The notes beneath the pieces are model-generated. The model saw only the letters and a program-made list of their open reading frames with translations. It was not told where the DNA came from and ran no database searches. Below, in pieces: positions 1 through 64,000 of a stretch of DNA of 64,000 bases; position 1 is the stretch's first letter, and every line of letters starts with the position of its first letter. The stretch comes from Takakia lepidozioides (lineage: Eukaryota; Plantae; Bryophyta): assembly GCA_030704615.1 (NCBI GenBank), contig CM060734.1:41292001-41356000 (forward strand), in the 5' to 3' direction. The position numbers were made by a program, and so were the translations under genes.

Positions 1-169
1 CTGACAAGGAACCACATGCGGCGCAGACACCGTCTGGTATAGCGCTGGATTACATGGAGTCTGCTCCCTCACCCCTTGGGCAGGTTGTGCCATTTCCTCT
101 TTCAGCACTGTTGTTTATGTTTTAGCACATTGTGAAATTGGGCTAATTCGACATTTTGCTCGGTATCCT

Positions 170-1849
170 CACAGGATGTTCGTCCCTCCGTCGGCAGACT
201 GTCTACTTCTGAGGACATGACATCTTCCGCCCATGCTGCAAACGTGGATCGACAACCAAGAAAGTGTGGGGGTGAGCACGCCCCCCGATGCGCGGGTCAG
301 TTCTACGCATGCGACCCACGAAGCTGCAAAGACAGGTCCAGCAAGTGTAAACAAACCTGCTGACCAGCCTCTGTTGCGAAGTAGGGCGGCAGCGCTGCGT
401 TTTCTCTCTCTATCCAGCCCGCCACAGCTGTCCCTGCTTCCCAGGGGAGAGGCAAAGCCAAGAAGCGGACTGTCGTGGACCATGCTGAGGAGGTCGAGGA
501 GGGTCCGAGTACCAAGAGACCGGCGAAGAAAAAGTCTGGCGTCTTTATGAACAAGAACCGCAAGCTGGCCTTGGACATGGACAAAGATGTGGGTCGTTTC
601 CTGGAGCAGCACAGGTGAGTACTGTGCTCAGTCTCCTCGTCTGTCTTTGTCGTTAAGTGCTTTGCGCTCTGTTGTGGTCAGTCTGCACGTATTTCATCAT
701 TGTCTGTTGTGGTTAGTCTTGTCAGTCTGATGAATTGTTCAGCCTGTAGAGTGTTTGGTACCATGTTGACGTCAGTCTGTTCAGTACATGAGGCTTCCCG
801 AAGGATGGTCTGCTCTGTGCAGGATGGGTGCTCGGTTTGGCAAAGCACATGCTCTGCACGTGAAGGCGGGTAATTCCATGCTGATGTTTTTTGAAGGGGA
901 CCCACGGTTTGAATGCGGACTGTCGCCGGATGACATAAAGGCGGTCCAGAAGGTTGAGTCGGAGTGCACAGATAGACTCCTGAGCTGTGGTGTCGATTCT
1001 ATGAGAAGTCGGTTGAGGCTGCGTTCACCAACACTATTGTTGTTTCTTCCAACGTCGACGTGGACGGTGTTGAAGTCATTGGGGGTGGGGCAACATGAAA
1101 GCCTTCTGGGTCTTGAAAGGTTGCCTCAGCACTGAACGACTGGGCAAGGACTTGAAAGAGTGCGATTTCATTTTGGTGCCAATTGGGGACGAGTAAGAAC
1201 TCTTCTGAGTCTGCTGAGACTGTCTCCTGAGTCATAGTCTGGTTTCGCAGTGTCGTCTTGACTCTGAGCGATTAAGTTGACCTCTGTATTTGTGCAGTGG
1301 ACTGGGTTTGAAGATTGAGTCTGCTGAGTGCTGAGTCTGCTGAGTGGTCGGTCTGCTGAGTGTCAGTCTGCTGAGTCTGCCCATCATGATTGTGCAATGA
1401 CGCCATGTTGTTTGATACCATTGCAGGGGCACTGGAGTGTTTGTATCATCGACCTCCGCAAGGGCTGTTACACTCACCTGAACTCTATCAGGGACTTGCA
1501 TAAATGTCCCTTTGTTCTAGGGTGGATTCGGAAGCTTCATGCGCAGTGCTTAGGGTACTCGATGGACTCACCAGAGTGGCATGAGATTGTCCAAGCATTT
1601 CAGTTCCACGCGCCTGATGTGCCCCAGCAACCATTCAGCTGGGAGTGTGGCTTTTACGTCATGTCATTCATTCAAGTGTTTTATGAGTGGGTAAAAGTCA
1701 GAGCAAATGTCTCCAAGACTGCAAAGCCAGAGAGAGGAACACCTTTCACGAAGGACTGGTTTACTTTCAAGTTTGCACTTGGGCAGCGAATGCAGTGTGC
1801 CCAGTATATCGTGCGGGGGTTGGACAATGTAGAGAAACTGCTCTCATGA
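170..1849 (+). CDS. ULP1-like C48 cysteine protease (SUMO-protease family) carried by the MULE; spliced, frameshifted, 5' end uncertain
   Basis: Exon pieces read LKECDFILVPIG (~1150-1190), then GHWSVCII...HLNS...VPQQPFSWECGFYV (1427-1660): catalytic His, oxyanion Gln and Cys of peptidase C48. GT donors at ~615 and ~1192, AG acceptor at 1425-1426. Confidence 0.75.
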
Positions 1850-2514
1850 GTATGATGTACTTGTCCTGTGAAGTCTATGTACCGAAATAAAAAATGCGAG
1901 TCTTTTCGCAGTGGTGATGAGCACTTTTGTGTACTGTGGGTGCTGTTTTGTAATGTTGTCACTAAACTCAATGGACACAATGGTGTCAATTTTTCCATGC
2001 ACTGTGCACCCGAGTCTGCTGAGCTTGAATGTGCGAGCAGTACGCTGCCGAGGCTAGGACTGCTGGGTCTGGTACCTAGTCTGGGAGGCACCATGTCCAT
2101 GAGTCCGCTGGGACGCTGGATTGGCATAAGTTGCAGGGATGAGGTGGAAGTGTGGTGAGCAGACTTTTGGAGTGGGCAGCAGACTGACCAGCAGACTGGC
2201 TTACTGGCGCTCGCAGTCTGTTGACTGTGACTCTGTTGGGAGACTGTGCGTGAGTCCGTTGGGAGACTATGCTTGGGAGACTGTGTGGGAGTCAGTTGGA
2301 CTGGAGGAGTCCGTTGGGAGACTGTGCATTAGTCCATTGCGGACTTGTATTTCAGAAAGGGACAATGCTACCAGAAGAATTGCAGACTTATATTGTCTTC
2401 TTCGTGACACCTGAAACAGAATTGCAGTACCTACTTTGTCTCTTTTCGAGGAATTGCAGACTTATTGTCTACACCTACACGTGAAACCTTGTCTCTTTTC
2501 GAGGCATTGCAGAC

Positions 2515-5416
2515 TTATATTGTCTTCTTCGTGACATCTACACGACCTGAAACCTTGCGAATTTTCGAGTATATATGTGCTGCAGGTGCAGGTGCAGACA
2601 CCCTCTTGCTGGTTCTCCGCAAAACCCTAGGCCGGGTTTTCCAGGCCTCCACGAAATCTCGTCTCCTTTTCAGAGACATGTTGTTGTTGTCGTTCAGAGG
2701 ACGGAAAGCCTTCGCTGCCGCAGGGTGCAACATTCCAGCCGCACTTTTCGCCAGGATATCAACGAGCTGCCCTCTGCACATATGAAGAGCAGATCGGGCA
2801 TGTGCCTCCAGGTATTTGTCATCACCTACAATGCGAAGTATGTCCGCGAATTCTTGTTCCAATGAGGCTGAGACCTCCAGAGGTGCCTCGTCGTAGGGGA
2901 AGTCGTCCGGAGGATGTCTTTCCATGAACTGATTGGATTCGTCGTTGCCGCCGGCACCATTGCCCAAGAGCAAGTTAGGTAATCCTCCATGAATGGTTCC
3001 CAGCGCCGTGCCACAAGCGCGCACAAGGAGGCCATCCTGCAGGTCAGGGTGAAGCATCTTCAGGACACGGACCTGATGCTTGCATAAGTTTCCCTTCATT
3101 GCCCATGGGCACGTGCAACAACCCCAATCGCAATCAGGATTGTAAACAATGTATGTTGTGCCGGGGTGGTTGCTGCTGAGAACGTAGGCTGGTTCACCAG
3201 GACCCAAGGGAAGAGTAACACTCTCAGCAGGAATGTCTCGTGCCGCAAGTATAGAACTGGATATGTACTTTTCGTGTTTGTCATTTCTTATGAACCCGTG
3301 GGTCTTCAAATGGATTGCGTACCAGTAGTGTGTTAGCACACGGCCAGTGAGTTCCCATATAAGCCAGTCCACTCTACGACCACTCATCTTGCCTTTCCCC
3401 ATGGCAAGTCTTGCCTTCAGATTTCCATGGTATGCCTCAATGCTTGCGTTTGTGTCTTGGCTCGCATGAGGGACATGGCGGGCTGCTGTACACCACATTG
3501 CTATTTTGGGCTTCCAGTACTGTTCGATATAGTCAAGAAATTCATGTCCTTTCGGGTATTTTGACCTCATACGACGGATTCTCCTTGCAACCCACCGAAG
3601 CGCTCTTTTCTCGTTGCGTGGTCCCCCTCTACAGTACATGAGGTCTCCCATATCCTTCAACAAGTTTACAGCGGTCACCGGATCCTTCGTTTTCTTGCAT
3701 GATTGCTTCACCCATGCCTTGCGGACATGCCAAAGGCAGAGGAAAATGAGTACTCCTTCAAAAACAATTCTGCACAACACACATGGTACACATTAGAGTC
3801 TTGGGATCGGACTGCAATGGTGGACTGCCGGAGTGGACTGTAACAGCGACTGTATCAGCGGGCAGAGCCACTGGACTCGCCCAGTGGACAGTACAATGCC
3901 ATGACGTTGATGTGCTGGAATAACCCCATTGGACTTCCCATTGGACTTCCCTAGCTAGGACTGGGGCAGACTGCATCAGCGGACTGCCCCGGACTGCACT
4001 TGCCACTGCCGACTTGGCGGACGGGGGACTGCTGAGTGGACTTGGCAGCGGTGCCGAGCGGACTTGCCGGGACTGCCAGCGACTTGCAGGGGACTGATGA
4101 CCGGACTTGACAGCGGACTACCAGTGGATTTGCCCAGCGAACTGCCATCGGGTTTCGCCACAGGAGTCTGCCAGTGGACTGTAGCAATGGACTGCTGCAG
4201 TGGACCTCGACAATGGACCGGTGTTGTGGACCAACAGACTTACCGAATAGCGTTGATTTCTGCTTCGGCATCGTCCACAATGAAGGCATTGGGTCGCCAG
4301 CTCGGCAAATCTGCGAGGAGTGAATCGCGCAAGGCTCTCATCCACGGAACCAGGTCTCTTGTCCGATTCCTCGCGGATAGATATAGGCAACTGGTATACC
4401 GTTCAACCACTCGTCGAAGACCATCAACGTACAATGGAACTGTTGGAATGCACAATGTAAGATGGTCAGAGCATGCAAATTCCGCTCAGTTCTGCACGAG
4501 AAGACTTCATAAGAGTGATGAGGTCTGTAGCGGTTCACAATGGGTCTGCCTCTCGGTCTTCCGCAACGTACACAACCCTAAACATACAGAAAGGGTCAGC
4601 ACACCAAATATTATGTGAATGTTGCATGGTACTATGCTATCATGCTCGTACAAGTCCATGGAATCGTTCGAATAGTACCTTGTCATGATTTGTCCCAAAG
4701 GTTGCATCACATGCAACGATACGGTCATGTCCTAGTTCCAGCATTCGTCGTTTCTGCCACGGAGTCTGTATGCCAATAGTGAATGTCAAATCTCCATCAA
4801 AATGCTCGAATGTTGGCTCTAATTTCTCCTCTTGATAGAAAAAAACGGACGCAGGATTCTGGTCTCTCCACATGCGCACACTCTCTGCATCATCGGCGTG
4901 CTTTTTGAAGGTTTGCCACGCACGTTTCTCGGCAAGTTGCGAACATCTTGCTCCAACAAGAAATCATCGCGGGTCCATGCATCGCCCAAGCCGGTGTTGT
5001 TCATCACGTGCTCTTTATGCTCCATCATGATTTGGGCGACCGACAGGCCTCGGCACAAACACTCGACGACCCAGGCTTTCAATTCCTCGCTAATGTGTGG
5101 TGCATAGGCGTGGCGGGTGTTCCTGAACTCTGCGGACTTCCCATGCGAGGGTTTCCCTTGCGCATCTGTATGCTCCATGTTGTTGTAGTACGTGAGGACA
5201 CAGATGTCAGGGGCGAGATAGCATTGCTGGACCTTGAAACAGCATTGGCAACCACGTTTGTAAGACTCTCCATACTCCGACTTCTTTCTCCTTGGGCCTT
5301 TATGAGGGCAAGATGTTCCAGCACCCACAAGAGGTCCTCCACGCTTCTGTTTTGGATCCTTCACTATTGCCTTGTTGGTGCGCTTGTCATCAGGATGTCG
5401 TGCGCATACATATCGC
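2515..5416 (-). CDS. MULE/SWIM transposase (exons ~5416-4679, 4439-4244, 3769-2515; probable first exon ~16374-16222 beyond the Gypsy insertion)
   Basis: KRGCQCCF...H WRKY/GCM-like motif; catalytic CDATF, FIVDD, CLWH (CxxH) and TNASIEAYH; SWIM finger CTCPWAMKGNLCKH; GT-AG introns; a few single-base frameshifts. Confidence 0.9.
3790..4240. repeat. Degenerate GGACTG-type short tandem repeats in a MULE intron (related arrays at 1205-1380, 2160-2345, 16580-16725)
   Basis: Repeated ggactgccg/ggacttgcc/gagtctgctga units are directly visible. Confidence 0.75.
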
Positions 5417-5835
5417 TACACAACTACATCGCTGTCCAAAACCACACAACACATGTGCACACCACACACTAGTATACCACTAGTCCACTAGTCACTAGTC
5501 CAACCACTAGGCTACAACTAGTCAGTCACTAGGCTGCCACTACGCTGCCCACTATGGCAGTCACTAGTCCACACAATCGCCCCCCTAGCTGGTGCTTAGG
5601 TCCCTCTAAGTCCAGGTAGCCACAAGATGTGATAGTGACCATAGCCTCACTAAGTCCTCCACCACTATCCCTACTACACTCAAACTCGATAGATCAAGAG
5701 GCCGGGTGCAAGAGTTGCCCCATCGTTAGTCGCCGTCTTGCAACCTGTGAACTTGAGCTTGGGATCTCATGTATTGACTCCTATGAGCTTGGCCTCCCAT
5801 GTCTTGTTAGCTGCCTCCAGTCATGTCCACTGCCA

Positions 5836-5978
5836 CTATCCCAAGCAGTGTGGACACAACCAATCTCCGTCAGGAACCTTCTCAAGAGGTGGTGTCAAGC
5901 ATCCCATATGCCAACCCCTTGAGCACGATCACACACCAGCATGGTGGCTGCCCCTTTGGCAGACCCACAGAGCATGCA
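5836..5978 (-). CDS. PHD zinc finger (C4HC3) at the C-terminus of the integrase/Pol
   Basis: Manual translation [47 protein letters not shown] with one 1-nt frameshift at ~5926. TAG stop at 5836-5838. Absent from the ORF track. Confidence 0.9.
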
Positions 5979-7150
5979 CCTCAAACCTGCAGGTACCACT
6001 GCCAAGTTTGGGTCAACTTGCCATCGACATTGGGAAGGTGACATGGCGCACAATTACGCACATGGTCTTCCAAGTCATGCCATCCCGACCCTCTAAGATC
6101 AGGACCCTGAGGGCAACACCTCTCGAACCCTCAGAATAACACGCCCTGCAGTAACATCCAGAGTCGTAGGAGCAGTCTGCTGCAAATAAACATAGTCACC
6201 AGGGCTAAACCTCCGAACCCCAGGACGATATCCTCACCACGTATAGTGGCATACCTCAACGTATCACGGTGCTGTGCAATGGCAAGGTTCTCAAAAGCCA
6301 TGGGCATGACTTTCTTGAACAACTCTGCACGCTGATCACATGCACGTACCACACGTCCGGATCGTCAAGGTTAAGGACTTGAGCAGTGTCCCTACGAATG
6401 GCTGCAGGCAAATCCGGCTCTCGGCCAAAGAGAAGGAAATATGGTGAGAAGGAGGCAAGTGATGCTTGTTTGCTGAACCTGTAGCCCATGGCTAACCAAG
6501 GAACCTGAAGATCCCAATCTCCTAGGTGTCCCTTCTGCAAGCCATACTTGCGCAAACCCCTCTTCACCGTCTGAACAACTCTCTCTGCTAAGCCATCGGC
6601 CTCAGGATGATCCCCGAGAAGTGGTGCGGTGGTCTATCAAGGCTTTATCACAAAGCCTGAAACTCCCCCAAGAACTCTCTCCCTTGGTCCGTGAGTACCT
6701 CAGCTGGAGCACCAAATCGGCTAAGCACACGATCCAAGAATGCATACGCAGCCCCCTCACTAGCCTTGTCAGGCAATGGAACCAACTCAATCCACTTGGA
6801 GAAGTGCTCCACCATCACCAACACATATCTGTGGTGGCGCATAGTCAGTGGCAACGGTCCTGCGAAGTCAAGACTCCACCTGTAGCCCAATCCCATGATG
6901 ATAGGTAAAGGATGCAACTGTGGTGTAGGGGCGTTGAATGAAGCACGCACCCTGTCACACACCATGCACCTAGCCACAAACTGTTGCACCTCTGTATGCA
7001 TACCACGCCACCAATACTGCCCCTGCAGTAAACTGTGAGTGCGTCGCACTCCAAAATGCCCCAACTCCTCATGGGCATGCCGCACTAACCGTGCACGCTG
7101 TGTGGGGTGAGGCACAATCCTCACCCGACCATCCTCCCACACTCGAAGTA
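5979..7150 (-). CDS. Retrotransposon DDE integrase
   Basis: HHCC finger HAHEELGH...CMVC; D (WSLDFAGP), D (VLTDQGREF), E (DGLAERVVQTVK); C-terminal SPYFLLFGREP. Several 1-nt frameshifts. Confidence 0.92.
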
Positions 7151-7469
7151 GGTGTATCCCCTCCCACTTGAACCTCTTGGCTCGTTGCAGGATCCGATCC
7201 CTCTCCCCAGTCACAGTGGCTGCCGTGTCTCCCGTGCGGAGGTAGTCCAACACAGCCGAATCCTCATGTATATCTCTGGCACCACCTAGCTCATCACTAG
7301 CCTCAGGGTCCTCAGACACTCCGTCTACAGTCATCCCTGTTGTAGGTCCAATCTGACCTCCCGATGCCAAGATACACAAAAATGCAGATGCGTGCCATCC
7401 CGGCACCATCTCCTCGTCCGTCTCACCATGCCACCGAGCTCCAGTGTCATCCTGCTGGCTCATGCATGG

Positions 7470-8800
7470 ATTGCGACTCAATCCATCCGCATCCCGATTG
7501 ACCAAACCCGGTCGATGCACAACCTGAAAGTCATACTCCTGGAGTATAAGTGCCCACCGTGCAAGCTTCCCCGTAAGCTTGTCTGACTCCATCAACCACT
7601 TGAGTGGCTGGTGATCCGTGACAAGGGGGAAAAGATTGCCGTATAGATAGCACCTGAAGTGTGCCACGGCCCACACTGCAGCTAAGCACTCTCCCTCATA
7701 TGAGCTGTACTTAGCCTCTGCAGCGTTGTTCGAGCGGCTAGCGTAAGCCACTACGAAACTCTCTTCCCTCATCATCCACCTGTGTGAGCACCGCTCCAAG
7801 CCCCAGCATGCTCCAATCCGTATGCAGCTGAAAGGGACGCCCCCTGATAGGTCGTCTCAGATAGGCGCCGAGGTCAACCTCGCCTTGAGCTCTTGAAAAG
7901 CTCGTTCCTGCTCATCTTCCCACTGCCACTCCTGGTCCACCTTGGTCAGCTTGGTTAGAGCCTTTGCAATGGTACTAAATCCCTTGACAAACCGTCTATA
8001 ATAGTTTGCCAACCCCATGAAAGCTCGAACTCGGCTCACATCCGTGGGGCGTGGAATTTGTGCAATGGCCTCTACCTTAGTCTGCTGTACCCCCAATCCT
8101 CCAGGATATATCATGTGACCCAGATACTCAATCTGGTTGTGGAAAAACTTGCACTTCCCCGGATGCAACTTCAATCCGTGCGCTCTCAAGCGCTCCAATA
8201 CCACCTGAAGGTGTCTCTCATGCTCCTCCATCGTAACACTAAAGATGATGATGTCATCTATGTAGCACCGAGCAAAGTCCACCCCTGCTAGAATCCTATC
8301 CATGACTCTCTGAAACTCTGCAGGAGCATTCTTAAGCCCAAATGTAAGAACCGCCACTGATATAGGCAATCCTTGCCGTGCTCATTGATCCCCCAGAATG
8401 CCGTCTTCTGCTTGTCCGCCTCCTTGATTGGCAACTGGTGATATCCGGATCGTAAATCCAAAGTGCTAAAGGCCTTAGCATGCCCGATGGCATCAAAGAT
8501 CTCCTCTGGTGTTGGCATGGCATACTTATCGGACTTGGTCTGACGATTTACAGGCCGGTAATCACCGCACATACGTCTCTCCGTCCAATTGCCATAGACA
8601 TCCTCTTGCTGGCATCACTGTGGCTGAAGCATACTCTCCACCAGAGAGCTCCACCAAACCTGCCTCCCAGAGATCTTGAGTCCTCATCTGAATCAAAGAC
8701 CTCTCCATGTCACTGTATCTATAGGGTCTCCGAAAGATTGGCGTGTCAGTGGCCAACTCAATACGGATCTCTTGACCCTTCAGTGCTCCCAAGTCCTTCA
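7470..8800 (-). CDS. Reverse transcriptase and RNase H
   Basis: MCGDYRPVN, FSTLDLRSGYHQ, FGLKNAPAEFQ, YIDD (8264-8253), EYLGH; RNase H VVAYASR...YEGECLA...VTDHQPL...DADGLSR. Confidence 0.95.
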
Positions 8801-9259
8801 AACTGAAGGCAAAGCAATTCCTGTAAGCCCTCAGGAACCGCCGTATACGTCGTCTCTCTCCTCCGGTGACAATGGGTCCAATGTCAGGCTCCCAATTGTC
8901 CTCCGTAACTACAACCTTAAGTCCAGTGGGCTTAGAGGTAGAGGACGCGTCCCGTGGTTGCTATGCTGCAACCTCTTGAGCAGTACTCCCTACCTGCTCA
9001 GTCAATGACAAAGCCTCATCCTGCCCCATCATCTCATCCTTGAGGACCTCCTCAACCCGAGAAGAATCCCCAACCTCATCCATCACAGCCGCCTTGGCTG
9101 CCAACTCCCTCTGAACCTCGAGCACCTCCCACGTGTGCCATGGATGCATGCACCCGTGGTCCTCATATGCTCGCCCCCACTCACTGCCTGTACCGTCTCG
9201 GTAGGCAGAGAGACCATTGAGGGAAGTGTATTCCGCACTCTGCGTTGCTCAGCAGAGCC

Positions 9260-10215
9260 AAGCTGATAATCCAGGTCAAGCAATTGAGATCCATTGCTTG
9301 CCCCAACACTTGACGACGTGATGCCTCAGAAAGAGACGACACCGCCGTGGTACCAGTGGTAAAACCCATTGCCCGCTCACGCTCGTCAGCATTAGGCTCC
9401 ACTAACTGCTGCAACTGAGCATCCCACAGGAGGCCAGGTCCACTATCCCGGAAAGCATGCGATCTGGGAAGCTGAGCAGTGTAGGTAATGCTGCTCGTGG
9501 TTGACCCACCTTGTTGACCACTGCCAAAGGCGAACGGTCATCGTGTCTCACACGTTGAGACTGCCTCCCTGTGTCCAGAATGTTATCCACTGTGAGATGT
9601 GCTGGCCGCTGCACCCCATCAAATGCACGCTTGAGCAGTGCGGGTGGCATCAGTTAGTCCACCATAGCCGTGGACGATGAGCCCGTGACCCCACTGTAGC
9701 TGCATCTAGCAACACTGCTGACCCAAGCCACGACCGGACTTGATGCACACTGGCCATCACCCTGGCCCGAGAATCGCCCATCAGTGGCACATTCTCCAAG
9801 ATGTATGCTGGAGATACAGCTTGATGAAGCTGCAAGTGGCGCAAAACCCGCACCATCTCCCAAAACAGACCCGACCTCGAGTCTCGCAATCCATTGCCAT
9901 GCCCGGCTGATGAATGCCCTTGGCAGGGCCAACCTGCCACTACCAGATCAATGGAGCCAACCCGCTCCAAATCCTGCGCCCCAGCAACGAAATGTCTGCT
10001 GGCAAGGCCTGCTGATATCCACGAATTGCAGACACCGACAACAACTCAGGGTACCGCTGCACCAACTGAGCAACATGGCGAAGTGAAACGCGTCGTGCAG
10101 TCTCATCCCTCTCCACATACAGGTAACGCCGAACTCGTACACCTGCTGTAACACAGCAGCCAATCCGGTGCTGATCCCGCCAAACAAGTCCAGAAGACAA
10201 ATGCCTTCATCCGGA
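9260..10215 (-). CDS. C5 DNA cytosine methyltransferase domain, DNMT3-like, embedded in Pol between protease and RT
   Basis: Motif I LLDLFGGISTG; II RYLYVERDETA; III LPADI; IV DLVVAGWPCQGHS (catalytic Cys codon 9925-9923); V GLRDSRSGLFWE; VI YILENV; VII-VIII LLDAATVGSRAHRPRLWWTN; IX ERERAMGF; X SRRQVLGQAM. Split over five ORF fragments by 1-nt frameshifts. Confidence 0.93.
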
Positions 10216-10599
10216 GACTGCCACACAATAGGTGTGGTGTCCAATGGAGACAATTGAGTGGTCCTGGTGCAATCCCCACACTCTCCTCCTCTCCTGACGG
10301 TACAAAAGCCTCCACCCAGGCTTGTTGCACCCGTCGATCAGCATCCCGCTGCAAATCCTTGCTCGTGCCCCACAATGGAGTCTGAGCAACCATGGTAGGC
10401 AACTCCGCCATACCATACATGTCATCCTGCTCTCCCGGAGGTGGTACATCCTCTGAATGAGCATTGCCCTCAAGCAACTCTCTAGGCCAACTCACTGCCG
10501 CTGTGAATGCTGCTAGTGTCGGCATCTTGCCTCGCTGGGCAACCGCAACTCCTCCTATGAACGTCACAGGGAGCTGCACACGCCGGCCCTCCCCTGACT

Positions 10600-10930
10600 G
10601 CCATGCAGGCCTATAGGAAGCTGACTCCTCCCAAAAATCCAGGGTGAAGCCCATGGGGTACAACACTGCCCCACCAACCAGGACATCGTATGAGACTGCG
10701 TCTGTCACAATGGCCTTGGCTCGCATCACTGAGCCATCTGTAGGGTGATCCGGCCGTAGTCTGATAGCCAACTCATGCCGTGTCATGCCCCGAGCCTGCT
10801 CCGATCCTCCCAGAGACGTCTGTATCTGGAAAGGACAAGGCTCCATATCCGCCTCCGTGAGGCCCAAGCCTGCAATAGCAGCTCTGCCCAGCATCATGGC
10901 TGAGCTCCCGAGTCCAACAAGACTCGCAGT
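10600..10930 (-). CDS. Retropepsin aspartic protease
   Basis: RVLLDSGAQP (Asp codon 10914-10912) read in an alternative frame, followed by ...YDVLVGGAVL. Confidence 0.85.
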
Positions 10931-11681
10931 GGCCGGTACCTCTTGCCTGCCGGTCCACTCAAACAGAAAATGCCATCCTGGTTGTCTAACATGACAACTC
11001 CAGGTGTCACCATGGGCGCTCAATGGCTGGCCTAGCTGGCAGCTCCATCAACCTGGCAGCTGCAGCTTGCCATGGCGCCGCCGTGGCAGTCTTGACCCTC
11101 AAATCCGAGGATCCCTCCGGCACTACACCTCCCACTATCTCCGCAGAAGATGAAGTAACCTCCCACTCTCACAGAGTGTAGCTGCCAGCCTGAACACCTC
11201 AGCTGGTCTTACCCCCGGCGTCGCAATCATGGTAGCCCGAGAACAATGGAGCCTGGCACACAGATGTGGCCGCTCCTAGCAGCACACTAGCTGCCGTAGC
11301 CTTGGCAACACTAGGTAGTGGTGCTACCCGTGTAGCTCTCCCCAATGGCATAGTAACCTCCGCCTCGGTAACAGTCGGGCGAGAACTAGGTGCCATGGAT
11401 GGCGTCGACACTGTCTCCGCCAATGTGAATGACTGAGGAAGCCTAGCCTGACGGCTTGCCTCCCCACGCTGTGGATCCAACTCCACCTCTGCACCTCGTG
11501 GCTCAGGAACTCGTGCTGCTCCTCGAGTCACGGCTGCAGCAGACTCCACCTGCACTAGTGGTAGTGCTGCTCCACACATGAATCCCATGCCTCCCATATC
11601 TCCTCCCTCAGGAGCAGGAGGTGGACCATCCGGCCTTAGAGCCGGTACCACCTGAGCTGTAGCCATGGCAGCGAGCCTGCT

Positions 11682-13116
11682 CTAGCTGCTGAAGCCGGTT
11701 GGCCATGCCTTGGTCAACACCCTGACCTCCGCGTCCTTGGCCACGTTGAGCTTGCCCTTGGCACCTCGTGGCTGGCCACCTCGTCCTCTCTGGGCTGCTC
11801 CACCTCGCCCCCGGCCACCATTGTTCCCTTGGAACTGGCCTGGGCGCAACTCAGGATGCAAACCATAACACTGGGCCTCTCCATGCCCGTGCTTGCCACA
11901 ATGCCCACACTGCAACTGTGCAGGCTGTGCATGTGCCGGCCCTTTGCCTCCCTCTGGGACAATCCTTCTTGACATGGGGTCCTCCACATGTCCAGCACAC
12001 CACATCCGCCCGTTGTTGGCCAGCAAATGAAGGGAGAGACCCCTGCATCTGAGGTCCTCTCTGCCCTTCCCTGAGCTTCACCTGAGCCCCCTTGTTGCCT
12101 TGAGCACGTTGAGGTAGTGGTTGGCTAGGAGCACCACTACCCCGTGGTGTCTCCTTAGCAAATCCCACCATGACCACTCGTTCCTCCACCATGTTGAGCT
12201 CTATCCGCTCTGCCAGCAAAAACACATTTGCTAAGGTGGGTTGGGCCGCTTGTAGGAGAGTTGCATCCCGCACCCTTCTCCTCAGCTCCTTGTCCAATAT
12301 CCCATACCAGAATTGGACTGCCTGAGCTTCCGTAACCCCTTGGGTTACATTTATCAAGCGCCTCATGCGAGTGAAAGCCTCCCTCAAGCTCTCGGTCGGC
12401 TTCCGTTGGAACTCTTGCAAGCTCCGCAACTTCTCTGTCCTCACCCCTTGGTAGTTCCCTCTCAACTCTTCGAAGAACTCCACAACAGGGTTGAAGGCAG
12501 GCACGGGTGCTAGTGCTGGTGCGGTAGTGGCTTGGGTGGACGTCGTAGCTACTGTACCACCAGTCCCACTGCTACTTGCTGAAGCTGCCGGGTGCAGCGG
12601 CAGGTGTAGCCACTGCCCTCGTGGCTCTAGTGCCCCTAGTGATGGAGACATAGTCGGGTGACCAGTACATCCTCCACTCCTCGATCTCAACCTCATGCCC
12701 CCGCCTGAACTCATGGTAATCCATAGGCGGCCCCTCAAGGTGCTGAAACAGCCCTTTCCATGCCATGAAAGGCGTAAATAGTTGTGGATTGCGCATTTGC
12801 TGCAAATCACACCAACTATCAAACTCTTGGATAAAATCATCCAACTCAATGGTGCCCACCGCCCCAGAGTACCTTCGTGGCCCCTTGGTAGCTCCATACA
12901 TCTCCTCCATTGTGTCCCACAACAATGGCAAAGAAACAACTTGCACCGCCGGTATGAGCCCTCCTGATTCACAATCCGAATCAGAACCTTCCGTGGAAGA
13001 CACAGGAGGTGAAGGTGGCCTAAACCGCACACCTCGTCTCGTGTACCCACTAGTATCGCTAGTGCTCGAACCGGCACTGTCCCAGCAACTAGTGGCACCT
13101 CCGTGTTGACACTCAA
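11682..13116 (-). CDS. Gag with two zinc knuckles
   Basis: Capsid-like LDDFIQEFDSWC...FQRKPTESLREAFTRM...FWYGI; CCHC knuckles CWTCGGPHVKKDC and CGHCGKHGHGEAQC; RGG-rich segment. Confidence 0.85.
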
Positions 13117-13369
13117 CCGGTCATGAACATGTCCCTAACCCCCTCTCCACAAGGTAACCGGGTAGAGAACCTGTTGCGGCTTATGGTTTGGAATACTAAG
13201 TTCCTAACATAGCCTACACCTGAACTTGCATGACCATGGGAATATCATGAAGATACTCCTCAAACCGCCCTCCACGAGCTTCAAAATTCGGCCTTCCAGA
13301 CCACATGCCAGTCCTTAGTCCACCAGTGCCTCCACGAGTCAGCACAGGCCATCCACAGGTCAACACGGG

Positions 13370-14240
13370 CCACCACAGACCAGCACAGGGGTCACAACAG
13401 TTTTCACAGGGACATTTTTTCATGTTCTGTTTCCTTCACATTCCCACAGGGCCTTCATCACATCACACATTCCTCACATTCACAGCCTTCTCACAGCCCT
13501 CACAGTTCTTTTTTGCCTGTCACAGCAGCCCGTCACAGCCCCCTCTGTTTTTTCACACAGGCCTGCACAGTCAGCACAGCCTGTCTTCCACAGGCAGCCA
13601 GGCCTCACACACATCACAGTAACAGCCTGTCACAGCCCTCACAGCCCACATTGTCACAGCCCTGTCACATCACAGCCCCTCACAGCCTCAAAGGCCTCCT
13701 GTCACAGCCCCTCACAGCCCCACAGCCCCCCTCAGGCACGGCCTGTCACAGCAGCCCCTCACACACAGCACAGCCGTGCCATGGTCACAGCCTTCACAGC
13801 CTGTCATTCTGCCTGTGCCCGTCACAGCCCGGGCACGGCCTGTCACAGCCCCACAGTTGCCTGTCACAGTCACAAAGGCCTCAGGCATCACATCACAGCC
13901 CGTCACGCCCCAAAGGCCACACGGCCCACAGCCCCTCACATCACAGCCCATGTCACACACCCGTCACAGCCCCCCTCACAGTCACAGCCCCTCACATTGC
14001 CTGTCACAACACACAGCCTCTCACACACAGCCCGTCACAGCCCCCACAGGCCTCAGGCACAGGTCACACACAGCCCGTCACAGCCCCAAAGGCCACTGGG
14101 CACAGCCTGTCACAGCCTGACACATCACAGCCCCACAGGGCGCACACAGCAGCCCATCACAGCCTTCAGGCACGGCCTGTCACACAGCCCGTCACAACAC
14201 CACAGCCCGTCACACTTGCCACAGCCTGTCACAGCCCACA
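13370..14240. repeat. Degenerate tandem array of TCACAGCC/(C/T)GTCACA units in the retroelement leader
   Basis: Dozens of cacagccc/cctgtcaca/cccgtcaca units across ~870 bp. Confidence 0.9.
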
Positions 14241-14659
14241 CATGGCCGCTCTGGCAGTTTAGCCATTTCTCCAAGGGGTTTAGCCACGCCAAGCTAGGGT
14301 TTGTGTCTCTTGGACTCTAGGCTTCTTTCCACCGAGCTATGGTGGCTGTGAGGAAATCAGCAAGGTATCCTTGCTCTTTCGGCTCCCACACACCACCATA
14401 GTAGCCCTAAGCCATGAGGTGGTTGCCACAAACCAAGCCTTCTTTCTCACTTAGGCGCCACTAAACTCAATGGCAAACAACCAAGCCCTGCTGGTTCCCA
14501 GCCCTTGTGAGCACTCATTCAAGCACTCCCCTCATTGGCCATAGCATCTGTCTTAGAGCCTATTCCAGCCCTCTACACCTGTTGCTTCAAGAGTTGCGCT
14601 CCCTTCAAGCTTGAAGTTGAAACCCCAACTCACATAGGCCCTACAAGTGCTGTTCTTTC

Positions 14660-15245
14660 ACTCCAAGTGGAAACCAGCCCTAGACCTTCCGTTCTAGCTC
14701 TCTAAGGCTTGAAAACAAGAGCCTCAATGGGCTGAAGGCATGCTCCACACATGCCCCACTCTCACCATAAGAGAATCAGCTCCTTTGCTTCATTTCTTGC
14801 ACCCACAAACCTGATAATACAAGCTTCAGCAGGCTGAAAGCATGCTCTACATGCCCTACAGGGAAACCAGCCCCTTCCTTCCTTTTCTTGCACTCCCACC
14901 TAAAAGTGCAAGCCTTCACCAGGCTGATAGCATGCTCCACACATACATTGCCCTCACATAAGGGAAGTCAGCCCTTCCCTCTTCCTTGCTTGCCCTCCAA
15001 GCTTGAAGATGGAAGCTTCAATGAGCTGAATACATGCTCCACACATGCAACCTCTTCACACAGAGATATCAGCCCCCTATCTTGGCTCCTTGGCTCCTTG
15101 ATGCTCTCTATGACAAGACTAAGCACTCCATAGCCTTTGCCAAGCTCCTGAAACCCTAAGGCTTACATTTCCAGCCACAAGACACTTCTCTTGTGGTGCA
15201 AGAACTCTTCTTCCAAGCTCTGAAACCCTAGGTGCACATTCCATG
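14660..15245. repeat. Dispersed ~90-100 bp-period sub-repeats in the retroelement leader
   Basis: CATGCTC(C/T)ACA x4 (~14740, 14840, 14930, 15033); GAAACCAGCCC x2; CCAAGCTC(C)TGAAACCCTA x2 (~15140, 15212). Confidence 0.7.
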
Positions 15246-17653
15246 GCCTTGCCGCACCTCTTAGCTCCTGTTCCAGCCCTGCTCTTGCCATGACAAGAGC
15301 CCTCTCAATGCTGAAGCTCGAGATTGAAACCCAATCTCACCATACTCCACAAAGTGCACTGATTTGCCCCAAGCAAAATCAGCCCTTTCGCTTGGTCTTG
15401 CAATCCTTCACACAATGAAAGCTCGCATTCCCAAGTCCAGTTCTCAGCTTTGCCACCAAAGCCACTATAACCTGCTCTTGACTGGTCCTCTTCCCAATCG
15501 TGCTTGCTCATGCATGTACACAATCTGGAACCATCAAGGTGCTCTGGAATTACCTGCAGCATGGTGCTTTCATCTGAAGCTGAAGATCGAATGCCAAGGT
15601 CTACCACCTCGTAACCCACATCGCCTCCGCTTCTAACAACAAGAGCTCCACGGTGCTCCTTGCATAACAACTTGGTTTCTCTCATTCTCAAGCAAAAACC
15701 ACAAGTGCTACAACTAACTCGTATCTGGCACTCACAGATACGAGCTGATCTTTCTCGAGTGATAAAGAAGAAGAATACAAGCACAAGCTCATGCGAGCTC
15801 ACAAAGCTGAAGCATAAACTCATGCATATATAACCTCATCACTCAAATACAAGTCAAGCCAAGTGCACCCCACGCCATGGGGAATCCACACTACGGCGCC
15901 ATAGCTAGGCGCGGTGAGGCTCAACTCGAGAAAGATGAGCCTCCCGCGCTTGCCGTGAAGATAACCACTCCAGGGCCTAAATCTGCCTTGACCCCCTGGA
16001 TTGACACTTGGCCAATCCCAAATGTCAATATGTAAAAGATAGCTATTTCCTAGCTAGTTTCACACTAGTGGTAAAATAACTTGACAAGGACCGTAACAGC
16101 ATTGATACCTAGACAGAAAATTCTAAAATCGATATCCAACGACTTGAGGAAGCATAAAATCAAAGAACTCGTGAAACAAAAAATGGCAACAGACATGCAA
16201 TGAAACGTCAACATTCACTCGCACACCCATAAACCCATATTGCGTCTCACTCTTCCAATGGAGATCCTTCCTGTTGAAGGGTCCTGGTTTTGCTGTTTGC
16301 AAACATTGTCGAAGAGGCCGTATAAGCGGGCTTTCCGTGATCAGTATATCATCGGGTTTTGCTTCCACGTCCATGCCCTATACAGTACAAAGGACACGCT
16401 TCTGAACATGCAAGAAACGCGCCGCAGTACAAGACACAATCGACAACGTGCCATGAGAACAGTGCGCACGCTCGGGGCTGCTGGCAAGTGGCAGGCGGCA
16501 GGGATGCAAGTTTGAATTGCAGCCCTAAAAATGGAGGGTTCGGATGGGTTATGGGAATGGACGGTGGCGATCATGTGCCGTCAGCGGACTGGATGGCAGG
16601 GACTGGCCAGCGGAGTGGCGGGCAGGACTGCTGGGCAGCACTGGCGGGCAGACTGGCGGACTGGCAGACTGCTGGGCAGCGGACTGGCAGACTGGAGGGC
16701 AGCGGACTCGTGGGCGGGGGACTGGCCGCGCGGCGGACGGGGGCGCGGGTGCGGTTGCTGCAGCCGCGCCCGCGGCTGGGCGACCGTGCGCAGCGGCGGG
16801 CGGGGCGCTGGGAGCCGGGCATCCGTGCGCGGGGCCCACCGGCCACATTGCACTTGCCCATTGAAGACCCTATTATCTTAAAATGAGAGGCGACTCAAAT
16901 ACCCAATCCTTCAATGAACAAGAGTTGTTTTTGGGCTGCTTCCTCTCTTTCTTGTTACATGCTTTCCTTTGTTCCATAAGGTCTTTCAGCTCTCGGCGGA
17001 AGTTACATCAATTCAAATGTTTCGCTTAGAACTTTCTTACTGTGTGCAGTTGTTTCCCCATCAAATCATTTGAGGAATCACATTTGTCATTTTTCTTCCA
17101 TGCATTCTCATCAGCTGCAGCACCATTGGGTGCAACTTTACATTCATGATTAAAAGCTGCTGCGCCTTGCTTGTCACCTCTCTATCGTTTCGGCACTTTC
17201 AGCTACTTCGGCCGTTGTTCTTCGTTCTTTCATAACTGGAGTAGTCTGTCACAGGAAGGTGATTATGCAGACTCCGTGACTTTGAAATTGGGACGTGTAC
17301 TCTGTCCCAAACATGACCGAATTTATGAAGCAAGTGGAACTTTTAATGAGTTTCAACTGTATTCTCAAAATTAACATATGTTACACTTGAAGATGCGTAG
17401 AATTAGGAAACTTTGTGCGCCCAAGAAAGATCAGGACGGAGACCTCACTGTTGCGAAGCAAAATATGACTTCAGCACGAAGTCCACTTATCTGGCCCATC
17501 ACTGATTCGAGTTCTTGACTAAGTATTGCCTTTGAAAGCAGTCACAAACATGGGCAATACAAACAGTCACTGTGTACAGAACTTCCATCCTCGGGAGAGA
17601 GTCTGCATAATATGATCAACTTCCTTGCTACCCAACAGAAGTAGAAATTGAGC

Positions 17654-19581
17654 TCATGCCATGAAGCCTGACACAGCTTCTGCTGATTTTTCGAGCGTAT
17701 CGATACTCCTCTCCAGGCGGGCTCGCTTCTGTGCGAGATGCGAGTCTTCTTGCATCAGCTCCTGCATTTTGACACTCTCGCCGGACCATATCCTGGCCAT
17801 CATCTCGTCATGGATATCTTGGACAATAGCTTTCTCCAAAGCATACCGTATCTCCAGAGGAATTTCATCAGCAAGGCGCTTTTGAACTACTTTCCAATAA
17901 GCAGCCAAGCTTGCTTTCATCCTCCACGCACCACAATACTCACGGTTCTCACAGTCTTCCTCCAACTTCAGAATTTCTCCGTTGTCGATTTCGACTTCTC
18001 CATTGTAGTATCCACTTGTGTTGGCAGTTTCCAAAGCTGAATACATCCTGTTCAAAGTGTCCATGTAGTAATGGTTTGTGGTGAACACAATTGATTTCTC
18101 TTTCTTCAGCATCCTCTCAACAAAATCAAGTGACCTCTTCTTGGTTTGCTCCAAAATGAGAAGAGTAGACCGCTTGAAGTAGGATCCCATCTGGGGATAT
18201 CCTTCACTGCATGTCTTGTCCACAGTTTGCACCACATCAGCTGCATATGCATGTGTATCGTACACCAACTGCTTACAGCATGCAGTGATGTTATCGACCT
18301 GCCTCCCAACAAGTAGGTGCAGGACAGGGTGGGATAAGAAATCCGGAAGACCCACACCTTTGTACTCCGACAGAAGGTGGCTTATTTCTTTTGTGCGCTC
18401 TGTAGCCATCAAACCTGACCCTGACTTTTGAAGATCATCGGCAAACGTCTGAAACTTTTCATGCATCCGAGCAGTGTAATGCATCTCATTCGCATCAGGA
18501 AAGCTTTCGAAATGTCCTTCACGTACCAGTTCGGCCAATATTTTGGTCCGCGAATTCTGCATTTGGGCAAACACCAGTCCTGCCTCCGCGACATCTTTCA
18601 TCCCTCGAGGTAAACTCTCGTACTCTTGACGACGACGGTAGAGTGCATCGTTGATCTGTTTGATTATTTTGGGTAGGAGTCAGCCGCTTTGCCAGCATTG
18701 GAATACCGACCATATCCTTGCTCAGTCTGGAGAGAACTGGGTGATTATCAGATTTTGCTCTCTCACACGAGCCTCCTCATGGGACTCATTGTCATCAGTC
18801 CGATTTCGAACACATCCCAAACCAATGTGCACCGCATCTGTGGTGACTTTCTCATACAGACCTTCTGGTGCTCGGTCCACTTTTGTCACAACCGCGAGGG
18901 TGCGTCTCCCTTCTTTGTCCGCCTGCTGTGACATTCGAATCGACTCGCAAGTGGGGAAGTCGACGGTTGCTGAGAGGACATTCAAAATTATGGTCTCAGT
19001 GGGGGAGATGAACTTCTGTATCATGGCTGAAATTTGCTCGTAGATGTCGTCAGGCTGCCCATGGACCGGAACTCTTGTGATTCCAGGCAGATCGATCAGG
19101 GTTAAGTCTGGAGCGTTGGGTTTTTGTACGTACAACGATATGGGTGCATCACGGACATCCTTTCTCGTCCCTGCAAGCGTATCGGTCGCGGCATTGATGG
19201 CCTCTTCAATCAATTCCTCACAGGGAATCTCCTTTTTCACATCTCCGTACTGAATATTGATATATGCTTCGCTATCGGATTTGCAGTTCTGAAGCCTGAG
19301 AATGAGAGGCACACGCGTTGCGATTCCTTGACCTCTGGGCAAGCTAATACCGGCCAGTGACTCCAGAACACTTGATTTCCCACTGGATTGATCGCCCACA
19401 ACAACGATCGTGGGCAGTTGGATACCTTCCTCCATCACCCCGAAGTTGCGAAGCTGGTCGATCAAGTCGAGCATTGGTCGGACCTGTTGATTGAAACTTG
19501 TTTCAAGTGCAGAATGTGCAGGATTCCCCACTACAATCTGCCCTTTAACTTATTATCTGAGGTAGAGTCGCACTCTATCAT
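17654..19581 (-). pseudogene. Dynamin-related protein, Mx-like/DRP4 class, intronless; probably pseudogenised
   Basis: G1 GDQSSGKSS, G2 ATRVP, G3 DLPG, G4 TKVD, middle domain and GED (YWKVVQKRLADEIP). Lesions: frameshift near the 5' end (~19545), GLG-CVRNR lacking the usual YV, and frameshifting multi-base deletions at ~18750 and ~18678. Confidence 0.8.
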
Positions 19582-19857
19582 GAATAACGTCTTCATGGTT
19601 GAAGCAACTTAGTTCGATGTTCTGCTTGAGAACGAGGTAGTCCTCCCCGCGCTTGCCCCAGGTTAGATCTACGCTCTCTGCATCTAGATAGCGCTTAAGA
19701 ACAGCTTGCCACCAAATAGCGCAGATTACACACTAACCGACAAACTTAAAAGAGAAATGACTACTATAACATAAGTATACTAGATACCTCTTCTCCCAAC
19801 AGTAGAAGGCACTGGAATGACTTGGTGCTCGGCCCTCCAGCTCTTCTTATATTTCCT

Positions 19858-21120
19858 GTGTGGAGGTCCGATTCACTTCCTGGATGTCGTTCAATATCCG
19901 GAATATCAAAGGACAAATGCTAGGTGGCCGTTACATGTCATGTCCTACTTCGGGTCCTAACTAGTTCGAGTTAAAATTTAGTCTGATCAGCTCTGATGAT
20001 CATCTAGCTTTATATGATAAACAGAATGCTGGGAGCTAGATACTAATTCTTTTCGAGCTCAAAGATTAAATCGGAACTAACAACGTCCAAAACTTGTTGA
20101 TGCGAGAATCGACACGTATGTACAACAATCTCAACCGCCAACAATCTCATAGTGGGTAAATTGCTTGGACAAAACTCTTCTTAACTCTTTCTTTTCATCT
20201 TAAATATGAGGGCCACCTTGCAAGATATAACATTTGGGGAGCCCTGACGTGGAGCCAGTCTCACTGGTATTTGGTCGACATATGGCCATCAGGAGCATGG
20301 AAGTAATAACCAGGGCCTCTGTCCCTGTTCTTTTTTAAAAACAAATCTCAGCCCTTTGACTGCCCTTTTGATTTACACTACATATGTACTTTCGAGCTCT
20401 GAAGAACCTGCAAAGGTTCCCAAATGCATACCATTTTCTGCAGCTTTTTCAAAGCTTCTCAGGGCAAGTTTCTTGGAGTCTCTGGAAATATGCGAGGCTG
20501 ACTAGCCGTGTTGCCAAAAGAAGCTGGTTTACCTTCGCCACGGTGCGGAAAGCTGATGCAGATGATCGCCGGATGCGATGAGAGCGGGTAATGTATGAGA
20601 ATGTATGAGAATGTATCGGTAAATAGTATGAGAATGTGTCGGGAAGTTTGAAGTGTAGCACGGCAATGTTCACATGAGGATAACAGGGATGCTCGGGTCT
20701 GCCATGGGTGTTTTGATTTATTAGAATTTATCGTGTGTTAAGTTGGTGAACGAGCGGTGATCCATGAAGAACTAGTGCACGGCAGGGAGTGGTACGAGTA
20801 GAGCTCGCAGTAGAGGGAGAGACGGTGTGTTGGGGGCAGTTTAAAGCTTGGGTGTGTTCATGCATGTACCTCTCCTCGCAAGGAGTTGAATGACTAAAAG
20901 GAGTGCTTCTGATACTTGTGTGGAAGTCCGATTCACTTCCTCGAAGTTGAATCGTCCGGAATATCATCTAGGTGGTTGTTACATGTCGTCTCCTGGAAGT
21001 TAATTCCTCATATAGTTTTCTATTCGTGATAAATATCCTTGGACGCTAGATAGTTGGTAATTTTTTCGAGAAGGACTTCAACACTAGACCTTGCTGAACG
21101 TGCGAGAATCGACAGTTATG
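19858..21120. repeat. Diverged direct duplication of a ~200-260 bp segment upstream of the DRP gene (19858-20120 and 20918-21120)
   Basis: gtgtggaggtccgattcacttcct vs gtgtggaagtccgattcacttcct; tccggaatatca; ctaggtgg..gttacatgtc; tgcgagaatcgaca, all colinear in both copies. Confidence 0.75.
20395..20562 (-). pseudogene. Relic duplicate of the aldo-keto reductase last exon and 3' UTR
   Basis: Colinear with 22085-22255; encodes a degraded ...HQLSA...TSFFWQHG* versus RQLSA...TSFYWQHG*. Confidence 0.65.
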
Positions 21121-22190
21121 GATTTCGCCATCCAAAAGAAGCAGATTCCCTTAGTACGTGAATGGTGAGGAGATGAGCTCCAGTGTTTTGTTTTTCATAT
21201 TTCCAAAATCGCTGGCGGGGCCACCTGTGAATTCTACGCAGTGCCCATGTGGCGAGAATATCGAGGTGGCAGAGTTAGAAAAGTGGCTATATTCCAGGTG
21301 TCACGGTTTAACTGGTCCACGTCGGCATGATTAGGCCTTTTATTTGCTGCTGCTTTTTGGCGAAAAAGTCAGATTTTACCCCCCATAATTCCTTTGTACA
21401 GGTAGCTGACGTAGTTTCCAGGTCGAATTTTGGCGAAGGATCTCCAAGTATCAATCCTCTGATCCTACTAAGCCCCAAACTGAGCTCAAACTGAGCGGCT
21501 GTGCATTTCCTCGCAGTTCTGATACGTTTGGTAGCTGTCTCTTGAAAGTCCGCCTCATATTGTAAACTTCGAATTGCAAGTTACTACAAAGTTAATTTGA
21601 AGGTTTCACTCCCTGTATGGAACTACCATTTCTAAGGAGGATTAAATTGACTGGAGATCGCAAACTCGGGAGATTTTTCAAGAGCAGGATGAGAAGCTAT
21701 GTTCCAGCTACAAAATGAAGAGTTGGAGTGCCAATGTTGGTTTGCCTCTTTCTTCCATACAGTGTGACTGGCAGTGCAACCAAAGGAAAGATTGGGCAGC
21801 AAGGGCAGAAAAAGAGAAAATTAAAGTAAGGATGAAAGAAACGTTAATATTATGCTGCAGCCAGAGTGCTTCAGCAGTAATGCGTATGAACATCCTGCTC
21901 ATTGGTATTCCATCACTCCCAGCCCTTTGATCAACACAAAACTCTAGAACCCTTGGCTGTCACTGAGCCTACCACTGACATATGTACCTGTCTGTGTGAC
22001 ACGTCAGAGCTTTGAAGGACCACCTCAAATGTCTGAAAAAATCAGTGGAAACTAAGTGGGAAAACTCCAGAGGAGAGACCATCTACATTCTGAAGCGCCT
22101 ACAAACTCAAATACATCTAGAACTTTCTGCAGCTTTTGCAGGAAAAAACTTCTGCCAAGTTTCTTGCAGTTTCCAAATATGGGAGGCTGA

Positions 22191-25100
22191 TTAGCCATGC
22201 TGCCAATAGAAGCTAGTTTTACCCGTTCGCCCCAGTGCAGAAAGCTGACGTACATCTTCTGGAGTTAACTTCCAGCCTAATGCCCCTGCATTCTCTTCTG
22301 CCTGCATACATGGATTTTCTTCAGTGCAAACCAAAGCCTCTATGAAATGAGACAAAGAGATACCAAATAGACAATACTGTGCTTATGGAGTCCTCACCAA
22401 GTATGGACAGTACGAAACCGATAGGCAACAGATTATCTTCAAAAGACAGGACTTAGGCAATCATAACCAGATTCATAAGGCCGTACAATAAACTCAGACA
22501 GCTCAGATAGGAAAATATATACTCAATGGGCGCAGTTTCCTATTTGATTGTGACAGAGTGTTAGGAGCAAGTGAGTTATGCCTGGCCTTATCTCCTATCA
22601 CATAAGGTGGATCAAAAAGGAAAAAGAAAGGAAAGTTAGTAAGCCTTAAGATGGGGGCTGACGATGTCATACAGTTCAGGCTTGCATAGGATGACCATTG
22701 CAGACTCTTCCAAGATGTTTTCCCAACCAAGAGATAAAACTCAGCTCATGCACAGCTTACAGCAGCAATCCCAGTTAAAGTGATAGAGTGACTCATTTAA
22801 GGGCTTCTTTACCAGAGTACTAGATAGGCTATTGCCTTGGCAGCACTGAATAATCCTCTACATGCAAGATATGTCAAACATATGTTTTGATATGTTCAGA
22901 TATGTTTTGCAGCTCAAACAAAAGACAGAGATAAGAAAGAACTTAAGGATTTTCTTATGTCCAAAATGGCCAAGGGATGCAAACAGAACAACAATAATCA
23001 CAGAAAAACACATCCAAGGAACCAAAGAGGGAGGGAGGGACCTGCTTAGCATTCTTGGCACCGGGTATCGGAATCGCTCCTTTGCAACTGTGCCAAACAG
23101 CACCACATGCAAATGGCAACATCAAGTCAAAGAGAGGTAATATGTCACTTACAAATTTCAGTTCTGATGACAGACATCAATCCCCAATCAGAAGGCACTC
23201 AAAGATGGTGAGGAAACAAGAGATTCCTCATCTCTGGCAAAAAGGCTTCAGCTCAATCCAAAGTGCGTAGAAGCCTATCTGACTGAGGCACTCTGCCTGA
23301 ATCCAACTTTGGAATTTGATGTGTTCCTTGGAAGTCAATGGTTCTATATAGTTCCAGTATACTGCCTTGTTTCAGCTGTCCTATTGCTCATCAGTAGGCA
23401 GGAAAAAACGTGACTTACATGCACCAATTGAGGGCAACTTGTGGTACAGACTTTCCAGTCTCTGTTGCAAGCGCCCGCATCTTTTCCAGAAGTGGCACAA
23501 TGTCTCCCATTGGCACATTGCCAAACGATCGGTTACTAGGTGGAGGATTCGCCACAGAATATTTACCTGCCCAGCAAAGTAAATAGCTTCATTGGTTTCA
23601 ACATAACTTTGTCAGACAGAATCAATTGGCGGCCTGTAAAAGTAGAAGTTGGATTTCCTTTTGACCCTGACATACCCTCCAAATCAACAAACAAGAAAAT
23701 GGAAAGCTGTGATTTCCATAAATGGGGAAGCGATAGTAGATCATTGAAAGAGAAGCCTGAAGAGACGAAGGAATGAAATGAAATGAAATGGTACTTGATA
23801 ACGTCCACGGAAAGTTCAAAGAGCTTATGGGACAAAATGGAAAAAAAGAAAGAAAGGGTGGAAGAACAAGAGAAACCAGGACGTAGTCAAATTACGCCAG
23901 AGTACTGCCATATTTAGAATGCATTCAGGTTACCTACCCAGTCACCACAGTTTTTCGAGATTTCAAGCAATCACACATGCCCAAATTTGGTTGAGTTGCA
24001 GCCTGGTGGAACTCCTGTAGAGAGGGCTCAACACTAAGAGCAGAACCCACATCTACAGACTAGAACTAGAACATTCCAATGAGTACATTCACATTTGCTG
24101 AGAGGGTCAGGCTGTGATACCAGTGAGGCGGCCCATGGCAAGTGGTGAATACGCCAAAATTGAGACGCCAAGCTCTTTACATGTGGCCATCAACCCTTCT
24201 GTTTCTGGTAACAATCTCAGCAATGAGAACTCCACCTGCATGTGCTCTCCTTCATAATTACACCCCTCATAAATCATATTCCTCGAATCTTCGTCAAGTG
24301 CATGCTTAAGGTCTGAGAAATTCTTAGAGGGCAATTTCCTAGTGAGCTTTGATTCCAAATGGGATACAAGGTGAGGGAGACTCTCCTTTGGCAGGTGGCT
24401 AATCCACAATTTTGTCTTCTTTCGACAGTCAAGCTGACTAGGACATTTTACTGTAGGGCGGTGTTTTTGTGCGCACATGCTGTACACTGGTTAATAGATG
24501 TCATTGCCACGATCCTTTTAGAAGGGCCACTCCTCTGACTGTGAACCGTTGTTAGTGAATTAGTTGTCTTTGACTTTATCCCATGATCATTTCTTTTTGA
24601 CAGGAACTATTGTTGAACCACAAAGAACATAGAATGACTGTTGTCCAAGCTGTGTAGCATACTGTGGTTATTTTGAGAAGCGCCTGTGCGATTTAGGCTT
24701 GTGGGCACCTTTGGTGAGTTTGACTTGGTGTTCTTAGGTCGTGTAAGGATTACTATTTATTATATCCAAGGTCTTTCAGCCTTTCCTCACCTGAAACAGT
24801 ATTCAAAAGAAGGAAATGAAATGAACTGAAATGAAATGGTACTTCATAACATCCGCGAGAAGCTCAAAGATTGTACTCATAAGACGTTGTTTGCCGTAGC
24901 CTTGTGGCCATTGAAGCTCAAAGAGATGGGACAAGAGGAAGAAAGAAACAAGAGAGAGCTACAAACAGCCCAAAAGCAACTAAAGCTCAAGGGAAAGAGA
25001 AAAAGAAAGAAAGAATGAAACAGGGAAGAAAAAGAAGAAAGGCATGGGTGGGAGAACAAGGCAGAAAGCAACATTATAGGTGCAAAAAACGGTACCTGAT

Positions 25101-28100
25101 TGGAAGAAAGGGCAATGTTACGGGTTGCGAGAGTCGCATGTGAAAAGGTGTTAAGTTGGCTCCAACACACGCCCACTGAGATTCGGACAACACCAGGGTC
25201 TCTCAGTGGGTTTCTTTGTTGTACAGTTCCACATGTCTCCACACTCTCATCAGTTCATAATAGATTGCTTCTTTCTCCTTCTTTCTTCCTCTTCTCTCTC
25301 GGCTAATGATTTCTTTTCTCTTTCTTTTGTTCTCTCTTCAGTACAGTTCCTTCATTCTTTTTACTTTATCATGTATTGCACATGCATGTGAAAGTCTACA
25401 CAACCTCAAGACTTTGACAGACAGTTATCAAGGAAATCTGCAGGCAAGTATCTGACAGGTTCCTTCCAAAATAACTGAATAGTGTGACATTACTCGAAAG
25501 CCCCACAAGGGGATTTGGATCTTTTGTGCCCTTTCACCAAAAAACGTTAGCCAGGCAAAACTTTATGCCTAACAAGTTAGTGGGTGTTCACATTTGACCT
25601 GGTAAGTATGAAACTTGACATGGCTTGACTATACTGAATGCATGGATGACAGCCTATCTTAAGGGTCAAATGTGTACCAGAGGTGGTGAGGCCAGCATCA
25701 TAAGCATCTGCAAGACCCTCGCTCAAATGCTCTACTGATCGCAATGTCAGGGCTGGACCATGCACCTGCCATCCATTACAGAAAAATATCCATTTCCATG
25801 AGTCGTACTCATATGTTGTTCTCACAAGGACAAAGACACATGACTTCAGTACTTCCACGTCTCGAATCTAGATTCACGAAGAGAAAGAATGGTATGTCCA
25901 ATATACCTGGAACAAGTCAACCTTCTCAAGACCGAGCCGTTCCAAGCTTTGTTTGAGAGACTTGATGGCCTCCTTGCGGCAATTGAAGTGCCAGGGCAGT
26001 GGAGTGTATTTTGTTGCTATTACTACATTTTGCCTTTGCTCCGGACTCAGCTTCTTCAAAAACTTACCGACCAAACGCTCCGATTCACCTATCCATCACA
26101 ACAACCATTTCTCCCAATTTGCATAAGAAAAAGCTTTGGGTTCTTTAAGGGCACAGCAAACAGATTGCGACATGCATGGGAGGCCCAGAGGTCCAGGAGA
26201 CACAGTAGAGCAAAGAGAGAGAGAGATGTACTCATAAGACATTGTTTGCCGCAGGCTTGTGGGCTATAGACCCCGTGCCCAGTATGTGCGAACGAGAGAG
26301 AGAGAGAGAATGTACTCATAAGACATTGTTTGCCGTAGCCTTGTGGCAATTGACCCAGAGCTCAGATTGAGCGGAACACAAAGGGACAGAAACTACCTTT
26401 GTCAGGGGCTGACGCCAGTAGTATGACCTACCTTGGAACAGACTAGTATTACTCCCAGTTTTCCAGATATCCTCTAGAAATCCCTTCACACAAGCATCCA
26501 TCTGCTGTGTGTGGTTTGCCCAATAACTAGGCCCCAAAAGGGCCTGGGCTTTTAACTCAGCCTCGAGACTTTCAAAGATGGTAAACAGAGGTTCAGGCAC
26601 AATTCCCTTGATGGATATGAAGAGGGCGTCTCTTTCATGAGAGTAGCCAGGACAATGAATCAGAAAAGGAATATTGCAATCCCTCTCTCTCTGCATCTGT
26701 TTGCTGTTCAAAGGTAGGCTTCCCGCCCTGAGTTTAAATTTAAGTCTAGTGCCGAGGGTGGGAAAACCCTTGAAATCATCCATGATGGCCTCTCCCATCT
26801 CACAGACTAGAAACAAGTTCAGGGAAATTTCCTGCCTAAATTCATTTTTCATGAGAGAGAGAGAGGGGGGGCAAGCAACTATCCTCAGTTTTATTTATTT
26901 TACTACAGTGTGTCAAACTTCAGTATCAAATCAACCGAGTTGCCTGGATGGTGGCAAGGCACAACTTCTACACATAATGAAAAGGCAACAAACCGAAAGA
27001 AGGGAGCTTCAAATGTCTTTAACGAGACACTTTTTAAGCCTTGCTTGCTCTAGCCTTGTAGACTACACACCTACACTACACTGTCTAGATATGCAAACAG
27101 GGGACAGTGAAAAGAAAAGAGAAATGAAAGGGTACTTTCCAACGTCTGTGGCAAGCTCCAGGAGCTTATGGGGCAAGAGAAAGCAGGAAACGAAAAAGAG
27201 AGAGGGGCCCTCCACAAGCAGCCCAAAAAAATGACATGAGATGAATGGTACTTCATAACATCCGCGGAAAGGTCAGACAAGAGAAAGCATGAAACAAGAA
27301 AAGGAGAGGGGCACTCCACAAGCAGCCCAATAACAACTATTGTCCAAGGGATTGACTAAGAATCAATGCCTCATGCAGACATGACATTTGATTTCACTGC
27401 TGTATCCACCGCAAGCAGGCAGTCCTCATGTTGCAGGTTGTCCCACCTGCCAGTCTCATTCTGCAGACTATGGGAGCCCACCCTAAACCTCCCCACTGCC
27501 CTTAGAAGAGAGGAGATAGAGCTGCAGACAGCTGGCAATTGGGCCACAAGATTCTATCATCACGAAGATCTCCCCATAGAACTGCAGTTTTGTTGTAAGA
27601 TTGGCTGGAAAGAAAGAAATGAATTGAATGATACTTTACAACATCCACAGGAAGCTCAAAGAGCTTATGGCACAAGAGGAAGAAAGAAACAAGAAAGATA
27701 GAGGGGCCACAAACAAAGATAAAAAAGAAAGAGAAACTCATAATGTCCAGAGACTTGTGTCCGAAGACTCACATACCTTTTCCATAAACAGCAGCTGTGT
27801 CAATTAGCGTGACCCCCTGCTCCAAAGACTTGTTGAAGGCCTCTTCTGCAGCAGCCTCATTGAAAGCCGCATCTCCATACCCCCACAACTGTCTGCCCCA
27901 CCCAACAATCCTGCTCAGTCTGAACTGATTCGTAGTGGAATGATCACAACAACTGCATCTCCCTACTACTCCCATGCCATGTCCTCACATTGCCTGCTAC
28001 AGATATTTGCAATGGAGCTAAGATTTGAATCCAACTTGTACAGAAGGTTCGCGTTTCCTGACCCCCGTAATTCCTTACTCCATTAACTCTCTCCATTAAT

Positions 28101-28768
28101 CCTCTGCCCCTCATCTCTGTAATAGGTGAAGGAACTTTGAGGAACCCCACAATTTCCATAATATGCATGCAGGGAAACCTTTCACAGGTTCTCATTAGTC
28201 CATGAATGATCCCAAGACACCTATTCAGCCTGACTAACAATTCAGTGAATGTATCACAATGCAATAGGTGACTTTGACAGGAAAGAGGAACCTTCGGCGA
28301 GGTACCTCCAATACATTCAAGCTGACGTCTTCCATAGCAACACTAGATTTTTTCCAAAGACAGCAGCTAACCATGGCGAAAACCCACCTCTAGGTTTTAA
28401 TTTGGCATACGAGAAATTAGCTTTGCGAAATGATATACCCAAGAAGTGAAAGTGTGATACGACTTCATAATCCAGTGACTGGTGTCCTTTGTGCATTCTC
28501 CTCTAAGACTAAGAGCTTCTCACATATAAGCATTCACGACAGAGCCAAGAAATCAATGGACCTTATTGGAATATTTGGTAACAGAATCGACAGCGATTAC
28601 ATAGAAAGGGGCTTGAACATGTGAAACAACCAAGGAACTGCGAAAAGGGACTAACTTATCACCCCACGACCAAGAGCCAACGCCCATAGAATGACCGTGC
28701 AGAACGTTTGGTGTAGACGGAGCAGGCGGCTTCACATGTCCATCACCGGAACCAATCGCCGACCCCAT
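22191..28768 (-). CDS. Aldo-keto reductase (pyridoxal-reductase-like); ~9 exons, possibly damaged
   Basis: Exons ~28768-28656 (MGVGSWSWGD), 27892-27777 (IDTAAVYG), 26088-25907 (IATKY...SLERLG..DLFQ), 25765-25678 (VHGP), 25176-25106 (SSNQ), 24235-24121 (AYSPLAMGRLTG), ~23566-23426, 23087-23042 (IPIPGAKN), 22301-22191 (ENAGALGW...HG*). The D-Y-K-H tetrad is present. Confidence 0.85.
23770..27695 (-). repeat. Short interspersed repeat (~60-90 bp) with (ATTTC)n-like tail; 5 copies in AKR introns
   Basis: aatgaaatggtactt(c/g)ataac(a/g)tcc(a/g)cgg..ag.tcaaagagcttatggga at ~23770, 24812, 27120, 27235 and 27615; a diverged copy in the opposite orientation at ~16968-17010. Confidence 0.75.
26210..26852 (-). 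mobile_element. 5'-truncated LINE 3' fragment stacked on a second ~70 bp 3'-end copy, in an AKR intron
   Basis: [17 protein letters not shown]...FLIHCP...IW; ends GGCAAACAATGTCTTATGAGTACA + (TC)n. Same family as 43190-43874. Confidence 0.8.
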
Positions 28769-30951
28769 CTTCCTACCCAGCAAAGAACCGAGACTCCTCA
28801 AAGTCGTCGTCTTGGGCTCCCGTCTTCACTCCCTCGAGTGCTCAGGATGTGCTTCCAATTTCTGCAAACCCACAAACAGGCGAACCCACTCTTTGCTGAA
28901 TCTGCAAACTAAACTCTGTCACACTTGCTATACAGCAACTGCTACTAAAAGTCTGCCGCCATTGAAGTCAAGAGGACACGGTGCCCACCGCCCACGCTAC
29001 ACGTGTGTGCGTACTTGTTGAGCTCGTTCCGAGTTTCCAACCACACGCCATGCGTTCTCCATGGTTTCCTTTACGTGGGACACAAGCCTAGTTTTGCAGG
29101 GCTTTCTGCAAACAGAGTGTCAGGCCGGGCCCTTTTCCACCAGAATGGCCCCACTCTGATGTCTGCAGCTCACGTCTCTTGGGTACCAACTCTTTTATTA
29201 TTTGCTTCTCCTTTCTTCCCTCCCTTTGAGTCAAGGAACCTCAAGTAAGTTCCTCTAGTGATACAAAGTGCCTTGTGGTTTTCTTTCCATAGGCTAAAGC
29301 TCTCCAGGATTATGTTGCACAGTCTTGTCCATACGTCCTCACTAATGTGTTCACAATGTTCTAAACATGTGATATGCATATTTATCCAACCTTCATGAGT
29401 TGTTGATCATATTTCTTCCGGCTGGTTGTCTTCTTTTTTTGTGCCTTTTGGTTGTCATTGGACATTGTAATTTTCTAAAAGACAGCTAAACCCATGTTGT
29501 GTTTTCGGTGTATGCCATAGTATAACCTTGGACAGCTTTATTAAAAGAAAACCCAGTCAGGGGACAAGTGTATCGAGAGGAAAGGGAGGGCAAATAAAAA
29601 GAAAACAAATAATAAGGGGGGAGGAAAAAAACAAACAATCAATCAATCAGGATGTGCTTAAGCCAAGTTCAAGGTGCATACCATCACTCGCAAGGGAAGG
29701 GGAGAGAGAATGGAAGATTGAGCCATGCTAACTACCTCTACCTCACGACTTGTACTCTTTGCAAAGCAGCATAAACCTGTTGTCAATAGAAGTCAAGAGA
29801 ACTAAGGCAATGTTTCAAACACCCTTGCTTTTCAGCTGCATGATGCTAACGTGGACGATGGAAGAATTACGTTTTGTTTCCATATAAAAACATGAAATGT
29901 ACCTTCACAAACGCGAGTATATCCCGTACTTCCTATGTGTTTTCCACCACGAAGGACCGAAAAAAGCACACGCCCAAAGGATCAATATCTTGCAAATTTT
30001 GCAAGTATTGTCAACATTCTGCATACACTTACAAATACCTCTGAAGATTTTTCATTATGGGAACATGATGGACAAACAAGTACAAAAGGGATATGTGATT
30101 CCCCAACTAGGAAATGATTAGGTGAAGCAAAATCACTTGGAGAGAAATTGCTCATGTCTAAACAACATTTCCAAAAACAACTTGTCGAAAAGAGAAAAAA
30201 CATTTCCATAGATAAATGAGAATCAAATTTGAGGATAAGAACCTGACTTCTAGTTAATGTTTCAAATAACAGTCATGAGTTATTTCAAAATATCTATGAC
30301 CAGTATTTGGGTGGATTCAAACGATTACATCATACTGCACACCCTCTTCCACTTCATTTTCAGCCTTCACATATGACAAACATGAAATAGTAAGCTTAGA
30401 CGGCCACCAATTTTTTTTAATAATTTGTATATTAAGTATTTGAATAGTTTGGTCTAAAGCATACATGTCATTATCTACTCGCGAACCACCCTAAACCACA
30501 GAAACAATGACATAATGGAGATCAATTTCTACTTAAAAGAAAGTATATGTAGATTATCGTTTCGTTCTCGGACTATGCAGCTAACTACCTAATTATTTGG
30601 CATGTTGGAGGGAGTAACTTGGCTTGACAAATAATTTGTATATTTCTTTAGAAGCATGATTGTATAGCTAGCATGTGACAATTCGATATCATAGTGCACA
30701 TCCACCCATATAGACCATAGCACATGGAATAAAACACATTGTGGTGGACACCAAGAAGAAAACATTAAATATGATGGCTATTCATTAGACATACAACAAA
30801 ACTTGTTATTTTCGGGCAAACTGGGCAGGGCCCAAAGAAATTAACGACAACACGTGGCGACGATGATGTGGCACTATGGCACCCTATACCTGCTATACGT
30901 TAAACTAGCTTCCGACCTTCGGTCGTCGCTAGAATAATGAGTTATTTTGTC

Positions 30952-31369
30952 TTATGGCCCTTCACGAGGTTATTTTTTCCTCGTTCTTTAATTTGAGAAA
31001 CAGGGCTCCGCTCCCTTTCTATTTAAAAAAATAAAAAATAAAAAAATCTCTTTCTAAGTGACCGCGCCGAGGCGCCAAGTATTAGGCTCAAGGGAAGGGG
31101 GAGCAAATTGTACCACACTGGACAAGGTAGCAAGATTTGAACCCAGGATCACCTAGAGTGAACTGGGTTCACTATCCAAATACTATGTGGTTCATATTTG
31201 AATAGTTATAGTACATTAATTTATGGGTGAATTAATTCCTACATCTAATTCTCAATAAATATTATAGCCCTTCTACCTAATTATTATTATTATTTAATTT
31301 AAAGGAAAGGGGACGGAGGCCCTTTTAATCAAATTAATAAGTGAGGAAAAAATAACCTCGAGGCCATAA
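30952..31369. mobile_element. MITE-like element with ~80 bp imperfect terminal inverted repeats
   Basis: ttatggcc..cgaggttattttttcctc..ttaatttga..gggctccg.tccctttc at the left end matches the reverse complement of 31290-31369; AT-rich interior. Confidence 0.7.
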
Positions 31370-31379
31370 AGAGTACAGG

Positions 31380-32051
31380 GCAAGGCCATTTCAGGGCCGC
31401 AATTGTCCAAAGAACGAAGCAAGAGAGATCAAAGTAACAGCTAACAGAGGCCACACAAGCCCCCTGCTAAGAAAGGCCACAAAGACCCGGAAGAGAACAA
31501 AGCCACAACAACGCTGCCCAACAACCAAATAACAAGAACAGAATCCAGCTGCAGCAAAAGAGGGACCAACAAGCTAGCTAAAGAGAGGCATCTATAAGCC
31601 ACAACACCGAAGATCAACGTTTTGCTTTAAGAGCCTCAAAATCTAAAGGAGCATGAAACTTGGAGCTTCGAAGTTTGCGGTGGCGCCAGTTGATGTCATT
31701 GTCACGTTCAGCGGGAGAAGGCCATCGTTCAGGGGATGCACCAGGCCCGAGGTATGCAGGAGGCCCAGATTGAGCCTTGGTCAGAAAAGCCATTGCAAAA
31801 GATTCCCCGCCACCCCCAGGAGTTGTCAAAACCAGCGAGCGCTTAGCTTGAGAACATTTGAGAATAGCTGCATTCAAAACCTCCCAAGCCTTGTGCCCTT
31901 CAGTTAGCAAATTAAAAAAAATAACCTGAAGGGAAGCTTGAATGGAGGGGGCAGTGCCACCATACAATTTTGCACAGCGGGACTTCCAGATCTGCCAAAG
32001 AGTCAAAGAACGGAGACAGGCCCAGATTTCACACTTGGACGAGAGCTGCAC
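31380..32051 (-). mobile_element. LINE (L1-type) ORF2 C-terminal fragment and 3' UTR
   Basis: IWACLRSLTLWQIWKSRC is the W..IW..R signature of the L1-type ORF2 C-terminus, followed by a U-rich tail. Confidence 0.55.
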
Positions 32052-33329
32052 CCTGGAGCCCCTAGGGATGTCATGTGTAAATTGATTATTTTTAAAGAAA
32101 TCATTGAGAAATACAAGTGCCCATTCAATATATTATATGTAACCACCAATTGCATATATATCCGCCAATTTTAGGACACCTCTAACCGTCCTATTCATAA
32201 CGGTCTAAATTTGAAGAATTTTGTAGAATAGATAACCGGTGGATATACCGTCCCTTATCAACCGTTTAGGCATTTTTGCGCCTGATAATTATTAAAAACC
32301 AAACAGACAGCTTAGGCACGTTTCTCAAACCATGATTTCTCACATTAGACATCTTCATGCTATAAGTTTTTTGAATTTAGGCACATGAGAAGAGAAAACA
32401 TTTATTTTCTTAAGAATAAAAATACAAAATAGAAACCCAATGCCCATGGGCCCCTTGTCCCATGCCAACAGGCCCAGCTCAAATCTCCTCCAAGCTTGCA
32501 GGCTCCAGCTACCCTTCAGGATGAATATGATGACATTGTCGAGTCCATGTAGGGGCCTTTTGTAGGAAGTTATTTTCGCACGCATATATTTGTATTGATT
32601 TTTGTTCAATTACATTTTTATCTTCTTACAAACAACATGAGAAGAGGCTGGAAGGTTTTTTGCTGGAATTTTTAGGCATTAGGCACTTTGGTCCCATAAT
32701 TTCCGTGCAATTAGGCCAAAATTTGAAAAATTCCCAAAACGCGTTAGGCACTTTCAATTTGAATTAATTATCGCCTAAACAGTTGATAAGGGACGGTACT
32801 AAAATAAAAAATATATCCTTATACATAACCATGGAGTGTGTCCGTCCCAAAAATATTGAAGTAACCTTAACCGGCGGATATGTAAAATTCTTATAACCGG
32901 CCAACACTGGTAGACACCCCAACCGTGGGTTTAAACAGGACACAGCAGCTGTGCAAGCTGGTGCCGGGCCCGCCCACTCCTCACACACTAGCCTTGGTGG
33001 GCCCTTCTTTGCCACACAAGGTAACCCTAGATGCCAGGGTGGTCAGCCCCCTTACACTAGGCCTGCACATCGCCAGAGCCATGGTATAGCTAGGGGCAAT
33101 ATTGGTGGTGGGCCCTGTCCCTCCTTTCAAGACAATCCTAGGAGCAGTAGAAATGGGGCCAAGAGTAGTGCTACACCCTCTTACTCCGGTCACAGCAGCC
33201 CTCATCCATGGAGGAGAGGAAGCTTTGCTAATGGTGAACCCTCCCACTCTACCCAAGGTCACAACTCTACAGGAATGATAGGTACCGACAACCCCAAGTG
33301 AGGCACAACAACTCCAAATCAAGGGGCCA

Positions 33330-36300
33330 GTGGCCTTTCCCCAATTTGCCTTTCAGGTACACGGCGGCCTCCCACAGAGCTTACCTCTCCACTTGGCTCG
33401 CCACCTCCTTCTAGACAGCGGACAGGTTCACTTGATCAGACCACCCGGTCTTTTGCTCCATCTTATCTCCCACCACCAACACCACCATCTTCTCCACCAG
33501 ACCGAGTGCCTTGTCCAGGTTGTGGTCGGATGTTTGCCCGTATCGAGGGGCTTGCGCGTCATCAGCACACGTGTTCTACACTCCATCAGTCTTCTCCGGA
33601 CAGTCATTTGCCTACCCCGTTAGTGGCTCCTTCTATCCAGACATGGCTTTGGATTGCGACCCTTGATGTTTTGAGAGCATTTCATTTGGGTTTGCCCCGT
33701 CCCCGACTCTATACACGCATCCCAATGCCGCTTCGCAGAGAGGTACAACATGCTTTTCGCTTATCCTTGTACCGCCTTGCTCGGGACCCTTACGACATTG
33801 CTGCTTGGCACCTTTTTCTGCTAATTTTTCCTCTATGGTGTCTAGTTTTGCCTCCACGTGGTGGTGAATCCGGACATCGAGAGACGCGTGCCCGTCTTCG
33901 TAGATTTCTCTCTAGGGATTGGGAAACCCTTCAAGACGAACATTATCTACGTGCACAAGCACTTGCGGCGCGACTAGCTCATGATAGCCCACACCGGGCC
34001 GCTCCATCCATCCACATGCATCTTCGTCGGAGTCTTATGCTAGGCCGGGCAGGAGAGTATTCCCGTGCAGCTCGAGCTCTTGCTCCTCTTACCCCAGCAC
34101 CGCCTTCGGCTGATACTGTCACAACTTTGGAGAATCTCCACCCCAGTGCGGACGACATCCTTCCTTCCTTTGTGGAGGACTTTGAACCTGATGAGTTCCT
34201 TCAATTGGATCGTGATACTTTCATACAAGCATTCATTCGTAGCCCTCATCTTACAGCAGCCGGTCCGTCTGGTTTGGTGTATGAACAACTCCGTGACTGT
34301 CTCAATCCATAGGACTCTGCTAGTGGCTTTTCCCAGCTGTTCCAAGTTTGCTCTTTCACTGCGATGGGACATATACCTACCCCAATAGCACGTTTGTTTG
34401 GAGCAGCATGGCTCTTGGCCATGTCCAAGAACATAGGTGGGATTCGTCATATTGTAGTGGGGGAGGTTCTGTATCGCTTGGTGAGCCACTCTATCTACAT
34501 CCAGTTTCGGGAGGTCTTTTCTTCTTTTCTCCACATCAGTTTGGGGTCGCTACTCCGGGAGGTTGTGAAGTGGTGCATGAGATTCGGGCTTTCTTTGACC
34601 TTCATCCAGACTGGGTCGTCCTTCAGGTGGATTTGACCAACGCCTTCAACACGGTATCCAGATCAACAATATTTCAGGAACTGCGATCAGCCGGCGACGC
34701 ATGCCATCAACTCATTCCCTTTGTGAGATTGTTTTATGCTTCCTCCACCCCTTTGTTTTACAATCATCATACCTGTACCGGAGATCTTACTATAATCCAG
34801 TCCGAAGTAGGAACCCGTCAGGGCGATCCATTAGGGGGACCTCTTTTTGCCTTTGCCCACTTCCGAGCCCTTCGCTCATCTGCGCAAGTCTTCCAATCCT
34901 GTATATTTCCTTCTATTGCTGATGATACCCACATCATTGGCCCTCCCATTGATATCTTTTTGGCTTTCCATCACTTTGCTACCCAATTTCACTATCTTGG
35001 GCTCACTGTTCAACCTCGCAAATCCACAGTTTGGTCACCCTCTGGTCTGCCTTCAGATTTCGTGCCCCCTGTCGACTTTCTAGCACCATCTGAGGGTATT
35101 CGAGTGTTAGGTGTTCCCTTTAGGTACTACAACTTACACAACATCTTTATTCCAAGATGCTTTGCTACATGATACAAGCCATATAGAGCTTCTTCCCAAA
35201 CTAAGGGATATGCAGGTAGCCCATGGCTGCATTCTCACTAAATGCTTTATACAGCGACCTTCTTATCTTTTGCGTTGTTTTCCCCCCTCGCCAGTTTGTG
35301 GAGCTTCTGTCTTCTTTTGATACGACTGTTAGGGGGATTTTTGGTCGTCTATTAAGCCCAGGTGCATTTGATAGTGAGCAGGGGCCCTTGGGATGTCGTC
35401 AAGCTACCCTCCCGATCTCTTCTGGAGGAGTGGGTTTACAATCCACAGTCGTCAGGCTACCCTCTCGATCTCTTCTGGAGGAGTGGGTTTACTATCCACA
35501 GTCGTCACTGCCCATGCTGCCTCCCTAGGTAGTTGGGCTTTAGTCGCTCCAGCCTTGGCATCTCGGTTTCTGTGTCAGCAACGCCCTTTTCTCATTGAGG
35601 TGGTTGCCCACATCGACGATGGCTCTTTGTCCTTCCAGCAACATCTTCGTTCAGCGCGGGATCTCATCCCAACACCAGCACAGGCTTGTCTGCCACCCTT
35701 TGAACAGTTGGTCACTCAAGGTCTGGAGCATTTACAGGATACCATCATGGAACGCGTGCACCGACACTTATTTGCCAGCATGCTTTCCGACGCTCCTTCA
35801 GATGCACATCGGGCTAGACTTCTCTCGTGCGCAGGGCCCGGAGCAGGCGCGTGGCTCACGGTACGACCAACCATTGCACCCTTTCGTATGTCTTCTGCTG
35901 TATTTACCACCTCCCTACGAGTTTGACTGGGTCTTCTGCATCCCTCTGTGTTAGGACTACAATAGTGTGTTTGTCACCATCCTCTCGATTCACTCGGCGT
36001 ACATCTTCTTCGTTGCCCCTGCGGTGGAGAACGCACTGCGACCCATGACGTCGTCCGGGATGCAGCAGCTGCGGTTGCTCCCTGGTTGCTCGTGATGTTG
36101 GGATACATGTTATTCGAGAGCAGGTGCACATACTCCCATCAACCCACGATCACCATTCCACTCGACAACGGGTTGACATTGTTCTCTCACAGGACGGACT
36201 GCGTACATTGGCGGACGTTGTCGTCACTGATCCTACTAGGTCGGATCTCTTGCCCCGCACAGCCTCATCATAGGGAGTTGCCGCTTCAGTAGTTGCGCAG

Positions 36301-36743
36301 AGAAAGAAGCATGACTATCGGGCACGTCATTCCACAGACACATTCCTTCCTTTGGCAGTCGAGATCTTTCGTTGTTTGCATCATCAGTTCAACGAGTTCC
36401 TTCGCAAATGTGCCCATCGTGCAGCGGAAAACAAAAGCCTTGGAAGCCCATACGCCTCTGTTCTTGTAGCTTTCTTTAGACAACGAATTTTTGGTGCTTT
36501 GCAAAAGGCTCAAGCTCAATCTATTTTACGTCGGGCAGAGGTTGCTGGGGCGGCTTCATCTCGCCTCCCCGCACTCTCTAATCCACCCTCTTTCCTGTTG
36601 TCCGACCTTCTTCAGCTGTAGGTGATACTAGAATAGTTTGATTTCTTTCTTGTCAATATATCTAGCTCTACGAGCTTTGGTTGTTTTCTCTTGGGGCCAG
36701 TTACACCCGTTTGTACAGTCACCCCACTTGGGTTTTTTTATAA
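33330..36743 (+). mobile_element. CRE-clade non-LTR retrotransposon (zinc finger - RT - restriction-like endonuclease), degenerate
   Basis: C2H2-like CLVPGCGRMF...LARHQH; RT motifs IRHIVVGE, QFGV, DLTNAFN, GTRQGDPLGG, IADD, IRVLGVP; C-terminal CVC..H..C, THD, RVDI, DVVVTDP, PLAVE. In-frame stops (34310, 35924) and a 53 bp internal tandem duplication (35395-35500). Confidence 0.85.
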
Positions 36744-36989
36744 AGCTATGCAGGTTTTGTAAGCTTGGCAGAGTAGTTTAGTAAAGAAAGGCAACTTACC
36801 ATGCCAATTCCACTCTCCCCGATCAAAGGTAAGATCAACCAAAGGGCAGTTCTTGTACCAGAAAAGCAAAGATGATCTCACCCATTGATTTGGCTCTCTT
36901 GAAGGGTCAGGCAAAGGGCAATATTAATTTTTATTATGAAAAAACGTTGGAAGCTAAAGGCTGCTACATTTCTAGAGGGTAAGCCTACC

Positions 36990-37185
36990 CATGTGGGCTG
37001 AAGGGCTCTGTGATGGGGCTCAACCTGGCGTTTACAAGGCTGCACCTGCTGCGGTCCGAGGACGGATGATATGGGTGTCATCTGCAATAGAAGGGAACAT
37101 ACAACATACATGTGGGAAAGGCTTGTGCAAAAGACCTAAGTGCGCGCAGGTGGGCAAGGGCAAAGGGAGGTCCCATAGTGGACAG
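36990..37185 (-). mobile_element. Second CRE RT fragment, inverted
   Basis: Minus strand encodes PFALAHLRALRS...FPSIADDTHII, homologous to 34840-34940. Confidence 0.7.
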
Positions 37186-37758
37186 TGTAAATGGTCCCAA
37201 GAGCAGAAACTCTCAAGTGCAATGACAAATTTCCAATCATGAACACAACATTTTTCTCACATTGTATATCAGCATAGAGATGCAATGGAGAATTTGCCGC
37301 AGTCATCTAGTGGTCAGACAACAGGATGCACATTTTTGCTGGCATGCCTGATACACCTTTTATAAGAGAAGCCAGAAGAGGAATTACATCGGAACTGAAG
37401 TGATCTACATGTTTAAAATGCTCCAGGACAGTCTTATCCCAACTTGCTTTCATGGAACATGGCCAAGTTCTTCCGAACTGGTACTCTGTATGGCATAGAT
37501 GGACAGCATGAACAGATATGTTGCTAGGTTTGGGATCAATTAACAAGGTGACAAATGAATGTTAATACACTATCTTTAACTAGTTTAGCAAGCTCATCCA
37601 GAAGGGTGAACCACATTGGCCTTCGATCAGGATAAATAAGTGTCGAGGCTGACATGCTAATGACAGTTTCTGTGGGTTAAATAAATGGCAGATCTAATAT
37701 TCTGAGTGTACAAGTTGTGAACCAAGCCGAGATCCTAAGCGTCCTAAGAACTCTGCAT

Positions 37759-40700
37759 TTATTCGGAATCAAAAAACATGGCAACAGCCTTGTATAGCTG
37801 CTCTTCTTCGAAGGGTTTAGCAACATATCCATTCATGCCAAACTTCAGGCACTGCTCGTATGTTGCTTGAATCACATCCGCTGTCATTGCAAGAATAGGG
37901 ATATGGACTGGCCGTCCATGATGCAGCATCCATTCGGCAACCTCCAGTTCTGCCTGCCGTATTATTCTCGTAGCTTCAAATCTGGAACAAAACAATGATT
38001 GGGTCCTGTCAGAAAATAGACGTTTTTCAAGGTAAACTGGTGAATCTTGTTTTCGAAAGAAAGAGCAAGCACAACAAAGGCATTCATGAAACCAAGGTGA
38101 TAGGGGGCATACCCGTCCATTTCAGGCATCTGTACATCCATAAAGCAGGCATCAAAATTGTGAGGAGGCTGAAGCAGAGCAATCGCTGCTTTCCCGCTGT
38201 CTACACACTCAACTTGGGCACCAAATTTATGAAGAGCCCCAGCAGCTACCCGTCGATTTACACGGTTATCATCTACTACTAGAATCCTTTTGCCAGAGAG
38301 AAGTTTCCGAAGGGAGCTCTTTCCTGCAGGAAGCTCCCGCCCTTGCTGTCTCCTGCTTCCAAATCCCACTGGCAGCAGAGATGCAGCCACCATGCTTGCT
38401 CGGAGAGGCTTTATAATCACACTGTCAAACCCAGCCGCCTGGGCCATTTCCTGCTCGCCCGCATTGATTGAAGTTGCTAACAAAATGATTTTTGGGAGGC
38501 TTATCAAGGGTAGACTGCTTGGAAATCGTCCATATACAGATCTGTTATATCTTGTTCTTGTGCTGTCTAGTCTTAGGCCCATACTTTGAGCGAGAAATTG
38601 AGGAAAGCCTAGGCCTGTTCCAGGGCCCCATGCATCTTTGTCCACGACTATCATGTCAATTGCACCATTTCCAGTTGTGCTGATAAAAAGGCAGACAACA
38701 TAGACAAATCTGTTATCACTTCAAGTTACACAAATCAAAACAACACATCCCTATCCAATTGTCAAACAAGCAAGATGTGGAAGAACTCAATGGATGAGTT
38801 GCAAGCAGGAGTGTATTGAATAGAACAAGCTGCCAATCGTAGAAGCCAGGACTCAGTTCACACAAGAATTATCCAATGACAACCATACAGGGGGCATTTC
38901 AAAAGAAGATGGCACCTATGACGAACAATTCACATCTGTAGACTAAACTATGTTCGTCTTGTATCGAGTCTTGTGGGTATGTCCAACATGCTTTCCGAAA
39001 GTGGAGATAGCTAGTACATACCTGCAAAGACCAAGAGTCCTGCCATCCGTTGCGGCTGCAAGCAATGCAGTTGCAGAACAAACATCATGGGCGATCTCAA
39101 CCTGATTCCACAACAGTCAAGTGGAATTTGTTTGTAAGCCAAGTGTTCCCATACAGTGTTAGGATCATAAATTGTGGAAGAACATCATAATTCCCATAGC
39201 ACCAAGCATTGCAGTAGACCCTCAAGGTCAGGGTGTATAGCTACGTACAATAGTTCTCATGTGAACGGAAGTTATGTTTGGAAACAGTCAGAGAGAGAGA
39301 AACAATGAGAAAAAAAAATGTACTGTTGTTTACTATAGTAAAGAAAGAAAAAGAAGTCTTCTCTGAAGTATAATGTTACAATTCTGCGTAGACATTAAAA
39401 GGTAACCCGCACAGATGTTGCACCAGTCCAGATTAAAACCTAAACTAGTGCAACATAGAGCGTGCAGTCTCCACATTGTTGTCAATCCACAATCAACATC
39501 ATGTATGACGCTGCCACTACTTTCCACTGACAAAAGACAACTTTGTATATCCATGTTAGGCCCAAAGGGCTTGAGGGACCAGTACGGCAACACTAGAAAC
39601 TAGGGACAAAAAAAAGGGAAGAAACTTGTTATGTCTAGGGAGGCCCAAGGGCATGTACTCATGAGACCTTGTTTGCCCTAGACTTGTGGCCATAGACGCT
39701 GTGCCAGTTTGGGCGGAACAAGAGAGAGGGAGATAGAGACAGAGAGAGAAACACAAGAAACTTTGTGAATTCTATGAGTTTTTGAGCTGAGGGGTACAAC
39801 AAGCAAATAAAGGACTACAAACCTAAACCGGTGTACGAAGATGGAGTGCCTCTTGGAGGCAAGAGTGATGTGCAGGCTTCAAACCTGAATGCCTGCCAGG
39901 GAATAACTAGCTACTAAGGAGACAGTAGTATCTCCCTCCAAATCATATTACACAGACCAGGACGAGAGGGACAGGGTCCAAGTCCTGGAAAGGAAGTAGT
40001 GTGTGGGAACTAACTCCTGCTACCTGCCTGCTTTTGTGTGCCTTTGGTGCTTATATATATTAATGATCTGCATTTCCATCTTTTCTTTGGCTCAGGATCT
40101 TGTGGCTCATGATCATCATGTGATCCAAGCAGCCTCACATTAGAGCATTCTTTCTCACATTGTTTCCTACACAGGCAATTTGGAATTTTCTGGCTGTAGA
40201 GGAGGCTCGAGCTTCAAAGACTGATGCAGAAGTTTGTTTCCATGTTGCCACACTGCAGTGGTCGGGCTGGTATCCAGGGAGCCTTATGCTTCTAGATATT
40301 TGAGTAGCTTGGGCTTCTTGTTTTCAAAGACCTTTGCTTATAAAGTTTAATCAGGGATCTTGCTCCATTCCTTTTTTGAAATACAGATGATGATGAGTAC
40401 CTGCACACCAAGCCTCCGCAAGTGGTGCCTGATCACTTCACATTGAACTGGCCTTCCATCCACCACCAGCGCTTGCATTCCCTGAAAGCAGTCTGGTAAA
40501 GGGGGTGTCTGAGACACACAGTTGGAATCCCTAAGAACCTTTTCGAGCACGCTGTCTGGCACCCGTCTAAAAACGGCAGTGAAACTGAACGTTGACCCTA
40601 TCCCTGGCTGGCTCACAAATCCCATTTCGCCGGACATTAGCTCCACTAAACAGCGGCTAATGCTCAGACCAATTCCCGTGCCCCCGTAAGTCCTTGATGT

Positions 40701-43700
40701 TGAGCTGTCAGCCTGCATCCACAATTACAGAATCACATTCAATGGTGTTGCTTCGCAATCAATCCATCAATTTCCCAGAGGATTTCACTGGAATTAAGGG
40801 AGATGAAGCCAACCCCCTTCTGGCTTTAGTACAACACCCTGAAATACACAGACAATTTTAGGTGGTAACCCACAAATACTCGGGGACATCAAAACCACAG
40901 GAGAGCTACTTCCACAAATACACAGCGACAAAAGTGCCTCATGGAGGTAACCTGCTAAGCATCACAGAGTAGGGCAGTTAGTTACGGCTGCACCCTTACC
41001 TGCATGAAGGGGGTGAACACGCGCTCTTGGACATTGAAAGGAATGCCCACCCCGGTGTCCTCCACACTGACCACCAAGTTCACCATGTCGTTATCAAAGC
41101 ATGTCCAGGTGTCTTGCCTGGTCTCTGAATGGAATGAATTTTCATGTGCAAGCAAGCGCTCAAAAGTCTCCCAACTGCTTGTCCCATCTGCAGTCTGATA
41201 GCCACTCAAAGTATTGATTTGATTTCTCATATCTACTCCCACTGGACTGTCGACTTCTTCGTAGTTGTCCTCCACCCCATCAGCATTGAGCACCGTAGCC
41301 ATGTCCTCGGCCAAGTGAACACATACAAAGATGTGCCCCCGTGCTGTAAACTGCAATGATCATCAAGTGTTAATGTTAAGCACACAGACAGACACAGAAC
41401 AAATGCAGGATATACATACAGACAAAGAATCTCTCATCTAATGTGCAAGATGTGAAGGAGAAGTTGAGGAATAGAGTACTTTGATGGAGTTCCCAACAAG
41501 GTTGGTGATGATCTGCCGAAATCGCCCTGGGTCTCCAATGAGGATATTGGGAACCCTTTCGGAGACATATACAGCCAGCTTCTCTCCCCAAAGCATAATG
41601 CATGCAAAAGACACGCACACATGCCTCACTGGTAAGCTGTGTTCTTCTAAGAGCACTATTCACTGCAGTTGAGTTTTTATCCATCCTCTTGAGAAACTTT
41701 CGAAATTAATTTCAGAAAAGGATCTTATAGTGAGAGTCAACTTGGCAGTTGGCATCAAGTGGATGTGCAAGACAAAGTCATGCAAAATAGTAGGCAGCAG
41801 AGTTGCAACGAAATTCAGTCTTCAACACATTCTCTATGCTACTGTGCTGCCAATGATCTGCTGGATGCGTAAGGCAACACCCACCAACAGAGAGAGTTTA
41901 TCAAAACTGGAGCAATAACACTTTCTATGAACTTGGGTGTGTAATTTGTTCACTAAATAATTTCAAACGGTTGTTAGAGGTTGTACGGAGAGCAGACCTC
42001 AACCCCTTCATCTCGAGACTTTCCACTGAAGAGAGAGAGCACGTCATCAAGAATAGCAGATAAATCGAATGGTACAGCTTCTAGTTCCAGGCGCCCGGAC
42101 TCAATCTTTGCCTGGTCAAGGACCTCATTGATGAGTGTGATGAGTGCTTTGCCACTGGCTTGTGCTGTTCGAGCATAGTCTTGTTGAATTGCATTGAGGG
42201 GGGTATCCATCAGCATTTGCAGCATTCCTGCAAAATTCATTGTCCAATTTCATTAATGCATCCCCTAGCTACATGTAGGTGTGGAAGCCACTTAGTTGTA
42301 CTACAAAAGTCAGATAATGGGTGCTACCCCTCACGCCTCTTTCTCTCTGCATCTTTCCCTCTGCCCAGTGCCACTGCCTCCATCCCACAGCAGTCAGGTC
42401 TCACTGGCCACATAGGACAGCCCAGGTGCCAAGTTTTCAGCACATCTTCCCCGTAGATAAAGCCCCAACTTTACCTACACCATATGAATGAATTTGACAA
42501 CATTGGTCTCAGGTGTTTTAAGTCTGGTAGGAAATCTACAGGGCCAAGGCCAAGGTGTGGGATCCAAACAACATGGTTCATATAAGCACTGAAACCGTCC
42601 TGTTAAAATTTGCACACATGTTGGAAGATCAAACTCACCTAGGACACCATTCATTGGTGTTCGAATCTCGTGAGAAACTGTTGCCAAGAACTACGCAGGA
42701 CCACAACCGACAACTCTGTCAGTTTCCTGGATATCAGCAGGAGTTTTACATGATACAAATGCAAGAAACAGATTTGGAAACATAACTAGTGTGTGTGTGA
42801 ATCAGGTATCTCACCACAGACAGAGTGATTTATTTGGTTGAAATCTGGACACCAGCAATTCCAGTGTCAGAAGGTGAAGCCTTGACACTAAAGGCCCAAG
42901 AAGCACTGGTATACCTGAGACTTTGCAATAACAGCCTCATCTGCTCGTACTTTGAGCTCTTGAAAGATACGGCACGTTTCCTCCACCTTGTCAATTCGGC
43001 ACCGTGAAGCATGCAACATATGTCCAACCAGGAAGGCTATCACAAAGATTCCCACCGAAGTAGATATGGCTGTCCATGGAGGAGGAGGATCCTCATTGAA
43101 CCTGCAATGGTGTAGTTGTGGTTAGCTGATTAGGTTGATCTCATTCCACGAGAAAATCACTTTGACTCCCTCTCTCTCACTGTCCCCGAGTAGAAGAGAT
43201 TCTCAAGGACCTGGACCTGGCTCCGCAAGTCTTGACCCTGCTGGATAAATCTGACTTAGAGGCTGTAGTGTCCAAAGCCATGTCTGTTGCCATGAGATTG
43301 TCTGATGAAAATGAAAGTTAGGCAGAAAACTTCCCTGAACTTGTTTCCAGTCAGTGACATGGGTGAGGACATCTTGGATGACCTCAAGGGTCTACCCACT
43401 CTCGGCACTAGACTGAAATTTAAACTCAGGGCAGGAAGCCTACCTTTGAACAGCAAACAGAAGCAGAGAGGAAAGGGAGAGTGCAATTGCCCGTTGTGTG
43501 GGCAATCTGAAGACAGTATTCATTTTCTGATACACTGTCCGGGGTTCTCTCACCAAAGAGACACTCTCTTCAAATCTATCAAGGGAATTGTGCCTGTACC
43601 CCTGTTTACCAACTTTGAAAGTCTCGAGGCTGAGCCAAAAGCCCCGGCCCTCCTGAGGCCTAGTTTTTGGGCAAATCACACACAGCAGATTGATGCTTGT

Positions 43701-46700
43701 GTGAAGGGATTTCTAGAGGATATCCGGAAAACCCGGATTAATTCTATATATGAAGGTAAGTCTTACTACCAACGTCAGCCCCTGACAGAGGTAGGTTCTG
43801 TCCCTTTTGTTCCCGCTCAAACTGGGCGCGGGGTCAATGGCCACAAGGCTACGGCAAACGTCTTATGAGTACAATCTCTCACTGTCCCCGACACAAAACA
43901 AAATAACCAGCCTGAGTCTGGGTTTTGCCTTAAAAGCATTGAGGACACTTGTAAGGAAAGCTCTGGGAACAACCTTACTGCTAAATCCTCAAAATATGTC
44001 TGACATAGAAATCTCCGAAGGCAGCTAAGATCCCATCAGGTAGAATAGACACGGTTAAGCCACTATTATCAAGATGTCCAGAGAGAAAAGAGCTCTGAAG
44101 GTGAATGCATGGGTTCTTTGTAGGCAAGCTGACTGGGATTATTGGATGCACCAGACAGGGAGAAGAGGGAGAAGCACCTGCACCGCATCTCATGCTTGCG
44201 TAGAGGATCTCCGAAATCCAGCATGCTATAGGTGCTTTTTGTTTTAGAAACAGTTGTATGACCATACATGACAAGTGGCATGGAATCATTGGTGATGTCG
44301 AACACATTCACAGCTATGGTTTGGCTCCCTGCCATCTGCAGTAACAAATTTTCAACCAGGGTTTCCACATCGAAGGCCCCTCCCAAATACCTGCTCCAAA
44401 GGCACACTACCATGTTAGGCTCCTTTCAAATTGAGGAATTTAGAGCAACTAAATGTTCCAAGGATGACATGCAAGAGAAAACAGCCAAATCGATTAGAAA
44501 CAGAGAAAGAGTGATGGAGCGGACCCTGCCGTCGCTTTAATCCGGTCGTCAGGGGTAGCATCATCAGGAAGATCTGTGCGATAGACTGCGAAAGTAAAAA
44601 CAACACCGAGATGATTCGATTCGAGCAGCCTGAAGGGATTAGTCAGAGCACCCTTTCCTGATGCTCTCGCCCTCAAAATGTTTTCGCGATCTTCCTGCAA
44701 ATTTGAGAGAGCCAGCCAGGATATTGTTTAAACAGTGTTGTGGCAGGCTTGGTCCATTGGAGTTTTTCTGTCTCCATCTTTGTCTGATGTAGAGTCTCAA
44801 GTTTTTGCTTTTGAAGTTGACAGACAACCTTAAACCCTTGCACAACTTTTCAGATGGAAGGAGGGTGAATGGCAGCAAATGTACTGGTAATCACAGAAGA
44901 AACAAAGATATGAAATCTCACCTCCCCCGACATCATGTCGAGAGACTTCAGGTAAGACACAGTCTCTTGCGACATCGTCGTGGGTGCATACTCGTCAAAG
45001 TCTTCCTGCCTTACTTTGCTATGCATTTCCTTTATAGTCCAGCCATGAGTTGTCTCAAACAAATTCCTGTCCGTGTGAAGTACCCTCTCGGCAAATGCAA
45101 CCCCACTCATCAGGGGCCTCTCAAATGCAGTTCTTGCAGTGTATGTAGCAAAAGTCTCCTGCGAAATCATCCAGCACACTTCAGCATCAACTAGGGTTGC
45201 AGATCAGAACAATAAATGTGCTTATTAGACTGCGCTTCCCAAAGCCCTGTGCAGTAGGAGGGAGGAAGGAGAAAAACCGGCCGTTCATTGCCATTGCCGT
45301 GAAGAGATAAAGCTAGGAGGCTACTCTCAACTACTCTTAAGCAGAGATGTTTGTTAATTGCTCTGACAAAGCGCCATGCAATTGTCTCCAATAAATAGAC
45401 TCAAAAGACAAAGAACCCCACACACTAAAAACCTGCACCAACAGTTATCTAGCAGGTACTCATCGCCATTACTTGTTGTCAAGATATAGCGGAAATGACA
45501 CTTGCAGAGCAAGCGACTTCCCCCAACTTGGGAATGCGGGAACTGGTAGAGAGAAAGTCGAAAAATATGCCAATAGGACGTAACATCACGGCCCAATGCT
45601 CATAACCTCACCCTAACATGAACATTCTGGGCACAAAGTCAAGTGAAAGCTGACAGCGAACCTGGTTGATGGCAGAGGGTTCCTCGCCAAGATGGAATGT
45701 CGTGAGAAGGGCAGTGAGCGCACGCACATGGTTCATACTGGCCACGAATTGGTTCTGCAGGGATCCACACCCAACTCATGAGCCTAGCCATTTAGTTGAC
45801 GAAAATAATTCATTTATCAGATAGGATCAAGATGCTTCACGACTGGAAGGTTTTTAGGCACCGGGGTGCAAAGTAACCTCATCAGACTGTCTCCTTTGCA
45901 GAAACCTTGGTTTTTTTCCTGATTTTGTGCGAACCGAAGATAATTGTGGCGATAATTCCGCCAGATCCGAATACTTGCAGTGCTCTCTATATGTTAAGGG
46001 TGGCATTAATCCTACAGAATGATTTTATAAACGGTTGGTGGATCCGGAATGAGAGTTCCAGTGGTCTCATCGAAGCAATTAAAAGAAAATGACATTTTTT
46101 CACCACAAATAAAGCTATAGAAGGTACTGGACACAGTGGGCTCCAAGCTCCAATGCCATCATGTGCAGAAGCTGCAAGGAGAGAGTGGTGGGTAGCTGGG
46201 CCCTGGAAATGCCTTCATGAGGTTGCACCGTGGCAGACTCAACGGATCTGCAAAGGTGGGAAAATTCTCACATTCCCATGAGAACCACGAGTACAAGCAT
46301 ATGATTGGAATACCTCCAGCATACGCGCACGTCCCTCACACATGTTTGCGAGGTTCTCCCTCCTACGTTCGACAATGTCAGTGTTCATAGAAAAATAAAC
46401 TGAGATCGCCACAGCCGCCATGGCAAGCACCCATGCAACGAACAACTTGGTGTGCCAATTTTTCCCAAGCCCCCAGGTCGACGATCGTGTCCCTTTAGCT
46501 GCACCATGTCTTACCAACGAGCTCCCGGAATCACCCCACCACTTCACACCAAGCCTTCCCGGACCCGTGGCCTTATTCACTGCATTCCCAGCTACATAAA
46601 CACCTCCTCCTCCTCCTCCTCCTCCTCCTCCCCTCAACAAGCCCTTTGATTGCGTCGAATGGCAGGGGCTGCAGTTGGACCCCCCACGCCCCATCCCCAT

Positions 46701-46802
46701 CTTGGTGACACCACCGCCGAGAGACGTCTGCATCACTTGAGTCACGTCTGCGGTGGGATCATAAGTAAAAGTATCATCTTTCTTCCAGACTCTTTGCCGC
46801 AT
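37759..46802 (-). CDS. CHASE-domain hybrid histidine kinase (cytokinin receptor, CHK/AHK2-4 family)
   Basis: TM + MCEGRARML (46802-46314); CHASE exons ([12 protein letters not shown]; [11 protein letters not shown]; [11 protein letters not shown]); TM exon 43101-42914; His[17 protein letters not shown]; HATPase [22 protein letters not shown]; receiver [18 protein letters not shown]; stop at 37759. Start codon and one small exon between 40400 and 38680 are uncertain. Confidence 0.93.
39655..39720 (-). mobile_element. ~70 bp 3'-end copy of the (TC)n-associated LINE
   Basis: gttccgcccaaactggcacagcgtctatggccacaagtctagggcaaacaaggtctcatgagtaca, preceded by a TC-rich run. Confidence 0.65.
43190..43874 (+). 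mobile_element. 5'-truncated LINE copy with 17 bp target-site duplication in a CHK intron
   Basis: TSD TCTCTCACTGTCCCCGA at 43173-43189 and 43875-43891; [21 protein letters not shown]; ORF ends GHKATANVL*. Confidence 0.85.
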
Positions 46803-49800
46803 ATAGACCCCGTAATATACACATTGCAGCTGTACTCCAGGCCTCAAGGCCACGGACCTTCCATCAACCCCTCCTCGCACTCAAACTCCAATCCTTCCCC
46901 ATCACTCTCACACCGCACACATCCACACCAATCCAGCCCCAGAAGTCGATGTTGCCACATTACCACCTTGCCACAGAATCCAAAAAATGGTATGCCCTGA
47001 AATCCCTAGTACCCCCCCCTCTTCCTTGTTTTCAGATTGCACTCATCTTCCTCCTTCCTCATCACCTCCCCTCACTCAAGCTGTGGCAGCACAGCAGAGT
47101 GGAGCAAGGAGAGCCCGCCCTGCCCTGTCAGACATCCATCAGAACCGCCATATCCTGCCCTGTTGTTGGGATGACACCTTAGATCTCTTCTTTAAGTTAA
47201 TGCCGCATGATATAACTCTATGAAGGTTCCTCGGCTCTCTCCAAACACCTCCTATGAGTGCGAGGGAGACAGAAACTACACTCTTCACTCCCTCCCTCTC
47301 TCTCTTGCGCGGCCTCACGTCACCAACATTATTACTATCCTCTTTTTATCTGTACCTCTCTTTTCCCAAATCGTGGGAAATTATTTTATTATTATTTTCA
47401 CACTCTATGAAAATATATTTAAATTAATTTCACTAAAATTAGGTTATCCCTTCAGATAAAGAATTACCTATAGGTGGGGCCCTTTTCTATAAGGAGCTCG
47501 AAGGAACACGCGGGTAATTCTTTTATACCCTCCCCGACAACTTAACCCCCCAATCATTATTTTATGGGACACATTCCAACATTTCATCCATCCTGCAACT
47601 AATAGAAAATGAAATTTGAAAATAGAATATGAATTTAACTTTCACCCACACGGGGTGATGTTAAGTTACGGTGTACGTCTGAGGTTGACACGATGGAATA
47701 TAGGAAAGTGAGAAATGAATAAATAATAAGCAGGGCAGACTGGCAGGCGTAATAATTATTGCAATTAATATGAGGCCTTACTGTACTCGCAGAATAGTTC
47801 ACGAGGGCCCAGAAACCTGTCCCTCTTTTACGTACATCCCCCGTCTTTTACGAGCCCGCGATCACAGCCCGGGTGGATCCAACGGCTGGAGGTCGTGAAA
47901 CGTGGCGCGGCGCTGGAAGCTTCCGCCCAATAGGTGACAAAAACATCCGCCCCTGTCCGACAATGTTTTTGTTTTTAGTTATTTGTTTTTACGAGATGGA
48001 TGGACGGTAGGATGGATGAATGGGGTTTCGGGATGGATTACCGCCTACCGAGACACCCAGACTCATACTCCAAACGAATGTTCGTTTATCATCCACGGCT
48101 TTATTCTGTAATTGTTTTCATGCAAAGCGGTCCGAAGCGCATCTTGCAAAAGGCACGGATTCTCCGGAGTCCGTCGGGGCCCCGGCGAACGGGCGGGCGC
48201 GCCCGGTCGTGCGGAGCGGCCGTATGCCCTCGGATATGGCGGGTCGTGCGTGGCGAGACTGAAGAGGATCTAGGGTGCACCGTGTGACATATGACAGCCC
48301 CGCTTTTTCAGCGGGAGATGAATGCGTATACGGATGATGAATGCTGACGGATGAACGTTGAGGTGTACAGTGCCAACAGTGGAGCGGCTGGCGAGGATGG
48401 AAGTTGGAACAGGCTGATGTGGATGGATGTTGTCCGGAGGTGGAGAGACCGCAGACGGCACACCCACCAGGGCAGGTCATAAACACACCGTGGTACCGGA
48501 CGCGCGGTCAAAGAGGTGCCGGAACACGTGAACAACTGCGGTGGCCGTAACCGCGGTCAGCCCGCTCTGGTCTGGTCAATCGCCAGCACCAACCGCACCT
48601 GCGCTGCTTGTTTCGCCACCCATCGGGGCTGTTCAAGTCGATACCGTGTTTATCACGGGCAGAGAGGTATGTACTACAACCAACGTGGATGAATGAGGGA
48701 TGGATGAATGATGTGCGTACCTTCCCGAGAATACGGTCGTATGTACGGAGAATGTATCTACGTAGAATACCAAGCCCGGGTCCCCACAGCTTGTTTGTTG
48801 GTAGCCTACCAAGTTTAGAGGGGGCCTGTTTGTTGCTTGATTGTTTGTGAATGCATGCAGCCCAGTGAGATCCGTTTGTTTTCTAGTGTTAATCCCAGCA
48901 CAGAGATGGAAAAGAGAAAGGGAGAGAAAGGGAGAGAAAGAAAGAGAGAAAGAGAGAAAGAGAGAAAGAATGGATCTGGAAAAAGCTCCACAAATGGGGC
49001 AAAAGTGTTGTGTATTTGATGGAAACGACGAGGAAAAAGAACGAGATGGAGGAGTGGAAAGGGAGGGTGTGGGGCATTTGCATCATCACTTTGTACTGAT
49101 CGAAGCAACAAAACATTTCAGTCTGCAATAATTTTGGCTGCAACTGTCACGGGGTCTGAGCACGTTGATGATGGAAAGCAAGCTTCACGTCGGGATGTCA
49201 GTGGGGGAGTCCTTGGGGTTGCCATGTGAGTCTGCATTATTCACAGAATTCACCTGCTTCACTGGGGTTTACTTGCACGCCATGTATGACAAATTGTACT
49301 GGGAGGGAGTCTGGCCGTCGTTTTTGATGCAAACTTTGTCTGTTTGTCATTGCAACAGCCGCCCGCTACCTACCTGGGGCCTGCAACTTGCCGAATATGT
49401 CCCTGGGCCCTACTCTTATCTATAACTTAGTACCGCAAGTTTATCCAGACAGAGGGAGCAGGAATGAATAAAATATGGGTGCTAGTTGACGAGCACATGC
49501 GTATTGTACATCGGAGGTTGAGTGGTCCTTTGGCTTTCTCTCTTTCTGCACGCGATACGTAGCTCTTCCTTTCTTTTAATCTTATTTCTCTATCCCACAC
49601 AGAGAGAGTGCAGTGTACGTTGCTTTTCTGCGACCATAGACAGCAAGGGTTTTCACGTTTTCACATGCAAATGATGGTCGATATGAAGAATGTGTGGGTT
49701 TAAGACATGATGGTAGTTAAGAGGAAGACAAGGAGCATAACCCAAAACACGAGCGTTGCGCTACGTGGGCGTTGGCCTCTCTCTCTCGCCAGGCCTTCAG

Positions 49801-51831
49801 ACGCAGGCCCTGTGGAGCAGCAGACATGACATGACAAGTTTGCATGAACTCGCCAACTGCTCACCGCTTCCGTGCCTACATATGTCACATCCACAGTGGA
49901 CTCTCCCAGATCCTCTATCTTTCCTTTATTTTACTTTCCAAATCATTGTGGGTGCATTGTCTGGACGGAGGTCATTTGGGCACAAAAATCCCATAAATAC
50001 ATTTGTCCTCGGGTCTCATTGAGCAGTTTACTCCTCTGCCAGAATCTTTCCAAGTAATCCAACATCATTTCACCTAGGACTGATTGGAAAGTAGCACATG
50101 GACCTTCTCATCAGAAGGTTCATATGAACACCCCATTGCCAACTGCCAAGTACAACATGGCTGAGGAATGTATGAGCATTTGCAGTTGGGACCACGTGAG
50201 GGAAGTTCGCACAGTGATCGGCCTAGGGCCTTGAACCCTCTCTAGGAAACATGCACAGAGAAACTGGGATATACAATACAATACAACTGCTGACAGTTTC
50301 CTGCCCCGTACAGCACTGCTCCAACATTTGTAAATATAGTGAGTATCCCTCTGCCCCGGACAGTTCTGGATTATCATGGCCCTCCGTCATGATGGGGCAC
50401 GGCACGACTCTCAAATCCAGGAAAGTCCCTGTAGAAAGAGTTTTACCTCTACATAGGACAGACAGCTTAGGGCGTCTTTCCATGTGAACGCATTCCCATT
50501 CCAGTACACAATCCAAGACTCGGTTTGACGTTGAAACCCATCTCTATGGTTACCACGTAAACCCATTTAACTGACGGCCATCCCATGGTTTCCAGTTTCC
50601 ACCGATAAACTTTCCCTTGTCATAATCCATTTTGCTTTGTAATCTAGTCAGGGATTCCTGGACAAAATCTCCAAGTACATTTCTAGAATACGAGGATAAA
50701 GTTTTGGGTGGATTGTATGAAGTGAAAGGGAAAGTGCGAGGGCAAGGCAAGAACGAGACTGAAATGGATTACCTACACAGTGGCCGAGGGGCTTCCACAT
50801 TACATGACCCGCTCCTTGTTTGGAGTGCAGCATCGTGCAGATGTACACATAGATTGATTGATTGATTGATTGTCATATTTCCTCAGCACTAGAGAGGTGT
50901 GCCAATGGTAATCAGGTCAACTGCTTCAGTGGCCGAGGGAGAATGGAGCCCATTCTTCCGACGCCTCTTGGGTTCCATTCTCCCAAGAAGAGGAATGGGG
51001 AAAGGTCCCGTTTCCCCTTTACATGACATCAGCAAAATGGAAATTGCATGGCAGCTAGCTGATCATGTCTGGACAAAGAAACGAGAAACTTTGAATTGTC
51101 GAGCACTCTTGGGTTCCCTCTATCATTGCACGACTAGTAGAAAAGCAATCGGTGGGTTGTACCCTTTCAACAGGCTTTAGAAATTTTGCGAAGTGGCCCC
51201 ACCCAATCACAATCTGAGCACGAATAATAGCCACAATTGAAGGGGTTATGCACCCCTTCAGTGTATGTCTCGCTTGTCTTTCATGAACAAGTCATGAACT
51301 CTTCCGTGCGAGGGTTTTGGTATCCGCCAACGGATGGGCATCTGCTTGTGAGGTCTGCTTCAATCTGTCTTCTGCAACTGAAAGTTTTTCTTGTCTGGGT
51401 ATTATCTCAGGAACTGAGCGCATTGCTTGGGAGACTGATCTCTTAAAGGAGACGATTTGTGGAGCGCTGTGCTTTCACTCCTCTCCCCGTCTCAGCGTGT
51501 TTTGATGATGGTGACGAAGTTACAATTTCCTCTCGCTTTTAGGTCATATCTGATAAACATATCTGATGTACAATTCTAGCTTTGCTGTTATCTTCACGAA
51601 CTTGGCTTAGTTGTATTCGAGATCGACTAGAGAGAGAGAGAGTTGCAGCACACTATGTGCAGCTAAAACGATACGCCCTGTTTGCAGCGAGATTCTCAAG
51701 CGTTCTCACGCACATATGTGTTAGAGGCTTGCCCGAGACCCATGGAAAACTGAAGATCGTTACAAGCAGCTTTTGCTTGCTTATGTTTGATTGGAGCATG
51801 TGGTTGTCACACTCGTAAGAAGCTACAGAAC

Positions 51832-53079
51832 ATGAACGATCCCCCTCGTCCCCCGCAAGTCGGAGGAACTAGGTATGCATTTGAGACTAATAAATTTCCC
51901 ATGTGCACCCGGTGGGAAAATGCTGCTCTGGCAACCACCGTGTCCGATACCGAGCATGATATAGAGCCCACGGATGAGAGCTTCCTGGAACCAGCAAAGA
52001 ATGAAAGCCTTTCGGAGCCCATGGACGAAAGCCTTTGGGGGACTCTTCCTGAAGACATACAAGATCGAATTTTGGCATGGCTGCCATTTCCAGCCTTTGC
52101 TCGGGCTTGCACCGTTTGTAAAAGATGGAACTCTATTCTCTGCTCAGAGAGCTTTCTGGAGATGTACAGACAAGTGCCCTGTCGGGATCCATGCTTCCTC
52201 ATGTTCGAAGCTAAGGATTGCAGTATGTGTTCCCTCTATAACCCAGCGTTGAATTGTTGGCATCAGTTGTCCTTCTCCTTCTTCCAATACGATTCCAAGT
52301 TTCCAGTGTGTGCTGGGGCTGGATTACTGTGTTTCTGCGGTGTGAGTCCTTACCCCAGTCTCTTTGTGGTCAATCCATTCACCAAGAACTGGAAAGAACT
52401 ACCGCCCATGGTGTACAAACGCTTCCCACATCTGGTGGGTATAGAGGTCGATGATCATTCCAGAACCTACAAAATCATTGCTGCAGGTGATTACCATGAT
52501 GAATATGCACAATCCACTGAGGTTTATGACTCTGTCACAAACAGCTGGGATGCTTGTGGTGATGGGGTTCCTTTGGCCAACTATATGTTGAGGAATGCAT
52601 GCGCCGATAGCGTCTTCTACTGCCTAACAGGTGACCCATATGGAGTTATAAAATTCAACATGCAGAACAGGCTATGGAGCGAGCTCCGTGCCCATATGCC
52701 ACCCTTTCTCACCTCCCCCCATCTTGTGGGATGCCACGGACGGCTTTTCATGGTTGGGGGGGTTAAGAAACAGATTCACCCTAGGAGTATTAGAATATGG
52801 GAGCTTCAGCAAACCACAATGGATTGGGAGGAATCAGCAAGAATGCCTAGCACACTCTGCACCCGCTTCCTCAAGGATTCAAGGCATGGAGATTTCATGT
52901 GCGTGGGCCACAAGAATCTCATATTCTTGACTAGCTACAAATGCTCGTGTGGGTTGATGTATGACTTGACAAACAATCTGTGGCGATGGCTGCCAGCTTG
53001 TCCCCTCCTCACCGTTGTAGATGTTTGCAGATTGTTCATTGGATTTCCTTTCAGCCCCAGGTTTGATACTCCAGTCTAG
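51832..53079 (+). CDS. F-box protein with kelch-like/beta-propeller C-terminus, single coding exon
   Basis: F-box WGTLPEDIQDRILAWLP...CTVCKRWNS; GLLCF..VVNPFTK.W.ELPPM; YKIIAAG; EVYDS..NSW. First in-frame ATG at 51832. Confidence 0.9.
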   Translation: MNDPPRPPQVGGTRYAFETNKFPMCTRWENAALATTVSDTEHDIEPTDESFLEPAKNESLSEPMDESLWGTLPEDIQDRILAWLPFPAFARACTVCKRWNSILCSESFLEMYRQVPCRDPCFLMFEAKDCSMCSLYNPALNCWHQLSFSFFQYDSKFPVCAGAGLLCFCGVSPYPSLFVVNPFTKNWKELPPMVYKRFPHLVGIEVDDHSRTYKIIAAGDYHDEYAQSTEVYDSVTNSWDACGDGVPLANYMLRNACADSVFYCLTGDPYGVIKFNMQNRLWSELRAHMPPFLTSPHLVGCHGRLFMVGGVKKQIHPRSIRIWELQQTTMDWEESARMPSTLCTRFLKDSRHGDFMCVGHKNLIFLTSYKCSCGLMYDLTNNLWRWLPACPLLTVVDVCRLFIGFPFSPRFDTPV

Positions 53080-53883
53080 ACTGAAAGCATTATCAAATGT
53101 TGCATGTGCACAAGAAAAGTAAAATGACTGCTCTAAGACTCTGCAACCTGGTGCCCACATGATTCAAGAATGTTAAAATGAAAGAGTTGGAAGTCATGAT
53201 CAAAGACCATGATTGTTCCTTAACCTCTACTCCACACCAAGTTAGGTTTCTCCTCTTAACCCTGAGAATGATCACTTTTCTGCCCCTTCAGATTTTAGTA
53301 CACCCAAATGCTTGCAGCAAGCCCCTTGTGAAGATAAAAGGATTTCCTTATGAAGGGTCTGGGCAGACCGCCTCACCAACTTTGAACCCTGCTGTGAAGT
53401 GTCAGAGTAATTGTGTTTGGACGAGTGAGACCCTTTCTCTATCTTATACAATTTTCCTGGGATTTGCTCTGAGACATGCAGTAAGCTTAGTAGTCACCCT
53501 GTTGGGCATAGTTCCCCTGTCCAATGGCGGTATGTGGGGTAACTGCCACAGCACTAATGGATTTGCAATTGAGCTTTACTCCGCGACATGCAAGTGACAT
53601 AGGGTCTTGGATTGGAGGAATGTTAGAGAGGACAGAGTTAGAGATAGACAGACAGCAGATACTGGGTACTGCACAACATAATCCACATCATAAGGAGAAG
53701 CATGCATACAGCAGCACCAAGACTTCAAGCCCGTGACATCAAACACCGTTGCATTACACCAATGAAACTGTTTACAATAACAATTGCCATGCCAAAAACT
53801 CTGCTGTGTGAATCACATTGCGATGATAATCTGCATGGCAGACTTGACAAAAAACCTTAATCTCGCTTCAGAATACAGAGCCC

Positions 53884-56800
53884 TTAGGAAATCCTAAGTG
53901 CTTTAATCCAATCTAGCTCAAGGCGAAAAGGCCCAGGTCCTTGCAGGATCCCTTCTGGGCCACCTTCAGCTGAGAGTGAAAGCCCCATGCCCACTACTCG
54001 TGTTGTATTCATTACATTGTTGGAGTCGACAATTTTGCCCTTCCATGTGGGTAGGTAACGTGCCAGTGGAATCTGCAACCCCCAGAACACACCCACAATT
54101 TTTGTAGCACTGAGTAACGAGAGACAACGAAGGACACTTGACACTCAAGAACTTGACTCTTTTCCTTAGAGGTTAGATCAACATAAAACTCTCAGGTACA
54201 TTTCGGTGTGCACATATAAGAGTGCTTGATATACCCTGTCTGTCACTACATGAGCAAACCTGGTAACATGCTTTGGAGTGATAGAGGTGAGATGTATGGA
54301 AATCGAATAGATGCATGGAAGGCTGTCACCTTGACAACACACCACTCATCCTGTGGGGCAAACACAAATGCTTGCCATGTGTTGGAGTCCGGTGCACCTG
54401 GGCCACCCATCCAATTCTCGGTTCTTATCTGCAGCAGACGTGTTCCAATGGGTGTCAGTAACTCCAGTTTGTCAAGAGGGATGAGTCTTCCCGGTTTGTG
54501 CCTGGAAAGATTATATGAGAGAAGGCAATTTAGGTCACTTCAAGGTTTTCAGAACAACTTTGATGGATTATATTGAAACTTAAGATGGGGCATCCCACAG
54601 TCCAAGTACTTTTTGCAGAGAATAGAAGGAACAGAGTAGAAAGAGAGTTGGAGAGACGATATACGCTGGATAAGTAGCAGCGCCCATCTCCCTTCAGTCG
54701 CAGGGCAATCGTGTCAAATGGCTCCAGGTCAAGGCTGTGTTTTCCCTGCTCAATCAGAAGGCATCCGTACACCAGTGACTAAACTGTTTGCAGGCCCATA
54801 TCCCAATTGCATATGTATGTATGTATGTATGTATGTATTTGTGAGAGCAAGCGCAGAGAGAAAAGGGTGCCGAAAAGGGGAAAACATGGTGAGGGGGCAA
54901 ACAGATCCCCACTGTGAGTCTGCCGTTCACCTAGAGCAGAAGAGACAAACACTAGCACAAACAAATCCAATGAGAGCTACATAACCATTAGGCTCAAAAT
55001 GCCATGACCATGAGTAAGTGCTTGTAGGATGTAGGATTGGGCATTGAAATTTAATTGAATAATCTTTAGTGTGGACAATGAGCACCGTATACATATTGAA
55101 CCCGAAATGTCATGCAACGAAATATTTCCCTTCGGGGTGAAGTGACACCATAAGTTACCCTTGCTTCAGCAGAAGTCTTCCTCTCTCTCCTCAATTCAAT
55201 ATAAAATACATTCAAGTCGGACAGAGAATGGCTCAAATTACAGAAAATTTTGGGAAATGTCCACATGTTTTCTGCCCATCAGTTCCACCTGGTACGATAG
55301 ATCATACATGATCCAATCATAAAACTACTGTCCGTTTTTGATAATGCGAAGGCTTTTTTCAAACCTCGCAAATTGCAGTGCTTTCAGTTTTACCTCCTCT
55401 TGCTTTCATTGCAACAAGAATCACCACCAGCAGACTCTGCGATGGATTTGCTCACAACATTTTCTGACCTTACTGAGCATTTCTACATTTCTAGATGTGC
55501 ATTGATTGGTGTTGCTTCATGAACTGAAAAAATTACCTCGACTGTCCGAATACCTGAAAAACCACTGCGCTTCATGCGGATGCTAGAGTCATCAGTCAGC
55601 TCAAGTGACAAATTCCCTGTAAACACCCCTGCCTCCACACACATACCATTCTCCAGTTTCACTACAATATGGACTCTTGCTAAGAGAAAGATACGAAGGG
55701 TTTGCGGGGAGGACGGATGGACAGACAAAGAAACAGTGAATACAAAGAACATTGGAGAACAATTGGCAGCTAGGGAAATAAGCTTGCAATGGACAAAACA
55801 AGGGAGGAAGAAGTCTCGTTGTTCTAGGCAGCTGCAGAATCAACAGAAGTAGCATCATAGGTACCTTGCCTACTCCACTCTGATCTCCACTTAACTGAAG
55901 TGATGCGGTCGACAAACCTGCACCCAGCCCAGAGGCATGGTGTCACAGTCAAGAACACTTACTGTTACCCTCACATGTCCACACATGCCTTAAGAACTAG
56001 CATTGACATGGTTGAGGACTTAACAATCCATCTAAAACTGGTTCACTTGTTCACCAGAATGATCCTTCTGTGTAGTACCCCACAGCTTTGGGTTGCCAAA
56101 GGAATAGCATCAACTCCTTAGGATCATACATGAGCAAGACCTCAGGTGACATGAAAGGGGACACACCACCAAGCTCGGAATCAGAATAGACCTCCCACTG
56201 GCTTAAGTCTGTTGCTGCCGCAAACCTGAAGAGGGTTTGCTCTGATGGTGGGCTTATATCTTTCAAGTTCCATGCCACCGCTGCACGGCAAGCAAATCCA
56301 CATTGATAAATTTCTTCTCTGTACTGCAAGTCTCAGGCTTGGGGCCAAAAACCTAATACTGAGGAATTTACCTGATACTTTAAACAACTGGAACTGGAAC
56401 ACCATACATACTTGTAAATTCAGCAGATGTGATTATGTCGTGTATTTGTCCATGCCACACATTACTGGAGGTGTTTGAACTTCCCTAGACCAGAATGTTG
56501 GTATGGTTAGTGACATTTACAAAGCACTATGTTACAGGCCAACAGTGGCTCCCATTGAAAGCCAGAGTATTGAACTGGACTATAAATGCCAGTGGTCATT
56601 CCCACGTTCATTAGCTGCTAGTTGTAGCCTCTGTGACTGGTGCCCGTTTGAATTCTGCTCTTGCACTTCGGGGTCCAATGCACTTTGGGCAACTTAAACA
56701 TGAGCTAAACCCTAAACCTCGCAGTAGAAAATTCTGTAGATGAGGTGCAGGGTCTTGCAGCAATTTACTGACCAAGCCTGGTGCATCTGGCAGCTTAATT

Positions 56801-57507
56801 AACATTCCAACATAAATTTGATCACCACAAGAACTTGAAGTACTAGCTGTCTGTCAAGTAGAAATTTCACCTTGAAAAAACATCTTGAAGACTTCTAGAT
56901 CGAATTAGGTCAAGTGGCAATTGGAATATCAAGGCAACTACGAAGACCTTCTTCCTTCTCTAGGTCAGGTGAATGCGCCTGAGAAATGGCAGCTCATTTC
57001 ACATGATCTTCACGGGGAAGGAATCATGTGTGGCGCATGGAGAGTAGCGCACATTGAAAGAGTACTGACATTGGACATCATATACCGTGAGAGACATGCA
57101 CAGCAAGGACATACAAGGAGAGTAGAAGAAAAGCATGTTAAGCAACATGCAGCAGAACATTATTTACTTCATTCAATACAAAATCAACAAAACGAGTCGA
57201 GATTTCAAATCTCCAAAGCACACAAACCCAAGTTCATCAATGCAATGACGAGAATCATTTCAATCTCCCGATGCTAAGACCTAAAGCAGTCATGAATCTT
57301 ACTGCAATGCAAAAATATAGTTTGACCTGAAAGGTCAAGGATATGAAGGAAATGAAAAAGTGCTGGGATCCAAAGCTCTTCGATATCTTGATGCGCACTA
57401 TATGATCCAGAACCCAACACACTCGACGCATGGAAATGGCACCAGAAGAGAGAGAAATTACCCCGGCGAGTTGCATTGACAGAGGCTTGGACAAGCGCGC
57501 GAAACAT
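53884..57507 (-). CDS. CIA30: Complex I intermediate-associated protein 30 (NDUFAF1/CIA30 family), multi-exon
   Basis: MFRALVQASVNATRR presequence; WEVYSDSELGG; GVFTGNLS...RSGFSG; LRLKGDGRCY; IPLARYLPTWKG...GPFRLELDWIKA. Confidence 0.85.
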
Positions 57508-58090
57508 GACACCACGAAAGCAATCACCCACTTTTCCTCCGCATTGCCAATCCCTTCCACAAACCCCTCTCCCTCTCTTCTGATTCTTGCACTCCGATTT
57601 TCCTCCGAGTTGCGACACTTCGTTTGACATCTCGATTCCAAGCGTTAAGGCTAAAGTAAAACTGTTAATCTCGTTTATCTTTTAATCAGATCTCGAATTC
57701 GATTGGCCCGCTCGAGATTCTGCAGACTATGTTGCAGGGATTGCAAGATCCCTCTTCCAATTCCCTGTGATCGATCTCTCCACCAGGTAAGCCTACATGG
57801 CCAGGGCTGCGGAGCTGACGGTGGCAGGTCTTGCCAAGCGTTTATCTGCGGCTGGATCTCTTCTGGGCAGTAGTGGTTTATGGGGTATGGCCCCTTGTCC
57901 CTAATGTATTTCAATAGTTCACTTATGAGAAGAAGAAGAGAGAGGGAGAGGAATTTTTATTCAGGAAAGCTTGTGGGTCATCTGTGGCGAGGCCTGCTGT
58001 GCATTTGGGTCCCGGGTCTTGACAATGGGGGAAGCCTTTTCTATCAAAATAGGGCTTGGGGGAACCTTTTTGTAATCAGTCAATTTCTGG

Positions 58091-59428
58091 GTGGAAGCAG
58101 ATGTTGCAGGAAGTGAAGGGGGTACTGGGGTGAGCTTGTTGCTGCGTCGATGGGCTACGAAGAAGGCTGGTGGATCCACACAGAATGGCCGCGATTCTCT
58201 TCCCAAAAATCTCGGGGTTAAGAAATATGGAGGCCAGGTCTGTGTGCACATGGATGGTATTTGCTGCAGAAATTCTCTGGTTTGATTGTAAACAAGTTAC
58301 GGTTTCTTTTCTCTGGTCGGTTTTGCATAATGCATAAGGGAGCTGTTTATGGTAGGACACATGGAAGAGGTGAACCTCAGCTGTATCACTACTGGTGACC
58401 CTCAACTAGGATGAATTCGAGGCCTAGGCGCAATCAGGTGCTAATCTGCTTGATAAAAGCTTTGAATGCTAACTCGTGAAAGCAACCTGGTCAGATTAGC
58501 TATGTACCATGTTCAGCTTCAATGCAAGCCCCACTAGATTAACCTACTTTGTTACTGGGCCTTATTCAGGCCCCCAGCACATATCTAGTGCTGTAGAATA
58601 TACCTGCCTCTCCACTGGTTCTGCAGGAACTGAAAGAGTTCCTCGTGTTTGCTACACTTGCCACCATACCTGTGATGATTTTCCTCCCAAAATGTAACAA
58701 CAACGTCTCTTTTAAATCCATCAGAATGTGCAAAGAGATTTTATTAGACCTCTGAGTAGTCTGATAAGAATTGTTTGTCAAGCTTTTCTGCTTCTTTGCT
58801 TAGGAAGGCAAGGATGAAGTCACCGCGTAGGCAGTGCAGCTTTATGTGGTGCTTGCCTGCAGTCATGAGTGATATTGACATCCTATGGTAGATTTTGTCT
58901 GTTTTGTGTTTACATGTCTGATTTTTTTACTGGATTGACTGTACTTGGTCTAGGTTGGCTCGATTACTGTTGTAGTAGAAAGTTTTTTTTTTCCTCCACT
59001 CAAAACAGCCAGAGGCTTCAGGAAGCACATCTATTTAGAAGTGTCTTCAAAACATGCAAGAGCTGCAAAACTAGACTGTTAACCATGGTGAAGTTCTTTA
59101 AACAATCGAATCACTTCCCCTAATTTGCAAAATGTGCAACAGATTTGGTCTAACTGCAGCTTTGTGTTGGAACATGCAGAAGGTGATACCAGGGAACATC
59201 ATCGTTCGCCAACGCGGCACACGATTCCATCCCGGTGACTTTGTTGGCATGGGTCGTGATCATACTCTGTTTGCCCTTGCAAATGGGCAGGTGAGGTTTG
59301 AGAAGGACAAGCTTTCTGGCCGCAAGTGGGTGCACGTGGATCCCACAGGGGGCCCTCCAGTTCATCCTGCTTACAGAAATGTAACTTCCGAAAAGGTTGA
59401 TAGTGCGGCTGAAAAGGTTTCTAGATAG
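58091..59428 (+). CDS. RPL27: Mitochondrial ribosomal protein bL27; true start upstream (~57.7-58.1 kb) unresolved
   Basis: [30 protein letters not shown], intron, then [36 protein letters not shown]. Confidence 0.9.
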
Positions 59429-60437
59429 CATTAAATTGAAGTAGATAGCCCTGTAGTCCACACTGTTTTCATGGTCGAAATGGCCTCTTGTGGATAGCAA
59501 AACCAGCCTTTGACTATTGCACCACTCTGAGCCATTCTCGTTTGAGGTTTTTGTGATGCCAGCTTACCAATCTCCATTTTGACACATTTTGTGCATTGGG
59601 AAGGAACAAAGTTTTCAAGGTGGTTGATTGAAATCAATCTCTAGCCCCTGGCAACTCTAGAGCAGCCTTTGTGGCTGTTGGCTAGATGTAGTATCAGTGG
59701 GGCAGGAGGCAACAGGGTGCTTGTGTATTTTGAAATCATTCAGACAAAAGAGCTATTTAAGAGTTCTCCAGACATCCTTGCAAAAGAGGAGATTTTGTCA
59801 GAGTAAAGTTTCCTGGTCAAGATCAAGAGCAAGAAGTGCAAATTGTGCAGGCTTCATTCTGCATAAATCAACTTGGCAACCTGATGAATGAAATGAGTCC
59901 CATTCATGACTATCTGTGCACGAGGATTTTTCTATGATCTCTTTCTGTTCTCTCAAGTACACGGAATGGAGGACAGCTCTGTCTTTCCATTGGCACTAAA
60001 ATGGTGGACATGCTGGAAGACAGAATGGAACACCAAAAATAGGAACGAATTGTAAAACCCTACCACCGGGATAAACCCAAGAATCAATGCCTGCAAATTC
60101 AGCTACAATTTCACCAGCTTATACTTTGCCGGACAGAGTTCCTTTGCCCACGCCTGAACGATGATCGATGCTTGAGAGAAGCTGTTCTGTGGAGTTACGA
60201 TTAGGTCAGTACTTACTGGAAGATAAGCACCACCGTGCCCATCGTTTGAAGAAACGTGAAGTAAGCAAGTCGGAGAGCTTCACAGACTCTGAATCCTTCA
60301 ACGCCAGCGTTTGGAAAGCCAAAGAAATTCGAGAAACTGAGGGAGGAGGGATGGCTAGAAGTGATTGAGATCTCAGAAGGTGACAAGCGGAAAATTGGAG
60401 GGAGGAGATGTGCGGAGGCAGGGGGGGATTCTGGAGC

Positions 60438-63400
60438 ATGAGCGGAAGGGTGATGAAAGCATTGTTGGGATTGACAGCAATGCTCGCAATGCTGCAGTCT
60501 GCGGCTGCAATTTACTGCGAAGAGGATGACTGCTACGATCTTCTCGGGTCTGTTTCCTAAACGCATGTTTTGTTCCTCTCTTTTTTTCACGTGACTGGCA
60601 ATCTCTCTCTGGAGTCTGGTGCTTGGGCACAAACACAGAATGCTCGAATACAGGAATTGGCAGTTTAGTACGTGCGTATTCTCTGAAGATCGACTGGGGA
60701 CAGTCGATATGAGCTGCTAAGAGGCCATACCATCTCTTTGACTAGACAAGGCAATCAAATTAACCTAATCAGAAACGTTTAGCTGTACGTCTGGTGGCGG
60801 AGGAGTCCCCGTAGCTCATGCGCCCAGAGATGCCATTGTAGATTTTGCGATTTTTGACCAGGGGCCTGTTGTCACTTCCCCGAATGTTCAGAGTACCCCT
60901 TTCTCTGTTACTCACACACAGACGCTGCCACAAATGATACGCTTACTCTTCCCTTTTGGATTGAACTCCAAGAATATGAAGCAGGAGCCTGTTAAGGAAA
61001 TATATGATGTTGGACCATCTCGCCAAAGTTGGAGATCAGCGAGGCATGTCATTATGAAGATCCACTCACACTTTGTGGCAAGTGGGGTGATAGGGTCACG
61101 CAGTCTGCAACAGCAGCGGAGATCAAGAAATCCTACTACAAACTCTCTCTCAAATAGTATGTTCGCTGGTACTCTTGTTTTTCAATTATATGAAGAGGCC
61201 GGGGGCTACCGGGGTGCTAAAGTAGTGGTAGAGAAATGTTACAGTCGGATGGGTGGTTATAGAGGCTTCTGTTACCAAGATGGTGCTAGAGAGGTGTACT
61301 TGCCCCCATGTGAGATGCTCATGCTGAGGTAGCAACAGTCTGGTCTGCCAGACCCAGTCGTGAGGTTAGAGCATATAGATTCAACCAAATTTGCCATGGC
61401 ACTCAGACTACAGGCTATTTGCTAGTTTGGCCATAGGGACTAGCAAATTGTATGGTGTGCCCACTGGCATGGACTCCACACTAAAAAGTAGATTTGGGGT
61501 TTTTGTGCAGCCACCCAGACAAAAATCCTGATCCTGAAGCGAGGAAACTCTTTTTGAAAATAGCAACTGCTTATGAGGTGCCTATCTCCCCTTCCTTTCC
61601 TTCTGTTATGTTGTGCACATGTCGATGTTCAAATAAGAATGAAGCGAGTATTGCCTGCATTTTGGGACCATATGTTTGAACCATCTTTTGACATGTAGAG
61701 AGCTTGGGAAAGATGTGCAGAAAGGACAAATGAAAAGGTGGTACCCCTGCTTCTCTATCTTTCTCCTCTCCTTGTTTTGTCTTGTACAAGCCTGGGTACT
61801 TTGGCATACCAATGCGGATGGTTTGTATGTAACAGATATTGAAGGACGATGCAATGCGGGAACAATATGATTATGCCATTGCTCATCCAGAGCAGGTTTT
61901 TTCCATTCTCTCTTCCTTTCAGCCATTAGTGTAAGCATCTAGAGTCCATGTTTAGCAGCATCCAAACCAGCTTTGGATGCTGACAACCTTGTTGGTATTC
62001 CACATAAATGTCAAGCTGAATGATTTGCTGCTAGCCATGGTCAGGTCCATACTTAGGAAGAGAGCTGATGGAGGTGAGTATGTGGCATACTTACCTAATT
62101 CTCTGTTGCTACAAAGCTAAGAATCTGTCCTGTTTATGGTGCTGATGAAGGCCATAGGAAGTGCTTGTAGGAACGACTACTGATGGAGGATGTGGGTCAT
62201 GCAGTTCTTGTATAACCATGCACGCTATTATCAGGCTTACTACGGGCCTCAGGCGGTAAGTCAGAGTTCAAGTTACCTGGATGTTATTTTTCCAAGCTGT
62301 ATTCCCCCCCCTCTCCGATTCATGACTGCCGTACTCACAATAGCAGCAATGAATTCCAGGAAACGAGAAATGATCAGGTGGGATGAAAAATAGTTGGAGG
62401 TGTGGGCAGCATTAAAATAGAAAACTGAGATTAGGTGATGTGGGGATGACCACAAGAGCTCACTTGCCTTTGAGTGACATGATCGGATGGGTTTCTACAC
62501 CAGGACAGTCCCTATGAGCACAAGGTTTAGTTTCATTTGGTGATATTGTTTTCATGGGCTTGCAGGATTTACGGGCGGTCCTTGGAGGGCTGTTGGTTGT
62601 GTTATCGTGCTTTCAGTATTTGAATCAATGCACTCGATATGGTCAGGTGATTCACGCGGCACTTTATCTTGCAGATTCCGTATATGTACTTTCACAAATG
62701 GCATGGACATGTGCTAACGCTTTAACAGAGGCAGTGTTTTTTTTTTGAAATTTGCAAAACAACAGGAGTGGCTACTGAGTTTTGCAGGAAATAGGCATAT
62801 TTTCTGTTCATCCACTGAAATTTGGATAGAATCATCCTGCTCGGTACTTTCATCCATGTATATCATCCATATTTGGCGAATTCATCGAAGATTGATATTC
62901 TATGCGGAAAAGTTTGGCGATTTCATCCATGAAAAAACAAGGAATTTACGAGAGAATATTCTATTTTATTTCTTGAGGTCGAAAAAGTGCGAAATTTCGC
63001 CTGACCAGAGGCATTCGGCATGAGTCTGATTTGAACAAGAACACTGTTTCTGTGCAGATGCTAAACATGGTGAAGCAGACACCAGCGTATAAGAACAAGC
63101 TTAAGGCATTGGAACTGGAACGAAGTGGTGCAGTACCCAACAAGAAGAAGGGCTCAAAATCTAAGATCCGGTCAGCAGTGACTGTCTTTTTTGTGTGTTT
63201 TCTTGCCCTTCCGTGTTAAGAGTGGTGGCATGTGGAGCTGGTAACCAACTTGAAATGGAATTTTCTTTGAAATCTTTGACCTCTTCCCCTCTCTACGGAG
63301 AATGGAAGACATGCCTCACTTGTCATATTTGCATGATTTGATTTGAGAGATGGAGATGATGTGGCTGGAGGGACAGGCCACTGCCAGCATCAACTCAATC

Positions 63401-63603
63401 TACTTTGTACTGAAATGTTGAATATTTCCTCAATTGTGTGGCCATGATAACACAGACAGTATGGTCACTTTGGACTGTGCAGGGCAGATGTATCGGAGGA
63501 GGTGAGCAAAGAACTTGAGTTGCAGATCCAAGGGGCTGATAAGCCAACTGTTTGGCAATTGATTGGCGTTCGTTTCCTGCTGCTTCCTTACACCCTTGGC
63601 AAG
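60438..63603 (+). CDS. ER J-domain protein, ERdj7/DNAJC25-like; continues beyond the window
   Basis: Signal peptide + IYCEEDDCYDLLG; IKKSYYKLSLKY|HPDKNPDP; YDYAIAHPE; YYQAYYG; DLRAVL..FQY; KPTVWQL...LPY. GT-AG introns. Confidence 0.88.
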
Positions 63604-64000
63604 GTTAGCTTTCCTATCCATTAATAGGGCAGGATCACCCAGTACCCGATGCCTATAACTAGCTTCTAAGATGCTTGTGAAATGACTCTCTAATATGTTG
63701 ACATGGTGCTCCCAACTCCTGGGGTGGTTGGATGAGCCACATGCTGTAGCTTTTGACTTGGCAAGGGCAGTGGATCTGGCGGTATTGGATAAGGCAGCAG
63801 CCATATGCTTGGGGGGATGCAGCATATTTGACCTGCTACCACCTTGGAATCCCTTCTTCTGCTTGGAGAAGCATGAGTAAGTTTTTCATGTTCCTCAATC
63901 CAAGTGAGTCCACCTTTTATATCCTACTTCTGGACTAATCTAGTGAAACCAGCCCACAACTGGTTTTTGTGTTCTCAATGCAAACCCTACATTCTGGGCA

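Follow-up and report, generated by a model that had tools for sequence, protein, structure and literature searches.

A land-plant family of Gypsy-type retrotransposons with split repeats carries a DNMT3-like methyltransferase closed off from reverse transcriptase by a conserved stop codon

Why should a transposon carry an enzyme of the very class that silences transposons? The question dates from the 2018 report of KnitGypsy-Dnmt3, a Gypsy-type element of Klebsormidium nitens with a DNMT3-like domain (de Mendoza et al. 2018, PMC5890265). The hosts described in that report are hard to work with, and the Klebsormidium Gypsy domain produced no methylation in yeast, where DNMT3A and the SymbioDIRS-Dnmt3 domain methylated CG; the authors held the result inconclusive, DNMT3B having failed as well. 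The same question is raised by a 64,000-nt stretch of DNA from Takakia lepidozioides (the window, to which all coordinates refer), in which an initial annotation made from the letters alone had placed a DNMT3-like cytosine methyltransferase inside the Pol of a Gypsy-type element. The parts of this element are as follows.

5396..16086, minus strand: whole element, 10,691 bp, starting with TGTC and ending with GACA; the short A...B form of a split-repeat, Gypsy-type retrotransposon
5392..5395, no strand: left copy of the 4-bp target-site duplication AGGA, from the sequence
16087..16090, no strand: right copy of the 4-bp target-site duplication AGGA, from the sequence
15760..16086, minus strand: repeat A, the 5' terminus, about 327 bp (host-contig joints 5576 to 15760 and 16086 to 5396)
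13458..15074, minus strand: 5' leader, with short tandem repeats at 13458-14247 and repeats of about 102 bp at 14669-15074
11775..13060, minus strand: Gag with a CCHC knuckle, broken (tblastn with relatives P0087, P0011 and P0339)
10556..11010, minus strand: aspartic protease, broken by a frame shift (LLDSGAQP motif at 10897-10920)
9253..10229, minus strand: DNMT3-like C5 cytosine methyltransferase domain with four frame breaks (PF00145, E 1.5e-13)
8955..8963, minus strand: in-frame stop with its context, TAG CAA CCA, closing Gag-protease-DNMT; conserved, a predicted readthrough signal
7533..8912, minus strand: reverse transcriptase (RT) and RNase H, broken (RVT_1, E 4.8e-22 and 2.6e-6; RT_RNaseH, E 2.1e-25)
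6373..7106, minus strand: integrase, H2C2 zinc domain and rve core, broken (Integrase_H2C2, E 2.7e-16; rve, E 7.2e-11)
5839..5980, minus strand: PHD finger downstream of the integrase, split by a frame shift (PF00628, E 4.8e-7 on 5839-5928)
5577..5586, minus strand: polypurine-tract-like word just before repeat B, present too in relatives L050 and L005
5396..5576, minus strand: repeat B, the 3' terminus, 181 bp, its last 39 nt matching the B ends of relatives

The limits of the element are marked by an empty-site joint from 5391 to 16087 and by loose ends at 5396 among contigs of public runs mapped on 4600-17600. Its terminal TG...CA, short target-site duplication, domain order PR-RT-RH-INT and polypurine tract are hallmarks of the Gypsy type. 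Some parts are recognized more readily in relatives than in the window: the Retrotrans_gag match of the window Gag falls under the cut-off (E 0.0037), the protease piece has no Pfam match where relative P0339 matches Asp_protease_2, and the PHD finger is unbroken in relatives L023 and L060. Repeat A, about 335 bp long in relatives, holds a TATA-like word near 15830, found by eye, and is likely the promoter. Frame breaks affect gag, protease, RT and integrase as well as the methyltransferase, and the window copy of the element is dead. One contig from a run guessed to be RNA spans 8880-9333.

Within the methyltransferase domain, the motifs LDLFGGISTG, YVERD, GWPCQG, ILENV, LLDAATV, SRAHRPRLWWTN, ERERAMGF and RRQVLGQAMD follow one another on the minus strand from 10229 to 9253, and are given below the numbers of the C5-methyltransferase motifs to which we take them to correspond. 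The catalytic motifs PC, EN and RxR are present, and the open piece 9653-10045 matches PF00145 with E 1.5e-13 and 51 bits, against a cut-off of 22; the canonical, non-permuted motif order read in the initial annotation thus holds, and the profile comparison that it proposed came out positive. The reading frame shifts near 10150, 9980, 9653 and 9465, yet the pieces abut when aligned to intact relatives, and no intron is needed. With the LLDSGAQP motif upstream and RT, RNase H and integrase downstream, the domain lies, as had been proposed, intronless between protease and RT on the same strand.

The affinity of the domain was assessed by sequence and fold on intact relatives that are 76% identical to the window piece. 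In a profile search of the PDB, the best 29 of 52 sequences were DNMT3A/B/C (E 1.7e-11 to 1.4e-6), and a Marchantia relative matched 25 PDB sequences at E <=0.001, all of them DNMT3A/B/C. The permuted plant enzymes (4onj and DRM2 entries) rank next and match only positions 44-170 of the profile with their C-terminal half, as is expected of permuted enzymes; HhaI was reached at E 0.007. The predicted model of the intact relative P0001, which shares 76% of its residues with the window piece, has a pLDDT of 92.9 and matches DNMT3A with E 1e-18, a target TM of 0.83 and 22% identity; an earlier model built from a shallow alignment reached a pLDDT of 44.8 and was not used. On these searches and this model, the domain appears closest to DNMT3A/B in both sequence and fold, which bears out the earlier assignment to a DNMT3-like rather than a permuted DRM type. 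The ESM Atlas returned generic PF00145 clusters only. No close viral source was seen in the 4 of 64 parts scanned, where matches to viral contigs were distant (best E 4e-20, 26% identity).

In its DNMT3-type catalytic domain and normal motif order the enzyme resembles the host proteins PpDNMT3a/b (Yaari et al. 2019, PMC6453930). The host DNMT3 of non-flowering streptophytes, however, carries a C-terminal DUF3444 (PMC6453930), whereas here the domain is intronless, fused to Gag-protease and, in a Pfam scan of P0011, P0087 and L005, without a DUF3444 match; the stand-alone host DNMT3 gene of non-flowering plants was rejected on the latter ground. The Klebsormidium host DNMT3 gene is multi-exonic, in contrast to the intronless domain of the element.

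The methyltransferase is shared by relatives in other land plants. The window piece finds 45 proteins, including entries named as Marchantia polymorpha, Sphagnum troendelagicum and Calypogeia fissa, and a metagenome scan, in which the best 80 of 155 relatives were kept, shows the order gag-PR-DNMT-RT-RH-INT wherever contigs reach, barring nested insertions and deletions. All but two of the 80 loci (78/80) could be compared with the Sphagnum-named protein P0007, with a median match of 81%. In the host itself, summed contig depth, which is not copy number, amounts in run X3 to 0.96-1.14 million over the DNMT and 1.04-1.14 million over RT and RNase H, against 93 over a neighbouring host gene: the element is a repeated, very abundant family in the host, and its DNMT is as common as its RT. 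Host contigs carry indel variants at two of the four methyltransferase breaks, which means that at least those two are not common to the whole family. By its presence across these loci, the DNMT is a fixed part of a large family.

These data also dispose of the suspicion that the window copy captured a host DNMT3 cDNA on a single occasion, or that the arrangement is an assembly artefact. The broken state of the window copy would suit such an origin, but the same domain order recurs in metagenome loci and named bryophyte proteins, depth in host contigs is even, DUF3444 is missing, and the DNMT and RT trees share their main split. Refuted by host-contig depth, metagenome order and the selection data given below, a one-off capture retains practically no chance of being correct, in keeping with the view taken in the initial annotation.

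The placement inside Pol, on the other hand, has to be given up. An in-frame TAG at 8961-8963 separates DNMT from RT in the window, and a stop followed by CAA is found at the equivalent place in 51/58 loci, or 44/48 after removal of redundancy. Six Marchantia proteins and one Calypogeia protein terminate 97-99 residues past motif X, and across 3126 host contigs the stop has no listed variant that reaches 20%. Retention in 44/48 loci, the protein ends in Marchantia and Calypogeia and the lack of variants in host contigs together argue that the stop is not a product of decay.

How translation would pass this stop can be judged from its context. The window sequence A-TAG-CAA-CCA is an exact fit to UAG-CAR-YYA, the type I readthrough motif of tobamoviruses (PMC2754532, PMC3542737), while in most relatives the stop is followed by CAA CCC, which departs from the CAR-YYA consensus at one base, and then by ATG. 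An in-frame ATG is the third codon past the stop in 41/48 loci, and would also fit reinitiation; it is absent from the window and from L038, and the next Met of the window lies about 85 codons past the stop, within sequence common to relatives. The folds predicted 3' of the stop differ among the four sequences compared, and we propose no stimulator structure common to them. Under either readthrough or reinitiation the first frame comprises Gag, protease and DNMT, and the enzyme would therefore be made at the level of Gag; the conserved stop predicts an enzyme dose at capsid level. Such a dose is not needed everywhere, given that in some relatives the DNMT lies in the RT frame or between RNase H and integrase. 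In P0133 and P0338-P0341 a single frame without a stop runs through Gag-PR-DNMT-RT-RH-INT, which may be the Klebsormidium-type layout.

From this organization we propose the following course of events. Gag, protease and DNMT would be made from the first frame, and RT, RNase H, integrase and the PHD finger by occasional readthrough of the conserved stop. Fusion to Gag would carry the DNMT into the particle in amounts similar to those of Gag, and the protease would free it there. The freed enzyme would then meet double-stranded cDNA and methylate its cytosines before or at integration, CG being the most likely context by analogy with DNMT3A and SymbioDIRS-Dnmt3 in yeast, and the new copy would arrive marked like host DNA. 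We assign the whole of this chain, from first frame to methylated cDNA, a probability of roughly 0.55.

Conservation of the enzyme was examined in 50 non-redundant domains, drawn from the 61 rows left by a coverage filter. All 50 retain the catalytic Cys, 47/50 and 49/50 the Glu and Asn of motif VI, and 48/50 the Phe and Gly of motif I. The arginines of motif VIII are kept in only 30/50 and 33/50, and only 3/50 rows are free of stops; the few stop-free domains and the lost arginines indicate that most copies seen are dead. C to T loss in close copies amounts to 0.26 at CG, 0.31 at CHG and 0.06 at CHH, and we attribute the arginine losses to methylated CG and CHG that decayed once the copies had been inserted.

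Selection on the domain is seen over longer distances. dN/dS for DNMT, a check proposed with the original description of the locus, is not near 1: 1225 pairs give 0.41, the close pairs among them 0.57 (RT 0.36) and 96 distant pairs 0.18; these 96 are not independent, and two diverged rows are probably involved in all of them. When the window is compared with five loci, the DNMT gives a pN of 0.16-0.21 with a pS of 0.75-0.79, which is saturated; pN in the same comparison is 0.12-0.15 for RT, 0.19-0.25 for Gag and 0.29-0.31 for the protease. As judged from these substitution patterns, the DNMT domain is under purifying selection, with a long-term conservation about equal to that of Gag.

The decay of copies bears on a reading with the same chemistry as cDNA methylation and the opposite purpose, in which methylation of the new copy by the element itself would bring on immediate silencing by MET1 and CMT and so reduce the cost that the element imposes on its host. 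This option was raised in PMC5890265, and the fastest decay at CG and CHG implies that copies end up methylated. Such decay is nevertheless what host silencing gives any plant transposon, and the family is very abundant in the host; we consider self-restraint of this kind quite unlikely.

Residue conservation bears on another reading, in which the domain methylates no DNA and owes its retention to the binding of DNA or RNA, to methylation of RNA, or to a role as decoy for host DNMT3. The inactivity of the Klebsormidium domain in yeast (PMC5890265) would agree with it, as would the spelling EC in place of PC at motif IV in 42/117 full-length domains. It is at odds, however, with a set of 59 diverse proteins in which Cys, Glu and Asp are invariant and each of the two motif VIII arginines shows a conservation of 90% or more, and with the retention of motif I, which binds SAM; a decoy acting as RNA does not fit synonymous sites that are saturated between lineages. 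We judge this reading very unlikely, and prefer that of an active enzyme carried to the cDNA inside the particle.

The ends of the element depart from those of a standard Gypsy-type retrotransposon. Self-comparison for terminal repeats revealed no LTR pair in the window, and relatives have split repeats, which excludes a canonical two-LTR element. Relatives L050 and L080 show the full arrangement A1-ORFs-B1-NN-A2-B2 and L005 and L014 part of it, with the junction CA-GC-TG, whereas the window copy has only one A and one B. Host contigs hold both types of junction, from 16086 to 5396 with two letters between, and from 5576 to 15760. Among 22 distinct 3' ends, 4 are long, 17 short (counting L066, a rearranged A2-B2) and 1 is cut by the end of its contig. 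The target-site duplication is an exact 4 nt in 6/9 loci with both ends, has one mismatch in 2/9 and two mismatches in 1/9, and a purine run lies just upstream of B1. No permuted form, with B ahead of the first A, turned up in 25 loci, nor was a TGG-led primer-binding site after A seen by eye in the window, L005 or L050. A tyrosine-recombinase element of the DIRS, PAT or Ngaro type is ruled out, as the pieces scanned by Pfam contain matches to the DDE-type Integrase_H2C2 and rve and none to a tyrosine recombinase.

DDE integrases, as in retroviruses, trim two bases from the ends of their DNA, and this offers a way in which the split repeats might work. The transcript would start in A1 and run through B1-A2, and the internal CA-GC-TG junction would template both cDNA ends plus the two extra bases that integrase trims. 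The short form could come about by recombination between B1 and B2 or by cutting at the junction; devoid of A2, a short A...B copy could not rebuild the promoter end. Annotation that relies on LTRs, of which the LTR-FINDER survey underlying REXdb (PMC6317226) is an example, would miss elements with split repeats.

When 1.84 billion representatives were searched with a profile, 281 proteins reached E <=1e-30, and we examined 159 (148 of the best 150 and 11 others), 24 of them with Pfam. In 80 of the 159 the DNMT lies after RNase H or before integrase, in 21 after Gag or protease or before RT; 57 comprise the domain only, and 1 is mixed. The RNase H-DNMT-integrase form includes proteins named as Haematococcus lacustris and Cymbomonas tetramitiformis, both chlorophytes. 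Within this chlorophyte sister group (P0042, P0257, P0300, P0312, P0334-P0337 and others) a PHD finger stands downstream, and some members add a G-patch or Tudor domain. Quick trees of element-borne domains, made without bootstrap, place the window with Marchantia and moss-like rows (SH-aLRT 99 for DNMT, 57 rows; 98 for RT, 35 rows), and the chlorophyte form, represented in the DNMT tree by 30 of its 71 rows, makes up one side of a branch in both. More distant Gypsy-type pieces occur at L043:14754-16592 and L017:163-2034, with integrases 46-56% identical and, in L043, a PHD finger; no methyltransferase was seen in the parts of these pieces that were examined.

The PHD finger bears on a different target of an active enzyme, namely host chromatin, which the DNMT would reach by entering the nucleus or by travelling with the PHD-bearing integrase, to methylate the insertion site or other loci. 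The finger follows integrase in both land-plant and chlorophyte forms, and has Gly where readers of H3K4me3 have their cage Trp, a feature of readers of unmethylated H3K4, which it may resemble in function; moreover, a Gag-level dose would exceed the need of one cDNA. Fusion to Gag, by contrast, places the DNMT in the particle beside the cDNA, Pfam found no nuclear-targeting or chromatin domain joined to the DNMT in P0087 and P0011, and the Klebsormidium methylome, as far as described, stays plant-like despite such elements. We regard a chromatin target as unlikely, and retain the cDNA as the expected substrate.

A wider evolutionary account can be offered tentatively, as a possibility that we would not yet favour. 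An old green-plant lineage, reaching from chlorophytes to liverworts and mosses, would combine DIRS-type split repeats with a DDE integrase, template both cDNA ends from one CA-GC-TG junction and carry a PHD chromatin reader; in land plants its DNMT3 would have moved ahead of a leaky stop, filling particles and delivering pre-methylated cDNA. If this were true, the epigenetic state of a transposon would be set by the transposon itself, before the host encounters it.

The relation to KnitGypsy-Dnmt3 is close. Both are Gypsy-type elements with an intronless, non-permuted DNMT3-like domain under purifying selection (PMC5890265), and the domain set of that element, Gag, PR, RT, RH and INT with an intronless DNMT3-like domain, is present in the family described here. 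Its repeats are DIRS-like as well (A1, ORFs, B, A2, B in the legend to Fig. 4c of PMC5890265), which ties the land-plant family to it. The two differ in host, here land plants and there Klebsormidium, and in frame structure: DNMT, RT and RNase H of KnitGypsy-Dnmt3 share one ORF according to the peer-review file of PMC5890265, whereas a conserved stop stands between them here. The passages of PMC5890265 compared here mention no PHD finger, target-site duplication length or two-base junction, though its figures and supplement may bear on the PHD finger and on domain position, and the species table has no Marchantia or Sphagnum row. No named Klebsormidium protein was among the relatives that our protein searches returned or that could be placed in the trees.

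SymbioDIRS-Dnmt3 of Symbiodinium, which methylates CG de novo in yeast, also has a DNMT3-like domain and split direct repeats, but in a DIRS order with tyrosine recombinase (PMC5890265), in contrast to the DDE integrase and 4-bp target-site duplication found here. The EpiLTRs of Cymbomonas and Euglena (bioRxiv 10.64898/2026.05.21.726589) are similarly of the Gypsy type with a cytosine methyltransferase and a chromatin reader; their DNMT, however, is sister to DNMT4, is accompanied by an adenine methyltransferase and a chromodomain, and lies at the 3' end of pol in Cymbomonas, where the present family has a DNMT3-like domain and a PHD finger.

The novelty of this kind of element had thus been overrated in the first description of the locus, as the same kind, DIRS-like repeats included, is in print for Klebsormidium (PMC5890265). 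What is new is that the DNMT ends the Gag-protease frame, closed by a conserved stop and CAA. New too are the PHD finger after integrase, the combination of split repeats A1-ORFs-B1-NN-A2-B2 with a DDE integrase, and the chlorophyte order RNase H-DNMT-integrase. Later papers (PMC12344493; bioRxiv 10.64898/2026.05.21.726589) still cite only PMC5890265 in the parts available, and a literature search that left most subscription papers and Repbase outside its reach turned up no description of the family in land plants, of its stop or of the chlorophyte form.

In Marchantia polymorpha, many Gag-protease-DNMT proteins of about 1280 aa are annotated under the label hypothetical, and through these the activity, sequence context and target of the enzyme become testable in a genetic model. 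Some of the DNMT3 genes counted in bryophyte genomes may be element-borne domains of this kind.

The surroundings of the element combine further mobile DNA with genes of plant type, such as those for a CRE1 receiver and an F-box kelch protein. The element is inserted in a Mutator-like transposon (1328-5391 and 16091-16900; SWIM finger, a weak match) that is itself repeated in the host, and whose opposite strand bears an Ulp1 protease frame at 1328-1849 (Peptidase_C48, E 8.4e-14). A non-LTR retrotransposon in a decayed state, its RT preceded by a C2H2-type zinc finger, lies at 33302-35954 on the plus strand, and an inverted pair of retroelement-like fragments, 85-88% alike and 16-17 kb apart, at 26328-26856 and 43301-43859. 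CpG is depleted across 1-64000 (0.28-0.84 of expected) and CHG is not (0.79-1.35); metagenome copies decay at both CG and CHG. A dynamin-family gene at 17654-19549 on the minus strand consists of two long frames with no evident introns, its nearest database proteins being 39-50% identical and its best named match, from Physcomitrium, 47%. Exons of a CRE1/AHK4-type cytokinin receptor extend over 37962-46880 on the minus strand (Receiver_CRE1, E 7.6e-16 at 37965-38720), the upstream exon at 46239-46880 being assigned by eye only, and an F-box kelch gene occupies a single frame at 51754-53079 on the plus strand.
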